Positions 1 through 64,000 of a stretch of 64,000 bases of DNA are shown in pieces. The position numbers and the translations under genes were made by a program. The notes under the pieces are model-generated. The model had not been told where the DNA came from, ran no database searches, and worked only from the letters and a program-made list of their open reading frames with translations. Source of the DNA: Pedobacter sp. UBA5917. GTDB taxonomy: Bacteria > Bacteroidota > Bacteroidia > Sphingobacteriales > Sphingobacteriaceae. How positions within the stretch are numbered: position 1 is the stretch's first letter; the number at the start of each line of letters is the position of its first letter. The stretch lies in the NCBI RefSeq assembly GCF_002432345.1, contig NZ_DJDT01000299.1, forward strand, positions 2,454 to 66,453, in the 5' to 3' direction.

Positions 1-288
1 ATCATCCGGATGGTTAAGGCCCAGCGATTTGAAATAATTGATCAGAGGAGGATTTCTATTTCCCCAAAGCCATTTATTTCTGATCCACATACCGGTAGAA
101 AAATGCATTTCAGCAACTGCTTTAGTTTCTTCCATCTGTTTAAATTCATCCAGTTGGGCTTTTGGGCTACTTTGTTTCAAATATAATATGGCCTCATTTA
201 AATTTTTAGGAGCTGCCTTTTTTTGCTGCGAACTACATGCCACAGCAATCGCACATAATGTAAATAACAAAATAAATTTAGCGCTCAT
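1..288 (-). CDS. hypothetical lipoprotein; 3' end lies outside the window
   Basis: Absent from the ORF track because there is no in-window stop. The minus-strand ATG at 288 opens MSAKFILLFTLCAIAVACSSQQKK..., a signal peptide with a lipobox-like AVAC. The frame stays open to position 1. Confidence 0.5.
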   Translation of the reverse strand, partial: MSAKFILLFTLCAIAVACSSQQKKAAPKNLNEAILYLKQSSPKAQLDEFKQMEETKAVAEMHFSTGMWIRNKWLWGNRNPPLINYFKSLGLNHPDD

Positions 289-308
289 ATTAAATCCCGG
301 GATTTGAA

Positions 309-346
309 ATAAAAAAAAAGGTGTTCATTGTTGAAATGAACACCTC
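309..346 (-). terminator. rho-independent terminator after the 367..957 gene
   Basis: Stem GGTGTTCAT/ATGAACACC (320-328/336-344), followed by a T-run on the minus strand (A-run 309-319 on plus). Confidence 0.7.
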
Positions 347-366
347 TTTAAAGCTAGAAAATTATA

Positions 367-957
367 TTACAAAATCCTATACTCCAGGCCAACTGTAAAT
401 AAATTCAGCTTGGTACCCGGATAGCCAGATTTGTTGATTTTAGATAACCCCAATTCGTAACGGGCATCAAAACTTAACTTTTTAATGTCTAAGCCTGCAC
501 CAAACTGCCATGCCAGCGCCTGGTTTTTAAAATCGGCTTTGAAAACACTTCCTGCTGCCTGACCGAAACTCTGGTTTTCATCCAATATCAATGAAAACAT
601 TGGTCCGGTGTTTAAGCGAAGACCAACTCCGGCAGCTCCAAACTTTGTACCGATTAATAAAGGCACGTCCAAACTGGTGAAATTCACTCTGTTTACCTCT
701 CCTGTTGCATCGCTTACCAGGTTTGCTTTTTTACCCGAAACATAAAGCTCCGGTTGAAAATGAATTCCTGCAGCACCTATCCTAGCCCAAAGTCCGCCAT
801 AAAAACCTGCCCGGTTTTTACTGCTAAAAGTGTTTTCACTATCAAATTTAGATAAATTTGCGCCAGCCTTTATACCCAGCTGGAAAGTAGGTAATACCTG
901 TGCACTTGCGAAAAATGCAACAAGTAAAAATGCAACGGTTAAAGATAAAAATTTCAT
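367..957 (-). CDS. small outer-membrane beta-barrel protein (porin/OmpW-like family)
   Basis: Signal peptide MKFLSLTVAFLLVAFFASAQ. Alternating amphipathic beta-strand pattern with an aromatic-rich C-terminal strand (...FTVGLEYRIL). Confidence 0.7.
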   Translation of the reverse strand: MKFLSLTVAFLLVAFFASAQVLPTFQLGIKAGANLSKFDSENTFSSKNRAGFYGGLWARIGAAGIHFQPELYVSGKKANLVSDATGEVNRVNFTSLDVPLLIGTKFGAAGVGLRLNTGPMFSLILDENQSFGQAAGSVFKADFKNQALAWQFGAGLDIKKLSFDARYELGLSKINKSGYPGTKLNLFTVGLEYRIL

Positions 958-968
958 ATACAGTTAAT

Positions 969-1265
969 TTAGTTTGTGGCGTTGTTAATGGCTTCCTGCT
1001 CTTTTAAAGCATCAACATTATTTTTATCGCCGAAATTTTGTGTTTTACCTGCAAAGTAATCTAAAATTCCCGAAATTGTATCTAAGTTATCGGCTAAATT
1101 TTGATGAACATCCGGTAAATCTTTTTCCAAACGGCTATCGCCCAGTTCGATATTATCAACTTCAATTTTACCGATTTTCTGAATAAGTGCCTGCTGAGAG
1201 TTTTGCAAATCTTCTAATTCACGCACAATCTTTTCCATTAATTCAAACTTCTTTAGAGTATTCAT
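969..1265 (-). CDS. hypothetical small acidic coiled-coil protein
   Basis: Complete 98 aa ORF packed 12 nt upstream of the barrel gene. I recognise no motif. Confidence 0.45.
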   Translation of the reverse strand: MNTLKKFELMEKIVRELEDLQNSQQALIQKIGKIEVDNIELGDSRLEKDLPDVHQNLADNLDTISGILDYFAGKTQNFGDKNNVDALKEQEAINNATN

Positions 1266-1397
1266 AGGTTCTTATTTTTAAGTTCAACTTTCTTAATAAA
1301 CCCCTTAGCCCCTATTTTGTTTTATTCCACCCTGCTTTTAACAAATCGATTTGCAAATTTCAAAAACAACTAATAAATTAGTTTAAAATTATCAGCC

Positions 1398-2552
1398 ATG
1401 AAACACCTGCTCGTTTTAATCGCATTATTAGGTTTAAATTTAACGCTTTACGCCCAAAATGGCAATGCATTGGATAAAGAAAAACTTTTCGATTTTTACC
1501 AGAGTCAGCGTTATGCCGATGCGGCCCAATATCTAAAAAGTATTTATGGCGAAGAGGTTAACGATTTTAAAATTTTAAGCCAGATCGGCTATTGTTTTTT
1601 AATGGCCGGAAATAATGTTGAAGCAGAAAAATTCTACAGCAAGGCCTATGCACTTCAGCCGTTAAACCTACCTATTCTCTTTAGTTTGGGCAGCATCAAT
1701 ACCAAAAGGGGAAATACCGAAAAAGCCAAACGTTATTATGGTGAAGTGGTAAAAATAGACAGCAATAACTTTAATGTATATAAGCTGCTGGCCAATATGT
1801 ACAGCTCACCGAAAGAAGATTCGGTAAAAATAATCTACCTGTTAAAGGCCAATAAAATTAACCCGTTAGAAGGCGATGTTGCTATTGATCTTGCAGAAGT
1901 GCATTCGGATTACCAGCAATATGAAAAAGCTTATGGTGTACTCGATATTGCGATTAAAGGCGATAGCGATAACCTGGTATTGCAAAGGGCGAAACTTCCG
2001 ATAGCCAACCAGCTAAAAAAATATGCGGAAGTGATTGCCTCTGGCGAAAAATTATTAAAAGATGGTGCAGATGCAGGCGTAATAAAAGATGTAGCAAAGG
2101 CTTATTATTATACCAAGAAATACCAGAGGGCAATTGATCTATTTAAAATGCTCGAAGCAGCTGCTATGGAAAATGAAGCTACCTTATACTATACTTCACT
2201 TAGTTACCGGGCTTTAAAAAATTATGCACAGGCAGCTTTTTATACTAAAAAAACGATAGATGAGGCCATTTCGCCCAATACTTCGAGTTATTATTCTTTA
2301 TTGGGATTGGTTTATGAGGAAAACAACCAGTTAACACTTGCAAATGCGGCCTATCAAAAAGGCCTTCAGTTTAAAGTTGTTCCTACTTTGTATTACCGCA
2401 TGGCGGTATTTTACGATACCAGAATGAAACAACCGGGCAATGCGCTTAAATATTATATGCTCTATTTAAAAAGCAAACCGAGTTTGCTAAACGACAAGGA
2501 AGAAATCAAATTTACCAAAGACAGGATCGCGCAGCTCAACCTGACTGATTAA
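1398..2552 (+). CDS. secreted TPR-repeat protein
   Basis: Signal peptide MKHLLVLIALLGLNLTLYAQ. Repeated A-x-x-Y-Y-x-K-A / A-x-x-x-Y-x-K-A-L TPR-like helices. Confidence 0.75.
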   Translation: MKHLLVLIALLGLNLTLYAQNGNALDKEKLFDFYQSQRYADAAQYLKSIYGEEVNDFKILSQIGYCFLMAGNNVEAEKFYSKAYALQPLNLPILFSLGSINTKRGNTEKAKRYYGEVVKIDSNNFNVYKLLANMYSSPKEDSVKIIYLLKANKINPLEGDVAIDLAEVHSDYQQYEKAYGVLDIAIKGDSDNLVLQRAKLPIANQLKKYAEVIASGEKLLKDGADAGVIKDVAKAYYYTKKYQRAIDLFKMLEAAAMENEATLYYTSLSYRALKNYAQAAFYTKKTIDEAISPNTSSYYSLLGLVYEENNQLTLANAAYQKGLQFKVVPTLYYRMAVFYDTRMKQPGNALKYYMLYLKSKPSLLNDKEEIKFTKDRIAQLNLTD

Positions 2553-3010
2553 ACCAAGTCTTCGAAAACAGGTTTTACATTGTCCCAAAATTCGTCAAGA
2601 GCAATAATTCTTGGCTTAAAAAAGGAAATGAGATCTGGCCAGTGCTGCTGGTTAAATATGCTAACCCCGCTTATACTGATGGAAATTAAGGAAATAGTTT
2701 TGCCAAATTCGTCTGTTGAATCTTTAATCCAGTCCCACTCTTCGTTTACGGTATTGGTAAACATCAGTTTAAATTCTTCGAACTGCTCAAATATGAGGTG
2801 CCTGATATCGGCATCGTGATGCGAGAGCTGAATGCTGATAAAAGCTTTTTTATTATCTACATCCATTTTAAAGAAGATGTTCTTTACTCCTGTTTTATAG
2901 TTGGTCCAGTTTACGGTAGAACCACCGGCCGAAGGAACGGGTTTCATATATTGCCCGAAACTGATCCAAAACTGTTGACGTAACCTTGCTGATTCTTCTT
3001 TACTGTACAT
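2549..3010 (-). CDS. hypothetical protein (DUF4268-like)
   Basis: Complete 153 aa ORF. Its stop overlaps the convergent TPR gene stop by 4 nt. The family call is from memory of the motif layout only. Confidence 0.5.
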   Translation of the reverse strand: MYSKEESARLRQQFWISFGQYMKPVPSAGGSTVNWTNYKTGVKNIFFKMDVDNKKAFISIQLSHHDADIRHLIFEQFEEFKLMFTNTVNEEWDWIKDSTDEFGKTISLISISISGVSIFNQQHWPDLISFFKPRIIALDEFWDNVKPVFEDLV

Positions 3011-3102
3011 TTATTTTTAAGCTTAATTACCGTCATCTCATCTTGCACAAAATGGCATGAGACTTCGGTGCGCTCCCCATTGTTAACAAAATTCAAAAAA
3101 AA

Positions 3103-3191
3103 GTCGTCATCTCGACCGAAACGCAGTGAAGCGGAGAGATCTAACTCGAGACAGATTTCTCGACTCCGTTGCACTCCGCTCGAAATGACGA
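3103..3191. repeat. REP-A intergenic hairpin element, copy 1
   Basis: About 90 bp imperfect palindrome GTCGTCATCTCGACCGAAACGCAGTGAAGCGGAGAGATCT...AGATTTCTCGACTCCGTTGCACTCCGCTCGAAATGACGA. Related copies at 6719, 24146 and 59629. Confidence 0.85.
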
Positions 3192-3230
3192 TCTTTTGTG
3201 TCTTTTTACCGAAGCTGCAATGATAAGCGA

Positions 3231-5879
3231 TTAATATTTATATTCAAAATGATAGCTACCCGAACCTATTTCTTCTTTTTTATCGGTTTTTGGCAAAATT
3301 ACCTTAGCAGTTGTATTGGCCGGAACGGTTACATCGAGTTTAAAAATTCCGTTGACAATCGTCCACGATGATTTTATGGTACCATAAGCGGTTTCGAGTT
3401 CTGCCGAGGCATTGGTTAATTTACCGCCCGGCCTTGGTGCAATTAAAATTGCTTTATAGCCTGGCTGTGTAGACACGGGATTAATACCGGCAATATTTTT
3501 ATACATCCAATCGCCGATTGCGCCATAAGCATAATGGTTAAATGAGTTCATATCAGCCGTTTGGAAAGATCCATCCTGTTTAATACCGTCCCAACGTTCC
3601 CAAATGGTGGTTGCGCCCATTTTTACCGGGTAAAGCCATGAAGGGTAACTTTCCTGCAATAATAAATCGTAAGCTACATCCTCATGTCCAAACCGGCTCA
3701 ATACATGGCAAAGATAAGGCGTACCTAAAAAGCCCGTAGTTAAGTGGTTTCCATAATCGCGCACATTATCAACCAGCCTTTGTGCAGCCTGCGCACGTAA
3801 ATTTTCGGGCAGCATATCAAACTGCAGGGCCAAAACATAAGCAGTTTGTGTATTCGAAATCAATTTGCCGCTCGGCGTCATGTTTTCTTTAATGTAGGCT
3901 TCCTTTATTTTTTCCAAAAGGTCGCTGTACTTGGCCACATCATCTGTTTTGCCGAGCACCCTGGCCGCGTTTAATAGCAATTGTGTAGAATGCGCATAAA
4001 ATGTTTGTGCAATCATGTATTTATCGGTTACCGCCGCGCGACCATCATTATCATCGATCGGGCGGTAGAATAACCAATCACCAAAATGAAAACCGGTATT
4101 CCAAAGGTTATTTTTAGACTTTGAAGAAATGTAATCGACCCATTTTTTCATACTGTCGTATTGTGTTTCCAAAAGGCCTTTATCGCCATACAATATATAC
4201 ATGTCCCATGGGATAATGGTGGCTACATCGGCCCAACCTGCAGAACCTGCATCATTCTGGTTTAATACATTCGGTACAACAAAAGGAACGCTGCCGTTTG
4301 GAAGTTGGTCTGCAGAAACATCTTTTAACCATTTGGTGAAAAAGCCCGATACATCCATATTATATGCCGCTGTGGCAGCAAATGCCTGTGCATCGCCCGT
4401 CCAGCCTAAACGCTCATCCCGCTGTGGACAATCTGTTGGCACATCAACAAAGTTCCCTTTCTGCCCCCATTGAATATTGTGCTGCAATTGGTTTAACAAA
4501 GGATTTGATGTGCTGAATTTCCCACTCGTTTTCATATCCGAATAAACAGCAACAGCAGTAAGATCCGATAATTTCAGTTCTCCCGGATAACCATCAATTT
4601 TTACATACCTGAAACCCTGGAAAGAAAAATGCGGTTCGAATACCTGCTCGGCTTCACCTTTTAAAATATAATTGTTCTGCTGTTTTGCGGTGCGGAGATT
4701 GGTAGTATAAAAATTCCCTTCTTTCGTTAACACCTCAGCATGGCTGATGGTAATTTTTGTACCCGCAGCTCCTTTTGCTTTTAGCATTACCCAGCCAACC
4801 AGGTTCTGCCCAAAATCAACCACAGTTTCGCCCACAGGCGTTTTAAATATTTTTAAAGCTTTAAATTCTTCGTGTTTACGCACCTGCGGACCACTCATGC
4901 CCACCAGTTTTTCCGGTCCGTTGGCCAGTTCCTGCACGGGTTTCCAGCTGGCATTTTCTTTAAAGTTCGTGTTGTTCCAACCCAACTGTTCAAACCGGGC
5001 ATCGTAAGTATCCCCATCGTAAATATTGGATGTCCTAATTGCTCCATAACTGGTTTTCCAGCTGTTATCGCTTACAATGGTTTCTTTGCTGCCATCGGTA
5101 TATTCAACTTCAAGCTGTAGCAACAACGCCCTTGTATTGCCATAAAATTCTTTTTGAGAACCAAAACCGATCCTTCCTTTATACCAGCCATCGCCCAGTG
5201 AAACACCAATTACGTTTGATCCTTTTTTCAGTGTTTTACCCAGTTCGTAAACCTGGTACTGGATATGGTTTTTATAACTCGTCCAGCCGGGAGCAAAATA
5301 ACTGTCGCTTACCCTTTCGCCATTAATACCCGCTTCATACAAACCTTTTGCGGTAATATAGGCCGTAGCAGAGCGCACATCTTTTTTTAAGCTGAATTCT
5401 TTTCTGAATAACGGACTGGCTAGCGAAGTATCTTTCCCTTCAACCGCAATCCATTTCGCTTTCCAATCTTCGGGTTTCAATCCGGTTTGAAAGTATTGCA
5501 TCGGCGACCATGCGGAGGTATTTCCATGGTTATCTTTTACCTTAACCTGCCAGAAATATTTGGTTTTTGATGATAATTGAGGTCCATCATAGGCGATAAG
5601 TACCGACTGATCGTTGTTTACAGTCGTTTTCCATAAAACTTTATCAATTTTTGCAGCTGTACCCAACCTGATTTCATAATTACCCTGTTTGGTATTTTTT
5701 ACATCTGAGATGATTTTCCAGCTGAACCTGGGTTTCGGATTATCAATACTGAGCGGATTTGTTAAATGCTCTACAGTTAAATCTTTTACCGAAATTTTCT
5801 GCGCCGATAACTGGTTAACAAAAGAAAACAGCAGGGCAATGGTTAGCATTGCACCTGTGTTACGGGAAATCTTTTTCAT
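3231..5879 (-). CDS. alpha-L-rhamnosidase (GH78 family), secreted
   Basis: 882 aa with an N-terminal signal peptide. Contains the GH78-typical block DVPTDCPQRDERLGWTGDAQAF. Confidence 0.85.
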   Translation of the reverse strand: MKKISRNTGAMLTIALLFSFVNQLSAQKISVKDLTVEHLTNPLSIDNPKPRFSWKIISDVKNTKQGNYEIRLGTAAKIDKVLWKTTVNNDQSVLIAYDGPQLSSKTKYFWQVKVKDNHGNTSAWSPMQYFQTGLKPEDWKAKWIAVEGKDTSLASPLFRKEFSLKKDVRSATAYITAKGLYEAGINGERVSDSYFAPGWTSYKNHIQYQVYELGKTLKKGSNVIGVSLGDGWYKGRIGFGSQKEFYGNTRALLLQLEVEYTDGSKETIVSDNSWKTSYGAIRTSNIYDGDTYDARFEQLGWNNTNFKENASWKPVQELANGPEKLVGMSGPQVRKHEEFKALKIFKTPVGETVVDFGQNLVGWVMLKAKGAAGTKITISHAEVLTKEGNFYTTNLRTAKQQNNYILKGEAEQVFEPHFSFQGFRYVKIDGYPGELKLSDLTAVAVYSDMKTSGKFSTSNPLLNQLQHNIQWGQKGNFVDVPTDCPQRDERLGWTGDAQAFAATAAYNMDVSGFFTKWLKDVSADQLPNGSVPFVVPNVLNQNDAGSAGWADVATIIPWDMYILYGDKGLLETQYDSMKKWVDYISSKSKNNLWNTGFHFGDWLFYRPIDDNDGRAAVTDKYMIAQTFYAHSTQLLLNAARVLGKTDDVAKYSDLLEKIKEAYIKENMTPSGKLISNTQTAYVLALQFDMLPENLRAQAAQRLVDNVRDYGNHLTTGFLGTPYLCHVLSRFGHEDVAYDLLLQESYPSWLYPVKMGATTIWERWDGIKQDGSFQTADMNSFNHYAYGAIGDWMYKNIAGINPVSTQPGYKAILIAPRPGGKLTNASAELETAYGTIKSSWTIVNGIFKLDVTVPANTTAKVILPKTDKKEEIGSGSYHFEYKY

Positions 5880-5886
5880 AAATGGT

Positions 5887-5914
5887 TAGTGTTATATTTT
5901 TGGTCTTAACACTA
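5887..5914. promoter_or_regulatory. inverted repeat TAGTGTTA-N12-TAACACTA just upstream of the GH78 start
   Basis: 8 bp arms at 5887-5894 and 5907-5914. The half-sites match the NrtR-type palindrome, but the spacer is about 9 bp longer. Confidence 0.3.
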
Positions 5915-6045
5915 CGATAATCAGCAATATAATCCGGCCAACCATCCTGCACTGTCATGAAAAATTAAACGTTAAAACAACGCCTATTAACACGCAAAAT
6001 ATTGATAATTAAACAACTAAAGCAAAATCAACAAAGAAATAAAAA

Positions 6046-6630
6046 TTATCTATTCATTAATCTGGCTACATATTTGCCAATGATATCGAACTCCAGATTT
6101 ACGGTATCGCCAACTTCTACTTCCTGTAAATTGGTATGTTCGAAGGTATAAGGGATAATAAATACCGAAAATTCATCAGCTTCCGAATTAACTACGGTTA
6201 GGCTGATACCATTAACACAGGCAGAACCTTTTTCTACGGTTACATTTCCAGCAGTAGCATCGTATTTAAAACGGTATTCCCAACTGCCGTCAAGCGCTTC
6301 GCGTTTAACACAAACCGCAGTTTGATCTACATGCCCCTGTACAATGTGTCCGTCTAAACGGGCATTCATCTGCATACATCGTTCAAGGTTGATTTTACTG
6401 CCCACCTTTAAACCATCAAGATTGGTTTTATTCAGGGTTTCATCAATCGCCGTAACCGTATGCGTTCCGTCGTTTAAAGCCACTACAGTCAAGCATACGC
6501 CGTTATGTGCCACACTCTGATCGATTTTCAACTCATGGCTAATGGCCGACGAAATGGTAAAATGGATATTGGTATGATCGTTTTTGATGGCGGTAACTTC
6601 GCCAAGTGTTTCTATTATTCCTGTGAACAT
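6046..6630 (-). CDS. ribE: riboflavin synthase
   Basis: Canonical N-terminus MFTGIIETLGEV and duplicated lumazine-binding repeats (GVCLTV / GISLTV). I moved the start to the internal ATG at 6630, because the 22 aa track extension runs toward the REP element. Confidence 0.9.
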   Translation of the reverse strand: MFTGIIETLGEVTAIKNDHTNIHFTISSAISHELKIDQSVAHNGVCLTVVALNDGTHTVTAIDETLNKTNLDGLKVGSKINLERCMQMNARLDGHIVQGHVDQTAVCVKREALDGSWEYRFKYDATAGNVTVEKGSACVNGISLTVVNSEADEFSVFIIPYTFEHTNLQEVEVGDTVNLEFDIIGKYVARLMNR

Positions 6631-6718
6631 TTTGTTGTTTTTTGTTGGGTCGTCATTTTGCCATTCCTTCGTGATCTCAGCTGCCCTGAATTTCACTTCT
6701 TCACAAACTCAGAAGAAA

Positions 6719-6808
6719 GTCGTCATCTCGACTGGAGCAAAGCGGAATGGAGAGATCTATCTCGAGATAGATTTCTCGGCTACGTTACACTCCGCTCGAA
6801 ATGACGGT
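6719..6808. repeat. REP-A intergenic hairpin element, copy 2
   Basis: GTCGTCATCTCGACTGGAGCAAAGCGGAATGGAGAGATCT...AGATTTCTCGGCTACGTTACACTCCGCTCGAAATGACGG. Confidence 0.85.
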
Positions 6809-6848
6809 GTGGAGGAGTTTTGTTACCAATGAGGATCGCTCAAATTAT

Positions 6849-8360
6849 CTAATATTTCAATCTATTTTTTCTCCAGTCCGAAGTATTTTTAACCACCTCA
6901 TCACTCATTTTTATATCCTTTTTCTGGAATAATTTAGCGGCAATTACTGCGGCAATAAGTGCTTCTGTTTCATCCTGTGCCTTTAAACTTTCAGGTTTAA
7001 AGTATTTGCCTACAAAGTGGGTATCAAAATTACCACTTTTAAAAGCTTCGTGCTGCATTACAAATTTACCAAAAGCCAGGGTAGTTTCTATCCCCGTAAT
7101 ATCATATTCTTCAATTGCCCTCACCATTCTTTCGATGGCTTCTTCCCTATCTTTACCATAGGTGATCAGTTTGGCAATCATCGGATCGTAATAAATGGGG
7201 ATTTCCATGCCCTGCTCAAAACCATCGTCAACCCTTACACCATTACCTTTTGGGGTATTGTAGGTTTGTAAAGTACCAATATCAGGGAGGAAATTATTGG
7301 CCGGATCTTCTGCATACACCCTTAATTCGATGGCATGTCCGCTTATTTTTAAATCTTCCTGGTTAAAACCTAATTTTTCGCCCGAAGCAATTTTAATCTG
7401 TTCTTTTACCAGGTCGATTCCCGTAATCAGTTCGCTTACCGGATGTTCTACCTGTAAACGGGTATTCATTTCGAGAAAAAAGAAATCCAGGTTTTCATCC
7501 AGGATAAATTCTACGGTACCAGCGCCGGTATAATTTACCGAACGGGCCACGTCTACTGCGCACTTACCCATCTGCTGCCTGATTTCTTCAGTTAAAACCG
7601 ATGAAGGTGCTTCCTCTACCACTTTCTGGTGACGGCGCTGCACAGAGCATTCACGTTCGAAAAGGTGTACAATATTACCGTGGTTATCGCCCAAAACCTG
7701 TATTTCGATGTGCCTAGGCGAAGTAACATAACGTTCGATAAAAACAGCTCCATCGCCAAATGCAGAGGTAGCTTCGCTTACGGCAAGCTGCATCTGCTCT
7801 TCAAAATCATCGGCCTTTTCTACGATGCGCATCCCTTTGCCACCGCCACCTGCTGCCGCTTTAATCAAAATCGGAAAACCAACTTCGATGGCACGTTGTT
7901 TGGCTTCGTTCACATCCTGAATGGCCTCTTCCGTTCCGGGCACCATTGGGATGTTATATTTTAATGCGGCAGCTTTTGCAGATAGTTTATTACCCATAGT
8001 TTCCATTGCCTGCGGCGAAGGACCAACCAAAATCAAACCTGAATCGGCAACCAATTGTGCAAAACCTGCATTCTCGGATAAGAAACCATAACCCGGATGA
8101 ATGGCTTCGGCCCCTGTTAATTTACAGGCATCGATAATTTTTTCTCCTACCAGATAACTTTGGTTAGAAGGTGCCGGACCGATAAAAACAGCTTCATCAG
8201 CATAACGTACATGCAATGCATTACGGTCGGCCTCAGAAAAAACGGCTACTGTTTTGATCCCCATTTCCTTTGCTGAGCGCATAATACGTAAAGCAATTTC
8301 GCCACGGTTGGCAATAAGCAGTTTGGATATTGGGGTTATGGGTTTGGAGTTGTTAGGCAT
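6849..8360 (-). CDS. accC: biotin carboxylase (acetyl/acyl-CoA carboxylase subunit)
   Basis: LIANRGEIALRI N-terminus. ATP-grasp glycine loop AAAGGGGKGMRIV. EMNTRLQVEHPV block. No BCCP or carboxyltransferase gene is adjacent. Confidence 0.85.
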   Translation of the reverse strand: MPNNSKPITPISKLLIANRGEIALRIMRSAKEMGIKTVAVFSEADRNALHVRYADEAVFIGPAPSNQSYLVGEKIIDACKLTGAEAIHPGYGFLSENAGFAQLVADSGLILVGPSPQAMETMGNKLSAKAAALKYNIPMVPGTEEAIQDVNEAKQRAIEVGFPILIKAAAGGGGKGMRIVEKADDFEEQMQLAVSEATSAFGDGAVFIERYVTSPRHIEIQVLGDNHGNIVHLFERECSVQRRHQKVVEEAPSSVLTEEIRQQMGKCAVDVARSVNYTGAGTVEFILDENLDFFFLEMNTRLQVEHPVSELITGIDLVKEQIKIASGEKLGFNQEDLKISGHAIELRVYAEDPANNFLPDIGTLQTYNTPKGNGVRVDDGFEQGMEIPIYYDPMIAKLITYGKDREEAIERMVRAIEEYDITGIETTLAFGKFVMQHEAFKSGNFDTHFVGKYFKPESLKAQDETEALIAAVIAAKLFQKKDIKMSDEVVKNTSDWRKNRLKY

Positions 8361-8370
8361 ATTTTTATAT

Positions 8371-9147
8371 TTATTTCCACCACTTTTCTGATTCTTTTTT
8401 AAAAGCTATCTTAGATTCGGGCGAATTATAGTTATGGGCATAGGCCAACTGATAATTTTCCCAACCATTTTTAAGGTATTTCTCATTTACGCTAAACTCA
8501 CCGGCACCAATATCCAGATCGCCACAACCAGGTATCCTATAATCACCCCAGTTGCATTTTTTGGTGATTTTGCTTTTATAACCTGTCCAGGCCCCTACAA
8601 ATTCATTATTCGAAAAACCATCGGCCATCATATTTATCGTATCATAAAACATATTCCCCTTTGCATCCAGGGCAAAGTGGGTTGTCAGCTTTCCTTTTAT
8701 AGAACCTGCTGAAATACTCTTCTGATCTTCGAAGAATAAAATATCAGCAACAATAAACCCCTGTTTAAATTTAGGTTTGTCGCTTTCTTTATAAAAACCG
8801 GCTTCGGTAATTTTAATTTTTCCCTGGAAGGAGCATATATTATTTTTCACCATGGTTTTTCCATAGGCAAAATACTCATTCGGTTTTTCGATGTCTTTAA
8901 TAACGGAGATCAGGTGGATATAAAACCTTTGATAATTGTCGCCAATAAAACCAATGGCTTCCGCAGCTTTTATCTTTTTATTTTCGATTTCTTCATCCAG
9001 ATCGGCTATACTATCCGAAACCCAGATTTTAGAAAAATCATATTTTGCCGTGCTGGCTACAAAATCTGTATGAGCAACCTGTTGTGCTTTAATCTTAATT
9101 GAACACACCAGCAACAAAAAGAGCGCGGAAAGTTTTATTGCTTTCAT
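8371..9147 (-). CDS. secreted hypothetical protein, paralog of 15701..16483
   Basis: Signal peptide MKAIKLSALFLLLVCSIKIKAQ (start moved to ATG 9147). Shares the C-terminal block KKCNWGDYR(I/V)P...D(L/F)DIGAGEF(S/N)V(N/S)EKY(L/M)KNGW with the other copy. Confidence 0.7.
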   Translation of the reverse strand: MKAIKLSALFLLLVCSIKIKAQQVAHTDFVASTAKYDFSKIWVSDSIADLDEEIENKKIKAAEAIGFIGDNYQRFYIHLISVIKDIEKPNEYFAYGKTMVKNNICSFQGKIKITEAGFYKESDKPKFKQGFIVADILFFEDQKSISAGSIKGKLTTHFALDAKGNMFYDTINMMADGFSNNEFVGAWTGYKSKITKKCNWGDYRIPGCGDLDIGAGEFSVNEKYLKNGWENYQLAYAHNYNSPESKIAFKKESEKWWK

Positions 9148-9192
9148 AGTGATTTTACATTTGGTTATAGCGGGCAAAATATAAGTTTCTGC

Positions 9193-10215
9193 TTAAAGGT
9201 GCAAAATTATTTCGATAGCTTGATCGATCATTTCTGCACTTAAATCCAAATGCGTAACCAAACGTACGGTGCTTGCACTGGTGGTGTTGCAATGCAATCC
9301 TTTTTCCTTTAACTGGTTTACAATTTTCTCTGCCGATCCCTTTTCCACCTCAAAAATCACAATATTGGTTTCTACCGGCATTACCGATTTTACATATTTT
9401 GCAGTGGCTAAAGCATTGGCCAAAGCCTGCGCATGGGCATGATCTTCTTTTAAACGCGTTACATGGTTATCGAGCGCATAAATACCTGCAGCTGCCAAAA
9501 ACCCTGCCTGGCGCATCCCCCCACCAAAGGCTTTCCTTATTTTACGCGCTTTGCTGATCATCTGTTTGCTACCCAAAAGCACAGAGCCAACCGGTGCCCC
9601 CAACCCTTTGGATAAACAAACCGAAATACCATCGAAATATTTACCATATTCGCCGGCCTGATCACCCGTTGCGGTTAGTGCATTAAAAATACGTGCACCA
9701 TCCAGATGCAATTTCAATCCTTTTATATTACAAAGATGATGAATTGGTGCAATCTGCGATAAGGTATAACAGCTTCCACCGCCCTTATTCACTGTATTTT
9801 CTAAAACTACCAAACTGGAATTCGGGTAGTGGATATTATCTTCATTAATTTCGGGCTCAATCAGCTCCGGAGTTAAGATACCGCGCTCGCCATGTAGCAA
9901 CCTTACCGATGCTGCCGAGTGGAAGGCGATGCCCCCGATTTCGTAACGGTAAACGTGTGCCGTTTGGTCGCAGATCACCTCATCCATGGGTTGGGTAAAA
10001 CACTTGATCGCAATCTGGTTGGTCATCGTTCCGGATGGGCAAAATAATCCGGCTTCCATATTAAAAGTTGAAGCCAGTTTTGTCTCCAGGGCATGCACCG
10101 TTTCGTCTTCACCAAAAACGTCATCCCCCACTTTTGCACTCATCATGGCATCCAGCATTCCGGCTGTTGGTTTGGTTACGGTATCACTCCTGAAATCTAA
10201 AAATCTGCTATTCAT
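9193..10215 (-). CDS. ltaE: low-specificity L-threonine aldolase
   Basis: RSDTVTKPT, GTMTNQIA and the PLP-lysine region CLSKGLGAPVGS. Start taken at MNSRFLDF (10215). Confidence 0.85.
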   Translation of the reverse strand: MNSRFLDFRSDTVTKPTAGMLDAMMSAKVGDDVFGEDETVHALETKLASTFNMEAGLFCPSGTMTNQIAIKCFTQPMDEVICDQTAHVYRYEIGGIAFHSAASVRLLHGERGILTPELIEPEINEDNIHYPNSSLVVLENTVNKGGGSCYTLSQIAPIHHLCNIKGLKLHLDGARIFNALTATGDQAGEYGKYFDGISVCLSKGLGAPVGSVLLGSKQMISKARKIRKAFGGGMRQAGFLAAAGIYALDNHVTRLKEDHAHAQALANALATAKYVKSVMPVETNIVIFEVEKGSAEKIVNQLKEKGLHCNTTSASTVRLVTHLDLSAEMIDQAIEIILHL

Positions 10216-10313
10216 TTCGCTATTGGATTGTAAAATATTCTTGATGTTAAAAAAAAAGACCAATGCCTTTTCTGGTATAATTTTAAGGTTTTTCGGCGAT
10301 TAAACGCCCTATA

Positions 10314-10333
10314 TAGTGTATTTTTTACACACT
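10314..10333. promoter_or_regulatory. candidate NrtR-family operator, site 1
   Basis: TAGTGTATTTTTTACACACT in the divergent ltaE / BadF-kinase region. AGTGT and ACACT arms, readable with a 7 nt spacer (one mismatch) or a 9 nt spacer. Confidence 0.5.
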
Positions 10334-10435
10334 TAATTTCCGACAACAACAAATTGTTAAAAAATTATTAAAAAAAAGGATACAAAATATAAGACTTTTT
10401 ATACTTTTATCGTGCTAAAACCAAAAATAAATAAA

Positions 10436-11296
10436 ATGATAGTAATTGCAGACGGCGGATCTACCAAAACAAATTGGTGCTTGATTAACGAGGCCGGCAG
10501 AAAAATTTACTTTAACACCGAAGGTTACAATCCATATTTCTCAAAAGGAGATTACATTGTGAAGTCTTTGAATGAGACTCTTCCAGACCACTTGGAAAGA
10601 GAGAAATTAACAGCGGTTTATTATTACGGTGCCGGCTGTTCTACACCTGCAAATGTTAAGATTGTTGCTGATGCGATGCAATTGATTTTTACCAATGCAA
10701 CCATTTTTGTTGGTCATGATTTACTTGCCTCTTCTAGGGCGCTTCTTGGAAACGAGCCGGGATTTGCTGCTATTTTAGGTACAGGAACCAACTCATGCCT
10801 TTATGATGGATCAGAAATCACCATGAACATCGATTCTTTGGGTTATTTCCTGGGTGATGAAGGTAGCGGTTCGTACATCGGTAAACGTATTTTAAGCGAT
10901 TACATGAAAGGTTATATGCCAAAAGGTTTACGTGAAGCTTTTTACGATAACTACGCTTTAACCAACGAAGATATTTTCGATAACATTTACAACAAGCCAT
11001 TGCCAAACCGTTTCTGCGCAAGCTTTAGTAAATTCTTATACGATTTTAAAGATAGCTACGAGGACTATACTTTTGCAACCATCGATTATGCTTTCACTGC
11101 ATTTTTCGAAGCTTTGGTAATCCACTATCCTAACTATAAAGACCACAAATTGAACTGTGTAGGTTCGGTAGGTTATAGTTTCCGCGATATTTTAAGTATT
11201 GTTGCCGACCGTTACGAAATGGGCGTGGGTAAGATTATCCGCTCACCTATAGATGACCTGGTTCACTATCACTTAGAGTTAGCGCCTAAAGTTTAG
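10436..11296 (+). CDS. BadF/BadG/BcrA/BcrD-type ATPase (N-acetylglucosamine-kinase-like sugar kinase)
   Basis: MIVIADGGSTKTNWCL N-terminal phosphate-1 motif and GTGTNS, DEGSGSYIG motifs. Start moved from the GTG at 10412 to the ATG at 10436. Confidence 0.75.
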   Translation: MIVIADGGSTKTNWCLINEAGRKIYFNTEGYNPYFSKGDYIVKSLNETLPDHLEREKLTAVYYYGAGCSTPANVKIVADAMQLIFTNATIFVGHDLLASSRALLGNEPGFAAILGTGTNSCLYDGSEITMNIDSLGYFLGDEGSGSYIGKRILSDYMKGYMPKGLREAFYDNYALTNEDIFDNIYNKPLPNRFCASFSKFLYDFKDSYEDYTFATIDYAFTAFFEALVIHYPNYKDHKLNCVGSVGYSFRDILSIVADRYEMGVGKIIRSPIDDLVHYHLELAPKV

Positions 11297-11343
11297 TCTT
11301 TAGTCCTAAGTCTGGAGTCTTTAGTCCAGAGTCCATATACCAT

Positions 11344-11385
11344 AAAAAAATCCCGGTTTGAAATCAAACCGGGATTTTTCTTTTT
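11344..11385. terminator. bidirectional rho-independent terminator
   Basis: Stem ATCCCGGTTTGA/TCAAACCGGGAT with an A-run before and a T-run after. Lies between convergent genes. Confidence 0.8.
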
Positions 11386-11445
11386 ATGTAGATTCAATTG
11401 CTTTGGTCTTTCAGCTTTAGTCTTTGGTCTTACAAACGCTCCATG

Positions 11446-12135
11446 CTAAAACGAAATCTCCTTACCAAACAACTTCGCGTATTTACGTTTATCAAAACGG
11501 TACAAGGTGGCTGCACGGTACGATACGCCTTTCTGTTTCTCATCAAGTTCTTTTAATACTCCGAAACTAACGATCTTCTTCCTGAAATTCCGTTTATCCA
11601 GTTTTTTACCTAAAACCAGTTCGTACACATGCTGTAATTGCGTTAAGGTAAACTTCTCTGGCAGAAGTTCGAAGGCAATCGGCTGGTGTTTGATACGGCG
11701 TTTTATCTTCTCTAAACCTTTATCGTATATTTTCTGGTGATCGAAAGCCAGTTTGGGCAGATCGGTAATCGGCAACCAGTTGGCACGTTTTGCGTAGGTA
11801 CTTATCGGACGGAGTTCCTTATCACCGCCCAAACGGATCAGGGCATAATAGGCAAGCGTAATTACCCTACCCTGCGGGTGCCTGTTCGGGTCGCCGAAAG
11901 CATAATACTGCTCCATATAAATGCCGCGTAAACCGGTAAGTTCGTAAAGGATCCGCGCAGCGGATTGATCTAAACTCTCATCAGGCCCAACAATATTACC
12001 GGGCAACGCCCACCAATCTTTAAACGGTTCTTCATTCCTTTCGATAAGCAGGATTTTTAGCTCCTTACCATCAAATCCAAACAAAACGCAATCTATCGAG
12101 AATACAGAATCTAAATGAGGTAAAATTTGTTCCAA
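11446..12135 (-). CDS. Nudix-related transcriptional regulator (NrtR family), degenerate Nudix box
   Basis: N-terminal Nudix fold with the box GPDESLDQSAARILYELTGL. The REUxEE glutamates are replaced (R-I-L-Y-E-L). C-terminal winged-helix block FTLTQLQHVYELVLGKKLDKRNFRKKI is typical of NrtR-family proteins. Confidence 0.75.
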   Translation of the reverse strand: MEQILPHLDSVFSIDCVLFGFDGKELKILLIERNEEPFKDWWALPGNIVGPDESLDQSAARILYELTGLRGIYMEQYYAFGDPNRHPQGRVITLAYYALIRLGGDKELRPISTYAKRANWLPITDLPKLAFDHQKIYDKGLEKIKRRIKHQPIAFELLPEKFTLTQLQHVYELVLGKKLDKRNFRKKIVSFGVLKELDEKQKGVSYRAATLYRFDKRKYAKLFGKEISF

Positions 12136-12209
12136 AGTAAAATTTAGTTATTTTAAGCAGATAAAGGTATAACTTTCAATAATAAGTAAAAAAAATAAAA
12201 TAAATTACT

Positions 12210-12230
12210 TAGTGTAAAAAATACACACTA
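12210..12230. promoter_or_regulatory. candidate NrtR-family operator, site 2 (divergent nrtR/pfkA region)
   Basis: TAGTGTAAAAAATACACACTA, 17 nt upstream of the pfkA ATG and 75 nt upstream of the regulator start. Confidence 0.55.
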
Positions 12231-12246
12231 TATTCGTATTATAAAG

Positions 12247-13233
12247 ATGGAGCCAAATATAAAAAATATAGCTGTATTAACTTCTGGAGGCGACGCCCCA
12301 GGAATGAATGCTGCAATTAGAGCTGTTGTTCGTACCGGAATTTATCACGGCATTAATATGTTCGGGGTAATGCAGGGTTACCAGGGTTTAATAACCGACA
12401 ACATAAAACCAATGGACGCCCGTTCGGTAAGTAATATTTTACACTTGGGTGGTACCATATTAAAAACTGCTCGCTGTTTAGAATTTAAAACAGACGAAGG
12501 TCAGCAGATTGCCTATAACAATTTAAAGAAAAACGATATCGACGGACTAGTGGTTATTGGTGGCGATGGAACCTTTACAGGTGCCAAACGCTTTTCTGAA
12601 ACTTTTGGTGTTAAGGTAATCGGTATACCGGGCACAATTGATAACGACTTGGTAGGATCTGATTTTACCCTGGGTTACGATACAGCCATTAATACGGTGA
12701 TCGAAGCGATCGATAAAATCAGGGATACTGCAGATGCGCACGACCGTTTGTTCTTTATTGAAGTAATGGGACGCGATTCGGGCTGTATTGCTTTAAGGAG
12801 TTCGATTGCCAGCGGTGCCGAAGCAGTATTGTTACCCGAAAAAGAAACCAGTGTAAACGAACTGATTGAAAAACTGGCCTTAGGTGCTGCAACCAAAAAA
12901 TCGTCGAGTATTGTAATTGTTGCCGAAGGGCACAAACAGGGCGGTGCTTACGATATTGCAAAAAGGGTAAAGGAAACTTTCGATCATTACGACACCAAAG
13001 TAACCATCCTTGGCCACCTGCAACGTGGCGGTAGCCCGAGCAGTTTCGACAGAATTTTGGGCAGCCGTTTAGGTTTTGCGGCAGTAAATGCGTTAATTGC
13101 AGGCGAAACGGAACAAATGGTCGGTTTAAAAGGAAATGAAATAAAATTAACCAGCATAAGAGAGGCTTTAACGGCTCACTCCTTCAAATTAGAATCTGAT
13201 TTATTGGAAATGACCGAAGTACTTTCGATATAA
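12247..13233 (+). CDS. pfkA: ATP-dependent 6-phosphofructokinase
   Basis: TSGGDAPGMNAAIRAVVR, IGGDGT, PGTIDND, MGRDSG, GHLQRGG motifs. Confidence 0.95.
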   Translation: MEPNIKNIAVLTSGGDAPGMNAAIRAVVRTGIYHGINMFGVMQGYQGLITDNIKPMDARSVSNILHLGGTILKTARCLEFKTDEGQQIAYNNLKKNDIDGLVVIGGDGTFTGAKRFSETFGVKVIGIPGTIDNDLVGSDFTLGYDTAINTVIEAIDKIRDTADAHDRLFFIEVMGRDSGCIALRSSIASGAEAVLLPEKETSVNELIEKLALGAATKKSSSIVIVAEGHKQGGAYDIAKRVKETFDHYDTKVTILGHLQRGGSPSSFDRILGSRLGFAAVNALIAGETEQMVGLKGNEIKLTSIREALTAHSFKLESDLLEMTEVLSI

Positions 13234-13234
13234 T

Positions 13235-15084
<1,850 letters not shown>

Positions 15085-15085
15085 T

Positions 15086-15156
15086 AAAAAAGCGCTTAAA
15101 GCGCTTTTTTAAATGCGATAAAAGGCAACATTATTCAATTAATGTTGCCTTTTTGT
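15086..15156 (+). terminator. two tandem rho-independent terminators after gap
   Basis: AAGCGCT-taa-AGCGCTT plus T-run (15090-15111). GGCAACATTA-ttcaat-TAATGTTGCC plus T-run (15125-15156). Confidence 0.8.
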
Positions 15157-15466
15157 TTTAAACATAATTTTCATCTATAAATTATATTTTATTTTAAGCC
15201 TAAAAAATCATTTTCACACAAACACACACTTAAAAAACATCATAAAAAATAAAAAATAGTAAAAAATCATATAAAAAATTGATAAAAGTCATTTTTAAAT
15301 AGAATTTTGAGACAATTTGACTATACAACATCATAATTTGATAATATTTAACAATTATTTAACATATTTTTGAGCTATATTTGCAATACAGTCGTTTTTA
15401 AAAGCAAAATCCACGAGAAAAAGATTAGTAAATAAAAAATGACAGAAAAAAAACTTAAATTTTTCT

Positions 15467-15485
15467 TAGTGTATTTTTTACACTA
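15467..15485. promoter_or_regulatory. candidate NrtR-family operator, site 3 (perfect palindrome, orphan)
   Basis: TAGTGTATTTTTTACACTA is a perfect 7-5-7 inverted repeat. No annotated CDS lies downstream on either strand. Confidence 0.55.
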
Positions 15486-15498
15486 TCAAATTTTTTCC

Positions 15499-15506
15499 TA
15501 TATTTG
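15499..15506 (+). promoter_or_regulatory. Bacteroidota -7 promoter box TATATTTG
   Basis: Matches the TAnnTTTG consensus and starts 14 nt after site 3. A second TATATTTG box lies at 15376-15383. Confidence 0.35.
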
Positions 15507-15634
15507 TAGAGTAATAAACGGAACGATGTTTATTCACATTAAAAAAGATAAATCATTTTCTTGAAAAACTCCGGTTTAGATAGAAGATTAAAGACAAAGC
15601 CTGGCTCATAACAGGTTTATATTTGGTTAGAAAA

Positions 15635-15672
15635 AAGAGATACGTCTGGATGGAGTATCTCTTTTCTTATTT
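15635..15672. terminator. bidirectional terminator hairpin
   Basis: GAGATAC-N11-GTATCTC flanked by an A-run and a T-run. Serves the minus-strand gene ending at 15701 and could also stop a plus-strand transcript from 15506. Confidence 0.65.
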
Positions 15673-15700
15673 TAGGGGAAACGAAGTATACCGGATATAA

Positions 15701-16483
15701 CTACATCCACCAATCTTTTTTCTTTGCAGCACCTTTAGTTTTAATAATAGCAGGATTAGGAGCCATATTTTTAAGTCTTATATCAACCCAACCATTTTTC
15801 ATATACTTTTCCGAAACATTAAACTCACCAGCACCGATATCGAAATCACAATTAGAATTTGGTACGCGATAATCTCCCCAGTTACATTTTTTCGACAGCC
15901 CGTTATCATAAATTTTCCAGGCACCCACAAACGCATTATTAAAGTACCCGTCAGAATTTATATTGATGTTATCATATTTCAAGCTGTTATTTTTATCCAG
16001 GTACCATTTCGTTTTCAGGATTCCGGAAAAAACGCCAGCATATTTCTGCACTTTATCCTCAAACAATTCGTATTTGGCAATCAGTAAGCCCTGCGTTTTG
16101 GCAATACCTTTAAATTCATCGTCAACTCCAAAGTTTACACGCTTTGATTCCTTGATTTCCTGAATGGTTATCTTTCCTTTAAAACTACAGACATTCCCTT
16201 TTACGCTAGATTTTCCTTTAACCACGTACTGTGCCGGATTAACAGGATCTTTAACAATTTCCAAAAACTTAATCAAGATCCTTTGATGTTCATTCCCAAT
16301 TATCCCATAAATCAAATCATTTTCGGTATGCAACCATAAATCTGAAAAGTTATATTTTACAAACTGCTTAGTTTTATCGACAGGAATTAGCGGTTCTCCA
16401 TTCATAATATCCGTATGGCAGATCGACTGGGCATATAATTGAACAGAGCAGAGAAATAAAATGGCAAATTTTATATATTTCAT
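15701..16483 (-). CDS. secreted hypothetical protein, paralog of 8371..9147
   Basis: Signal peptide MKYIKFAILFLCSVQLYAQ. Shares KKCNWGDYRVPNSNCDFDIGAGEFNVSEKYMKNGW and NVCSFKGKITI blocks with the other copy. Confidence 0.7.
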   Translation of the reverse strand: MKYIKFAILFLCSVQLYAQSICHTDIMNGEPLIPVDKTKQFVKYNFSDLWLHTENDLIYGIIGNEHQRILIKFLEIVKDPVNPAQYVVKGKSSVKGNVCSFKGKITIQEIKESKRVNFGVDDEFKGIAKTQGLLIAKYELFEDKVQKYAGVFSGILKTKWYLDKNNSLKYDNININSDGYFNNAFVGAWKIYDNGLSKKCNWGDYRVPNSNCDFDIGAGEFNVSEKYMKNGWVDIRLKNMAPNPAIIKTKGAAKKKDWWM

Positions 16484-16499
16484 AGTTTGATATGATTTA

Positions 16500-17249
16500 T
16501 TAAGATATTTCTATTATCAATTCTTTAGTATAACCATTATATTTTTCACTGATATATCCATGTGGATTACAGATTACTTCAGTTTCAGCGATTTTATACC
16601 TTACAGGCGTATGGATATGCCCATGTATCCAATACATAGGCTTGTATTCTGCAATCATATCTTCAAGGTTTGAAGCATATGCAGAAGATATGGGATCAGC
16701 TTTACACAATGCAGGAAGCGATTTTATACTCGGTGCATGATGTGTGATGACCACATTTTTATAGCCTTTTGATTCGGCAAGACTATTTTGCAGCCAGTTT
16801 GTAGAAATCTGATGGATTTTATAGGTATCGATTGTCCTCAACTTAGAATAAGATGGATCACGCCTGATTAATTTATAATCATTCATCTTGCCCTGGCAAA
16901 TGATCCCATACTCTACCGGACTACCAAACAGGGAAAAATCGGTCCATAAAGTTGCTCCATGAAACCTGATGCCTTCAAATTCCATAAAATTATTTTCCAA
17001 TACATGAACATTTGAATCCTTAGACAGTTCTATTATTTTACGTAAGGTATTTGGGTAAGTACCTTTATAATATTCATGGTTACCTAAAACATAAATTACG
17101 GGTTTATCAGGAATATTTTCTTTGATCCACACAATACCTTTCGTACCAAGGTTAATATCGCCAGCCAGAATAACCAGATCCGCATTTTGGAAACTCAATT
17201 CCGAAATACCAAATTCGTGATGCAGATCGCTGATTACCTGTATTTTCAT
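16500..17249 (-). CDS. calcineurin-like metallophosphoesterase
   Basis: Ordered motifs SDLHHE, AGDIN, GNHEYY, THHAP, HGHIH. Confidence 0.8.
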   Translation of the reverse strand: MKIQVISDLHHEFGISELSFQNADLVILAGDINLGTKGIVWIKENIPDKPVIYVLGNHEYYKGTYPNTLRKIIELSKDSNVHVLENNFMEFEGIRFHGATLWTDFSLFGSPVEYGIICQGKMNDYKLIRRDPSYSKLRTIDTYKIHQISTNWLQNSLAESKGYKNVVITHHAPSIKSLPALCKADPISSAYASNLEDMIAEYKPMYWIHGHIHTPVRYKIAETEVICNPHGYISEKYNGYTKELIIEIS

Positions 17250-17279
17250 TTATTCTGATTTTTGCCTTTATGTTTTAAA

Positions 17280-18194
17280 TTATTTACATTCTGCATCGAT
17301 TCTTTTTTGCGCATCTGTTTCTCCAAGCGATTTCGCTTTTGTCCAATCCATGCAGGCGCCACTTTTATCGCCAAGATTAAATTTCGTATTTCCCCTGTTG
17401 TAATATGCAAGGCCATTATCAGGCTCCAACTCTATAACACGATTATAATCTATTAATGCCACGTCGTATTCACCGGCATCATCTTTATTGGTGGCTCTGA
17501 TCAACAATGCATCAGTATAATCAGGATCTATTTCTAAAGCTTTGTCATAATCTCTCCGAGCAGCTTTATAACTATAAATCATCTCTTTACAATAACCCCT
17601 GGCCTGCCAGGCTTCTTTCATTTTAGGTGATGATTTTATTGCCACCGAAAAATAGATGATCGCTTTACCAAAGTTTCTTTTGTTAATTTCGTTAAGACCT
17701 TCATTATAAAAATCAACAGGAACTTCGGGGTCGGCTTCGAGATAACTTAAACTGCCTGGATCCGATAATGCACCATAACCATCCAACCTACAATCAAACT
17801 CATAACCTTTACAATATAAATCGATCACCCAAAACATTAAATCCTCTTCGGTGTAGGGCAAGGCGGTGGCTGTACCCGTTAAAATCCAGTGATCATCATC
17901 CTGAACGGGTTTTTCGAATTTAAAATCATAATTCTCCTGCAAAAAAGTACTTAATGTATCCAGCTTTTGCGAGCTGTCTGAAATAAAGTCTATATCAAAC
18001 TTTGCTAGGGCGTAATCTTTAAAACCATCCTTCAGCATTCTTTTATAAACATTAGTGGCAACATACTTTTCTTCAGAATAACCACTATTAAACTCTTTTT
18101 TGGTAAAAAATCTACTATCCATTCCTTTATCTGATTGACTATAAACTGTTAATGATAAAAATAACAACAATAACCATATACCTATTTTTTTCAT
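17280..18194 (-). CDS. secreted protein with C-terminal TPR repeats
   Basis: Signal peptide MKKIGIWLLLLFLSLTVYSQ. C-terminal repeats A...Y..A(L/I)E(I/L)(D/E)P(D/N) occur three times. Confidence 0.7.
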   Translation of the reverse strand: MKKIGIWLLLLFLSLTVYSQSDKGMDSRFFTKKEFNSGYSEEKYVATNVYKRMLKDGFKDYALAKFDIDFISDSSQKLDTLSTFLQENYDFKFEKPVQDDDHWILTGTATALPYTEEDLMFWVIDLYCKGYEFDCRLDGYGALSDPGSLSYLEADPEVPVDFYNEGLNEINKRNFGKAIIYFSVAIKSSPKMKEAWQARGYCKEMIYSYKAARRDYDKALEIDPDYTDALLIRATNKDDAGEYDVALIDYNRVIELEPDNGLAYYNRGNTKFNLGDKSGACMDWTKAKSLGETDAQKRIDAECK

Positions 18195-18263
18195 TTTAAA
18201 TGATTACCTATAACCAGCAAAGAAAGCCTACTCATGTTACTTCATAATTAAACAATCGATAAT

Positions 18264-18797
18264 TCAATTAATTTTTCTGGTGATAAAATAACCCAACCCT
18301 ATTACCAAACAAAATACAACAACCGATTCGATATGTAAAGGTGACGATTGAAGAGAAACGGCCCATGATGAAAGGATAATATCTTTTCCTAAACCACTAA
18401 ATAACAATAATAGCTCATTTATTAAGTTTGCGGTTAATATTAATAGCCCAAAAGCTAAACGCCAAAATCTCGCTTTCCGGAAATAGACGAACCAAAGGCT
18501 TTGTGTGGAAAACAGATATACCAATAGAAAAAATAAAATTTCGAACAAAAACAGGCTAAAGTTGTGACCTATAAAAGCGTATGATTCATATTCACTACCT
18601 GACAACCAGCCCAGTATTAAAATTAGAGGAAACTGCAAAAAATAGGCGATTCCTACTATCCTGATCAGCCAGGTAACAGCCACATCGGCTTTGCAAATGA
18701 ATTCGTTTTTCCTAAAAAAGAAGAATCCAATACTCCAGCAAGCGTAAATTAATATGAGTTCGTGAAGGATACGGTATGGCAAAAAACTATTTAACAT
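18264..18797 (-). CDS. hypothetical polytopic membrane protein
   Basis: 177 aa with about five hydrophobic segments. No recognisable motif. Confidence 0.55.
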   Translation of the reverse strand: MLNSFLPYRILHELILIYACWSIGFFFFRKNEFICKADVAVTWLIRIVGIAYFLQFPLILILGWLSGSEYESYAFIGHNFSLFLFEILFFLLVYLFSTQSLWFVYFRKARFWRLAFGLLILTANLINELLLLFSGLGKDIILSSWAVSLQSSPLHIESVVVFCLVIGLGYFITRKIN

Positions 18798-18859
18798 TGA
18801 TGAGCATTAAAATTTAGAGTATGCAAATTACCAATTAATTACTTTTTCACCTAACCAGT

Positions 18860-19420
18860 TTATCTTCCGATTATTTTATGCCTCCAAACTGCAATTACAT
18901 TGGTATCTGCATGATGCTCTTCTGGATTATTTTCAATAAGCAGTTTTTTAATCTCATAAGCTTTTTCAAAATTATCGATCAAGCCTTTAGCATTTAAATC
19001 AGAGGGCAAAAATGATTCATCAAAACCACCACAATTGGTTAGGGCACTGATACTAAAATCCTGATCCAATAATTCATAACCAACAAACTCGTATCCATCC
19101 ACCGGAATATCGTTACATGGTTTATCTGGCTCTACAACCACAGCAAGCAAATTAAATTTACCACCTGGTATCATCCGTTTAAAAACATAATCAACCGTTG
19201 TAAACAGATCTGTTTGATAGAGATCAGAGATATGAATAAAATCCCAATCCGTTGCGTCATTGTAATCCGGCTTCACCAATACCTCATTCAACATTCCATC
19301 AAGCGAAACGAGCTCGGTTAAATGCGGTAACCTGGCCCATTGGATATAATCATTCCACAACATACCCTCCTGATTATAATACTGATCATAAGTACCGCGG
19401 GCAGTATATAAAAATGTCAT
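18860..19420 (-). CDS. hypothetical cytoplasmic protein
   Basis: Complete 186 aa ORF without a signal peptide. No family recognised. Confidence 0.5.
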   Translation of the reverse strand: MTFLYTARGTYDQYYNQEGMLWNDYIQWARLPHLTELVSLDGMLNEVLVKPDYNDATDWDFIHISDLYQTDLFTTVDYVFKRMIPGGKFNLLAVVVEPDKPCNDIPVDGYEFVGYELLDQDFSISALTNCGGFDESFLPSDLNAKGLIDNFEKAYEIKKLLIENNPEEHHADTNVIAVWRHKIIGR

Positions 19421-19470
19421 TATTTTTTGTTTTTAATCCCATCAGCAAATTAACACATCGCAAAGATGTA

Positions 19471-19575
19471 ATCATTGCCATAAAATATAATTGATACTAC
19501 AAAGAAATTACTTTTGATGCACTTACCATTAACATCAGGCTTTCATCAGGAAAACCAACATCCGTTACTTCTACA
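19471..19575 (-). pseudogene. decayed 3' fragment of a paralog of the 20540..20971 gene
   Basis: 19471-19531 aligns at the DNA level with 20540-20600, and 19537-19566 with 20681-20710 of the intact gene. It carries an internal deletion and a TAG where the intact copy has TGC (Cys). Confidence 0.6.
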
Positions 19576-19615
19576 TTAATAAAAAGCCATATTTTCATTT
19601 ACGGTATTTATTTGT

Positions 19616-20497
19616 TTACAAGTTCCCAGATTCCCAATTTTTCCAGCTGTTATTGGGCTTCTGGGTCGGTTTCCAATTCGCAGTATCCCTTGTTACAAGA
19701 ATCTTGGCAATCAATTTATAAAGCTCCTGCCCACTCGGTAATACTTTATCATCGTAATGGCTTGAGTAGTGAAATTTGTCTATTGTCATTAATTTGGGAA
19801 TATCTTTTGGGATATGCTGACGGATATCATTGTCTGTTGCACTGATCAATTCGGGGTCCGTTTCGTGCAGGTACCTTATAAAATCTGGGAAACCGATCAA
19901 TTTATTAGGATTATCATATTCTTTAACCTTAATGCCCAGCTTTTCATAGTCGAGGTAATTATTGTTAAATGGCACAATTTTATCGCGGACCTTAATTTCC
20001 TTTATATCCCTGGCAATTATTTCGAAGCTTTCTTTACCTTCCTTGTCTTCAATTCTTGCAAATTCATCGGAATCAATGAGTGTTATGTCTGCCGTATTGC
20101 TGATATAGGTTGTTTCCTCAAATTTTTCAACAGAATAATTGATGCAGTTCCCAATGTAATCGAGTTCTATCGAAGCAGCAGTTGCGCGATTTTGATAACC
20201 GCTTTTTTCAAAAACTACCGCCCAACGTTTGTCATCGGCAAATAAATGGATCCTGTTGCCTGCCGTATTGAAATAACCGTGTTCAAGATCAAGGAAAAAG
20301 TTATATTTAATATCACCATGTTTTCCTGCAGGATAATATTTATCCGGAATGTCTTTAAATGACAGATCGAGTTGTTCCAATATTTCTTTTTCTGTAAACC
20401 TTACTACGCTACTTTTTGTGGGGTCGTGTGTTATTTCCCCGAAACAAGCGCATAATAGTAGCATTGTTGCGATTAGCAATCGATCCATTCTATACAA
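19616..20497 (-). CDS. hypothetical lipoprotein
   Basis: N-terminus MDRLLIATMLLLCACFGE (lipobox-like LLCAC). 293 aa, no family recognised. Confidence 0.55.
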   Translation of the reverse strand: MYRMDRLLIATMLLLCACFGEITHDPTKSSVVRFTEKEILEQLDLSFKDIPDKYYPAGKHGDIKYNFFLDLEHGYFNTAGNRIHLFADDKRWAVVFEKSGYQNRATAASIELDYIGNCINYSVEKFEETTYISNTADITLIDSDEFARIEDKEGKESFEIIARDIKEIKVRDKIVPFNNNYLDYEKLGIKVKEYDNPNKLIGFPDFIRYLHETDPELISATDNDIRQHIPKDIPKLMTIDKFHYSSHYDDKVLPSGQELYKLIAKILVTRDTANWKPTQKPNNSWKNWESGNL

Positions 20498-20539
20498 TTA
20501 ATTAAATATGTTTTTTTTTGAATAAAAAAAATGCAAACA

Positions 20540-20971
20540 TCATTGCCACAAAATACAATTGATACTGCAGAGAAAAGTACTTTTAATCGCTTTACCATTA
20601 ACAACCGGCGCTTTCCAGCCTTTTAATTTAAAAAATTTAGCTTTTATTTTAGCTTCACAGGCTTTGGTGAGGCTTTCGTCAGGAAAACCAACATCAGTGA
20701 TGTTTCCCTGTTCGTTGATAAGCAACAGCATTTTTAATTTAGTTGGCGGATAACCACTGTTTTTAAAACCCTCCTTGCTCATCAAAGGCGTTACTTCAGC
20801 ACTTAAATATCTATAAAATCCCCTAAGCCCATCTTTTGTATAGCTGGGCAAAGTACTTTCGTAATCAGGTTGAGGAACAGCTACTGTGGATATGCTGGTT
20901 TTAATCTGCGTATAGCCCTTATATGAGCATAGGGCAATTAAAACCAAAAGAATGAGCGGAGCATTTTTCAT
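20540..20971 (-). CDS. small secreted protein, possibly a TonB-C-like fold
   Basis: Signal peptide MKNAPLILLVLIALCSYKGYTQ. The C-terminal pattern GWKAPVVNGKAIKSTF weakly resembles TonB C-terminal domains. Confidence 0.5.
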   Translation of the reverse strand: MKNAPLILLVLIALCSYKGYTQIKTSISTVAVPQPDYESTLPSYTKDGLRGFYRYLSAEVTPLMSKEGFKNSGYPPTKLKMLLLINEQGNITDVGFPDESLTKACEAKIKAKFFKLKGWKAPVVNGKAIKSTFLCSINCILWQ

Positions 20972-20995
20972 TTAATGAAGGTATAAAAAAAATCA

Positions 20996-21745
20996 TCAAA
21001 CCACTTCAATACCCAAATGCCTGTAAGGTGCCAATGCGACATCTGCAGGGTCGGTTTCGGTGATGATTACATCTACATCGGTAACCGGACAAACATAATA
21101 AGGTTCAACGGTATTTATTTTTTCGAGCGCCGAGAGCGCAATGGTTTTCTGTGCCTGCATGATCATGGCGTTATTCAGCTGGGCATCTTCATAGATAATG
21201 GAGGTAATGCCCATGCTATGATGCAAACTGCAGATGCCGAGCACACAGATATCGGCCCTCACTTTTCTAAAGGTATCAACAGTATCCTGCCCCATGGTGG
21301 TAAATGCAGTTTTATGCAATCTTCCACCGGCAAATATCACTTCGGCGCTCGGATGGTCTTCCAAAATGTTAGCCACCGGAAAACTATTCGTAATGATGGT
21401 AATTTTTAAATCTTTTGGCAATGCAGCAGCAAGGGCAACAACGGAAGTACCTCCATCAAAAAACACCACCTGGCCATCTTTCAAAAACTGTAAAGCTTTA
21501 TTTGCGATAACCTGCTTATGCTGCTGATTGTATTTTTCGCGCTCCCTGTAGTGCTGCGGAACAGGCGAATGGGAAATTGCACCACCCCTAACGGCACGCA
21601 GCAGTCCTTGCGAATCGAGTTCCTTAATATCGCGCCGTACGGTATCTTCCGATACATTCAGCAATGTACTCAATTCATCCAGCCTTACCTTACTGTCTTT
21701 TTCGATGTTATCTATTATGATCTGTAAACGCTCTTCCTTTACCAT
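20996..21745 (-). CDS. DeoR/GlpR-family transcriptional regulator
   Basis: N-terminal HTH (RLDELSTLLNVSEDTVRRDIKEL) plus a C-terminal DeoR sugar-phosphate sensor domain. Confidence 0.85.
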   Translation of the reverse strand: MVKEERLQIIIDNIEKDSKVRLDELSTLLNVSEDTVRRDIKELDSQGLLRAVRGGAISHSPVPQHYREREKYNQQHKQVIANKALQFLKDGQVVFFDGGTSVVALAAALPKDLKITIITNSFPVANILEDHPSAEVIFAGGRLHKTAFTTMGQDTVDTFRKVRADICVLGICSLHHSMGITSIIYEDAQLNNAMIMQAQKTIALSALEKINTVEPYYVCPVTDVDVIITETDPADVALAPYRHLGIEVV

Positions 21746-21750
21746 AAAAA

Positions 21751-21764
21751 TGCAATATATTGCA
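21751..21764. promoter_or_regulatory. 14 bp perfect palindrome TGCAATATATTGCA (candidate DeoR operator 1)
   Basis: Overlaps the minus-strand -7 box TATATTTG (21770-21763) of the deoR-like gene. Confidence 0.6.
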
Positions 21765-21792
21765 AATATAAGAATTTATTCGAATTTAAATT

Positions 21793-21806
21793 TGCAATAT
21801 ATTGCA
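21793..21806. promoter_or_regulatory. 14 bp perfect palindrome TGCAATATATTGCA (candidate DeoR operator 2)
   Basis: Identical second copy 42 bp from the first. It lies just upstream of the plus-strand -7 box TACTTTTG (21815-21822) of the nucleotidase gene. Confidence 0.6.
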
Positions 21807-21841
21807 ATATTAAATACTTTTGTTGCAAAATATAGCAAACC

Positions 21842-22393
21842 ATGAAAAAGACAATAGGCATTGATATGGATGGCGTACTGGCCGACATTGAAGATCACAT
21901 ATTACAAACCTACTATACAGAAACAGGCATTTTACTTACACGTAATGATATTAAAGGCAAACAGGAAGAAGAACTTTTTCCGGATAGGGCCGTAGTAATG
22001 AATATCTGCAACAGGGTAGGTTTTTTCAGAAATTTACCGGTTATGGAGGGCGCAATTGAAACGGTGAAACAGCTAATGGAAGATTATGAGATCTACATCG
22101 TTTCGGCCGCAATGGAATTCCCCTTATCACTTTTCGAAAAACACGAATGGCTGGCCGAACATTTCCCTTTTATCGGCTGGAGAAATATTATCTTCTGTGG
22201 CGATAAAAGTATTATAGATACCGATTATTTAATCGACGATCATTGTAAAAACCTCGATTTCTGTAAAGGAAAGCCCTTAATGTTTACTGCGTTCCACAAT
22301 GTGGATAAAGATCACCACCAACGCATCAACCATTGGAATGAGGTACCGGCTTTGTTAAAACAACTGGAAGAGGAAAACCTGACATTGGCATAA
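21842..22393 (+). CDS. 5'(3')-deoxyribonucleotidase (HAD superfamily)
   Basis: HAD motif I IGIDMDGVLAD, and size and layout typical of the NT5C family. Confidence 0.75.
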   Translation: MKKTIGIDMDGVLADIEDHILQTYYTETGILLTRNDIKGKQEEELFPDRAVVMNICNRVGFFRNLPVMEGAIETVKQLMEDYEIYIVSAAMEFPLSLFEKHEWLAEHFPFIGWRNIIFCGDKSIIDTDYLIDDHCKNLDFCKGKPLMFTAFHNVDKDHHQRINHWNEVPALLKQLEEENLTLA

Positions 22394-22407
22394 TGAAACC
22401 CACCAAA

Positions 22408-22436
22408 TAAAAAAAGGATGTAGCCGCTGGCTACAC
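22408..22436 (-). terminator. rho-independent terminator (minus strand)
   Basis: TGTAGCC-gct-GGCTACA, followed on the minus strand by a T-run (A-run 22408-22415 on plus). Confidence 0.6.
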
Positions 22437-22562
22437 CCTCTATCTAAATTAACGCTCTCAACTATGAAGTTGATATAAGGCTCTCACCCCTTATGCCTAC
22501 AATATTACGGCAGAAAGATTAAGATTTGATGAAGATTTTAATTTACTGCAAATATTTTTTGG

Positions 22563-23921
22563 TTAATCGCCACCACAGCCGCCACAGCTACCGCACGAAC
22601 TTCCACATGATGAACCGCAGGAACTGGCCCCTCCTCCGCTATCGCCGCCCCTATTTCTTTCAGCGTTAGCCAAAGGAATCAAACTGACTGATAATACGGC
22701 CGAACCATATAGAAAATAGTCCCAACGCCAATCGCGGTTTTCTTTTATTGCCGGTAGAATAGTTTGTTTATAAAGATTTGGGATGGCAAGACTAAAAAAC
22801 TGCTGATTGAGTTTATAGAGGTAGTTTATTGTAAAAATGAGCAGAAGCCCCAGTAAAATTGCGATTTCAACAACAGGCTTATCCCTCGAAATACCTGTAA
22901 TAAGACGAATCAACGAAAACATGATTAGGGCAGCAAAAACTGTAAAATTAAGATAAAACAGCTTTGCAAATGGCTGTGATTGATTCAAATACCACTTCAA
23001 TTGGTCCATGCTCCTTGCGGTATTAGTAAAAATAGATTTAGCCCGCAATCTCTGGAGCAGCTCGCGATAAAAAATATTGCCATGGTCTTTTAAAACCGTA
23101 ATTACCTGAAGTTGTTCACCGGAAAGACGATCGTTTCCATTTGAAATACGCACCCGCTGATCTGATCCAACACTTATTATACCATCGTTTATCAGTTCGC
23201 TTATTGTTCCATTGATAACATCATCCAATTTTCCGCTTTTAAGATAAACCAGTTCGAATGGTTGAAGATGGTAAATAAAGGCCTCCTTATTAAAACTGCC
23301 GGCCAGCTGTTTAAACCTATTCTTTGTATATAAATTAAGAATAACATAAGCAGGAAGTATTAATCCAAGCAAACCCAAAATAAAATATGGATTATCGATA
23401 TGGATATAAAGCGGTTTGAGCAGGTAATAAAAAGGGACAATCAGTAAAATAAAAGCTACTACACCATAAAGCGCAAAAAGGTCCGCGGTAATTTTAGCCG
23501 GTTTAAGTTTTAAACTGCCCAGCATGGTATCGTTCTGCCAAATATCTCCGGGTTGTTCGCCAAAATTGGCACCATAAAGTTTTTGGGTTTGATCTGCTGC
23601 TCTTTTAAACCGCTCAAATTCTGCTTTATTGTGCGTAGAGGGAACATGTTGGATAACTTTACCGAGCAGGGAACAGAAATCGTGGTAAGATTGGCTAAAA
23701 ATGAGGTGCTGGTGCCAAACGATATCAACAATTGCAGCAGGCGAAACCATCACGTCAGAAGTGGCCGCGAGGTACATAAATTTTTTATACTCCAGAATGG
23801 CCTTTTCGGTAAAATCTCTTGTCCAGCGGTTCTCACTGGCCAATCTGACCGAAAAAGAATATTCGCCCGATGGATGATCGGGATTAAATTGAATGATCTT
23901 ATCCCAGAGCGCCTCGTTCAT
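22563..23921 (-). CDS. membrane protein, TIGR04222-like, with a glycine-rich-domain-protein-like N-terminus and a Cys/Gly/Ser C-terminal tail
   Basis: Soluble N-terminal domain (EYKKFMYL...VDIVWHQHLIFSQSY). Several TM segments. Tail GGDSGGGASSCGSSCGSSCGSCGGCGGD. Confidence 0.65.
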   Translation of the reverse strand: MNEALWDKIIQFNPDHPSGEYSFSVRLASENRWTRDFTEKAILEYKKFMYLAATSDVMVSPAAIVDIVWHQHLIFSQSYHDFCSLLGKVIQHVPSTHNKAEFERFKRAADQTQKLYGANFGEQPGDIWQNDTMLGSLKLKPAKITADLFALYGVVAFILLIVPFYYLLKPLYIHIDNPYFILGLLGLILPAYVILNLYTKNRFKQLAGSFNKEAFIYHLQPFELVYLKSGKLDDVINGTISELINDGIISVGSDQRVRISNGNDRLSGEQLQVITVLKDHGNIFYRELLQRLRAKSIFTNTARSMDQLKWYLNQSQPFAKLFYLNFTVFAALIMFSLIRLITGISRDKPVVEIAILLGLLLIFTINYLYKLNQQFFSLAIPNLYKQTILPAIKENRDWRWDYFLYGSAVLSVSLIPLANAERNRGGDSGGGASSCGSSCGSSCGSCGGCGGD

Positions 23922-24145
23922 AACAGTTTGTGTTATTTCTCAAATTCAAGCCATTTCCCCATCTTTTTCCATGGGAGGCAAAGTAAAATAAACAATAGTT
24001 CAAGTAGTATTTCCATACTATAAATATAATACAAATAAGGTTTAAATACATAACCCGCATGAGTTACCTTCATTTAGAGGGATAGTTTTGGATAAAAATC
24101 GATATGAACACAGAGGAATTAATGCGTTCGATATCAAAAAATACT

Positions 24146-24268
24146 GTCATTTCCAGCGGCCCAGATAACTATCGGGGGTAAAGCAGTCGAGAAACGAATT
24201 GCTCAGCGAAGCTAAATCTATTTCGAGATAGATCTCTCCGCTACACTGCGTTTCGGTCGAGATGACGC
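24146..24268. repeat. REP-A element, copy 3 (inverted orientation, one arm diverged or expanded)
   Basis: Right arm AGATCTCTCCGCTACACTGCGTTTCGGTCGAGATGACG is the reverse complement of the copy 1 left arm. Confidence 0.75.
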
Positions 24269-24337
24269 CAGATAATAGATCATTAAATAATGTCAAATGT
24301 AGCGATGTGCAGCGTAGACCAAACAATGATATTAACC

Positions 24338-24946
24338 TCACACCAATTCCTTTACCAATTTACTGCGTATGCGACTCAGTGTTTCGAGGCGCATACCCAG
24401 ATAACTGGCAATACAGCGCAACGGAACTTTTGACACATCAAAAGAATTTAATTCCAGAAATTTTTCATAGCGACGTTCTGCAGAAGGAATACGGGCGAGT
24501 ATCGATCTTTCTGATGCAGCGTGGTATTGCAATGCCAGGATTTTCCGCCCGATTACATTGGTTTCGGGATGGATAGCGTATAACTTATCAATCAAAGCAC
24601 GGGGAATGGGTACGAGTTCGGAATTTTCGAGCGCCTGCAAATATTCAATAGATGGCTGAATACTCTCATCCGGATGCTGTATAGCCCCGATAAATTCGTT
24701 TCCCAAACTAATCCAGGTAGTGATTTCTTTACCATCATCTTTGATAAAACCTCTTACCAGACTGTTTACCACAAAAAAAACATCGTCGTTATTATCAATC
24801 GGCGAAAGAATATACTTGTTCTTTTTAACCTGTATAGGCTGAACATTTTTTTCGATTTCCTGAATAAAACCCGGCGTTATCGGGCTCAAACTGCTGAAAT
24901 AATTCAATACAGCATTCACTAAAAATACCTTTCGGGATTCAAGCAT
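24338..24946 (-). CDS. Crp/Fnr-family transcriptional regulator
   Basis: cNMP-binding-like beta-roll followed by the C-terminal HTH RCIASYLGMRLETLSRIRSKL. Confidence 0.8.
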   Translation of the reverse strand: MLESRKVFLVNAVLNYFSSLSPITPGFIQEIEKNVQPIQVKKNKYILSPIDNNDDVFFVVNSLVRGFIKDDGKEITTWISLGNEFIGAIQHPDESIQPSIEYLQALENSELVPIPRALIDKLYAIHPETNVIGRKILALQYHAASERSILARIPSAERRYEKFLELNSFDVSKVPLRCIASYLGMRLETLSRIRSKLVKELV

Positions 24947-25045
24947 ACAATATAGGGATAGACTTTAGACCTTTAATTATAGCAAATCCAACTGAAACTT
25001 GAAAATAAAGTAGATTATTGAGACGATTGTGCTGTTAAAAACTTA

Positions 25046-25360
25046 TTAAACGGTAGTTTTCCTGATGTTTTGGAGCGTGATCTGATAAATCCAGCTAAAA
25101 ATACGCAACTTTGTTGCATCATAAAGATCGAAAGATTTCCATACTTCGCAAAAGGTCTGATCCAAAATCAATTTTGCCTTTTCCTCGTCATTTACTTTCC
25201 TGATAATCGCACCATAAATGGCCGCAGCGTATTGTTTGTACAGCAATTTGAATGCTTTGCCATCCTGATTTCTCAGCTGATCAAAAAAGATTTCCTCGTT
25301 TGATAACCAAACTTTTAGACTGGAATCCTGATCTACAATCCGGTTAACTGGCACATTCAT
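25046..25360 (-). CDS. sigma-70 region-2-only protein (ECF-sigma-like, lacks region 4)
   Basis: AFKLLYKQYAAAIYGAIIRKV...ILDQTFCEVWKSFDLYD...FSWIYQITLQNI follows the ECF region 2 pattern. The ORF ends at 104 aa, and no region 4 is encoded downstream in any frame. Confidence 0.55.
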   Translation of the reverse strand: MNVPVNRIVDQDSSLKVWLSNEEIFFDQLRNQDGKAFKLLYKQYAAAIYGAIIRKVNDEEKAKLILDQTFCEVWKSFDLYDATKLRIFSWIYQITLQNIRKTTV

Positions 25361-25460
25361 AATAAATTGATATTATAAACTGAACCATGGATACCGTTGA
25401 TTTGTTTAGTTCACACTGATTAATCAAACAACCACACAGAGTACCCCTAAAAGTGCTAAA

Positions 25461-26441
25461 TTAAAAGTAACATTTCGGCCGCCTGCTTTTTTTGGTAACC
25501 AGGTAATAACCAACCGAAACCTCATGCGAACCGTAATCATAATTAGCCAGTTTATTTAAACTATAATCATAAGCATAACCGATACGCAGGTTCTGCCGGA
25601 TAAATAATTCGCTGATAAAACCAATGGCTGCACGATCGCGCAGGTTGTTATCCAGGTTTCGCTTTGGATATATTTTAACAGAAGTACGGTAAACAGCTCC
25701 GAGCCAAAAACGTTCCTTTACCAGTAAAAAAGCATTCAGATCCAATGAAGTAGGTCCGTGCAGGTCATCTTTGATCAAAAAAGTTGGCTTAAAAACAAAT
25801 TCATCATTCAATGGCAGCGCAAAACCAGAGGTTAAATAAAAATGTGGCTGCACTTTAACATTAAGCAGGCTATAATCGTTAAAAACCGACAAGGATTTAG
25901 ACAAAAGATTATCGGCAGAAAAACCAATAAAAAATTTCTCATTAGAGTAATGGATGCCGGCCCGGATATCAGGCATCACTTGGCTTACATTCCCTGTTGG
26001 AATACGGCTATCGCCCTGTTCAATCGGGTCGAGCAGGTTGCCATTTAAACTGGTTTGTATTACTCCCACGCCCAGACCAAAGGCGAGGATATTTGTCTCA
26101 GTACGATCTAACTTTATGCGGTAGGCAAAATTCGCTGAGGCATTTAAAGCACTCTGCGCCCCGATTTTATCTTTGGTAATGATGGCGCCTATACCCAAAC
26201 TTTCGTCATTAATGGCTTCATCAGCCGAAATAGACAGGGTTTGCGGTGCACCTTTAACGCCGGTCCATTGTGCCCGTGCGAAGGCCTGCAGATAAAGCTC
26301 CTCTTTGTAGCCGGTATATGCGGGATTGATATACATCCCGTTAAAAACATACTGACCAAACTGCGCATTCTGTTGGGCATGAAGTTTAAAAAACGCCATG
26401 CAGACCATAAAAACAAGAACGACTTTTTTTAAGCTCATCAT
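25461..26441 (-). CDS. T9SS PorP/SprF-family outer-membrane protein (cassette 2)
   Basis: Signal peptide followed by QQNAQFGQYVFNGMYINPAYTGY..., the hallmark PorP/SprF N-terminus. Predicted beta-barrel. Ends SRRPKCYF. Confidence 0.9.
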   Translation of the reverse strand: MMSLKKVVLVFMVCMAFFKLHAQQNAQFGQYVFNGMYINPAYTGYKEELYLQAFARAQWTGVKGAPQTLSISADEAINDESLGIGAIITKDKIGAQSALNASANFAYRIKLDRTETNILAFGLGVGVIQTSLNGNLLDPIEQGDSRIPTGNVSQVMPDIRAGIHYSNEKFFIGFSADNLLSKSLSVFNDYSLLNVKVQPHFYLTSGFALPLNDEFVFKPTFLIKDDLHGPTSLDLNAFLLVKERFWLGAVYRTSVKIYPKRNLDNNLRDRAAIGFISELFIRQNLRIGYAYDYSLNKLANYDYGSHEVSVGYYLVTKKSRRPKCYF

Positions 26442-26457
26442 ATCAGTTTAATTGTAT

Positions 26458-27402
26458 TTACCTAATAATGGTGATATAACCTTTATATTCAAGCCAATCG
26501 GTATTACCATTTTTCACCTTAACCACATAGAAATAAGTCCCATCACTTAATCCAGGCGCGGTCCAGTTATTGAGGTATTTGTTTGATTGATATACCGTAC
26601 TTCCCCACCTATTGATTACCGTTACTTCATTAAACTCAAAAGATTCGAGGTTTTCGAGATAAAATGTATCGTTTTTCCCATCCCCATTGGGTGTAAATAC
26701 ATTTGGTATCCTTAAACCCGAAATCTCTTTCAAATCGGTTGAAGTATTATTTGATAACACGGGATCATTTTCGGTTGCCGTTACAGTTGCGGTATTGCTT
26801 ACCATGCCAGGTTGTTTTGCCCTTACATGCACCACAAGCTCTGCAAATTTTCCATTGCCCAAAAGATCTATCCCCCATTGAATAGTTCTTGTAGCCGGAT
26901 CGTAAATGGCAGTTCCATCTGTTGGCTGGGCCAAACTTTCGAAAATGAGGTTATCTGGTAAAACATCCTTCACTTTTACGAATGTGGCATCATCTGTACC
27001 GTTATTCCGTACATCCAGGTAGTAATCAAACACCTGGTTACTCAGTACATTTTTGGTTTCCGAGCGCTTGGTGATGGCTACATCAGCCACAGGTGTACTG
27101 ATTACCTCTACTTCTATCTCATCAGAAGATTCAGACTCGCAGTCTAAACGGTTTATTGCGGTAACCTTATAAATTCCTGCTGTTGCGGTAACGAGTTCCT
27201 GTTTGGTCTGGCCGGGCACACGCTTCCCATCCTTGTACCAGATGTACGAGGAAGCCCCCACCGAATTTGCGCGCAACGAAACCGCCGATCCTTTTTTGAT
27301 CGTGATTTTCGGCCGCCCATTGGGTACGGTCTGGCTAAATCCTATTATAGATGAAAATAATAGAAAAGCCATAAACAGGAAGGTATAAAACCTAAGCCTC
27401 AT
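26458..27402 (-). CDS. small T9SS cargo: Ig-like domain + DUF11 repeat + type-B C-terminal sorting domain (cassette 2)
   Basis: C-terminus IPNVFTPNGDGKNDTF...INRWGSTVY...DGTYFYVV...KGYITIIR matches the gliding-motility-associated type-B CTD pattern. The middle has a DUF11-like block (VADVAITKR...NNGTDDAT...TATVTA..DP...NNTS). Confidence 0.85.
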   Translation of the reverse strand: MRLRFYTFLFMAFLLFSSIIGFSQTVPNGRPKITIKKGSAVSLRANSVGASSYIWYKDGKRVPGQTKQELVTATAGIYKVTAINRLDCESESSDEIEVEVISTPVADVAITKRSETKNVLSNQVFDYYLDVRNNGTDDATFVKVKDVLPDNLIFESLAQPTDGTAIYDPATRTIQWGIDLLGNGKFAELVVHVRAKQPGMVSNTATVTATENDPVLSNNTSTDLKEISGLRIPNVFTPNGDGKNDTFYLENLESFEFNEVTVINRWGSTVYQSNKYLNNWTAPGLSDGTYFYVVKVKNGNTDWLEYKGYITIIR

Positions 27403-27440
27403 TTACAGATTTACAAACAGGAAAAATGGATTAAACGATA

Positions 27441-28136
27441 TTAAAAAGTAACCGGGGTAGCTTTTCCAGAAATCAACGCAGGTGTAATGGTTGGTTTGGT
27501 TGGTTTAGGCGTTACCGTTACATCATGATCTACCGTTTGTGCACAATATTTATTGCCGTTAATTTCGTAACCTACTTTTAAGCGGTATTTTGTAGTACCC
27601 ACTGTAGGCGAAACCGGTGTATAATCTTTTTGGGTTGCACCGGCAATTGCGGTTTCGGCTGTACCAACAACAGTATACCATTGATAAGCTAAACTGGTAA
27701 TGGTAGGATCTTCGGGATTGGTAATTGTTCCAATCTGGGCAATCGGTGTTTCCACACAAAAATCGGCCGCGGCAAAATTGGGCACCAATGGCTGAAGTAC
27801 ATAAACCGGGATTTCCTGCATGTCTGACTCGCAGGATCCTGCGGCAGTAGCTTTCGAGCTTAAATAATAAAATCCATTTTTTAAAATGGCAGCGGGAATC
27901 TGGTTCCCACCGGTTAAAGTAATTAAGTCTGGTGGTGTTGTGGTTTGTGTAGCACTGTATCTTACAATCCAGTTTTGGCCTGGGGCTGGTGCAGGCAAGG
28001 TAAGATCGGAACCTTTACAGAATAAGTTAACGCCTGTAGTGGTTGGTGTAACGGTAACCTGTGCCGAAACGCGTAAGAAGTTACATATCAGCAATAATGC
28101 GATTACGAATAAGCTCTTTTTAATTGTACTGTTCAT
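27441..28136 (-). CDS. secreted two-Ig-like-domain protein, no CTD (cassette 2)
   Basis: Own signal peptide (LLLICNFLRVSAQ). Ig-like pattern with YQWY and C...C pairs. Ends in a Pro-rich linker plus a short tail (TPKPTKPTITPALISGKATPVTF). Confidence 0.75.
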   Translation of the reverse strand: MNSTIKKSLFVIALLLICNFLRVSAQVTVTPTTTGVNLFCKGSDLTLPAPAPGQNWIVRYSATQTTTPPDLITLTGGNQIPAAILKNGFYYLSSKATAAGSCESDMQEIPVYVLQPLVPNFAAADFCVETPIAQIGTITNPEDPTITSLAYQWYTVVGTAETAIAGATQKDYTPVSPTVGTTKYRLKVGYEINGNKYCAQTVDHDVTVTPKPTKPTITPALISGKATPVTF

Positions 28137-28166
28137 GGGGAATTGTTTTTTAGTTTGTTTAATTTT

Positions 28167-30302
28167 TTAATATTGAGATGTTATGGGCAACAGCACATGT
28201 GGCGCTGCCGGTTTTGGGTTTATTTTAATTGTGAAATTGATCTGGGTACTGCAACCATCGGCATTTTTGATGGTTAGGATACCTGAATGCGTTCCTGTTG
28301 CGGCATCAAAAGGAACCGTAAAAGGTATATTTCCAGGCGGTAAAGCCTGATTATTTATTGCTGTAAATCCGGCAGTGTTCCAACTGATGCTGTAAGTTGT
28401 TGGATTATTTAAAGGATTGTTATAACTTAATGATGAACTGGTAAAACCTGAGCAGATTTCGGGCGCTGCCCCTAATGTTAAACCTGGAGGTGCTGCAACG
28501 GTTAAATTAAAATCGGTAGAATTTGTACAAACAGCTGGTCCATCGGGAATAGTATACCTAATTACTGTTGTTCCGGCAGCAACTCCAGTTACTTCTCCTG
28601 TACCTGCATTTACCATCGCAATAAGCGGATTGGTACTTAACCATGTGCCGCCAGGATTTACATTATTTAAAGTAGTGGAAGAACCAATACAGATTTTATT
28701 GATGCCTGTTGTTGTGCCTACAGTGGCAATCGGCTTTACCTGGATGGCAAGCGCTGCACGGCTGGCACTTACGCAGCCTGTGATTTGGTTTACCGCCTCA
28801 ACATAATAAGTTGTGTTTGCAGTAAGCGCAGGTGTTGTATAAGTGGTACCGGTTTGTTTTAAGTTCCCGCCGGTAACCGCATCGTACCATTTATAAGTGA
28901 TACCCGGAAGTGGATTATCGACCGAAAGATTTACAGCTGAGCCACTGCACGAAATTACATTGGTAACCGAAACAGTTGGCAGAGGATTAACCTTTAACGT
29001 TACTTTTACCCGTTCGGAAATAGAGGAAATACAATTATTACGCCTCGATTCTACATAATAAACGTAATCGCCAACAGGTAATACACCCAAATTATAAGAA
29101 CTGCCGGTAAATAGTGGCGTGGGAGTATTTTTATCAGCGTACCATTTATAGGTAGTACAATCCTGCAGGTTATCAATAGATAGAATAGTGCCCTGGCCCG
29201 AACATACATTACCGGCATAAAGCTGTTGCCCGTTAATCAACGGTATGGGCTTGGGGATTACCTTGGTTACATTATAAATATGGAGTTCGGCACCAATCGC
29301 CAATACACCTCCCCATGATATTTTTACACGGTCGAAAACTGCCGATACCGGAAAAGAAACCTCATACTTAGTGGTACCAGCAATCGGTTTAACCGTTACA
29401 TTACCATTATTAAAAGCGCCACCCGCTGTAGCATTTCCCAGGTAAGGCTGAATGGTGAAACCACTGAACAAGCTTAGGCCTCCGCCACCATCGTAAACAA
29501 TTTTAATAGAGTCGAGCGGTTGACTTTCTTTAGCAAATATTGCTGTTATAAATGCCTCATTGGCAGCCTGAAGCCCGGTGTTAATGGTTGCATAAGTGGC
29601 GTAAGCAGGATCAGCATCTATAGCAGCATACGGATTACTTACCGAAGCTGTAGCATTGAGAATGCCGGCACCGTTTACCCCTGCCAATACATCAATACCT
29701 TTATCACATTCGATATCCAAAGGGTTATCTTCTAAAATATAGGCTCCGTATATCTCTGCCGATACCCCCAGAGAAGCCGCTGCCGTAACCTTAATATAAA
29801 CACCATTATAGGCCTGGGCAGGAGTTAAAAAAAGTTCGATTGCTCTTCCACCGCCCAATACACCTGCTATTGGATTGGAATATAATGCTGTACGCGTAGC
29901 TGCTTTGGTATTCGTATCAAAATTGGTAAAAGTTCCGATTTCGATTGTTCCTGACAGACTTAAAGCAGCTGCAGGACTGGATACTTTTACTATCACAGTT
30001 TTATTTGCAGGAATCAGACGTTTACCCAAATCGGTACCATCTGTACTAAACTCCAGAAACTGTGTAACGGATGATGTACTCAACAAACTATTGATAGAAG
30101 ATGTAGAAGCTGTTGACGGATCTGAATCAGCTGCTTTTGATCCATTGGTTAGGCTGGCAGATGCTCCCAATCCCCGGATAATCTGCGAATCCTGAAAACT
30201 AGCGTATACGCGGCTTTGATTCGTACACAACTGTGCATACAAAGGCCCTGAGAGGACCAAAAACAGTCCCAAGAATAAGAATAGACAAAAAAACCGCTTC
30301 AA
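28167..30302 (-). CDS. large secreted adhesin-like protein: two N-terminal unknown beta modules + Ig-like/BIG2-like repeats, no CTD (cassette 2)
   Basis: TTG start. Signal peptide ...LSGPLYAQ followed by LC. Repeats of C-x-G...Y-K-W-Y...Y-Y-V-E...C. BIG2-like GTWLSTNPLIAMVNAGTGEVTGVAAGT. Confidence 0.8.
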   Translation of the reverse strand: MKRFFCLFLFLGLFLVLSGPLYAQLCTNQSRVYASFQDSQIIRGLGASASLTNGSKAADSDPSTASTSSINSLLSTSSVTQFLEFSTDGTDLGKRLIPANKTVIVKVSSPAAALSLSGTIEIGTFTNFDTNTKAATRTALYSNPIAGVLGGGRAIELFLTPAQAYNGVYIKVTAAASLGVSAEIYGAYILEDNPLDIECDKGIDVLAGVNGAGILNATASVSNPYAAIDADPAYATYATINTGLQAANEAFITAIFAKESQPLDSIKIVYDGGGGLSLFSGFTIQPYLGNATAGGAFNNGNVTVKPIAGTTKYEVSFPVSAVFDRVKISWGGVLAIGAELHIYNVTKVIPKPIPLINGQQLYAGNVCSGQGTILSIDNLQDCTTYKWYADKNTPTPLFTGSSYNLGVLPVGDYVYYVESRRNNCISSISERVKVTLKVNPLPTVSVTNVISCSGSAVNLSVDNPLPGITYKWYDAVTGGNLKQTGTTYTTPALTANTTYYVEAVNQITGCVSASRAALAIQVKPIATVGTTTGINKICIGSSTTLNNVNPGGTWLSTNPLIAMVNAGTGEVTGVAAGTTVIRYTIPDGPAVCTNSTDFNLTVAAPPGLTLGAAPEICSGFTSSSLSYNNPLNNPTTYSISWNTAGFTAINNQALPPGNIPFTVPFDAATGTHSGILTIKNADGCSTQINFTIKINPKPAAPHVLLPITSQY

Positions 30303-30503
30303 TTTGTTTGGGAGAGCAAAAATTCAGGGTTATGTTTGGTTACGTAAAAATGGAACGAACGGTTTTTCGAACATTCATTTTATTCATTTTTCAACCAACA
30401 CAAAACTAATCAACGCTCATGTAATCCATGTTAAGAAAACATGCAACCACAAACAAAAAGCAAACAAATTAGGAATATTTATACGATTTTCAGGAGACTA
30501 CCG

Positions 30504-31475
30504 TTAGAAGTAGCATTTAGGTCTTCTGCTTTTAGCTGTTTGCAGGTAATATCCTATTGATATTTCGTGCGAACCATAATCATAGCTACCCAATTTATTT
30601 AAACTATAATCGTAACCATAGCCAATCCTCAGGTTTTCGCGCACAAAGAATTCAGCAATTAAACCAATAGCGCTCCTCGCCCTTAAATCAGCCTGCAGAT
30701 CGGGTTTTGGATAGAGCTTAACAGATGTTCTGTACACTCCGCCCAACCAGAGCTTTTCTTTGATCATTAAAAAAGCATTCAGGTCTAACGATGTTGGTCC
30801 GTTCAGGTCATCTTTGATCAGAAACGTTGGTTTGAACATAAAATCGTTATTCACCGGAAATACCATACCCGCAGTGAGGTAAAAATGCGGTTTCGCGGTA
30901 ATGCTGAGTAAATTATTATCCCTAAAAACAGGAAGATATTGCGTAAGCAGGTTATTGGCTGAAAAACCTACAAAAAATTTTTCGTTGGAGTAATGTACTC
31001 CTGCCCTTATATCGGGAACAATCCGGCTTTCGTAACCCGTAGGGATCCGGTTGTCGTTTATTTCGCTTGGGTCTAATAAGCTGCCGTTAAGCCCCATCTG
31101 CAATACGCCTAGTCCGATCCCAAATGCAAGTACATTGGTTTCGGTACGGTCGAGTTTAATTCGGTAAGCAAAATTACCGGATAAATTGAGCGAGGTTTGC
31201 GCACCGATCTTATCTTTAGTTACCAAAAGGCCCAAACCGAGACTTTCTTCTTTAACGGCCTCATCAACAGATATAGAAAGCGTTTGCGGTGCACCCTGTA
31301 TACCGGCCCACTGTGCCCTAACAAAAGCCTGCATGTAAAGTTCTTCTTTATAACCTGCATAGGCCGGATTAATATATAAACCATTGAACACATATTGCCC
31401 GAACTGTGCGTTTTGCTGGGCGAACAAACACAAACAGATTAAATTAAATAATGCCGTTAAAATTATCTTTTTCAT
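30504..31475 (-). CDS. T9SS PorP/SprF-family outer-membrane protein (cassette 1)
   Basis: QQNAQFGQYVFNGLYINPAYAGY... Colinear with 25461..26441 and has the same SRRPKCYF end. Confidence 0.9.
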   Translation of the reverse strand: MKKIILTALFNLICLCLFAQQNAQFGQYVFNGLYINPAYAGYKEELYMQAFVRAQWAGIQGAPQTLSISVDEAVKEESLGLGLLVTKDKIGAQTSLNLSGNFAYRIKLDRTETNVLAFGIGLGVLQMGLNGSLLDPSEINDNRIPTGYESRIVPDIRAGVHYSNEKFFVGFSANNLLTQYLPVFRDNNLLSITAKPHFYLTAGMVFPVNNDFMFKPTFLIKDDLNGPTSLDLNAFLMIKEKLWLGGVYRTSVKLYPKPDLQADLRARSAIGLIAEFFVRENLRIGYGYDYSLNKLGSYDYGSHEISIGYYLQTAKSRRPKCYF

Positions 31476-31497
31476 ATCCTCACCTTTTAACTTTCAT

Positions 31498-32436
31498 CTA
31501 TCTGATCACGGTAACATAACCTTTAAATTCCTGCCACTGCCCATTGGTAGCTTTTACCTTAAGTATGTAGAAATACGTTCCATCTACCAGGCCGTTGGCG
31601 GTCCAATCGTTTAAATAACCATTTTTCTCATATACCGTACTCCCCCAGCGGTTAATAATGGTTAGCTGGTTTTCGATGTAACGATCGAGGCGTTCGATAG
31701 AAAAAGTTTCGTTTTTACCATCGCCGTTCGGCGTAAATACGTTCGGGATTTTAAGTCCGGTAATTTCCTTGGTATCAACCGAGGTATTGTTCGATAGATC
31801 AGGATCGGGTTCATTGATGGTAACCGTGGCACTATTCACTACATTACCAGGTTTCATGGCCCTAACGTTAACAACCAGCTCAACAAAACTGCCATTGGCC
31901 AACGAAGGTATGGCCCACGAAACCGTTCGGGTTTGTTCGTTATAACTTGCAGTACCTACAATGGTGGGATCAACGCTTACAAATGTCAGGTTTTCAGGAA
32001 GATCATCCTTCACCTGTACATTGGTGGCCATCCCGAGGCCATTATTGCGCACCAATAAATTATATTTAAAAACTTCGGTATTGATTACCTGTCTGTTCTC
32101 TGATCTTTTTAGGATGGAAACATCAGCTGAGATAACCGATTCCATAATCACCTCCATTTCTTCTGAAAGATCGGAACTGCAGCCGCCAAGGCTAAAAGTA
32201 ATCACGGTATATTTTCCTGCGGTGCTTACCACATAATCCTGTTGGGTAGCACCAAAAATAGCATCACCATTCCTGAACCACTGGTAAGAGGTTGCCCCTG
32301 TACCGTTGGCCCTGAGTTTAACCGTAACGCCCGGTTTGAGGTTAAGCACATTGGGATTGTTAGATTGCGCAAAGCATGCTACCGCTGGGAGCAGCAGCAC
32401 GCTAAACACAATTATCCCTAACCTGCTAAACACCAT
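31498..32436 (-). CDS. small T9SS cargo: Ig-like + DUF11 + type-B CTD (cassette 1)
   Basis: IPNVFTPNGDGKNETF...INRWGSTVY...DGTYFYIL...KGYVTVIR. Colinear with 26458..27402. Confidence 0.85.
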   Translation of the reverse strand: MVFSRLGIIVFSVLLLPAVACFAQSNNPNVLNLKPGVTVKLRANGTGATSYQWFRNGDAIFGATQQDYVVSTAGKYTVITFSLGGCSSDLSEEMEVIMESVISADVSILKRSENRQVINTEVFKYNLLVRNNGLGMATNVQVKDDLPENLTFVSVDPTIVGTASYNEQTRTVSWAIPSLANGSFVELVVNVRAMKPGNVVNSATVTINEPDPDLSNNTSVDTKEITGLKIPNVFTPNGDGKNETFSIERLDRYIENQLTIINRWGSTVYEKNGYLNDWTANGLVDGTYFYILKVKATNGQWQEFKGYVTVIR

Positions 32437-32455
32437 GGCGGTTAAACTTTATAAC

Positions 32456-33184
32456 TTAAGGTGCTACAGCAATTGTTGCTTTGCCTGGTTTAACAGTAAC
32501 CGTAATGGCTTTTGAAGCTGTAGCGGTACAACTTGTAGAAGGCACAATAAGCGCAGAACCAACTGCATATTTACCCTCTGCAGTAAATACATAGGCTTCT
32601 GGTGCAACTCCTGCTTTTAAAGTAAATAGTTCGTTATTGGTTCCCGAAACGGCTCCTAAGGTTGTAGGATCGCTCACCGCTACACCACCTTTGGTTGCTG
32701 TCCAGGTGTAAACCAAAGAAACGCCAGCCGGCAAAGTAAGACCTGCATCTTTACTTGCTGTAATTACAGTAGAAGCGGTTTGATCGGTACAGTAAACACT
32801 TCCTGGGGCATTCACTGTAATGGCAGGAGGAGGAAGCTTTTCTACAACAGTATTATCCGATGCATCACTCGGACAAAGATTTGCATCAGCCGGTATTACC
32901 TGAACGGAGTACGTGTGCGTTCCGGCAGTTAATGTGGCAGGCACATTAAAAATGGCATCTGCTGCTACATTGTAAGTTACAGGGCCTTGAGCAGTACCAT
33001 CAACCGTCCAGATAATTTTATCACCGGCCACTGGTGTATATCCGGTAAATGCTGGCGTAAGTTTTACCGTACCTGTTCCGCACAGGTATACATTTGGTGT
33101 GGTTTGTGCAAATGCACCAATCGGCAATAAGAACATCAGGAATGCAAAGATCCTTAAATAGTTTTTTGTAGTTTTTTTTGTCAT
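32456..33184 (-). CDS. secreted Ig-like-domain protein, no CTD (cassette 1)
   Basis: Signal peptide FLMFLLPIGAFAQ. Thr/Ala/Val-rich beta-rich sequence. Ends VKPGKATIAVAP. Confidence 0.7.
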   Translation of the reverse strand: MTKKTTKNYLRIFAFLMFLLPIGAFAQTTPNVYLCGTGTVKLTPAFTGYTPVAGDKIIWTVDGTAQGPVTYNVAADAIFNVPATLTAGTHTYSVQVIPADANLCPSDASDNTVVEKLPPPAITVNAPGSVYCTDQTASTVITASKDAGLTLPAGVSLVYTWTATKGGVAVSDPTTLGAVSGTNNELFTLKAGVAPEAYVFTAEGKYAVGSALIVPSTSCTATASKAITVTVKPGKATIAVAP

Positions 33185-33222
33185 GGCTTTAATTTGTTAG
33201 GGATGAATGATTTATTTCTTTT

Positions 33223-35430
33223 TTAATTAATAGATACTGTTGGTTTGTGCGGTACAAGCTTTACCCTAAAACTGAAAGGGATGGTGCGCTCGCAGCCATT
33301 TGCATTTTTAATGGTTAAATTCCCCTGGTACACGCCAACGGGTGTAGTAGCGGGTATATTGATGGTAATTTCGTTTGCCGGCAAAGTTTGGTTCGAAACA
33401 GCGGGAAGTACTCCCCCAAGCCACGAAATGCTGTAGCTAATGGGATCGAAAACCGGATTGGTATAGGTAAGCTTTGTTGAGCTCAGGCCCTCGCATATTC
33501 CCGGATCGGGGCCAAGGGTTAAATTGGGTTGCGGATTTACGGTTAAATTAAAATCAACCTTTTGCCCGCAGTAAGTAGCGTCGTCGGCAACTGTGTAGCT
33601 GATTACCGCATTACCTGCAGCAGCGGCTGTAACCAAACCCGCAGCATTTACTGTTGCAATAGCCGCATCACTACTGCTCCATGTACCACCCGGATAGGCA
33701 TTGGTAAAGGTTAAACTTGTTCCAGCACACATGGTTGCCGAACCAACAATAGCAGGTACAGGTGCATATTGTTTTACTTTAACCTCTACAGCCTTAGCGC
33801 CACCTGCATTTTTACATCCCGTTAGGGTATTTACAGCTTCAACATAATAAGTTGTGGTAGCGATAAGGGCTGGCGTGGTATAAGTTGTACCCACATTAAA
33901 TGGCGTACCACCGGAAGACGATACATACCAGTTGTAGGTAAAACCCGCATCAGGACTGGTAACCGCAAGCGTTGTTGCAGAACCGCTACAGATTGTTGCT
34001 CCCGGAACAGCAAGTGTTGGCAAAGGATTAACTTTTAGCTTTACCCTCAATCTTTCTGATACAGCAGTGATACAATATGTTCTGCTTGCCTGAACGTAAT
34101 AATTATATTCGCCGGCAGCAAGGGTTGATGGCGGCGTATAGGTTAACCCTGTACTTAATAATGTACCTCCTGTTTCGGCATCGTACCATTTATATTCGGT
34201 ACAGGCTTGTGCATTTTGAACAGAAAAACTTGCCGTTCCACCCTCACAGATGGTTTTCTCATCTGTTGTTGAGGGATCTACCAATGTTCTCGGCTTTGCA
34301 AGTTTACGTTTGATATCATAAATCCTTAAACGGCTAAATGCACCCGTAAGCCCACCCATCGAAATTTCTAAACGATCGTACACATCTGTTACAGGAAAAG
34401 TTAAGGTGTATTTGCTGGATGACCCGGGGAATAAATTTAGGCTCAAAAAAGTTCCGGTATTATCAAAAGCAGGTCCTGCTTTTGCTCCATTTAAATAGGG
34501 CTGTATGGTAAAACCTGTTAAAAGGCTAAGATTTAAAAGTCCCCCGCCCGGATTTTCGAGCACAATGGTTACAGAATCTGCAGGTTGCGAAGGTTTGTTG
34601 AAAACGGTTGTCAGATAAACCTGATTCAGGATAGAAGCCCCCACATCAATCAGGGCAAAACTATTGGGATCTGCATCAATTGCATTAAACGGATTGCTCA
34701 CCGTACCCGTTAAGTTAGCAATCCCCCCAAGCGGTGTTGGTTTTACCCCCGAAAGCACATCAATGGTTTCATCACAGTTAATCGAACCTGTGCTTAGCTC
34801 CATGATATAGGCATGGAATACTTTCATCGATAAAGCTGTAGAGAGTACCGCCCCGGCAATTTTGACATAGATTCCGTTAAAATCCTGTGTAGGTGTTACC
34901 GTAATTTCTACTTCTCCCCCTCCGCCTATTACGCCGGCAATGTTTGCTGAGGTATAAATCGGATTCCTTGTTGCGTCGTAACCCGGATCGTATCCGTAAC
35001 CGATTAAGGGCTTGCTCCCAGCAACGGCATGCAGATCAGTAAAACTCCCAATCTCAAAGCTGCTCAAAAGCCCCAACAATTCTTTTGGTAATGCCAGTTT
35101 AACCGTTACAGGCGTATTTGCAGCAATGGTTCGTTTGCCTGCATTGGTACCATCAGTAGTAAATTCGAGAAACTGTGTGGCCGAACCTGTAAGGTTCAAA
35201 AGTCCTATCGGAACCGATAGTGTTGACGCATCTTTAACCTGCCCATTAACAGCATTTGGCGCATCAGCAATACTACCATATAAATTTGCACCTAAAATGC
35301 CCAGCCCATCAATATATGAACCTTGAAAGTTAGCATAAGTCCGTGCTGTATTTTCACACTGTGCATATAAATATACAGGCATACAGCAAAACACAAATAC
35401 CAGGAAGGATAGACAAGAGCGCCTTTTCAA
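33223..35430 (-). CDS. large secreted adhesin-like protein, no CTD (cassette 1)
   Basis: TTG start. Signal peptide ...PVYLYAQ followed by C. Shares blocks with 28167..30302: TQFLEF(S/T)TDGT, VSNP..AIDADP, GFTIQPYL, LKVNPLPT, GTTYTTPAL.A.TTYYVEAVN..TGC, YSISW, LTIKNA.GC. Confidence 0.8.
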   Translation of the reverse strand: MKRRSCLSFLVFVFCCMPVYLYAQCENTARTYANFQGSYIDGLGILGANLYGSIADAPNAVNGQVKDASTLSVPIGLLNLTGSATQFLEFTTDGTNAGKRTIAANTPVTVKLALPKELLGLLSSFEIGSFTDLHAVAGSKPLIGYGYDPGYDATRNPIYTSANIAGVIGGGGEVEITVTPTQDFNGIYVKIAGAVLSTALSMKVFHAYIMELSTGSINCDETIDVLSGVKPTPLGGIANLTGTVSNPFNAIDADPNSFALIDVGASILNQVYLTTVFNKPSQPADSVTIVLENPGGGLLNLSLLTGFTIQPYLNGAKAGPAFDNTGTFLSLNLFPGSSSKYTLTFPVTDVYDRLEISMGGLTGAFSRLRIYDIKRKLAKPRTLVDPSTTDEKTICEGGTASFSVQNAQACTEYKWYDAETGGTLLSTGLTYTPPSTLAAGEYNYYVQASRTYCITAVSERLRVKLKVNPLPTLAVPGATICSGSATTLAVTSPDAGFTYNWYVSSSGGTPFNVGTTYTTPALIATTTYYVEAVNTLTGCKNAGGAKAVEVKVKQYAPVPAIVGSATMCAGTSLTFTNAYPGGTWSSSDAAIATVNAAGLVTAAAAGNAVISYTVADDATYCGQKVDFNLTVNPQPNLTLGPDPGICEGLSSTKLTYTNPVFDPISYSISWLGGVLPAVSNQTLPANEITINIPATTPVGVYQGNLTIKNANGCERTIPFSFRVKLVPHKPTVSIN

Positions 35431-35548
35431 TACTTTCGGGATGTGACGTAAAACGGTTTGTTTGTTGACACAAAAGTATGTCGGGCTGCGGCCATATTAG
35501 CCGTTCACTTTATTCATTAAACCCTTTAAAAATACGTAAAATGCTGTT

Positions 35549-35568
35549 TTGTTGACATTTATCAACAA
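35549..35568. promoter_or_regulatory. inverted repeat TTGTTGA-N6-TCAACAA upstream of the cassette
   Basis: Perfect 7 bp arms about 120 nt upstream of the TTG start at 35430. It overlaps the second copy of the direct repeat ACGTAAAA...TTTGTTGACA (35446-35470 and 35534-35557). Confidence 0.35.
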
Positions 35569-35799
35569 CCTGAAGTTTTAGGGTCAAAAGCTAAGACAAA
35601 TTACCCTTTGCAAAAAATTTCCTGATACAGGCTTGATTTATGATTATTTGGAAGCTCATAATCCCAATTAACCGGCACAAAATTTATTTAGCAAATAATA
35701 CTTGCAAGAGAAAAGAGTTATCGTATCTTTGCACCCTCTCTGGAAGCTTCCACTCCAGGGTTTAAGAAAGCTTTCCAGCAATGGGAGGCTTTTCTTATT

Positions 35800-37233
35800 T
35801 TAAGCAAACAGAATATCCATGGTAATCTCTTTTTGTACCAAACCCGGATAGCTTATATCATTCTTTACGCCATAAGTTGTAATCATGGTTAAAAACAACG
35901 CTTTTCTTGTTCCGGTTTGCGATTGGAATACCATTAGCTTGTTATTCAACTCTTTTTCGTAAGACTTACTGATTTCAAAAGGTGCAACCGAAAACTTCAT
36001 CTCGCAGATATTGATACAGGAATCGTTACGGTCGATGAGGAGATCGATCTGCGCACCCTGCTCCTCTTTATTTTTGGGTAGATAACGCCATACCGAAATT
36101 TCGGCATAAACATTTTCTATCCCTATTGCTTTTTTTATCTGTACGATATGTTTCATGCAGATACTTTCGAAAGCGTAGCCGCTCCAGCTTTTCCACGAAG
36201 TACCCGAATAAAATTTTAGCCAGGTACCCGCCCCTGTTGCTTTATTGCCATCTATAAATTTCAGGTAAAAAATAGAATACTCGTCGGTAAGTTTATATAA
36301 AGCATCTTTAGTGCTTTTACCAAAAGGAATATATGGTGTAATGAAACCGGATTCGGCCAGTTCGGCAAGCAATTGCGTGGCATAGCCACCACTGCTTAAT
36401 TTACAGGCATTGATAATTTCGGTACGTGTTAAACCTTTGCTCTTTTTAGCCAGGGCCTGTACAATATCGATATGGTTTTCGGCTTTATCGAATAAGGAAT
36501 AGTATAGGTTCTTAAATTCTTCGAGCAGCAATCCATCCTTCGTAAAAAATAACCGGTCTATAATCTGCGCAACACTTTCGCCCGGTTCTATTTCTTTAAG
36601 GTATTGGGGTATGCCGCCCATGGCCATATAAACCTGTAAGAGCTGGTATTTATCGAGTTTTATTTTCCTATGTTTAAGGTATGCTGCTGTTTCGCCAACT
36701 GTAAAAGGCAACAGCCTGATCCTTCTGGTAACGCGGTTATGCAGACCGCCGCGGTTATTGATTACTTTATTGATCATCCAGGAGGCAGCCGAGCCACAGA
36801 TCACCACAATAAGTTTTTTTTCTTTGGAGGCCCAACTGTTCCAGAAGTTTTCGAAAGCAGGCAAAAAACCTGAACGGGCGGTATTGATCCAGGGAAATTC
36901 GTCGATAAAAATGATTGTTCTTTCCTTTTTAACTAAAGGCGTAAGGTATTGGGTAAGCATCTGGAAAGCTGCAATCCAACTCTCGGGTTTGGCAAGCGGA
37001 AGCCCACCGGTTACTTTGGTTAGTGCCAAACCAAAGTTTTCCAATTGCTGGTTTAACGTTGCATGGTGGATCCCAGAAAATTCGAATGCAATATCCTTAC
37101 TAAAGCCATTCCTGATCAGATAAGTTTTTCCAACCCGCCTGCGCCCATACATTGCAATCAGTTCGGCCTCGCCTGATTTTTCAATCTTGCTTAACAGCAA
37201 TTTTTCATCAGTTCTACCTACAACCTGTTCCAT
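35800..37233 (-). CDS. AAA-type ATPase with C-terminal PD-(D/E)xK-like domain (archaeal-ATPase/DUF234 type)
   Basis: Walker A GRRRVGKTYL and Walker B IIFIDEFPW. The C-terminal QIDLLIDRNDSCINICEMKF fits a D...E-x-K nuclease-fold motif. Confidence 0.75.
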   Translation of the reverse strand: MEQVVGRTDEKLLLSKIEKSGEAELIAMYGRRRVGKTYLIRNGFSKDIAFEFSGIHHATLNQQLENFGLALTKVTGGLPLAKPESWIAAFQMLTQYLTPLVKKERTIIFIDEFPWINTARSGFLPAFENFWNSWASKEKKLIVVICGSAASWMINKVINNRGGLHNRVTRRIRLLPFTVGETAAYLKHRKIKLDKYQLLQVYMAMGGIPQYLKEIEPGESVAQIIDRLFFTKDGLLLEEFKNLYYSLFDKAENHIDIVQALAKKSKGLTRTEIINACKLSSGGYATQLLAELAESGFITPYIPFGKSTKDALYKLTDEYSIFYLKFIDGNKATGAGTWLKFYSGTSWKSWSGYAFESICMKHIVQIKKAIGIENVYAEISVWRYLPKNKEEQGAQIDLLIDRNDSCINICEMKFSVAPFEISKSYEKELNNKLMVFQSQTGTRKALFLTMITTYGVKNDISYPGLVQKEITMDILFA

Positions 37234-37272
37234 AAACCATTAATTTATAACAACAAAGGTAATAAATTAATG

Positions 37273-37400
37273 AGTTTTGGCGCAATATAAAAAGCTATAT
37301 CACGCCAAAACTATGTTTTTTATGGTAGTTTTGGCGCAATATAAAAAGCTATATCACGCCAAAACTATGTTTTTTATGGTAGTTTTGGCGCGATATAAAA
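37273..37400. repeat. 54 bp tandem repeat, about 2.4 copies, each with a hairpin
   Basis: Unit AGTTTTGGCGCAATATAAAAAGCTATATCACGCCAAAACTATGTTTTTTATGGT starts at 37273, 37327 and 37381. Internal inverted repeat GTTTTGGCG...CGCCAAAAC. Confidence 0.9.
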
Positions 37401-37410
37401 TTAAAAAGGG

Positions 37411-39372
37411 TTATTTGCTTTTGAAAATTACCACAGCTAGAGGTGGTAGATCTACGATGATTGAGTATTCCTGACCATTATAACCTTCGAGATTTGGCAC
37501 AATATCGCCACGGTTATTAATACCTCCACCGTAATAAACAATATCGTCGGTATTGAAAATTTCTGTCCACTTGGTTTTAAACGGAACGCCGATTTTATAA
37601 TTCTCGCGTACTACAGGCGTTAGGTTAATGGCAATTACCAAAGTATCTTTTGCCTTTAGTCCTTTACGCATGTAAACAAAAACCGATTCGTTTGCATTAT
37701 CGGCATCAATCCATTGGAAACCTTCGTAACTAAAATTAAAATGATACAATGCAGGCTCTTTGCGATACAGGAAGTTTAAAGCTTTAACCGTTTCCTGCAT
37801 GCCTTTATGCGGCGCGTATTGTAATAAATGCCAATCGAGCGATTGGGTAAAGTTCCATTCGCTGGTTTGGCCAAATTCGTTCCCCATAAACAGCAGTTTT
37901 GCTCCAGGGTGGGTAAACATATAACCATAAAGTGCCCTTAAATTGGCAAATTTCTGCCAATCGTCGCCAGGCATTTTATATAACATAGGCGATTTACCAT
38001 GCACCACTTCATCATGCGAAAAAGGCAGCATAAAGTTTTCGGTAAAGGCATAAGTCATACTAAAGCTTAACTGGTGGTGATGGTGTTTCCGGCCAAGGGT
38101 ATCAACTTTAAAGTACTTCAGCGTATCGTTCATCCAGCCCATCATCCATTTCATGCCAAAACCCAAACCGCCATTATGCACCGGATGGGTTACCCCCGGA
38201 TAAGTGCTGCTTTCTTCGGCAATGGTCTGCACACCTTCAAAATTGCCATAAACCGCTACATTTAAGTCCTGAAGAAACTGGATGGCGCCAATATTTTCGC
38301 TTCCTCCATATTCGTTGGTTGCAGCATCGGCATCTTCCCTTGAGAAATTAAAATATAACATCGAGGCCACGGCATCAACCCTCAAACCATCGGCATGGTA
38401 TTGATCCAGCCAGAATATGGCATTACTGATGAGGAAAGAACGTACCTCATTACGATCGTAGTTAAAGATGTATGATTTCCAATCGGGATGGAAACCTTTA
38501 CGCATATCGGCGTGCTCGTACAGGTGCGTACCATCAAATTCATATAAACCATGCCTATCGCCCGGAAAATGCGAAGGTACCCAATCCAATATTACGGCGA
38601 TATTGGCCTTATGTAATTCATCGATCAGGTACATTAAATCCTGCGGGGAACCATAACGCGAACTTGCCCCAAAATATCCGGTAATCTGGTATCCCCAGCT
38701 CGGGAAAAATGGAAATTCCATTACAGGCATTAGTTCTACGTGCGTAAAACCCATTTCCTTAACATAAGGCACAAGCCTTCCGGCCACTTCCCTACAGTTT
38801 AATACGCGCTCGGGATTATCAGGATCGCGCTCCCACGAACCCAGATGTATCTCGTAAACAGAAATCGGCTGGTCTAAAGCATTTAACTTTGCCCTTTTAT
38901 TAAGCCAGGCTTTATCTTTCCAGGTATAATCGGTATCCCAAACAATACAAGCCGTTTGCGGCGGATGCTCCCATCTGCGCGCATAAGGATCGCCCTTTAA
39001 ATGTTCAGACTCATCAAAACCCTTAACAAAATATTTATATACCTCGCCTTTGGCAATACCCGGTATAAAACCCTCCCAGATACCCGATTTATCCCAGCGT
39101 TTGTACAGCAGATGTGATCCGTTGTTCCAATCGTTAAAATTACCAACCACACTTACCTTAGTGGCGTTTGGTGCCCAAACAGAAAAATAAGTTCCGGTTG
39201 TAGCCTCAACAGTAATTAAATGAGAGCCCATTTTTTCGTACAGCCTAAAATGTTTTCCAACAAGAAAAAGATCAATGTCGTAATCGGTAAATAAACTGTG
39301 TGCCCAAACGGATTTCTTCTTATCGATTTTAGGTAACGCTGCTTTTTTTGCAGGAACTTTTTTTGCTGACAT
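37411..39372 (-). CDS. glgB: 1,4-alpha-glucan branching enzyme (GH13)
   Basis: DWVPSHF, GLRVDAVASMLY, IAEESSTYPG, FSHDEVVHGK blocks. Start moved to MSAKKVPAKK (39372). Confidence 0.9.
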   Translation of the reverse strand: MSAKKVPAKKAALPKIDKKKSVWAHSLFTDYDIDLFLVGKHFRLYEKMGSHLITVEATTGTYFSVWAPNATKVSVVGNFNDWNNGSHLLYKRWDKSGIWEGFIPGIAKGEVYKYFVKGFDESEHLKGDPYARRWEHPPQTACIVWDTDYTWKDKAWLNKRAKLNALDQPISVYEIHLGSWERDPDNPERVLNCREVAGRLVPYVKEMGFTHVELMPVMEFPFFPSWGYQITGYFGASSRYGSPQDLMYLIDELHKANIAVILDWVPSHFPGDRHGLYEFDGTHLYEHADMRKGFHPDWKSYIFNYDRNEVRSFLISNAIFWLDQYHADGLRVDAVASMLYFNFSREDADAATNEYGGSENIGAIQFLQDLNVAVYGNFEGVQTIAEESSTYPGVTHPVHNGGLGFGMKWMMGWMNDTLKYFKVDTLGRKHHHHQLSFSMTYAFTENFMLPFSHDEVVHGKSPMLYKMPGDDWQKFANLRALYGYMFTHPGAKLLFMGNEFGQTSEWNFTQSLDWHLLQYAPHKGMQETVKALNFLYRKEPALYHFNFSYEGFQWIDADNANESVFVYMRKGLKAKDTLVIAINLTPVVRENYKIGVPFKTKWTEIFNTDDIVYYGGGINNRGDIVPNLEGYNGQEYSIIVDLPPLAVVIFKSK

Positions 39373-39430
39373 AGATATTTTGGCTAGATAAATGAAGCCC
39401 CAAACACTAAACAGCATTTGGGGCTAAATG

Positions 39431-41893
39431 TTACAGACTTAAAATCTGAATTTCCAAGAAATTTTTATTGCACTTGAAATGCAGGATATTCTGATCGTCG
39501 GTATAAAAATCTTTCACCTCTTTATTATCGATGATGATCTTTTTAACCTGGAATTTTACGCCGATAATATTGCAAACATAAAACTCATAGTTAGGTGTAT
39601 ATAAACCTTCGCTACGCTGATTAACCTTAATGGTCTGGTTATCGCCTTTAACGGTAAATTTCTTTTCAAGGTAAATATCCTGTTCGTAGGCAAAAGTATC
39701 GCCATGATCTTCGTACATGTACGAATTCACTTCGTAATCGCTGTGGTAGATATTCAGGATTACTTCGGTAATTGATTTTTCATCCACATATTGCATTACC
39801 GGATACTCAGGCAAAACAGAACCTGCACGCACAAACATCGGCATACTGTCTATCTTGGCATCAACGGTATATTCGTTACCGCCATCCAAAATTTCGTTGG
39901 TCCAGAAATTGTACCAGGTACCTTTTGGCAGGTAAACCCTTCTTGATATGGCGCCCTGTTCTAAAACCGGACAGATCAGCAATTTATCGCCATAGCAAAA
40001 TTCATCCTGGCGGAAACTGTTGCTGATATTTTCCTGCTCGAGCATTACCAATGGCCTTAAAATTGGAAAGCCATAACGGTGGTGTTCCCAGAAAACAGAA
40101 TACAGGTAAGGCATTAAACGGTACCTTAATTCGATAAACTTACGGTTAATATCTTCGAAAAACTGACCAAAGCTCCAGGGTTCGCGTTCGGCTGTATCGC
40201 CGGCAGAGTGTGCACGCATAAACGGAGAAAATGTACCCAACTGGATCCAGCGGGTAAATAATTCGCCATCCGGCTCGCCGCTAAATCCGCCGATATCAGT
40301 TCCACAGAAAGGAACACCCGAAACAGATAAACGCTGGCATTGGATATTGCCGATCTTTAAATGCTCCCAGGTAGCAATGTTATCACCTGTCCATACACTG
40401 GCATAACGCTGCATACCCGAATAACCAGCCCTTGTAATGGTAAACGGGCGTTTATTGCGCATCAGTTTTTTAAGCCCTTCGTAAGTAGAACGCACCATCT
40501 GCATACCGTAAACATTGTGTGCTTTACGGTGCGAACCGCGGTAACCATCGTAATTATGGCGTACATCGTTAGGGAAAGTACCCGAACCGAATACAGCAGG
40601 CTCGTTCATATCATTCCAGAAACCTGCAACGCCCATATCTACCAGTTCCTTGTACAGGTTGCCCCACCAGGCACGTACTTTAGGGTTGGTGAAATCCGGA
40701 AACTGGCAACGGCCCGGCCAAACGTGCCCTTCCATATAATAATCGTCGCTGCGGCGACAGAAAAATCTTTTCTCTTTACCTTCCTTAAAAACCCAGTAAT
40801 CGTCATCTACCTTAATTCCCGGATCGATCATCACCACGGTTTTAAAACCATCATCAGAAAGTTCTTTGATCATCCTCCTCGGATCAGGAAAGTATTTTTT
40901 GTTCCAGGTAAAACAGCGGTAGCCATCCATATAATCGATATCCAGATAAATGGCATCGCATGGGATTTTACGCTCCCTGAACTGTTTGGCTATTTCTTTA
41001 ACTTTTGTTTCAGGATAATAACTCCAACGGCACTGCTGGTACCCCAAAGTCCATTTTGGAGGCATCGGGTGCGTTCCGGTTAGGGTTGCATACCGTTTTA
41101 CCACGTCCATAATGTGCGGTCCGTGGATATAATAGTACTGCAGTTCGCCCCCATCGGCCCAGAAACTGGTTTTGTTTACATCCTCGCCCCCGAAATCGAA
41201 ATACGATTTAAAAGTATTATCGAAAAATATACCATAAGCGGCCTGGTTATGCAAACCGATGTAAAAAGGTATGGTACGGTATAAAGGATCCTGGTTCCAG
41301 CCGAAAGAGTAGGCATCGGTATTCCAGTTTTCGAAACGGCGGCCTCGCAGGTTAAAATTGCCCGATTTATCGCCTAAACCAAAGAAATTTTCTTCGGGAT
41401 GGCATTTTTTTGTGGCATAAATATAATAACCGCCAAAATCTACATTCTCTTCCCAGTGCATGGAATTGGCTTCATCAACCATCATTACATTGGTAATATT
41501 ATCGTGGAAAGAGATGTGGAAATTTGCTTTTTCTATTTTACAGGTTACGGCGTGCGTAGAAATAGTATAGTGATCTTCCTGTTCCTGCATCTTAAAAACA
41601 GAAACTTTCTGGTCTACTTCCGGTACGGCATAAGAGAAATCATCCAGAAAAACACCGTGTGGTGCCAGGCGTACCCTGATGATATCATCGCTTACCACCC
41701 TTACTTCTACCCTGGCATCGCCATCAGAAAAATAAAAGCGGTTGCCTTCTTTTTTTACTTTTTTAACTGCCCCAAGGTACTGTTTAACAATTGGTTTTAC
41801 CGATATATCAACCGGATTGTTTAAATGCTGTATTTCCTGTTCTTTCTCGATCAGTTCTCCGGCATCATTCGGTTTGTCGTTTTGCGCTTCCAT
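39431..41893 (-). CDS. GH31 alpha-glucosidase
   Basis: GFWNDMNEPA nucleophile region and WTGDN block. Start taken at the ATG at 41893 rather than the TTG at 41905. Confidence 0.85.
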   Translation of the reverse strand: MEAQNDKPNDAGELIEKEQEIQHLNNPVDISVKPIVKQYLGAVKKVKKEGNRFYFSDGDARVEVRVVSDDIIRVRLAPHGVFLDDFSYAVPEVDQKVSVFKMQEQEDHYTISTHAVTCKIEKANFHISFHDNITNVMMVDEANSMHWEENVDFGGYYIYATKKCHPEENFFGLGDKSGNFNLRGRRFENWNTDAYSFGWNQDPLYRTIPFYIGLHNQAAYGIFFDNTFKSYFDFGGEDVNKTSFWADGGELQYYYIHGPHIMDVVKRYATLTGTHPMPPKWTLGYQQCRWSYYPETKVKEIAKQFRERKIPCDAIYLDIDYMDGYRCFTWNKKYFPDPRRMIKELSDDGFKTVVMIDPGIKVDDDYWVFKEGKEKRFFCRRSDDYYMEGHVWPGRCQFPDFTNPKVRAWWGNLYKELVDMGVAGFWNDMNEPAVFGSGTFPNDVRHNYDGYRGSHRKAHNVYGMQMVRSTYEGLKKLMRNKRPFTITRAGYSGMQRYASVWTGDNIATWEHLKIGNIQCQRLSVSGVPFCGTDIGGFSGEPDGELFTRWIQLGTFSPFMRAHSAGDTAEREPWSFGQFFEDINRKFIELRYRLMPYLYSVFWEHHRYGFPILRPLVMLEQENISNSFRQDEFCYGDKLLICPVLEQGAISRRVYLPKGTWYNFWTNEILDGGNEYTVDAKIDSMPMFVRAGSVLPEYPVMQYVDEKSITEVILNIYHSDYEVNSYMYEDHGDTFAYEQDIYLEKKFTVKGDNQTIKVNQRSEGLYTPNYEFYVCNIIGVKFQVKKIIIDNKEVKDFYTDDQNILHFKCNKNFLEIQILSL

Positions 41894-42007
41894 CCTTATA
41901 TTCAAATTTTAAATTCATACCTCTTAAACTGGGATGTGCTTAAGAAAGTACTATAATACAAATATTTTATAAAAGGGATGTAGCTTTTTTATAAAAGATA
42001 AATTTAG

Positions 42008-42026
42008 TAGTGTAAAATTAACACTA
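42008..42026. promoter_or_regulatory. candidate NrtR-family operator, site 4
   Basis: TAGTGTAAAATTAACACTA, 19 bp with TAGTGT/ACACTA arms, 115 nt upstream of the GH31 start. Confidence 0.5.
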
Positions 42027-42117
42027 ACCTGTGGTATATTAACATTAAATTGAATTCTTTAATAAAGGGAAAAAGTTTATTTGCAGTAAAATTTTTAAGC
42101 TCCTTGCCTGACGCGAT

Positions 42118-42233
42118 CGTCATGTTGAACTTTTTTCTTATTACTCGTTTTTATATTTTTCAAAAGTTTAATAGCTAATCGTGGTCAGCATCTTTCCCAC
42201 TAGATAGACCCTGAAATAAATTCAGGGTGACGA
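42118..42233. repeat. REP-B hairpin element, copy 1 (inverted, with internal insertion)
   Basis: Ends ...GACCCTGAAATAAATTCAGGGTGACGA and TCGTCATG... match the reverse complement of copy 2 at 63046. Confidence 0.7.
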
Positions 42234-42241
42234 CTATAAGT

Positions 42242-42280
42242 AAAAAAGCCCTTCATACTTAAAGTAAGAAGGGCTTTTAA
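42242..42280 (-). terminator. rho-independent terminator after the TonB-dependent receptor gene
   Basis: AGCCCTTC-N14-GAAGGGCT, followed by a T-run on the minus strand. Confidence 0.75.
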
Positions 42281-42294
42281 GCGTAATCAGATTC

Positions 42295-45150
42295 TTATGG
42301 ATTAAAGGTAAGGGCCAGGTAATAAATTGCCCCTGCCGATGGATTTCCGTAAGAAGTGAAATAATACTTGTTGAGTACATTAGAACCGCCCAGTTTAATT
42401 ACCGATTGTACCGAAGGTATCCTTAAACTAACCTGTGCATCCAATGAGCTGTACGCAGGCACCTGACCTGATGCAAAAGAAGAATTCCAGTAGAACTGAT
42501 CCTGCCAGCGGTAGGCAAGGTTAAAGCCAAAGTTTTTAATGATTTCCTTATTTCCAAAACCCAGGTTATAACGGATTTTTGGTGTATTGAAATCGTTGAT
42601 ATAATTAACAGGAAGATCGCCGATTTTATTATAAGAAACGTTACCGCTGATGGTGTATTTACCTACCAGGTAATCTAAACCCAAAGCAGCACCATAAGAA
42701 GTTACTTTACCTTCTGCATTTACCGGAACACCGAATTTCACAAAACTTCCGCCGCCAACATTCTGATAAACATCAACCGCAGTGATAAAATCTTTATAGA
42801 TATTGTAATAACCATAAGCATCAACCAGTAAATTAGGAAGTACCAAACCTTTATACCCCAGTTCGTAAGATTGAACACTCTCCGGACGTACCCCTCTCGA
42901 ATCGAAATTATACTGTTGTAAAAGTGCCGAATTAGGTGTGCCGGTTGCAGCTGCAGAAGCCAGATAAGCCCTATAACTTACATCAGTATAAGGTTTATTG
43001 GTATCCAGATGATATTTGTTAAACATAATTTCAGGCAAACCACCGATCAATCTTTGCGAACCGCCACCTACTGAAAGGTCGATGTATTGGTTCTGTGTAG
43101 TTGGATTACGGTAACCGGTTTGGTAAGAAACCCTGATATTGTTGTTTTTTGCTACCGTAAATACACCTGTTATCCTTGGAGTAAACCTACCCTCAAAATT
43201 CTGGCTTTTATCGTAACGGCCAGCAAAAGTAAATTTAACCTTATCGTTAAAAAGTTTTTTACCGATCTGTCCGAATGCGCCGTATTCTTTAATATCGATA
43301 GAATTGGTTAAATCATTAAAAATTGTACCTGCTGAGTTTAAATCATATAAACGGTACGATGCACCAACCTGAAACTCTATCACTTTATTAAAGAGGTTGG
43401 TAAAGTTATACATCCCCTCATAATGGTATAAATTTGACTTATCATCGAATTTCGCACCATAAATACCCTTGCTAGGATCAGAATTACTGATGGTGGTGTT
43501 CATGATATTATTTTTTGCCACTTCAAACTGCGGACTGCCCGGTGCAAAACGTCCCTGATCGGCAACACTTCTCGCAAAGGCCTGTGCCTGTGCATCTGTT
43601 TGCCCTGCCGCTCTTGCACCTACATAATTACCGATATACTGCGGGAACCAGGTAGTTGATGGTTTTGATAACTCATTGATATAACTACCCAAAATAGAAG
43701 AAATATAAGAATCGCCCGAACGCTCTTGAGTAGTATATGCTTTAAGGAAGAAATCTTCGCCTTTTAATTCCAATTTGTATTGGCCGATATTAAAATTACG
43801 TAGCGAATAACGGTCGGATCCGGTATATACCGAAGTTCCTGTACCCCAATTGGCCTGTCCAACGACCTGTACTGTATTGCTGATGTTATAATATAACGCA
43901 CCCGATGCCTTTAGCGATTTGGTACCATAATCAACCAGATTTTCTTCGTTATAACCTGTTCTTGAAATATTCTGATTTGGGATCAATCCTGCATTTAATC
44001 CAGCATAAAAAGGTTGTGTTTGAGCATTTGTAGCAAGAAAATTCGTAATCTGCGCTGGTGTTGGTATTTGCCCCCCTGTTGCTAATCCGTAATTTTTAAT
44101 AAATGTTGCAGTTCCTGCTGCCAATACGTTCTGAGCCACATTACGCATATTCTGGCTCACCTCATCACCGTAAACATTGATACCATCGTAATTTGGATCG
44201 CTGTTCCTATCCCCTGATTTTGCAGTTCTTGATACCCTGTCGAAATTTGAATAATTGTTTCCATACCAATCTTTGGCCTGTACAAAAGAAAATGCCGCTT
44301 TTACCCCAAATTTATTGTTCCATGATTTTGCCATGCGTACATCCAGTTGGTTAAAAGGCTGCACAGTACTATTATCGTCGTTAACATGGTTTATTCCTGT
44401 TTTATACTGAAAACTAGCGCCAGGATATTTAAAAGGGTCTTTTGAGGTCATTAATAAGGTACCATTAATACCACCCGCACCATAAAGGGCTGATGAAGCA
44501 CCAGGTAACAACTCTACATTATCAACGTCAAGTTCGGTAATCCCCACAATGTTACCTACAGAGAAATTCAATCCCGGTGCCTGGTTATCCATTCCATCAA
44601 TATACTGGTTAAAACGGGTATTACCGTTAGAATTAAAACCACGCGTATTGATCGATTTGAAAGTTAAACTCTGCATGCTGCTTTCTACACCTTTCATATT
44701 GTTCAATGCATCGTAAAACGATGGTGCAGCAATCTCCCTGATGGTAGCAGCGCTCATACGCTCAATTGAAACAGGCGATTCCAGGATCCGTTCTGGTGTA
44801 CGCGAGGCCGAAACCACCACATCTCCACCCAGTACAACAGCCGTTTCCAACTCCAGGTTAATACCGGTTGTATTACCCGTTATCTGCTGTTCTACCGTAC
44901 CAAAGCCTACGTAAGAGGCAACCAAAGTAAAGGGTACTTTTGCTGTTGTGCTAAAACTGAAACTACCGTTGCTTGTGGATGCCGTACCGCCCGATTGGCC
45001 TTTGATGGTTAAACTTACGCCTGCGAGGCCTTCTTTCGATTGCTTATCTTTTACGGTACCGCTCACCGTAATGCTCTGTGCCTGTGCCACAATATTAATT
45101 GTGCACATCAATAATAACACGTAGAAGATCTGTGTAAAAATTCTGCTCAT
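42295..45150 (-). CDS. TonB-dependent outer-membrane receptor with CarboxypepD_reg N-terminal domain
   Basis: Signal peptide. ITVSGTVKDKQSKEGLAGVSLTIKG. Plug region (ERILESPVSIERM), then a long beta-barrel. No SusD-like partner is adjacent. Confidence 0.85.
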   Translation of the reverse strand: MSRIFTQIFYVLLLMCTINIVAQAQSITVSGTVKDKQSKEGLAGVSLTIKGQSGGTASTSNGSFSFSTTAKVPFTLVASYVGFGTVEQQITGNTTGINLELETAVVLGGDVVVSASRTPERILESPVSIERMSAATIREIAAPSFYDALNNMKGVESSMQSLTFKSINTRGFNSNGNTRFNQYIDGMDNQAPGLNFSVGNIVGITELDVDNVELLPGASSALYGAGGINGTLLMTSKDPFKYPGASFQYKTGINHVNDDNSTVQPFNQLDVRMAKSWNNKFGVKAAFSFVQAKDWYGNNYSNFDRVSRTAKSGDRNSDPNYDGINVYGDEVSQNMRNVAQNVLAAGTATFIKNYGLATGGQIPTPAQITNFLATNAQTQPFYAGLNAGLIPNQNISRTGYNEENLVDYGTKSLKASGALYYNISNTVQVVGQANWGTGTSVYTGSDRYSLRNFNIGQYKLELKGEDFFLKAYTTQERSGDSYISSILGSYINELSKPSTTWFPQYIGNYVGARAAGQTDAQAQAFARSVADQGRFAPGSPQFEVAKNNIMNTTISNSDPSKGIYGAKFDDKSNLYHYEGMYNFTNLFNKVIEFQVGASYRLYDLNSAGTIFNDLTNSIDIKEYGAFGQIGKKLFNDKVKFTFAGRYDKSQNFEGRFTPRITGVFTVAKNNNIRVSYQTGYRNPTTQNQYIDLSVGGGSQRLIGGLPEIMFNKYHLDTNKPYTDVSYRAYLASAAATGTPNSALLQQYNFDSRGVRPESVQSYELGYKGLVLPNLLVDAYGYYNIYKDFITAVDVYQNVGGGSFVKFGVPVNAEGKVTSYGAALGLDYLVGKYTISGNVSYNKIGDLPVNYINDFNTPKIRYNLGFGNKEIIKNFGFNLAYRWQDQFYWNSSFASGQVPAYSSLDAQVSLRIPSVQSVIKLGGSNVLNKYYFTSYGNPSAGAIYYLALTFNP

Positions 45151-45372
45151 AAAAGATTGTTAATTTGGTTACCTAACTAGTTAGTTGAACTGTTGATTTG
45201 TATGATTAGTTACATAAACTTAAACTCTTTTTTTGAATTAAACAAATTATGTTAGCATAATAATATCAATTCAAATTATAATTTTGATTGATATACAGTT
45301 TGTTGTATTTTGCATTAAACATAAACCGTCATTTTGCGCTATCTTAGTAAACTGACTTGTTAGCTAACCATT

Positions 45373-47802
45373 ATGAATAAAATTAAGGCCTTACTCTGCA
45401 TCATCATCCCGATAGCATTAGCTTTTTTATTTAATACCAAACTAGGGAGTACGCCTCCGCTGTTAAAATTCCTAAATCCTTTTATGGGTTTCTGGCAAAA
45501 TGCAGAGAACAATCATTTTATGTTTAACCATAAAGCGAAGATTAAAGGTGCGATAGATAAAATTGAAATTGTGTTCGACGACCGTATGATCCCTCATATT
45601 TTTGCACAGAACGATCATGATCTTTATCTGGCGCAGGGTTATGTAACGGCTATGCACCGTTTGTGGCAGATGGATTTCCAGACCCGTTTCGCTGCCGGAA
45701 GGATTAGTGAAGTAGTGGGCAGCAAAGCCATTGAGGTAGACCGTTACCAGCGCAGGATGGGCATGGTTTATGGCGCCGAAAACTCATTAAAAGGTATGAT
45801 GGCCGACCCTAAGGCCAAGGAAATGATTTTGGCCTATACCGAAGGGATTAATGCCTACATTAAAACATTATCACATGCCAATTATCCCTTAGAATATAAA
45901 ATACTCGATTTTAAACCGGAAAACTGGACACCTATAAAATGTGCGCTGTTGCTTAAACAGATGTCGGCGGTTTTAGCCATGGGATCAGACGAGTTTTACA
46001 TGACCAATATCCTTAAAAAATTCGGTCCGGATATTACCAAAGATCTCTTCCCTGATTATCCTTTCCGTGAAGATCCGATTATCCCTGTTGGCACTAAGTG
46101 GAATTTCTCACCGCTGCCTATACCTAAAACTCCTGAAAGCTTTACGCAGGCCCAAACCGGCGAAGTAAAAACAAAAGAAAAAGTAGAGGGCATCGGCAGT
46201 AATAACTGGGCATTATCAGGTGCTAAAACAGCTTCCGGCTACCCGATTTTGGCAAACGATCCGCATCTTGATTTAACACTTCCTTCTATCTGGTACCAGA
46301 TCCAGTTGCATGCGCCTGGAGTTAATACCTATGGTGTTTCGTTACCTGGTGCACCCGGTGTAATTATCGGTTTTAACCAGAAAATTGCCTGGGGTGTAAC
46401 CAACGTGGCAGCTGATATTTTAGACTTTTATCAGATCAAGTTTAAAGATTCGACACACAACCAATATTGGTACAACAACCAATGGAAAGCGACTTCAAAG
46501 CGCTTAGAAACCATTAAAATCCGCGGTGGAAAAGATGAGATAGATACGGTTTATTATACCCATCACGGACCGGTTGTTTATTTCCAGAAGCCCAAATATG
46601 GCCGCGCAGATAATGTACCTGTTGGCGACGCTTTAAGGTGGATTGCCCATGAGCAATCGAACGAGTTAATGACATTTTATTACCTCAACCGTGGAAAAAA
46701 TTATAACGATTACCGCAAGGCTTTAACTTTTTATACTGCACCGGCACAGAATTTCGTTTTTGCCAGCGTTGATAATGATATTGCCATCACACCGAACGGT
46801 AAATTCCCGTTAAAATGGAAAGATCAGGGTAAATTTATCCTTGATGGTACCGATCCGGCATACGATTGGCAGGGCTGGATCCCAAATGCACAGAATCCAA
46901 CGGTAAAAAATCCGCCACGCGGTTTTGTGAGCTCCGCCAACCAATCATCAACCGATACCACTTATCCTTATTACATTAACTGGGAATTTGCTCCTTACGA
47001 ACGTGGCAAAAGGATTAACGACAGGTTAACAGCCATGAACAAAGCCACTTTGGATAGCATCCGCTTAATGCAGACAGATAATTACAGCATTTTAGCACAG
47101 AACCTTGTCCCTGCTTTATTACCATTGTTAAATAACGAACAGTTAAATGCTACGCAAAAGGAAGCATTATCTTATGTAAGCAAGTGGAACAAACGTTATG
47201 ATGCGAATGAAATTGCAGCCAGTGTTTTCGAAATATGGGCAAAACGTTTGTCATACGATATCTGGGCCGATGAGTTTGAGGTAAAAGGAATCCCGATGCG
47301 TTACCCATCCCGCGACCGCACAGTTGAAATGATCCTGAAAGAGCCCAATGCCACATGGTACGACAACATCCATACGGCTAAAAAAGAAACATTAGCTGAT
47401 CTGGTAAACGAATCGTTTAAATATAGCTGCGATAGTTTGGAAAGGCGTTTTGGTCCGATCAACAAAGACTGGGACTGGGCAAATGTAAAACAGAGCAACG
47501 TACCCCATCTGGCCAAAATACCTGGATTTGGATCGAAGATTTTACAGATCGGTGGTGCAAAATCGACCATTAATGCCCTTGGCGAAAGCAACGGACCATC
47601 GTGGAGAATGGTAATCGAATTGGGCAAAACACCAAAAGGACATGGCGTTTATCCCGGCGGACAATCGGGCAATCCTGGAAGCAAATTCTACGATAACATG
47701 CTCGATACCTGGGCAAATGGCAAATTATACGACCTGTTCTACATGCAAACACCTGATGATAAATCGGGTACAATTATTTCTCGTTTAAAAATTTCTAAAT
47801 AA
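45373..47802 (+). CDS. penicillin-acylase-family Ntn hydrolase (possible acyl-homoserine-lactone or other N-acyl amidase)
   Basis: 809 aa. The autoprocessing/nucleophile site GIGSNNWALSG is typical of the penicillin amidase family. Confidence 0.8.
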   Translation: MNKIKALLCIIIPIALAFLFNTKLGSTPPLLKFLNPFMGFWQNAENNHFMFNHKAKIKGAIDKIEIVFDDRMIPHIFAQNDHDLYLAQGYVTAMHRLWQMDFQTRFAAGRISEVVGSKAIEVDRYQRRMGMVYGAENSLKGMMADPKAKEMILAYTEGINAYIKTLSHANYPLEYKILDFKPENWTPIKCALLLKQMSAVLAMGSDEFYMTNILKKFGPDITKDLFPDYPFREDPIIPVGTKWNFSPLPIPKTPESFTQAQTGEVKTKEKVEGIGSNNWALSGAKTASGYPILANDPHLDLTLPSIWYQIQLHAPGVNTYGVSLPGAPGVIIGFNQKIAWGVTNVAADILDFYQIKFKDSTHNQYWYNNQWKATSKRLETIKIRGGKDEIDTVYYTHHGPVVYFQKPKYGRADNVPVGDALRWIAHEQSNELMTFYYLNRGKNYNDYRKALTFYTAPAQNFVFASVDNDIAITPNGKFPLKWKDQGKFILDGTDPAYDWQGWIPNAQNPTVKNPPRGFVSSANQSSTDTTYPYYINWEFAPYERGKRINDRLTAMNKATLDSIRLMQTDNYSILAQNLVPALLPLLNNEQLNATQKEALSYVSKWNKRYDANEIAASVFEIWAKRLSYDIWADEFEVKGIPMRYPSRDRTVEMILKEPNATWYDNIHTAKKETLADLVNESFKYSCDSLERRFGPINKDWDWANVKQSNVPHLAKIPGFGSKILQIGGAKSTINALGESNGPSWRMVIELGKTPKGHGVYPGGQSGNPGSKFYDNMLDTWANGKLYDLFYMQTPDDKSGTIISRLKISK

Positions 47803-47808
47803 GCTAAA

Positions 47809-48168
47809 ATGGTTTTCATCGTTATCGCAATAATCTGTTTTTTTCTGCAAATGATTGCCCCTTGGTGGGTTATCATCGTCATTTCTTTTGCTACCTGTGG
47901 CATTATTGGCAAAACGGGTAAAATTGCCTTCTGGCAATCGTTCCTTGCCATTTTCTTATTATGGATCGGTTACGCCCTGTTTAAAAGTTTACCTAACGAT
48001 AACCTGCTTGCTGGCCGCGTAGCCGTAATGACGGGCATAAAACTATGGTGGGCATTAGTATTGGTTACCGGCTTTTTAAGCGGTTTGGTTGCGGGCATCA
48101 GCGGTTATTGTGGTTACCAGTTCCGTATGGCGATGTTAGCGAAAAAAACTGACGAGAAAATAGCATAA
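47809..48168 (+). CDS. small membrane protein (about 4 TM)
   Basis: Hydrophobic 119 aa ORF starting 6 nt after the acylase stop. Confidence 0.55.
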   Translation: MVFIVIAIICFFLQMIAPWWVIIVISFATCGIIGKTGKIAFWQSFLAIFLLWIGYALFKSLPNDNLLAGRVAVMTGIKLWWALVLVTGFLSGLVAGISGYCGYQFRMAMLAKKTDEKIA

Positions 48169-48172
48169 TGCT

Positions 48173-49171
48173 TTGTACTTTTGCAGCGTGAATTTAACAG
48201 CTGAAGATATATTTTCGATAAAAAGTGCCAATGAGTTTAACTCAATTGCTTTAAATATTTTTAAGTTACAGGCCCAAAACTGCAACGTATACCGCGAATA
48301 TATTTTTCATTTGGGCATTGATGCCGATGAAATAACAGAAGTAGCACAGATTCCATTTTTACCGATCAGCTTTTTTAAAAGCCATTCGGTTTTAAGCAGT
48401 ACCGGCCCTATTGAGGTTACTTTTAGCAGTTCGGGCACAACGGGTATGGTACAGAGTAGCCATCATGTAACCGAGGTAAAACTTTACGAACAAAGTTACC
48501 TGCAGGCTTTCACCGAGTTTTATGGACCTGTTAACGATTATTGCTTTTTAGCCTTGTTACCCTCTTACCAACAGCGCTCAGGCTCATCATTGATTTACAT
48601 GGTGAATGATCTGATCGAAAAAAGTAAACATCTACAAAGTGGTTATTTTCTATACAACCACGATGAGTTATTGCAAACCCTGCTCGATTTAAAATCTAAA
48701 AAACAGAAAACAGTTTTAATCGGGGTTACTTATGCCCTGCTCGATTTTATCGAAAATTTTGATATCGATTTCCCTGAACTGATTGTGATGGAAACCGGCG
48801 GTATGAAAGGAAAACGTAAGGAAATGGTCCGCGAAGAACTCCATGAGCAGTTAACCAAAGGTTTTGGCGTAAAAACCATTCATAGCGAATATGGGATGAC
48901 AGAATTGCTATCTCAGGCTTATTCCTTAGGCGAAGGCATTTTCAATTGCCCTAACTGGATGAAAGTAGTGATCCGCGATACCAACGACCCATTAAGTTTA
49001 ATGCCAAATGGCAGAACAGGCGGTATCAATGTAATCGATCTGGCCAATATTAATTCCTGCTCTTTTATTGCTACGCAGGATCTGGGCAGGATCAATCCCG
49101 ATCAAAGCTTTGAGGTGCTGGGCAGGTTTGATAATGCCGATATCAGGGGCTGTAACCTATTGGTACAGTAA
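48173..49171 (+). CDS. LuxE-like acyl-protein synthetase / acyltransferase family protein
   Basis: Adenylate-forming-like motifs FSSSGTTG and METGGMKG. The start is uncertain (TTG 48173 or GTG 48188), with no early ATG. Confidence 0.65.
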   Translation: MYFCSVNLTAEDIFSIKSANEFNSIALNIFKLQAQNCNVYREYIFHLGIDADEITEVAQIPFLPISFFKSHSVLSSTGPIEVTFSSSGTTGMVQSSHHVTEVKLYEQSYLQAFTEFYGPVNDYCFLALLPSYQQRSGSSLIYMVNDLIEKSKHLQSGYFLYNHDELLQTLLDLKSKKQKTVLIGVTYALLDFIENFDIDFPELIVMETGGMKGKRKEMVREELHEQLTKGFGVKTIHSEYGMTELLSQAYSLGEGIFNCPNWMKVVIRDTNDPLSLMPNGRTGGINVIDLANINSCSFIATQDLGRINPDQSFEVLGRFDNADIRGCNLLVQ

Positions 49172-49609
49172 TTAGTTTACCTTATCCGAACAGTTTGCGC
49201 AAAGGCCGGTAGCAATCAGGTTTAAATGTTCTACTTTAAAACCTGTAGGCACTTTTAATGCCGGAATTTTAACGCTATCCAAACAGTAAATTTTGTGGCA
49301 GTTATCGCAGTTAAAATGCACATGTTCATCATGATGCTCGTGCGCACTGCATCCATCAGAGCAGATGGCGTAATTAGCCGTTCCCTGTTGATCTAAAACC
49401 TTATGGATAATTCCTTTTTCTTCAAAAGCCTGCAATACACGGTATAAAGTAACGCGATCGGCATCTTTGCCCATTACCTGCTCTAAATAAGGCTGCGAAG
49501 TTGCAGAATCACGCCCACTCAAAATTTCCAGCACCTGCAAACGCGGTGCGGTCCTTTTTAATCCGTTCTTAACCAAAAGTTTTTCGAAACGCTCTGTTTT
49601 ATTTTCCAT
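49172..49609 (-). CDS. Fur-family metalloregulator (Zur-like by context)
   Basis: wHTH (RLQVLEIL...), His-rich HEHHDEHVHF, and CxxC pairs CDNC and CANC. Confidence 0.8.
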   Translation of the reverse strand: MENKTERFEKLLVKNGLKRTAPRLQVLEILSGRDSATSQPYLEQVMGKDADRVTLYRVLQAFEEKGIIHKVLDQQGTANYAICSDGCSAHEHHDEHVHFNCDNCHKIYCLDSVKIPALKVPTGFKVEHLNLIATGLCANCSDKVN

Positions 49610-49629
49610 AGCAATACAAAAATAAGCAA

Positions 49630-50079
49630 TTAATTAATGAGTTTGGCATTTTTGATGGTGATTGGTGGTGCATAGCTCGCATCTTTCTGCTCCAGCTTCA
49701 AAATCCCCTTTACATGTATCGGTTTTTCGCTGTAAGCTGTAGCGCTTTCCATTTCGATCATGATCATTACCGGAACGCCGTTCTGTCCGCAAAAGTAACA
49801 TTGATTGATCGGCAGTGTGGCCAATAAGAATTTCTGTTGTTTCTGCCCGCTTTTTATCGGGATCAGATAACCTGTAAGATCAAATTCACGGTTATCAAAA
49901 CGTTTAATCGATTCAGAAAACATTGGGAAGAGTTCATTTTTTTCGGTCAGTTCAAATTTTACAGAACCGATTACGTCCCAGTTTAGCGAACGCAACTGAT
50001 CGTTCGGATTATGCTTTTGCGTTTGCGCCAAAGCAACATTTCCAAATAACAACAGCAAAATAAAATATAGTTTTTTCAT
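49630..50079 (-). CDS. DUF3299-family periplasmic protein, copy 3 (divergent)
   Basis: Signal peptide. L(T/P)GY(L/I)IP...F(L/M)...P...C(Y/P)(F/Y)CG motif (CYFCG). Confidence 0.7.
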   Translation of the reverse strand: MKKLYFILLLLFGNVALAQTQKHNPNDQLRSLNWDVIGSVKFELTEKNELFPMFSESIKRFDNREFDLTGYLIPIKSGQKQQKFLLATLPINQCYFCGQNGVPVMIMIEMESATAYSEKPIHVKGILKLEQKDASYAPPITIKNAKLIN

Positions 50080-50513
50080 TTTTTCACGGCATCTAATAGA
50101 AAAAAGGTAGACCGGCTATCGCCCGAATCATTGATTACGAACTTTCCCTTTAAGGTAATAGGTTCTTCTGTCCAGGTAACCGATTTTAATGTTTTGACTT
50201 CAATCATTGATGGAATATCGCCTGTACCACAATACGGGCAGGAAGCAACAGGCACGATCGAAAACATAAACTCGGTAAAACTATTGCCCACCTTGGTTGG
50301 GATAATAAAACCGGGCAGTTCGATCACTTTATTATTGATCGCCTTTAATGCCGGTGGAAAAATGGCCTGCCATACCAGTGGTTTAACCTGTTTATCGTAT
50401 TTCAGGCCGATCAGGTTCCAGGTGGGCGTACGCATATCGGTGTGTACATTTTCCTGCGCAACAACAGAAAAAGAAATCAACATCAATAAAACCGTTATAT
50501 ATTTTTTCGTCAT
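50076..50513 (-). CDS. DUF3299-family periplasmic protein, copy 2
   Basis: Signal peptide and CPYCGTGDIPSMI motif. 4 nt ATGA overlaps with both neighbours. Confidence 0.7.
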   Translation of the reverse strand: MTKKYITVLLMLISFSVVAQENVHTDMRTPTWNLIGLKYDKQVKPLVWQAIFPPALKAINNKVIELPGFIIPTKVGNSFTEFMFSIVPVASCPYCGTGDIPSMIEVKTLKSVTWTEEPITLKGKFVINDSGDSRSTFFLLDAVKK

Positions 50514-50947
50514 AACTGTTTTGCATTTAAAAGAAAAAACTCACTCCTGTCATCGCCCGAATCATTGATAATGAAGATCCCTTTCAGTTTAATCGGTTTT
50601 TCGGTAATCGGGATTGCGGTTAACATTTTTACCTGGATCATCGATGGGATATCGCCTGCGCCGCAATAAGGGCAGGAGGCAATCGGCACGATAGAGAACA
50701 TGAATTCGTTAAATTTCGAACCTACTTTTGTGGGGATAATATAACCTGGCAGTTCGATAACCTTATTGTTTAAAGCTTTCAACTTTGGGGGAAAAATGCT
50801 TCCCCATTTACCGGGTGCAAGTTCTGCATCGTACCTTAGGCCAATTATATTCCAGGTTGGCGTGCGCATGTCGGTATGTACCCGAACCTGCGCTGCCAAT
50901 ACCTGAACACCTAAACATAAAACAACCCAAAAAACTAATTTCTTCAT
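50510..50947 (-). CDS. DUF3299-family periplasmic protein, copy 1
   Basis: Signal peptide and CPYCGAGDIPSMI motif. Close paralog of copy 2. Confidence 0.7.
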   Translation of the reverse strand: MKKLVFWVVLCLGVQVLAAQVRVHTDMRTPTWNIIGLRYDAELAPGKWGSIFPPKLKALNNKVIELPGYIIPTKVGSKFNEFMFSIVPIASCPYCGAGDIPSMIQVKMLTAIPITEKPIKLKGIFIINDSGDDRSEFFLLNAKQL

Positions 50948-50951
50948 TATA

Positions 50952-52166
50952 TTAACGGTCTTTCGTTAAAGTTGCAGCAATATCAACCTTATAAATCTGC
51001 ATGGCCGGAATAAGCGAAGCCAAAGAGCCGATAAACAGGCCGATCCAGATTAAATAAATTTCCTGCGGAACAGCGGTAAGGCCCGTTAATTTTGCTTGCG
51101 ACGATTCCTGATAAGCACCAATTACCTCTAACGCCGCATGGCCGATCAATAAACCAAAGCAAGCCCCTACCACCGTAACCAAAATACCTTCGAACATGAC
51201 CAGAAAAAAGAGTTTCGATCTGGATGCCCCAAGGCAACGCATAATGGCCAGGTCGTACTTACGCTCTTTCATTGCATTATAAAGACTGATGAAGATACTT
51301 AACGCCGCAATAGCCATAATAAATACCGCAAACCACTGTAAAGTATCAATACCAACCCCGATCAACGAAAACAACCGGGCACTTTCCATCGCGGGCGAGG
51401 CGGCCTGCATATTGGTACTCTGATTTACCATTCTTGGAAAAAGGATGACCGACATGGGCGATTTATACTGGATCAACAGCGCAGTAATCTGTTTATCGTT
51501 AATCTCTTTGGCTTCTGCGGCCGAAGAGTGATGCTGCACTTGCTCGTGTTTTTCTTCATGCATTTTGTACACACTGCCAATATTGGTCAGGATCAGGTTA
51601 TCGGTAATGTTTCCCTCTGGCTTTAAAATTCCTTTCACCACATAAGCATGCTGTTTATGGATGTCGCCATTGCCGGTTAAACCATGCGCTCCGAAAAAAG
51701 AATCGCCGATTTTAAGTTTCGATGATGAAGCTACCGTACTGCCGATGGTTACTTCTAAATCCTTTTGCCAAAAATTGCCCTTCAAGATAGATAAACCATA
51801 GAGGTGACTGAAAGAAGTATCAGTTCCTACAATGCGGTAACCGTTATAATTATCGCCCAGTGCCAATGGAACAGCGCGTTTAACCATAGGATTGTGGGCT
51901 AATTTATAGGCATCAGTAGCCGGAATATTTCCTGTTGGGTAATCGATATGATAAATACTGCTTAATATTAACTGTAACGGACTCCCTTTTGCCCCTACAA
52001 CGAGATCGATGTCTTTTGCATTTTTTTCGAGTTTATTGCCGATCTGATTGGAGGCAAGAAAAAGAATGGATAAGATACCCACACCAAAGGCGACCAGAAT
52101 AATATTCAGTATGGTGGTCAGTTTATTCCTTACGAGGTTTTTGCTGCTGATTTTAAAAATATTCAT
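50952..52166 (-). CDS. ABC transporter permease, FtsX/MacB-like
   Basis: TM1, a large extracytoplasmic domain, then 3 C-terminal TMs. Its start overlaps the ATPase stop by 1 nt. Confidence 0.8.
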   Translation of the reverse strand: MNIFKISSKNLVRNKLTTILNIILVAFGVGILSILFLASNQIGNKLEKNAKDIDLVVGAKGSPLQLILSSIYHIDYPTGNIPATDAYKLAHNPMVKRAVPLALGDNYNGYRIVGTDTSFSHLYGLSILKGNFWQKDLEVTIGSTVASSSKLKIGDSFFGAHGLTGNGDIHKQHAYVVKGILKPEGNITDNLILTNIGSVYKMHEEKHEQVQHHSSAAEAKEINDKQITALLIQYKSPMSVILFPRMVNQSTNMQAASPAMESARLFSLIGVGIDTLQWFAVFIMAIAALSIFISLYNAMKERKYDLAIMRCLGASRSKLFFLVMFEGILVTVVGACFGLLIGHAALEVIGAYQESSQAKLTGLTAVPQEIYLIWIGLFIGSLASLIPAMQIYKVDIAATLTKDR

Positions 52167-52792
52167 TAGAGTAGATAGGTTTTAGCAATATGTTCGCGAA
52201 CCCTTTGATCGTGCGTAGCAATAATCAGCGCAGCCCCATTATCTTTCGCCTGGGTAGTGAGCATCTCTATCACCTGTGCCGCATTTTCATCATCGAGGCT
52301 CGAGGTAGGCTCATCGGCAATCAACAGATCGGGTTTATTTACCAGCGCCCTAGCCACCGATACCCTTTGCAACTGCCCCTGGCTTAATTCATCAGGATAT
52401 CTTTTGGCCAATGCCTCAATACCAAGGTCTTTTAATAGCAAAAGGTTGCGTTCATGATCAATGGGCATAGCTGCCATTACCGCAGCAAGCTCGAGGTTAT
52501 CGAGTACATTAAGGGAACGGATTAAATGCGGCCTTTGAAAAATAATGCCGATATGCCTTCCTCTAAAACGGTCCATTCCCCGGGCAGATAAACTGTATAA
52601 ATCAGTATCATTGATCAGGATTTCACCCTGGGTAGGCTTTAAAAGGCCCGAAATAATATGCAACAGGGTACTTTTCCCGCAACCCGAGGCACCGAGTAAA
52701 AGCCATTGGTCCATATCCTCAATCCGCCAATCCGGGAATTTTATCTTTCTCCCTTTCTCATAAACATGGGATAACGACCTGATATTAATCAT
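52166..52792 (-). CDS. ABC transporter ATP-binding protein
   Basis: Walker A GASGCGKST, signature LSQGQLQRV, Walker B LLIADEPTS. Confidence 0.9.
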   Translation of the reverse strand: MINIRSLSHVYEKGRKIKFPDWRIEDMDQWLLLGASGCGKSTLLHIISGLLKPTQGEILINDTDLYSLSARGMDRFRGRHIGIIFQRPHLIRSLNVLDNLELAAVMAAMPIDHERNLLLLKDLGIEALAKRYPDELSQGQLQRVSVARALVNKPDLLIADEPTSSLDDENAAQVIEMLTTQAKDNGAALIIATHDQRVREHIAKTYLL

Positions 52793-52961
52793 GATGCAAT
52801 ACTTTTTGTACTTTTTTAACGGTGATGTTTTTAATGGCGTAGCGGCGGTAAAGTTCTATACCATCATTTGTACCATGCTTACATGCCGGATTAAGCATGG
52901 TGATGAACAGCAGGGCAGGGATAAAAAGGATTTTATAATTCTTATGCATATAAGATATTTT

Positions 52962-53357
52962 TTAGTGCTGGTGGTTTATAGGACAACTTTTAAGCATCCG
53001 AAGGTTGATAAAATGGGCAAGGGTAATGGTAAAGCCACCTAAAGGAACCAGAATAGGCTCCAGGAATCCGATCCCCGAAAAGTGTCCGAATGCAATGCAG
53101 GCGAATCCGGCAATAAGTATCAAAATAGGTGTTATGCGGTGGTGCTGTTTGCGGTAAGCTGAACTTAAACTCCATATCCCAAGGAATAACGAAATCACAA
53201 TCATCGTAATTTCAACAGCATTATTGGCCAGAAATCCCATTCCCCACATTGGCAGTACGGTAATTAAAAAAGGTAAAGCTGCGCAGTGTATGGCACAAAG
53301 TGTTGAGGCAGTGATGCCGATCCGGTCGAGGTTGATTTTGTAGCTTCGTAATTTCAT
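52962..53357 (-). CDS. MerC-domain membrane protein
   Basis: Start moved to MKLRSYK (53357). TM1 carries LCAIHCAALPF. Four hydrophobic segments. Confidence 0.65.
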   Translation of the reverse strand: MKLRSYKINLDRIGITASTLCAIHCAALPFLITVLPMWGMGFLANNAVEITMIVISLFLGIWSLSSAYRKQHHRITPILILIAGFACIAFGHFSGIGFLEPILVPLGGFTITLAHFINLRMLKSCPINHQH

Positions 53358-53385
53358 TAAAATGTATTTATTGCACAAATATAAA

Positions 53386-53403
53386 AGCAATGTTGTTGCA
53401 ATT
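53386..53403 (+). promoter_or_regulatory. candidate Zur-type operator, copy a
   Basis: AGCAATGTTGTTGCAATT. Lies in the divergent MerC / COG0523 promoter region. Confidence 0.45.
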
Positions 53404-53420
53404 AAAATATTCAACGCTAT

Positions 53421-53438
53421 ATTTGCAACATAATTGCA
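53421..53438 (-). promoter_or_regulatory. candidate Zur-type operator, copy b (inverted)
   Basis: The reverse complement TGCAATTATGTTGCAAAT matches copy a at 14 of 18 positions. It overlaps the plus-strand -7 box TATATTTG (53418-53425). Confidence 0.45.
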
Positions 53439-53443
53439 TTAAC

Positions 53444-54646
53444 ATGATAAAGAAATTACCCGTTACCGTATTAAGCGGTTTCCTGGGCAGTGGTAAAACC
53501 ACTTTACTAAACGCTATTTTAAGGAACAAACAGGATTTAAAAGTAGCCGTAATTGTGAATGATATGAGCGAGGTGAACATCGATGCTGCGCTGGTTAAAA
53601 ACCAAAATACCTTATCCAAAACCGAAGAGCGGCTGGTTGAAATGAGCAATGGCTGTATCTGCTGTACTTTGCGCGAAGACCTGATGATTGAAGTAGAGAA
53701 ACTGGCAAAAGAAAACCGTTTTGATTATTTATTGATTGAAAGTACGGGAATATCAGAACCTATTCCTGTTGCACAGACCTTTTCGTTTATTGATGAAGCC
53801 TCGGGCATAGATTTGAGCAGGTTTAGCAACCTGGATACCATGGTAACCGTGGTTGATGCCTACAATTTCTACAAGGATTTTGGCTCGGCCGAAAAGCTGG
53901 CTGATAGGAATATGGTTGATGATGAGACCGATAGGCGCACCATTGTAAACCTGCTTACCGACCAGATTGAATTTGCCAATGTAATTTTACTGAATAAAAC
54001 CGACCTGGTTAGCGATGCGGATATTAAGGTATTAAGGGCTTTGATCACAAAATTAAACCCAGGGGCAAAAATTTACCAAACGCGTTTTGGCGAAATAGAT
54101 CCTACCCTGATTTTAAATACAGGATTGTTCGATTTCGATTCCGCATCTGAAGGTGCCGGCTGGAAAAAAGAACTGGAAGAAATACACCTACCCGAAACAG
54201 AAGAGTATGGCATCAGCTCTACGGTTTTCCGTTCTAAAAAACCCTTTCACCCTGAAAGATTATGGAATTACATCAACAAGGAGTTTCCCCAGCATGTAAT
54301 CCGCTCAAAAGGTATATTTTATCTTGCAGCCATGCCCGAACAGGCCATTAATTTTTCGCAGGCAGGCGGTTCGTTACGCATCGATCCGGCCGGTGTTTGG
54401 TGGGCAAGCATGGATCTGCAGGAACGCGAACAGTATAGCGATTATTTAGAGAACAGGGCAGAAATACATGCCGATTGGGATGGTGATTTTGGCGACCGTA
54501 AAAACGAACTGGTTTTTATAGGTCAGGATATGGACAATGAGGAGTTGAAAAAATCTTTAGAAGCCTGTTTATTGACACCCACTGAAATACAACAATATAA
54601 GTCGAAAATGAGCTTTAACAACCCATTTGGGCAGGTGATAAGTTAA
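53444..54646 (+). CDS. COG0523-family GTPase (CobW/ZigA-like zinc metallochaperone)
   Basis: P-loop GFLGSGKTT and the CxCC motif GCICCT. Start moved to MIKKLPVTVLSG (53444). Confidence 0.85.
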   Translation: MIKKLPVTVLSGFLGSGKTTLLNAILRNKQDLKVAVIVNDMSEVNIDAALVKNQNTLSKTEERLVEMSNGCICCTLREDLMIEVEKLAKENRFDYLLIESTGISEPIPVAQTFSFIDEASGIDLSRFSNLDTMVTVVDAYNFYKDFGSAEKLADRNMVDDETDRRTIVNLLTDQIEFANVILLNKTDLVSDADIKVLRALITKLNPGAKIYQTRFGEIDPTLILNTGLFDFDSASEGAGWKKELEEIHLPETEEYGISSTVFRSKKPFHPERLWNYINKEFPQHVIRSKGIFYLAAMPEQAINFSQAGGSLRIDPAGVWWASMDLQEREQYSDYLENRAEIHADWDGDFGDRKNELVFIGQDMDNEELKKSLEACLLTPTEIQQYKSKMSFNNPFGQVIS

Positions 54647-54750
54647 ATTGGGCATAATAGTAGATAAAATGAACAAAATGGTAGTTTTTGTACTACAATA
54701 TTAACTTTTATTTTGTTTAAATTTGGTTTATCCCAACAAGCCAACTTATT

Positions 54751-54927
54751 ATGATCCCATCCGAAGAATTAACCCTGGTTAAAAGCCGCTTATCCTGTCC
54801 GAAGTGCAAAAACTTCGAAACTTACAGGGTACCGAGAGGTTTTATCTTTAAAACACTTATGCCATTTATCTCAGTAAAGAGATATAAGTGTTATAAGTGC
54901 TTTAACAAGTTTTACGTATTCAATTAA
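54751..54927 (+). CDS. unannotated 58 aa zinc-ribbon protein (CxxC-N27-CxxC)
   Basis: MIPSEELTLVKSRLSCPKCKNFETYRVPRGFIFKTLMPFISVKRYKCYKCFNKFYVFN. It falls below the ORF-track size cutoff and is followed by a clean terminator. Confidence 0.5.
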   Translation: MIPSEELTLVKSRLSCPKCKNFETYRVPRGFIFKTLMPFISVKRYKCYKCFNKFYVFN

Positions 54928-54954
54928 CCTCTATAAATATTGCAAACTCATTTA

Positions 54955-54977
54955 AGCCACTCATAGTGGCTTTTTTG
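54955..54977 (+). terminator. rho-independent terminator after the zinc-ribbon small ORF
   Basis: AAGCCACT-cat-AGTGGCTT followed by TTTTT. Confidence 0.7.
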
Positions 54978-54994
54978 GCTATGGGCAAAACCTA

Positions 54995-55711
54995 TTACTT
55001 TAATAATACTGCTTGCTGCAATTTTTTAAATACGTATTCCTTATAACTCGCCCCTATCGGCAGTTCCTTTGTGCCAATTTCTATATCATAATTGGTAAAA
55101 GCACTTATTTTTTTCATGTTAACGATAAACGAGCGATGGATCCGCAAAAATTCTTTACCGCTAAGTTCTGTTTCCAGATCGCCGATTTTGTACTTCGCGG
55201 TAATCTTTCTATCCGCACAATGGATGGTGATATAATCTTTTAAACTTTCGATATAAAGTACCTCATCTTTATTCAGGTTATGAAACTTGCCCCCTGCTTT
55301 GATATGGATAAACTGTGCTTCCTTTCCCTTCAAATTTTCGATTTGATATATCGGGTTTTTTAACCTTAAATAACGGTCTACCGCCTTAAAAAAGCGGTCG
55401 AAAGTAATGGGTTTTAACAGGTAATCAATTAAATCGAGATCGTAGCCCTCAATGGCATATTCGCGGTAAGCCGTGGTAATAATTACAGCAGGTGGGTTTT
55501 TAAGGGTTTTTAAAAAATCAATCCCCGTAATCTGCGGCATTTTAATATCAAGGAACAGAAGATCTACAGGAGTGCTTCGCAATAGCTCCAGGGCCTTAAT
55601 CGCATTAGAACAGGTGCCCACAACCTCAAAAGTATCCAACAGCCTGATATGGTTCTGGATGAGCTGTATGGCCAATGGCTCATCATCAACTAAAAGACAT
55701 CTCACTTTCAT
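54995..55711 (-). CDS. LytTR-family response regulator
   Basis: Receiver domain (LLVDDEPLA...DLLFLDIKMP) plus a C-terminal LytTR DNA-binding domain (FLRIHRSFIVN). Confidence 0.9.
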   Translation of the reverse strand: MKVRCLLVDDEPLAIQLIQNHIRLLDTFEVVGTCSNAIKALELLRSTPVDLLFLDIKMPQITGIDFLKTLKNPPAVIITTAYREYAIEGYDLDLIDYLLKPITFDRFFKAVDRYLRLKNPIYQIENLKGKEAQFIHIKAGGKFHNLNKDEVLYIESLKDYITIHCADRKITAKYKIGDLETELSGKEFLRIHRSFIVNMKKISAFTNYDIEIGTKELPIGASYKEYVFKKLQQAVLLK

Positions 55712-56801
55712 AACTTTGTTTTGATTTGATGATGTGGTTCTTCAGGTTGATGTGCAACAGTGCTACAAAAATATAATCGTGGGTTGAAATACTAAAATCA
55801 TACAGATCAGGATAAATCAGCTGTAGCTGTTTGGTAACATTGTTAATCCCGATCCTTCCATTTTCTTCACCATTGCCAGGGACAAAACTATTTGAAACCA
55901 TAAACCTAAAACGCCCCGCTATTAATTTCATGTCGATATTGATTACCGGGAGCCCAACATCTTCCCCTGCCCCATGCTTAAAAGCATTTTCTACCAGCGA
56001 TAATAAAATTAATGGCGCAATCATGCTTTCCTCATCAACCGAATGCGTAAAATTAACCTGTAAACGCTTGCCATACCTTAGTTGTTCGAGCTCTATATAA
56101 TTTTTGATCAGGTTTATTTCAGCCGATAATGGTACATACATTCCATTACATCTATATAAAACGTGATCCAGTATTTCAGACAAACCTGCTATCGATCTCG
56201 AAGTGATTGGGGAATTGATGAGCGAAAGCGAATAAATGTTATTTAATGTATTAAATAGAAAATGTGGATTGAGCTGTGCCTTTAAAGCTTTCAATTCTGT
56301 TTCGGCCCTTTCTTTTTCAACAGAAAGCTGGTGCTGTTGCGCAATATATTGCGCTTTGATCAATTTGATGAAAGCAAATATCCAGGCGGCTGAAAAAGTT
56401 AAGGGAAAGTAATGTGTAATAAGTTTGGGAATATCCATCATAATTTCAAGGATAGTTTCCTGTTCAAAAGGCGGTATTCTGATAATCGGTTCCAGAATAT
56501 GAACAACTACAATTCTTGCGCATACACAAATAACATAACTACCTGCAAAAAAATAAATTGCAACTGCATAATATTTCTTTGCCGAAATCAATCTTGGAAT
56601 GATCACATAGGCCAAAAAATAGGAAGCAACAATAGTGAACGAGATATAAAAGGTATGTCTTACCAGAATGTTATAAAAATCACTATACTCCTGTATATCG
56701 TAACGGTTTAGGAATACAATAGTGGTAATGAGCCAAAAAATTATGTGGCTAAGGAACCGGTGCGCGGAACTGAACTTCGCTATCCTTTCTATCAGTGGCA
56801 T
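55686..56801 (-). CDS. LytS/YehU-type sensor histidine kinase
   Basis: Multi-TM N-terminus. LKAQLNPHFLFNTLNNI (His_kinase PF06580-type H-box). HATPase region. Overlaps the response regulator start by 26 nt. Confidence 0.85.
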   Translation of the reverse strand: MPLIERIAKFSSAHRFLSHIIFWLITTIVFLNRYDIQEYSDFYNILVRHTFYISFTIVASYFLAYVIIPRLISAKKYYAVAIYFFAGSYVICVCARIVVVHILEPIIRIPPFEQETILEIMMDIPKLITHYFPLTFSAAWIFAFIKLIKAQYIAQQHQLSVEKERAETELKALKAQLNPHFLFNTLNNIYSLSLINSPITSRSIAGLSEILDHVLYRCNGMYVPLSAEINLIKNYIELEQLRYGKRLQVNFTHSVDEESMIAPLILLSLVENAFKHGAGEDVGLPVINIDMKLIAGRFRFMVSNSFVPGNGEENGRIGINNVTKQLQLIYPDLYDFSISTHDYIFVALLHINLKNHIIKSKQSYESEMSFS

Positions 56802-57045
56802 TTACACAAAGATACAATTCTCGACTGCTTGGTTAACCATTGTAGACGAATGCTCCAAAAATGCAGATGGATATGGGAGATAAGGATATGAATAGGTAAG
56901 ACTATATCTTAACTCAGCAACAAATTGGTCACGGATTCGCAGATTAACAGGTAGAATTACATCCCCCACCCTGTCATTCTGAACATACTGAAGAATCTTT
57001 TTTAATGGAGTTATTTTTATATCGCAACCAATAGAAAAATCAATC

Positions 57046-57495
57046 TTAAGATGATTGAACAACTGCATTAAAAATTCGCTGCATTTTATTTTTCACATCT
57101 ATTCCTCTCTGAATATTAAGTACAACAACAACAAGTGCAAAGGGAAAAACCATATAACCAATTAGAAAACACATCAATGCCAGAACAATTATTGCAAACA
57201 ATGGTCCTGCGATAGATACTGAAAATAGAAATTTCAAGCTTTGATGATGATTATTTTCAATGATTTCAAAGCTACCGCTGTTTATCCTTTCCCAGGTTTC
57301 AAAAGGACTTGCTTTTCTGCCCGCGTATTTATAATCTTTAAAGATGGTTTTATTGGGTAACCTACCTAAAATACTGTAGTCTAGCTTTTTTAACTCACCG
57401 GTGATACGGTGTTGAAGAATTTCGAGTGGTGCATCAACTTCCCGTTCTATCTTAAATTCAAGCCCAATGAAAAAAGCTTTTATTTTTAATTTCAT
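57046..57495 (-). CDS. hypothetical membrane protein
   Basis: 149 aa ORF with two adjacent TM helices near the C-terminus. No family recognised. Confidence 0.45.
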   Translation of the reverse strand: MKLKIKAFFIGLEFKIEREVDAPLEILQHRITGELKKLDYSILGRLPNKTIFKDYKYAGRKASPFETWERINSGSFEIIENNHHQSLKFLFSVSIAGPLFAIIVLALMCFLIGYMVFPFALVVVVLNIQRGIDVKNKMQRIFNAVVQSS

Positions 57496-57509
57496 TGGGC
57501 CTGTAAATA

Positions 57510-58796
57510 TTATTCGGCAATTAAAAGGAAGTAGTTTTTCTTTCCTTTTTGAACCACGATAAATTTATCGTTTATTAAATGATCTGTATTAAATACCTGA
57601 GCCATTTCAGCTACTTTTTCTTTATTTACAGAAACGCCTCCACCTTGAATGGTTTTTTTAGCCTCTCCTTTCGAAGGGAAAATTGCTGATTTTTCTGCGA
57701 ACAAGGTAGCAGCATCGATACCAGCACTCAATTCTGACTTTAAGATATTGAATTGCGGAATACCTTCGAACATTTCTAATACCTGTTTCTCCGATAAACT
57801 TTTTAAAAACTCTAATGATCCGTTTCCGAACAAAAATTCGGATGTTTTAATGGCGGTCTCCAAAGCTTCAACCGAGTGGGTTTTAATGGTAATATCTTCA
57901 GCCAGGGCTTTCTGTAAAATACGCAGATGCGGTGCAGCATCGTGTTCTTTTTCTAAAGCCTCAATTTCTTCTTTATTTTTTAAAGTGAAAATACGGATCC
58001 ATTTTTTCACATCATCATCCGATGCGTTTAACCAAAACTGGTAAAATTTATATGGAGAAGTTTTTTCCGGATCTAACCAAACAGCACCACTTTCCGTTTT
58101 ACCGAATTTGGTCCCATCTGCTTTTTTAATCAGTTGGGTTGTGATGGCATAAGCTGTTCCGGCATCTTTTCTTCTGATCAACTCCGTACCGGTAACAATA
58201 TTGCCCCATTGATCGGATCCACCCATTTGTACCAAACAGTTTTCATTTTTCCATAAATGATAAAAATCGTAACCCTGGATCAACTGGTAGCAGAATTCCG
58301 TAAAAGATAGTCCAGAATCACCCTCCAAACGTCTTTTAACGCTATCCTTGGCCATCATGTAGTTTACGGTAATGTGTTTACCTACATCCCTGATAAAGGT
58401 AAAAAGATTCATATCCTTAAACCAATCGGCATTATTTACCATTACTGCACCATTGCCACCATCTTCAAATTTAAGGAACTTGGCCAATTGCTTTTTCATT
58501 CCTTTTAGGTTATGCTCGATCATTTCGGGCGTTTGCAGGTTGCGCTCGTCGGATTTACCCGATGGATCGCCCACCATGCCGGTAGCACCACCAACCAGGG
58601 CAAATGGTTTGTGCCCGGCGTTTTGAAAGTGGATCAGTGTCATGATCTGCGTTAAGTGCCCAACATGCAACGAATCTGCAGTAGGGTCGAAACCGATATA
58701 ACCAGATGTCATACCTTCGTTTAACTTTTCCTCAGTATTCGGCATAATATCATGCAGCATGCCACGCCATCTTAACTCTTCAACAAAATTCGTCAT
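57510..58796 (-). CDS. tyrS: tyrosine--tRNA ligase
   Basis: HIGH-type motif SLHVGHL, KMSKS-type motif KFGKTESG, C-terminal S4-like domain. Confidence 0.95.
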
Positions 58797-58943
58797 TGTA
58801 CAAACACTTTAATAATGTGCGTGCAAAGATAAAATTTTAGCTTAGTTTAAAGCAAATTAGTTGGTTTTGTAAAACAGGTTTTATTGCGTTAATATTTTAC
58901 CGTACAAACTTTACAACCCTAACAGAAAATATTACCTTGCAGC

Positions 58944-59621
58944 ATGAACTTCTTATCCCATTATTATTTCGATAGAACAAGTGAAAACGCCAATGTGGTA
59001 ATGGGAACGGTTTTGCCGGATCTGATTAAAAATGCGGTAAAAGAAGCCAATTTATACCCGCAGAAAAACGAGTTTCTGTTTAAGGGGAACCCTGATGAAG
59101 AAAGTTTGCTAAGCGGCTGGAAAAGACATTTGGCTGTAGACCTGTTTTTTCATTCTTCCAATTTCTTTCTGGAAAAAACCACCGAACTTAAACAGCTTAT
59201 TAAGCCTATTGTAGAAAATACTTTGGTAAGGCCTTCATTTTTGGCCCATATTGGTTTAGAGCTTTTGCTCGATCATTTATTGATCGAACATAATTTAATT
59301 CAGGTGCACCACTTTTACGATAAACTAAACGCGGTAAAAAAAGAATCGTTGAGCGATTTCCTTGAACACTGTAAGCTAAAAGAACCAGAGGTATTTTTTA
59401 ACTTTTTAGAGAAATTTATCAGTAGTAAATACCTGTTAAGCTATCAGCAGCTCGAAAACATCAGTTATGCGCTTAACAGGATTTGTATGCGCCTGTGGCC
59501 CGAAACATTGAACGAAAAACAGCTCCAACAGCTTACGTTGGAACTAACTATTTTTAAAGAGATTTTACAAAAGGATTTTATGGATATTTTTAAAGAGATT
59601 GAAGGGAAGATAAATTTGTAA
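58944..59621 (+). CDS. acpH: acyl carrier protein phosphodiesterase-like protein (DUF479)
   Basis: The N-terminus MNFLSHYYF resembles the AcpH family start MNFLAH. All-helical and the right size. Confidence 0.6.
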   Translation: MNFLSHYYFDRTSENANVVMGTVLPDLIKNAVKEANLYPQKNEFLFKGNPDEESLLSGWKRHLAVDLFFHSSNFFLEKTTELKQLIKPIVENTLVRPSFLAHIGLELLLDHLLIEHNLIQVHHFYDKLNAVKKESLSDFLEHCKLKEPEVFFNFLEKFISSKYLLSYQQLENISYALNRICMRLWPETLNEKQLQQLTLELTIFKEILQKDFMDIFKEIEGKINL

Positions 59622-59628
59622 AGGCACC

Positions 59629-59706
59629 CGTCATCTCGACTGAAACGTAGTGGAATGGAGAGATCTAACTGGAGATAGGTCTCTCGACTCCGATCGAGAG
59701 GACGAT
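59629..59706. repeat. REP-A element, copy 4
   Basis: CGTCATCTCGACTGAAACGTAGTGGAATGGAGAGATCTAACTGGAGATAGGTCTCTCGACTCCGATCGAGAGGACGA. Confidence 0.8.
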
Positions 59707-59784
59707 GCGACCGGTAATTTATTCTAATTAGTTTTTTTGTTTTCCACAGCATAAAACCCTTTCATCCTTTTTTTATATTTGTAG

Positions 59785-61797
<2,013 letters not shown>

Positions 61798-61800
61798 AAA

Positions 61801-62125
61801 AATGAAAGAATGATTGAGTTTTGAATGATTGAATGCAGTAAGCAATCGTTCCGTTTAAAATTCAATAATTAAAAGTGAATGAATGATTGAGTTTTGAATG
61901 ATTGAATGTAGTGAAGCATTTCAATCCCTCATTCAAAATTCAATAATTAAAAGTGAGTGAATGAATGATAGGGTTTTGAATGATTGAATGTAATGAAGCA
62001 ATCATTCATTCAAAATTCAATAATTAAAAATTAAAAGTAAAAATGAGAGAGTGATTGAATGGTGAATGGTCGAATGTGGTAAAGCATTCATTCAGTCCCT
62101 CATTCAAAATTCAATAATTATAAGT
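61801..62125. repeat. array of four tandem hairpin units of about 76-94 bp between ligA and dapA
   Basis: Each unit has TTTTGAATGATTGAATG...CATTCATTCAAAATTCAATAATTAAAAG. The AAATTCAATAATTA(A/T)AAG anchor recurs at 61857, 61936, 62012 and 62106. Confidence 0.85.
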
Positions 62126-62129
62126 TAAA

Positions 62130-63017
62130 ATGAACAAATTTCAGGGTACTGGTGTAGCTTTGGTTACGCCTTTCAACACAGATGGATCAGTTGATTATAA
62201 TGGCTTAAAAAACGTGATTAATCATTTGGTAGACGGAGGGATAGATTACCTCGTTTCTTTAGGTACAACCGGCGAAACCGCTACAATGACCAAGGACGAG
62301 AAGAAGAAGGTGTGGGCCTATACTGCTGAAATTAACAATAACAGATTGCCTTTGGTTGCCGGAATCGGCGGAAACAACACTTTAGCAGTTGCCGAAGACA
62401 TTAAAACATTCGACGCCACAGGTTATAGCGCTATTTTATCGGTTAGTCCGTATTACAATAAACCTACACAGGAAGGAATTTATCAGCATTACAAACATTT
62501 GTCTGAAATTTCTCCTTTAGATTTAATTTTATACAACGTACCTGGACGTACCGGAAGCAACATGAGTGCCGAAACCACCTGCAGATTGGCGCACGATTTT
62601 AAAAACATCATTGCAACCAAAGAAGCGTCGGGCAGTTTCGATCAATTTAACCAGATTATGAGGGATAAACCCAAAGATTTCCTTTTAATCTCTGGTGATG
62701 ATCCGGTTACCTTGCCTATGATTGCCTTAGGTGCATCTGGTATTATCTCTGTAATAGGAAATGCCCTACCTAAACAGTTTACTGAAATGGTAAACCTATG
62801 TTTGGACGGCGATTATAAAGCAGCTTTACCTGCGCATTTAAGCTTAATCGAGTTTACCCGTTTGGCTTTTGCCGAAGGTAATCCGGCCGGGGTTAAAGCA
62901 GCCTTAAAACATATCGGCATTTGTGGTGATACCGTTCGTTTGCCGTTGGTTAAAGCTTCTTCTGCCCTCGAACAATTAATTATCGCAGAAGTAGAAAAAT
63001 TAAGTGTAACAGCTTAA
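62130..63017 (+). CDS. dapA: 4-hydroxy-tetrahydrodipicolinate synthase
   Basis: GTTGE motif, YNVPGRT, and the active-site Lys region ATKEASG. Confidence 0.95.
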   Translation: MNKFQGTGVALVTPFNTDGSVDYNGLKNVINHLVDGGIDYLVSLGTTGETATMTKDEKKKVWAYTAEINNNRLPLVAGIGGNNTLAVAEDIKTFDATGYSAILSVSPYYNKPTQEGIYQHYKHLSEISPLDLILYNVPGRTGSNMSAETTCRLAHDFKNIIATKEASGSFDQFNQIMRDKPKDFLLISGDDPVTLPMIALGASGIISVIGNALPKQFTEMVNLCLDGDYKAALPAHLSLIEFTRLAFAEGNPAGVKAALKHIGICGDTVRLPLVKASSALEQLIIAEVEKLSVTA

Positions 63018-63045
63018 TCATCTATCGATATTTTTAATTTATAAC

Positions 63046-63112
63046 CGTCACCCTGAATTTATTTCAGGGTCTTTCATGCCAAAAAGATGCTGAAATAAAT
63101 TAAGCATGACGA
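63046..63112. repeat. REP-B double-hairpin element, copy 2
   Basis: CGTCACCCTGAATTTATTTCAGGGTC...GATGCTGAAATAAATTAAGCATGACGA. Confidence 0.8.
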
Positions 63113-63122
63113 TTGTATAAGT

Positions 63123-63161
63123 AAAAACGCCTTTGAAAAATTTTCAAAGGCGTTTTGTTTT
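63123..63161. terminator. bidirectional terminator between dapA and the GNAT gene
   Basis: ACGCCTTTGAAAA-a-TTTTCAAAGGCGT flanked by an A-run and a T-run. Confidence 0.8.
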
Positions 63162-63162
63162 A

Positions 63163-63645
63163 TCATGCAATTAATTTATTTCTTCTTTCGAGTAACAGGT
63201 TATCCTGCCAAACACCTTTTGCTTTACCTATCTTTTCACGGTAACCTACAACCCTGAACCCAGCTTTTTCATGGATTTTTAACGAGGCCGAATTCTGAAG
63301 GAAAATTCCTGCCTGCAGCATCCAGATTCCTTTTTTCTCACTTTCGGCAATCAAGGCATTTAACAGAGAAGAACCGATGCCCTGTCCTTTATAACCCTGT
63401 TTAACATATACTTCGATCTCTCCTACCCCTCCAACATCATAATTGGCCATTACCGGCAAAAGGGCACACCAACCAACAATTTCCTTGTCTTGTAAAATTA
63501 CAAATCTGCAGGCCTTGAGGTGTGATGAATCCCAGTCTTTCCACGAAATGTCCGGTCTTCTAAAACTTGCTGTACCTGTTTCAATTCCTTCCCGATAAAT
63601 AGCACTGATTTCTTCCCAATCAGCAGAGCGCATAATTCTAATCAT
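63163..63645 (-). CDS. GNAT-family N-acetyltransferase (phosphinothricin-acetyltransferase-like)
   Basis: 160 aa. The acetyl-CoA-binding block is QGYKGQGIGSSLL. Confidence 0.8.
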   Translation of the reverse strand: MIRIMRSADWEEISAIYREGIETGTASFRRPDISWKDWDSSHLKACRFVILQDKEIVGWCALLPVMANYDVGGVGEIEVYVKQGYKGQGIGSSLLNALIAESEKKGIWMLQAGIFLQNSASLKIHEKAGFRVVGYREKIGKAKGVWQDNLLLERRNKLIA

Positions 63646-63828
63646 AGTTTAATCAATTTGGGGTTTATTAAGCTATAAAATCTATAGTTTATGTTTGTTT
63701 CATAAAATTAACTAAACACAATGTTAATCGCATATTATACAGAAACAAGTTTGTCCTGTATTATAAATCAACACAACTATATAAAGAAAAGTACCAACTA
63801 AGGGCTTTTTTGTAACAAAAACGTTAAA

Positions 63829-64000
63829 TCAACGTTTTTCTTTATCCAAGCTTTTGGCATATTCTACAGGGCTCATTCCTACCAGTTTTTTAAAAGCGCT
63901 GTAAAAGGCACTTCTTGATGAAAAACCGGCACTGTAAGCGAGTGCCTCCAAGGTGAAATTCTGCATAATTTCATGATTGGCGATACTTTCCTTAATCCAG
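63829..64000 (-). CDS. AraC-family transcriptional regulator, C-terminal HTH only (5' part outside window)
   Basis: The minus-strand translation ...FTLEALAYSAGFSSRSAFYSAFKKLVGMSPVEYAK... is the second AraC HTH. Stop at 63829-63831. Confidence 0.7.
   Translation of the reverse strand, partial: WIKESIANHEIMQNFTLEALAYSAGFSSRSAFYSAFKKLVGMSPVEYAKSLDKEKR

Follow-up and report, generated by a model that had tools for sequence, protein, structure and literature searches.

A candidate sugar-responsive NrtR-family regulator and its putative palindromic sites at glycolytic genes of Pedobacter

Gene content of the regulator locus

The analysed stretch of Pedobacter DNA, 64 kb in length and referred to below as the window, carries the gene of a transcription factor of 229 amino acids, which according to the ORF list starts with a TTG codon and is separated by a 111-bp spacer from the start codon of pfkA (Table 1); the end coordinate of the original prediction, 12246, covered this ORF together with the spacer. 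The pfkA gene opens an operon that continues with a sugar kinase gene and gap, the gaps between the genes being 1 and 8 nt. Pfam and NCBIfam identified PFKA_ATP and GAPDH-I among the products, the kinase matched the PDB entries 8OQW, 8OW9 and 1ZXO, and a terminator follows gap. A sigma-70 promoter scan, which is not designed for Bacteroidetes promoters, was used only for this terminator and for one -35-like hexamer described below. On the other side of the regulator gene lies a second sugar kinase gene, for which the ORF list gives a start at 10412; the probable start is at 10436, with the sequence MIVIADGG. The alignment to its PDB matches (1ZBS at 2e-64, 1ZXO, and the GlcNAc kinase 8OQK at 2e-57) starts at residue 9. 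Both proteins had been described as BadF-type kinases, which has to be corrected to sugar kinases of the MurK/K1058 type, homologous to the uncharacterised 1ZBS and 1ZXO. Relatives of the two kinases act on MurNAc or GlcNAc, and the natural substrates of the MurK/K1058 subgroup are unsettled (PMC10465942). Farther along the window a GH31 alpha-glucosidase gene and glgB, which encodes a branching enzyme, form an operon with a gene gap of 13 nt.

Table 1. Positions of genes, putative operators, promoter boxes and the small RNA in the window.
Feature	Position	Strand	Evidence or remark
Operator upstream of second sugar kinase, TAGTGTATTTTTTACACAC	10314..10332		divergent from ltaE
Second sugar kinase, MurK/K1058-type	10436..11296	+	PDB matches; BcrAD_BadFG weak in Pfam
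Transcription factor, NrtR family (AraR-like branch), degenerate Nudix box	11446..12135	-	229 aa; Pfam domains, BtAraR match
Operator O-pfkA, TAGTGTAAAAAATACACAC	12210..12228		directly adjoins -7 box
-7 promoter box of pfkA operon, TATATTCG	12229..12236	+	Bacteroidetes-type; read from sequence, predicted
Operon pfkA / MurK/K1058-type sugar kinase / gap	12247..15084	+	Pfam, NCBIfam and PDB matches
pfkA	12247..13233	+	
Sugar kinase of pfkA operon	13235..14077	+	
gap	14086..15084	+	
Terminator after gap	15120..15153		
Perfect operator, TAGTGTATTTTTTACACTA	15467..15485		overlaps -33/-35 region of sRNA promoter
-7 box of sRNA promoter, TATATTTG	15499..15506	+	read from sequence, predicted; invariant in alignment
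New structured sRNA, about 165 nt	15507..15673	+	alignment, RNAalifold, no Rfam match
Invariant core of sRNA, AAAGCCUGGCUCAUAACAGGUUUAUAUUUGGUUAG	15596..15630	+	35 nt
Intrinsic terminator of sRNA	15631..15673	+	
Operon GH31 alpha-glucosidase + glgB	37411..41905	-	Pfam GH31 domains; NCBIfam GlgB, 898 bits
glgB	37411..39417	-	
GH31 alpha-glucosidase	39431..41905	-	
-7-like box of GH31-glgB	41959..41966	-	
Operator upstream of GH31-glgB, TAGTGTAAAATTAACACTA	42008..42026		41 nt upstream of the operon's -7 box

Palindromic sites and their conservation

The four palindromes that the original prediction had listed all exist at their places, and in a register common to them they read as a 19-mer, TAGTGTA-N5-TACACTA, with GTGT half-sites 7 bp apart. 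The earlier 21-bp reading of the pfkA site with an ACACTA right arm did not hold, being 2 nt off this register, in which the site reads TAGTGTA-N5-TACAC followed by AC. The site at 15467 is a perfect 19-mer and that upstream of GH31-glgB has one mismatch, while the pfkA and second kinase sites have two apiece, confined to the outermost two bases. Strong copies of the motif number exactly four in the window and every one is intergenic; the 15467 site precedes no ORF but a small RNA gene. Most NrtR motifs are palindromes of about 21 bp with the core GT-N7-AC (Rodionov et al., PMC2330246), and this family core is contained in the motif, as TAGTGT-N7-ACACTA at the four promoters.

That four such sites are unlikely by chance was borne out by the counts. 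At no more than one mismatch the 19-mer was observed twice in the window against 0.09 expected, and the 15-bp core four times against 1.1 expected, a count reached in 3 of 100 shuffles. A symmetrised position weight matrix (PWM), for which 29 distinct sites of related genomes were used, gave the four window sites scores of 21.5-26.3 bits, as against 8.7 for the fifth-best position of the 64 kb, and none of 30 block shuffles gave a match of 18 bits or more; since the window's own sites form part of the matrix's training set, the plain pattern count (2 versus 0.09) is the cleaner statistic. Furthermore, we scanned 1.56 Mb of Pedobacter loci with the PWM and counted matches of at least 14 bits. 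The scan yielded 215 matches, of which 79 lay at pfkA, 66 at the second kinase, 65 at the small RNA and 5 upstream of the regulator gene, and none elsewhere in these loci. The motif is thus no generic repeat without promoter bias, 210 of the 215 matches falling at three syntenic promoter positions.

The pfkA site is the best conserved of the four. Its downstream neighbour TATATTCG, which lies 11 nt before the pfkA start codon, agrees with TAnnTTTG, which we take to be the Bacteroidetes -7 consensus, and a conserved AAATTACT block lies 5' of the operator. Judged by consensus, the operator takes up the whole stretch from the -33 to the -7 element. Across 36 distinct Pedobacter upstream sequences the site aligned as AAATTACTTAGTGTA-N5-TACACnnTATATTCG, the half-sites and the -7 box being invariant and the N5 spacer variable. 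Among 80 Pedobacter genome loci retrieved via the regulator, the order ltaE, second kinase, regulator, pfkA-kinase-gap was kept in all 80, and the pfkA operator was found next to the -7 box in each locus that contained the region. Where the spacer between the regulator gene and pfkA has grown to 300-800 bp, as in some genomes, the operator stays at pfkA, and in five of these genomes an additional site lies about 127 nt upstream of the gene for the regulator, pointing to possible autoregulation. Orthologues with 55-75% identity (Mucilaginibacter gracilis, Arcticibacter, Hufsiella ginkgonis and two uncultured lineages) keep the cluster and the operator immediately upstream of the -7 box; in one uncultured lineage that lacks pfkA the operator precedes kinase-gap instead. 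Orthologous operons therefore retain the motif, with the site present at pfkA promoters of four genera.

The other protein-coding targets are less uniform. The site of the second kinase was present at this position in 66 of the 80 Pedobacter loci and is degenerate or missing in some lineages of the genus; it lies about 70 nt upstream of the presumed -7 box in Pedobacter and close to the promoter in Mucilaginibacter and Hufsiella. The divergent ltaE was considered as a target of this site and rejected: in one genome (L064) an insertion parts ltaE from the site, which remains with the kinase, and ltaE is for this reason left out of the regulon. The palindrome upstream of GH31-glgB is present as originally claimed but conserved in only part of Pedobacter. 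Five of seven close metagenomic relatives (L083-86 and L088) have it at the same promoter distance, and the upstream flanks of the close relatives of this locus are mutually unrelated. It was absent from the other two (L087 and L089, 91-93% relatives), from L044 and L077 and from every more distant GH31 locus. Given this patchy occurrence, GH31-glgB would belong to the regulon only in certain lineages. The GH31-glgB pair adjoins the regulator cluster in Mucilaginibacter and Hufsiella. No ara genes were found within the window or in the related loci, and no NAD genes near the regulator or at the sites.

The perfect palindrome at 15467 lies between two convergent genes and hence upstream of no ORF. 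The -7 box TATATTTG begins 13 nt past it and is followed by a conserved RNA gene, and the right arm of the operator contains TTTACA, a -35-like hexamer. We aligned 64 distinct sequences of this gene. It starts with two hairpins, the second of which shows compensatory changes, and continues with the invariant core, which has a short hairpin of its own, and the intrinsic terminator, again with compensatory changes in the alignment; past the terminator the sequence is unrelated from genome to genome. RNAalifold predicted 27 pairs for the alignment, 13 of them covarying. Rfam gave no match at the gathering threshold anywhere in the window, and scans by E-value around the sRNA returned non-significant matches only, the best being GibS (RF04182) with 17 bits and E of 3-5; GibS has a gathering score of 115 bits, and none of these matches was accepted as family membership. 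The RNA is a new, previously undescribed family. A 12-codon ORF within it (MFIHIKKDKSFS) was dismissed because it falls within the variable portion and lacks conservation. A crude RNAduplex comparison of the core with 55 translation-initiation regions of the window gave no clear outlier and no regulon gene on top. An independent search from the core recovered 65 loci, 64 of which have the operator upstream. The exception is P. yulinensis (L070), in which core and terminator begin 8 nt past the gap stop codon and thus constitute the gap 3'UTR, so that the RNA would be under the same regulator in either arrangement. On the simplest history suggested by these sequences, an element of the gap 3'UTR would have split off at a later stage as a gene in its own right, with a promoter and an operator to itself.

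The regulator protein and its predicted ligand pocket

The proposed NrtR-type architecture of a Nudix fold with a C-terminal winged helix was confirmed by Pfam, which found NUDIX (PF00293, residues 13-138, 4.4e-13, 49.8 bits with a cutoff of 21.1), NrtR_WHD (PF21906, residues 154-214, 9e-29, with the profile covered end to end) and AraR_C (PF19368, 8e-16) in the regulator; the quoted peptide LTQLQHVYELVLGKKLDKRNFRKKI is present as well. The Nudix box reads G46-x6-E53-x7-R61-I62-L63-Y64-E65-L66-x-G68-L69, so that compared with REUxEE two of the three box glutamates are replaced, by I62 and L66, in agreement with the earlier reading. This degenerate form is kept among the orthologues (I62 in 231 and L66 in 215 of 239), and from the impaired signature the Nudix domain appears to be of the inactive type. 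The regulator is 97-99% identical to proteins from many Pedobacter species. In a survey with 50%-identity representatives of the whole family, the nearest clusters were at most 52% identical to it and none of the representatives had its pocket signature E35/Q88; the orthogroup thus appears confined to Sphingobacteriaceae.

The closest relative of solved structure is BtAraR (PDB 5BS6; E 4e-54, residues 12-221, both domains). In the crystal with DNA its operator, GCAAAAGTGTTACTTTTACACCCATGC, has the geometry GTGT-N7-ACAC, and base reading falls to six residues, K179, R180, N181 and K184 in helix alpha-6 plus K204 and R205 in the wing (PMC4666351). The corresponding helix D180-K186 of our regulator (DKRNFRK) is identical to that of BtAraR, K181, R182, N183 and K186 being the contact residues; in the wing R207 equals R205 of BtAraR, and K204 is replaced by Y206 (Y or F in the orthologues). 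Helix and R207 are invariant in the 239 orthologues. The palindrome thus suits the family in its GT-N7-AC core, in the geometry of the BtAraR operator and in the identical recognition helix. Because the helix is common to most of the wider family, it supports the type of site rather than this particular protein-operator pairing, and the predicted pairing of the regulator with the palindrome rests on genome context.

Arabinose is bound in BtAraR by R34, R86 and H131 together with F36, G47, G48, F49, V92 and F129 (PMC4666351). The trio that hydrogen-bonds the sugar hydroxyls is kept as R33, R85 and H133, but residues that pack on C4 and C5 of arabinose are changed, F36 to E35 (210 of 239 orthologues) and F49 to L or I, and further pocket changes are G48 to N or Y and G89 to Q88 (201 of 239). 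The phosphate of ADP-ribose is bound in SoNrtR by N43, K76 and R98, which correspond to E35, L66 and Q88 of the regulator; G89 of BtAraR occupies the position of Arg98. These substitutions argue against both ADP-ribose and arabinose as the ligand. A larger neutral sugar, for instance a hexose, would be in keeping with the pocket, and our guess from the substitutions and the gene content is that the effector is a hexose such as glucose, or a related sugar. The content of the regulon (alpha-glucosidase, sugar kinases, PFK and GAPDH) fits glucose. The kinship of the two kinases with MurNAc/GlcNAc kinases makes an amino sugar possible as well, and the pathway could be one of amino-sugar catabolism instead of glucose catabolism.

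With the NAD-NrtR equivalog model NF050029 the regulator scored 151.5 bits, the cutoff being 400. Its architecture and operator type place it in the NrtR family, and there in the AraR/XylR-like branch of Bacteroidetes; by score it is not an NAD-type NrtR, and by its pocket and predicted targets, which differ, it is not an AraR orthologue.

Predicted regulation and related systems

The regulator most likely switches its predicted target genes in response to a sugar. We consider it probable that it is a dimeric, sugar-released repressor of the NrtR family which acts through the 19-bp palindrome on a four-part regulon of central glycolysis in Sphingobacteriaceae. The winged helix of the dimeric protein would read TAGTGTA-N5-TACACTA, and at pfkA the protein bound between the -33 and -7 elements should stand in the way of RNA polymerase. 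The ligand pocket would be provided by the dead Nudix domain, and binding of a sugar-type effector would make the DNA-binding domains rotate and free the operator, as in BtAraR. The predicted core of the regulon is pfkA-sugar kinase-gap, throughout the Sphingobacteriaceae; to this would be added the second sugar kinase, in most Pedobacter a stand-alone sRNA, presumably derived from the gap 3'UTR, and the GH31 alpha-glucosidase with glgB in some Pedobacter including the source genome. Binding, repression and release by a ligand are what we infer, next to the architecture, sites, conservation and positions that we observed. Repression by promoter occlusion is proposed because the best-conserved operator lies between -33 and -7 and because every member of the family that has been characterised is a repressor released by its ligand. 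The second kinase site of Pedobacter and the GH31 site lie too far upstream of the presumed -7 boxes for simple occlusion to account for them.

These two distant sites occupy a position typical of activators, and the protein might bind the palindromes as an activator or dual regulator; or it might sense a nucleotide or redox metabolite (NAD(H), ADP-ribose) in place of a free sugar and so link gap activity to transcription, as GAPDH is NAD-dependent and family members respond to ADP-ribose or NAD. We regard this alternative as unlikely. The overlap of the best-conserved site with the core promoter is a repressor position, repression is what the characterised members of the family have in common, and the residues that would bind the ADP-ribose phosphates are replaced, one of them by glutamate. 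More doubtful still is the reading that the palindrome serves another, unlinked factor as operator and that the NrtR-like protein acts from sites elsewhere on something else, for example NAD metabolism. With the DKRNFRK helix so common, similar sites could be read by paralogues; against this, regulator and operator adjoin in every genome examined, across genera, in loci with an expanded spacer a second site precedes the regulator's own gene, and the motif agrees with the family core and the BtAraR operator. A role in NAD metabolism is further opposed by the score far below the NAD-NrtR cutoff, the missing ADP-ribose contacts and the lack of NAD genes nearby.

The view that the palindromes have no regulatory role, and represent an AT-rich inverted repeat arisen by chance, a terminator or some dispersed repeat element, is essentially refuted. 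The enrichment of the 15-bp core at no more than one mismatch is modest, the shuffles having reached the same count in a few cases, but the PWM scores are bimodal and no shuffle reached 18 bits, the position next to promoters is strictly conserved over four genera with fixed arms and a variable spacer, and the 1.56 Mb hold no copies elsewhere. A terminator would need longer arms and a loop less rich in AT. A bolder form of the preferred sugar-released repressor, in which a hexose-sensing NrtR-family protein is the master switch of central glycolysis throughout the Sphingobacteriaceae and acts post-transcriptionally as well, by way of a trans-acting sRNA born from the gap 3'UTR and only later provided with a promoter that carries a copy of the operator, we put forward tentatively, as possible rather than expected; if it were true, the emancipation of an sRNA gene from an mRNA could be traced inside one and the same regulon. 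Should the predictions fail experimentally, an ordinary conserved promoter element would be left over.

BtAraR (BT0354) of Bacteroides thetaiotaomicron, an L-arabinose-responsive repressor of the NrtR family (PDB 5BS6/5DDG/5DEQ; PMC4666351), shares with the Pedobacter regulator the two-domain architecture at about 44-47% full-length identity, the degenerate Nudix box, the identical DNA-reading helix, the GTGT-N7-ACAC geometry and the Arg/Arg/His trio for the sugar hydroxyls. It differs in its host, Bacteroides/Prevotella as opposed to Sphingobacteriaceae, and in its targets, which are ara genes and arabinan PULs, whereas pfkA, gap, the sugar kinases, GH31-glgB and the sRNA are predicted here; moreover, the pocket changes around C4/C5 of arabinose (F36 to E, G48 to N/Y, F49 to L/I, G89 to Q) make arabinose an unlikely ligand of the Pedobacter protein. 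The canonical NrtR proteins of Shewanella oneidensis and Synechocystis repress the synthesis and salvage of NAD and are responsive to ADP-ribose (PMC2330246); the fold of Nudix domain and winged helix, the GT-N7-AC palindrome and a repressor gene beside its targets are common to both, but in Pedobacter the ADP-ribose phosphate contacts are not kept and the predicted regulon includes no NAD genes. BtXylR (BT0791) and the pentose-linked regulators of Flavobacteria are likewise sugar-catabolic, Bacteroidetes-specific and encoded beside their own operon (PMC2330246, PMC4666351), and differ in serving xylose or arabinose use as opposed to the predicted glycolysis, XylR being compared by its described regulon. 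The searchable literature on the NrtR family covers NAD, PRPP, arabinose and xylose regulons and indirect effects on virulence, and holds no glycolytic regulon. The predicted target set of glycolysis and alpha-glucan genes is in this sense a new regulon for the family, as the original prediction had proposed, and probably comes with a new effector. The plasticity of the family would thereby be extended from NAD and pentoses to hexoses and central glycolysis, and the natural pocket substitutions, compared with the solved AraR-arabinose structure, may aid the study of how effector specificity evolves.

The role of a master switch of central glycolysis is filled elsewhere by CggR, Cra or HexR. 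CggR of Bacillus subtilis, a repressor of the SorC family for central glycolytic genes, is encoded beside gap and senses fructose-1,6-bisphosphate. The analogy to CggR is functional only, namely a metabolite-released repressor of glycolytic genes, since protein family and operator are unrelated. To our knowledge, little has been mapped of how Bacteroidota other than the gut Bacteroides control the transcription of their central carbon metabolism. For glycolysis, the locus offers a concrete and testable triplet of regulator, operator and regulon in a large family of soil bacteria. CpxQ and SdhX are sRNAs of enterobacteria that derive from 3'UTRs. The Pedobacter sRNA resembles these and the sugar-induced GibS of Bacteroides in that its core equals the gap 3'UTR in one species and in its predicted co-regulation with a carbohydrate regulon; it differs in having its own promoter and operator in most Pedobacter, and its similarity to GibS is not significant. 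With the 3'UTR ancestry visible in one species, this co-regulated sRNA may provide a tidy model of the birth of an sRNA gene.

A structured small RNA in the regulon

The structured small RNA (sRNA) encoded 3' of gap, whose promoter carries its own copy of the operator (the 19-bp palindrome TAGTGTA-N5-TACACTA, the inferred site of the NrtR-family regulator), is previously undescribed and belongs to the regulon of this regulator. It is found in 65 Pedobacter loci, in which a 35-nt core is invariant and the terminator covaries, and it has no counterpart in Rfam. The alignment revealed a block, AAAAAATGACAnAAAAAATAC, some 20 nt 5' of the operator of the sRNA gene; this block is almost invariant among Pedobacter and may be an UP-like element or the site of a second factor. 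A further -7-like box, TATATTTG, also lies 5' of this operator.

In Pedobacter yulinensis, the sRNA core and terminator start 8 nt past the gap stop codon and therefore constitute the gap 3'UTR; the core has no promoter or operator of its own. This arrangement suggests that the sRNA originated from the gap 3'UTR.

Positions of the features in the window and in other loci (L numbers)
Feature	Position	Strand	Description
sRNA	15507-15673	+	~165 nt; promoter 15467-15506
Conserved block	15428-15450		AAAAAATGACAnAAAAAATAC
-7-like box	~15377-15384		TATATTTG
P. yulinensis core and terminator	L070, about 6921-7040	- (of locus)	gap 3'UTR
Second operator, regulator side	L069:4747; L071, L072, L076:9874; L073:9873		TACTGTG-N5-TACACTA
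Metagenome palindrome	L127:478-496		AAGTGTATTTTGTACACTT, perfect core; contig JACCDR011037433.1
Paralogous proteins	8371-9177; 15701-16483	both -	260-268 aa; signal-peptide-like N-termini
Two consecutive four-gene modules	25461-35430	-	matching ORF sizes, 711/231/314/326 and 735/242/312/323 aa
Four ORFs in a row	49172-50947	-	145-149 aa

Operators beside regulator genes

In Pedobacter lineages where the spacer between the regulator gene and pfkA has grown, a second operator lies ~127 nt 5' of the regulator gene, which implies probable autoregulation in these lineages; autoregulation is not apparent in the window genome. On an unrelated metagenome contig, a similar palindrome is flanked by a divergent Nudix/NrtR-like gene, cut through by the contig end, and a secreted GH31 gene. 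The encoded protein looks like another sugar-linked member of the family with the same operator type.

Paralogues and repeats

One of two paralogous proteins, sharing ~36% identity (tblastn), is encoded on each side of the regulator gene cluster; a Pfam scan of the 15701-16483 copy gave no match. The four-gene modules and the four-ORF run look like tandem duplications. The GH31-glgB spacer of Mucilaginibacter gracilis (L163, 304-696) holds several copies, both direct and inverted, of a ~45-nt unit containing GAATTTTAGAATTAACAGAATA.

Follow-up and report, generated by a model that had tools for sequence, protein, structure and literature searches.

Each of the two gene cassettes found in the window (the whole 64,000-nt stretch of Pedobacter sp. 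UBA5917 DNA that was analysed) probably encodes a T9SS surface adhesin that is divided over three polypeptides, here called L, S and C, and that is served by a private outer-membrane carrier, P. A split type-B adhesin is the most likely reading because the LN head, the N-terminal domain of L, is also found at the N-terminus of single type-B giants and of solitary type-A proteins. The eight genes form two colinear L-S-C-P cassettes on the minus strand (Table 1). Their coordinates and sizes in the original prediction were confirmed by our ORF check, and the sequence also confirmed the gaps of 16-38 nt within the cassettes and the spacer of 201 nt between them.

Table 1. Features of the two cassettes and their surroundings (window positions; all on the minus strand)
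Feature	Position	Strand	Description	Basis
Upstream region of cassette A	35431-35799	-	intergenic; TACTTTTG at 35471-35478	
L_A	33223-35430	-	735 aa, TTG start; putative signal peptide, LN head, 2x Ig_7, Big_2-like, terminal beta domain, tail; same architecture as L_B	
LN head of L_A	34276-35361	-	residues 24-385	structure model
L_A tail	33226-33255	-	VPHKPTVSIN	sequence; orthologue conservation
S_A	32456-33184	-	242 aa ORF; putative signal peptide, Ig-like domains, tail	
S_A tail	32459-32491	-	KPGKATIAVAP	sequence
C_A	31498-32436	-	312 aa ORF; putative signal peptide, Ig, DUF11/CLIPPER (31777-32124), type-B CTD (31501-31755)	
P_A	30504-31475	-	323 aa ORF	
P_A tail	30513-30515	-	RRPKCYF; position is that of Cys321	sequence
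Inter-cassette spacer	30303-30503	-	201 nt; one TAGTTTTG at 30401-30408	sequence
L_B	28167-30302	-	711 aa, TTG start	
L_B tail	28170-28220	-	NPKPAAPHVLLPITSQY	sequence
S_B	27441-28136	-	231 aa ORF; putative signal peptide, two Ig-like beta-sandwiches, tail	
S_B tail	27444-27509	-	PKPTKPTITPALISGKATPVTF	sequence
C_B	26458-27402	-	314 aa ORF; Ig, DUF11/CLIPPER, type-B CTD (26461-26712)	
P_B	25461-26441	-	326 aa ORF	
P_B tail	25470-25472	-	RRPKCYF; position is that of Cys324	sequence
Downstream neighbours	24338-25360	-	104-aa ORF and Crp-like protein (weak cNMP-binding Pfam match)	

The global protein identities between cassettes A and B are 42.8% for L, 23.9% for S, 51.9% for C and 69.0% for P, and the DNA identities of the genes are 55-68%. 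Given these values, the duplication is old rather than recent. The four pairs had been predicted to align along their full length, which does not hold for the S pair of 242 and 231 aa (BLASTP E=0.82, not significant): the kinship of S_A and S_B emerges only when profiles are compared (hhalign probability 96%, E=2.3e-9, 138 columns). S_A also presents profile homology to S-like proteins of Chitinophaga. All eight N-termini combine one or more basic residues, a hydrophobic stretch and A/S-Q, as expected if every protein carries its own predicted signal peptide. For L_A and L_B the putative signal peptide requires the TTG starts, and this N-terminus is kept in all Pedobacter orthologues; the public annotations of the two genes (719 and 687 aa) begin farther downstream, so that the N-terminal signal region is lost.

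The assignment of a cargo of about 313 aa composed of Ig, DUF11 and type-B CTD was upheld by profile HMMs, since C_A and C_B exceed the curated cut-offs for CHU_C (87.6 and 81.6 bits; cut-off 27), TIGR04131 (43.1 and 45.6 bits; cut-off 35) and DUF11 (82.8 and 79.6 bits; cut-off 24.6). Residues K110, D144 and N201 of C_A constitute the CLIPPER isopeptide triad, and the spacing of K, D and N in the C proteins equals that of the crystal structure in PMC12617251. Each C protein further possesses a single cysteine (Cys86 in C_A and Cys88 in C_B), and both this cysteine and the triad are invariant in 122/122 members of the family. The dedicated PorP/SprF of each cassette was recovered as well: P_A and P_B reach 262.4 and 263.6 bits with TIGR03519, well past its curated cut-off (90.55), and P_A reaches 246 bits with PF11751. 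The cysteine of the C-tail is found in all 41 of the 41 cassette PorPs.

Neither L nor S presents a recognizable CTD, as had been claimed: the CTD families gave no match, even at E<=10, to the C-terminal 150 aa of L or to S. L_A matched Ig_7 (131 bits) and Big_2 in Pfam, and its LN head was modelled with a pLDDT of 85.6. In Foldseek searches this model resembles tandem CBM32/CBM51/F-lectin modules, a likeness at the level of the fold only (single-domain TM about 0.5, identity 9-14%), and the LN head is an unannotated, lectin-like double jelly-roll that could bind sugars. In P. rhizosphaerae the heads are replaced by alternative ones, yet the C-terminal module and the tail are unchanged. For S_A, no family of Pfam or NCBIfam scored above cut-off. 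The AlphaFold2 model of S_B shows pLDDT >90 across both Ig-like domains and matches tandem Ig proteins in Foldseek, including fragments of the grappling-hook protein GhpA. S_B has 82 homologues, the named ones being nearly all from Pedobacter, and 0/82 bears a functional name.

The best 150 LN representatives include 32 giants with a terminal type-B CTD, 21 mid-size proteins with a terminal type-A CTD and 43 mid-size proteins with a terminal tail (loose pattern). LN proteins that carry a CTD themselves are solitary genes (e.g., at loci L025 and L026). A 3284-aa protein of Parapedobacter (L032) consists of LN, ten Ig_7, seven DUF11 and CHU_C, and a 1747-aa protein of Pedobacter sp. BS3 (L024) of LN, Ig, five DUF11, three Ig_7 and CHU_C, each being followed by PorP. 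These single chains share with the cassettes the LN head, the Ig_7 and DUF11/CLIPPER stalk, CHU_C and the downstream PorP, but they form one polypeptide instead of three and possess neither internal signal peptides nor free tails. The N-terminal position of the LN head in type-B and type-A proteins with a CTD indicates that it is an extracellular module. Single-chain relatives would also be expected if each cassette were a decaying giant adhesin gene split by stop codons, L and S being non-functional fragments; the breaks coincide with domain boundaries, and the L gene is broken in one genome (L027). This scenario is extremely improbable and is effectively refuted by cassette conservation and purifying selection: each piece has its own conserved putative signal peptide, the split is kept in 44 further cassettes from five taxa, and dN/dS is 0.02-0.125 across all eight genes (0.07 for L_A, 0.08 for S_A and 0.10 for L_B), all of which are under purifying selection.

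Synteny of the four-gene unit in related genomes is well established by these 44 cassettes, which occupy 37 genome loci in Pedobacter, Parapedobacter, Sphingobacterium, Chitinophaga and one MAG. Two metagenome contigs also carry the cassette in a different neighbourhood. Pedobacter cassettes are inherited whole, A-type or B-type throughout, with one exception; the A and B lineages are paralogous and old, share one conserved chromosomal site and probably give two adhesins of different specificity. Wherever L is CTD-less, L, S and C co-occur without exception, and three loci keep L-S-C with no adjacent PorP, which suggests that L and S are tied to C rather than to P. Alternatively, only C and P might make a surface complex, with L and S as co-regulated accessory proteins of the kind proposed for SprC/SprD; they would then act outside the filament, as helpers in the periplasm or at the outer membrane or as secreted factors in their own right. 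We consider this unlikely. The missing CTDs of L and S, a gene order akin to sprC-sprD-sprB-sprF, a role of SprC/D that is still given as unknown (PMC9389320) and the undocked L_B tail described below would agree with it, but type-B giants and type-A proteins begin with the LN head, L and S contain the same Ig_7-like stalk domains as CTD adhesins, C itself carries hardly any passenger, and L-S-C stay together where PorP is elsewhere.

Every CTD-less L and S closes with the consensus P-x-P-x-x-P-x-[ILV]-x-[ILV], which is missing from the CTD-bearing relatives. The strict pattern passes in dozens of LN representative clusters with mutual identity <=50%, and the L_A tail is kept at the extreme C-terminus in all A-type L orthologues. 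Judging from its sequence, the L_A tail looks like an Ig_7 inter-domain linker followed by an orphan A-strand. It is conceivable, though distinctly improbable, that the tail is a new and very short export or sorting signal by which PorP or the translocon exports L and S singly, before release or separate anchoring. Such a signal would suit the extreme C-terminal position (as in T9SS signals), the conservation over so many clusters, the exact anticorrelation with the CTD and the matching tail style of L and S within A-type and within B-type cassettes. However, the tail resembles an ordinary Ig_7 linker and first strand and no known CTD, three loci retain L-S-C without a local PorP, and the T9SS signals known so far fold as domains with a length of at least about 80-100 aa (PMC12618676). 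When the L_B tail was tethered to S_B, AlphaFold2 left it undocked (pLDDT <50), in a weak test, since the peptide lacked an alignment and the linker included a signal peptide.

In the split adhesin that we favour, P, a beta-barrel of the PorP/SprF type, would take the type-B CTD of C from the SprA translocon and hold it at the surface, by analogy with SprF and Fjoh_3951; type-B cargo is known to remain bound to its own PorP-like carrier (PMC9143113). C (mature length ~290 aa: Ig, DUF11/CLIPPER stalk domain with intact Lys/Asp/Asn isopeptide triad, and CTD) would serve as the base because its length barely exceeds the 150-235 aa that a type-B signal requires (PMC12618676). S, with its two Ig-like domains, would be the mid-stalk, and L, with four Ig-like/beta domains and the N-terminal double jelly-roll lectin-like head, the distal part. 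We infer that L and S leave the cytoplasm through Sec, that signal peptidase I cleaves them to expose an N-terminal Gln, and that their C-terminal module and tail join them to C, either in the periplasm, from which they would depart together with C, or on the cell surface. The resulting order L, S, C, P would match the succession of domains in the single-chain relatives. The original proposal that the small cargo anchors a multi-subunit structure is thus indirectly supported by these relatives, by the co-occurrence of L, S and C and by the restriction of the tail to CTD-less subunits. Our literature search returned no T9SS case of CTD-less proteins exported with a CTD-bearing partner.

The sprC-sprD-sprB-sprF operon of F. 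johnsoniae likewise encodes a type-B CTD adhesin with its cognate PorP/SprF gene directly downstream; it also has two CTD-less genes upstream and no PorE-like gene, a likeness in gene order only. SprB, however, is one giant polypeptide, whereas the CTD protein of the cassette is ~312 aa long, with the head and most of the stalk on separate proteins. SprF and the cassette PorP both have cysteine in the periplasmic C-tail (PMC9143113, PMC12618676, PMC12635249), as Cys-x-Cys in SprF and as a single Cys (PKCYF) in the cassettes. The SprF cysteines form a disulfide with GldK (PMC12635249), and by analogy the cassette PorP might bond GldK as well. A type-B substrate on a PorP-like carrier at the surface is also found in Fjoh_3952-Fjoh_3951-Fjoh_3950 (F. 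johnsoniae) and PG1035-PorP-PorE (P. gingivalis), but these are statically anchored and include a peptidoglycan-binding PorE-like protein, whereas Pfam annotation of the cassettes and their neighbours revealed no PorE-like gene. Operons without such a gene yield mobile adhesins (PMC12618676). Because of this absence and of the conserved cysteine in the periplasmic C-tail of PorP, coupling to the GldK track, as in a mobile SprB-like adhesin, seems likelier than a static tie to the cell wall.

The CLIPPER (DUF11) fibrillar adhesins (Costa et al. 2025, PMC12617251) resemble the cassettes in their layout, in which an adhesive head is combined with a stalk made from Ig-like and CLIPPER domains and with a domain for sorting, and the K/D/N triad is conserved in C; the fibrillar adhesins described are single chains, whereas the cassette spreads this layout over three gene products. 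Strand-donation pili (chaperone-usher and Bacteroidota type V) offer a similar polar logic, in which L would be a donor end only, S an acceptor-like N-terminal Ig with a donor end, and C an acceptor-like domain with an anchor. The cassettes, however, contain no chaperone, usher or processing protease genes, and the AlphaFold2 tail test gave no support to the strand exchange hypothesised here.

Two candidate promoter elements were noted. The TAGTTTTG of the spacer matches the Bacteroidota -7 promoter consensus TAnnTTTG and precedes the L_B start by 99 nt, and TACTTTTG lies 41 nt before the L_A start as a consensus match only. Motifs of this type are not enriched over chance in the window (94 occurrences against 85 expected), so TAGTTTTG is likewise best regarded as a mere consensus match. 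The cassettes may or may not be regulated by their downstream neighbours, the 104-aa ORF and the Crp-like gene, which most Pedobacter loci also have beside their final PorP.

Eight minus-strand ORFs were found exactly where the original prediction had placed them, arranged in two colinear cassettes, A and B. Each cassette encodes a large protein (L), a small Ig protein (S), a cargo (C) bearing a type-B T9SS C-terminal domain (CTD) and a PorP/SprF carrier (P). The expected spacing was also recovered, with gaps of 16–38 nt within cassettes and a spacer of 201 nt between them. A signal peptide had been proposed for every protein, and by inspection all eight N-termini look like one, ending in A/S-Q. 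For C_A and C_B these are MVFSRLGIIVFSVLLLPAVACFAQ followed by S and MRLRFYTFLFMAFLLFSSIIGFSQ followed by T, and they are kept in orthologues. The signal peptides of L_A and L_B depend on TTG starts; the N-terminus encoded in this way is kept in all Pedobacter orthologues, and the public annotations of the two proteins (719 and 687 aa) begin downstream of the TTG and lose the signal peptide. The motif TAnnTTTG is present upstream of both cassettes, yet it is not enriched across the window, and scans for sigma-70 promoters and terminators found nothing exceeding shuffled controls.

Coordinates of the cassette genes, of neighbouring features in the window and of selected loci from the head-domain scan of other genomes
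Feature	Sequence	Coordinates	Strand	Remarks
L_A	Window	33223-35430	minus	Cassette A
S_A	Window	32456-33184	minus	Cassette A
C_A	Window	31498-32436	minus	Cassette A
P_A	Window	30504-31475	minus	Cassette A
L_B	Window	28167-30302	minus	Cassette B
S_B	Window	27441-28136	minus	Cassette B
C_B	Window	26458-27402	minus	Cassette B
P_B	Window	25461-26441	minus	Cassette B
Predicted membrane protein, 452 aa	Window	22563-23921	minus	No Pfam match; Gly/Ser/Cys-rich C-terminus (...GGDSGGGASSCGSSCGSSCGSCGGCGGD)
ATPase_2/AAA_14 gene	Window	35800-37233	minus	Between glgB and cassette A
TAGTTTTG, four copies	Window	37254-37387	alternating	Within ~80 nt, between ATPase gene and glgB
L-S-C without adjacent PorP	L029 (Parapedobacter defluvii)	9908-13364		
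L-S-C without adjacent PorP	L037 (Bacteroidota MAG)	1885-5203		
L-S-C without adjacent PorP	L028 (Sphingobacterium MAG)	1-3273		
Three consecutive cassettes	L011 (Pedobacter rhizosphaerae)	557-17041		
Split L gene	L027 (Pedobacter sp. AK013)	9920-12144		ORFs of 242 and 476 aa

Global protein identity between the two cassettes is 42.8% for L, 23.9% for S, 51.9% for C and 69.0% for P, and DNA identity across the paralogue pairs is 55–68%. Identities this low indicate that the cassette duplication is old. The four pairs had been described as alignable from end to end, which does not hold for S (BLASTP E=0.82); the S proteins are related at the profile level. Orthologue profiles of S_A and S_B match each other with an hhalign probability of 96% (E=2.3e-9, 138 columns), and both match the same-position small proteins of Chitinophaga and Sphingobacterium with 98% probability.

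The tagged cargo and its carrier were both recovered by profile searches (scores for A and B, respectively). C scored 87.6 and 81.6 bits against CHU_C (PF13585; cut-off 27) and 43.1 and 45.6 bits against TIGR04131 (cut-off 35), with the type-B CTD match spanning profile positions 2–85 of 85 and reaching the C-terminus of the protein; the predicted DUF11 domain (PF01345) scored 82.8 and 79.6 bits (cut-off 24.6). P scored 262.4 and 263.6 bits against TIGR03519 (cut-off 90.55) and 245.8 and 250.3 bits against PF11751. C and P are therefore assigned by profile to the type-B substrate and PorP/SprF families, and the cognate porP/sprF-like gene expected next to a type-B cargo lies directly 3' of C, 16 and 22 nt away. 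Sequence searches of the PDB gave no match for PorP and only phage Ig-like domains for C.

C is a very small cargo. The proteins are 312 and 314 aa long, and DUF11 and CTD together make up ~210 of the ~290 aa of the mature form. Type-B signals are reported to require 150–235 aa (PMC12618676), so that C is essentially a signal plus one extra Ig domain. [quoted passage not shown] A candidate isopeptide triad in C, K110/D144/N201, is invariant in 122/122 family members, and its spacing (34 and 91 residues) is close to that of the CLIPPER crystal structure (33 and 91). The solved CLIPPER domain (PDB 9IFR) was not among the hits of the PDB sequence search with the DUF11 region of C. Mature C also has exactly one cysteine, located in the N-terminal Ig domain in the context G-C-[ST]-S-D and again invariant (122/122); the cysteine with which it would normally form an Ig_7 disulfide is replaced by lysine. 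The number of cysteines in CTD-less L proteins is odd in 62 of the 67 proteins of the homologue set and in nearly all of those at the scanned loci, where three automatic counts are even, and S proteins have an even number. This parity suggested a disulfide between L and C. We set this idea aside and do not rely on it because lone cysteines also occur in proteins that combine the head domain of L with a type-A CTD.

No such tag is recognisable in L and S, as had been proposed: neither the type-A (TIGR04183/PF18962) nor the type-B (TIGR04131/PF13585) models matched the last 150 aa of L_A and L_B or any part of S_A and S_B at E<=10. L contains two copies of Ig_7 (131.3 and 128.4 bits for L_A and L_B; cut-off 27.3) and a Big_2-like domain, and its first ~360 and last ~100 residues match no family. 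S_A and S_B have no family above cut-off, and NCBIfam provides no name for either L or S. The AlphaFold2 model of S_B consists of two Ig-like sandwiches (pLDDT >90); domain 1 has no A-strand and domain 2 has one. Its structural neighbours include fragments of GhpA, the Aureispira grappling-hook protein, which is a T9SS-secreted filament protein. MAFFT kept placing the C-terminal 200 aa of L over S, and this hint was followed by a weak profile link between the C-terminus of L and S (hhalign probability of 80% with S_A and 25% with S_B).

The N-terminal head of L, LN, was modeled by AlphaFold2 (362 residues) as two beta-sandwich jelly-rolls (pLDDT 85.6, pTM 0.86). Its best Foldseek matches in the PDB were tandem CBM32, CBM51, F-lectin or discoidin proteins, with E-values of 3e-7 to 1e-5 for tandem CBMs. 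The similarity is at the fold level only (TM 0.49–0.56 and identity 11–14% for single CBM32 domains), and LN has no Pfam match. This fold-level similarity of the model suggests that the head may be lectin-like. The LN family comprises 437 representative clusters at E<=1e-3 and carries no annotation. Among the representatives P0300–P0437, giants of 2000–4900 aa hold up to 13 LN-region stretches, mostly corresponding to the second half of the head (residues ~140–360). These stretches make up a family of Bacteroidota adhesin repeats that has no annotation.

L_A is 100% identical to a protein of Pedobacter sp. UBA5917, whose contig also encodes L_B; an exact-sequence search of public assemblies with C_A gave no hit. 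With the head domain as query (10-sequence alignment), a scan covering a single genome of each species returned 41 loci, and the ORFs of these loci were then searched with the domains of the window. The four-gene unit is syntenic elsewhere, as anticipated: 44 further L-S-C cassettes were found in 37 loci of Pedobacter, Parapedobacter, Sphingobacterium, Chitinophaga and an unclassified Bacteroidota MAG, and PorP is directly downstream in 41 of the 44. The three trios with no adjacent PorP (table) resemble the "orphan" type-B cargo found among some F. johnsoniae substrates. Metagenome contigs carry two distant homologues of L in this same order of four genes, surrounded by unrelated genes. Within Pedobacter, loci hold single, double or triple cassettes that share one chromosomal site, with glgB on one side and a 104-aa ORF and a Crp-like gene on the other. 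This site is occupied by A only, B only or A+B, and a cassette is nearly always A-type or B-type in all four of its genes. All eight genes evolve under purifying selection (dN/dS 0.02–0.125). The pieces of the cassette are real genes that are inherited as units, and the annotation and synteny claims made for the cassettes are solid. The L gene of Pedobacter sp. AK013 is broken (table), owing either to pseudogenization or to an error in sequencing.

The locus of P. rhizosphaerae presents three consecutive cassettes (table). The large proteins of cassettes 1 and 3 (867 and 989 aa) have unrelated heads; they contain DUF11 and no LN. These proteins nevertheless keep the B-type C-terminal domain of L together with its tail. 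The assembly module thus seems to be constant, with heads that can be exchanged on it.

The same domains are also found in single chains. One Parapedobacter locus (L032) encodes a 3284-aa protein with an N-terminal LN, ten Ig_7, seven DUF11 stretches and a terminal CHU_C, followed by PorP; a second locus, in Pedobacter sp. BS3 (L024), encodes a single chain of 1747 aa with the same domain vocabulary, also followed by PorP. The best 150 of the 437 LN representatives include 32 giants with a type-B CTD at their end and 21 mid-size proteins with a type-A CTD there; a further 43 mid-size proteins have neither CTD and finish with a short conserved tail (loose pattern). Where an LN protein has a CTD of its own, it is encoded by a solitary gene (e.g., L025 and L026). 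These single-chain and CTD-bearing relatives argue that the LN head is an extracellular module. As read from these domain architectures, the head is predicted to reach the surface in three formats, of which the cassette is the split one. Given this fusion evidence, a type-B adhesin split into separate proteins is the best explanation for the cassette, and we consider it reasonably probable. The multi-subunit surface structure proposed in the original prediction is partly supported, in that annotation, synteny and single-chain relatives all fit a split adhesin.

How the pieces might be joined is suggested by their ends. Every CTD-less L and S carries the motif P-x-P-x-x-P-x-[ILV]-x-[ILV], ending within ~12 residues of the C-terminus, and this tail is confined to the split format. 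In Pedobacter, the A-type tails are VPHKPTVSIN in L and KPGKATIAVAP in S, and the B-type tails are NPKPAAPHVLLPITSQY in L and PKPTKPTITPALISGKATPVTF in S; those of Chitinophaga are PRPGAPLLTIQLNP in L and PKPGKPVITIQ in S. Judged from its residues, the tail resembles an Ig_7 junction, in which a linker and a first strand lead into the following domain, and mature S_A and C_A start at about the second half of such a junction. The ends are polarized: L has a tail only, S combines a tail with an Ig domain at its N-terminus, and C combines such an Ig domain with the CTD. The gene order L, S, C, P fits this polarity.

We joined the 21-aa tail of L_B to S_B by natural read-through and modeled the chain with AlphaFold2 with no alignment depth for the tail; the tail was disordered (pLDDT <50) and undocked, which we do not take as a refutation of assembly. 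These ends could be taken to mean that the cassette builds a heteropolymeric fibre that depends on the T9SS, L-(S)n-C, with PorP holding it. Donor strands would be provided by the C-terminal tails. L, with a head and a donor tail and no acceptor, could be nothing but a tip; C, which has the CTD and an Ig domain as acceptor, could be nothing but a base; and S, which has both ends, could be inserted head-to-tail in varying copy number. Subunits without a CTD would be carried across the outer membrane by C and in no other way, and the tail cysteine of PorP would link the whole fibre to the GldK track, along which it would be dragged. A fibre of this kind seems rather unlikely to us. If true, it would be the first subunit-assembled T9SS appendage, and secretion by hitchhiking would be seen for the first time in the T9SS. 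Neither a type-B adhesin of several subunits nor hitchhiking via the T9SS turned up in our literature search.

Coupling to the motility track can be considered for the split adhesin in its own right. The Cys-x-Cys tail of SprF makes a disulfide with Cys343 of GldK, which couples SprB to the moving track, and a single cysteine is enough in P. gingivalis PorG (PMC12635249). The tail of P (...SRRPKCYF) differs from that of SprF in having a single cysteine; this cysteine is conserved in the C-tails (RRPKCYF, RQVRCSYF or LRCYF) of 41/41 cassette PorPs. Because PorG works with one cysteine, coupling through the single cysteine may still occur. Type-B pairs of F. johnsoniae are mobile when the operon has no PorE-like gene and static when it has one (PMC12618676). 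No PorE-like (OmpA_C) gene was found among the eight proteins or the flanking genes, and by analogy the cassette complexes are more likely to be track-coupled than static. Pedobacter heparinus and P. saltans are on the list of gliding strains having the T9SS (PMC10515386).

Type-B substrates are established as single proteins, each of which remains attached to its private PorP/SprF carrier, as in the adhesin–carrier pairs SprB–SprF, Fjoh_3952–Fjoh_3951 and PG1035–PorP (PMC9143113, PMC12618676). By analogy, the cassette probably works like such a pair and remains a variation on the adhesin-plus-carrier theme. It differs from these pairs in that its tagged protein is minimal, in that head and stalk are separate untagged proteins with signal peptides, and in that the untagged proteins bear a conserved tail. 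The adhesin of sprCDBF is a giant type-B CTD protein, whereas the CTD protein of the cassette is 312/314 aa long and the head and most of the stalk are on L and S. The role of SprC and SprD is given as unknown in reviews.

What is new is a widespread and strongly conserved unit whose tagged protein hardly exceeds the tag itself and whose stalk and putatively lectin-like head are placed on two proteins without a secretion tag. If the pieces assemble, the T9SS would export or display hetero-oligomers, the short tail would represent a new assembly or sorting signal, and CTD-based predictions would under-count T9SS-dependent surface proteins. The route of untagged proteins to the Bacteroidota surface, which matters to the T9SS and gliding field, can thus be addressed in a small testable system. 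With a base of ~290 aa in place of the giant SprB, the cassette offers a compact and tractable model for the connection between type-B cargo, carrier and GldK track. A further gain is the definition of the unannotated head domain family.

Other features of the window lie close to the cassettes (table). The ATPase_2/AAA_14 gene at the site between glgB and the cassettes is missing in some Pedobacter species and present in others, and the gene of the 452-aa membrane protein is syntenic in several Pedobacter genomes.
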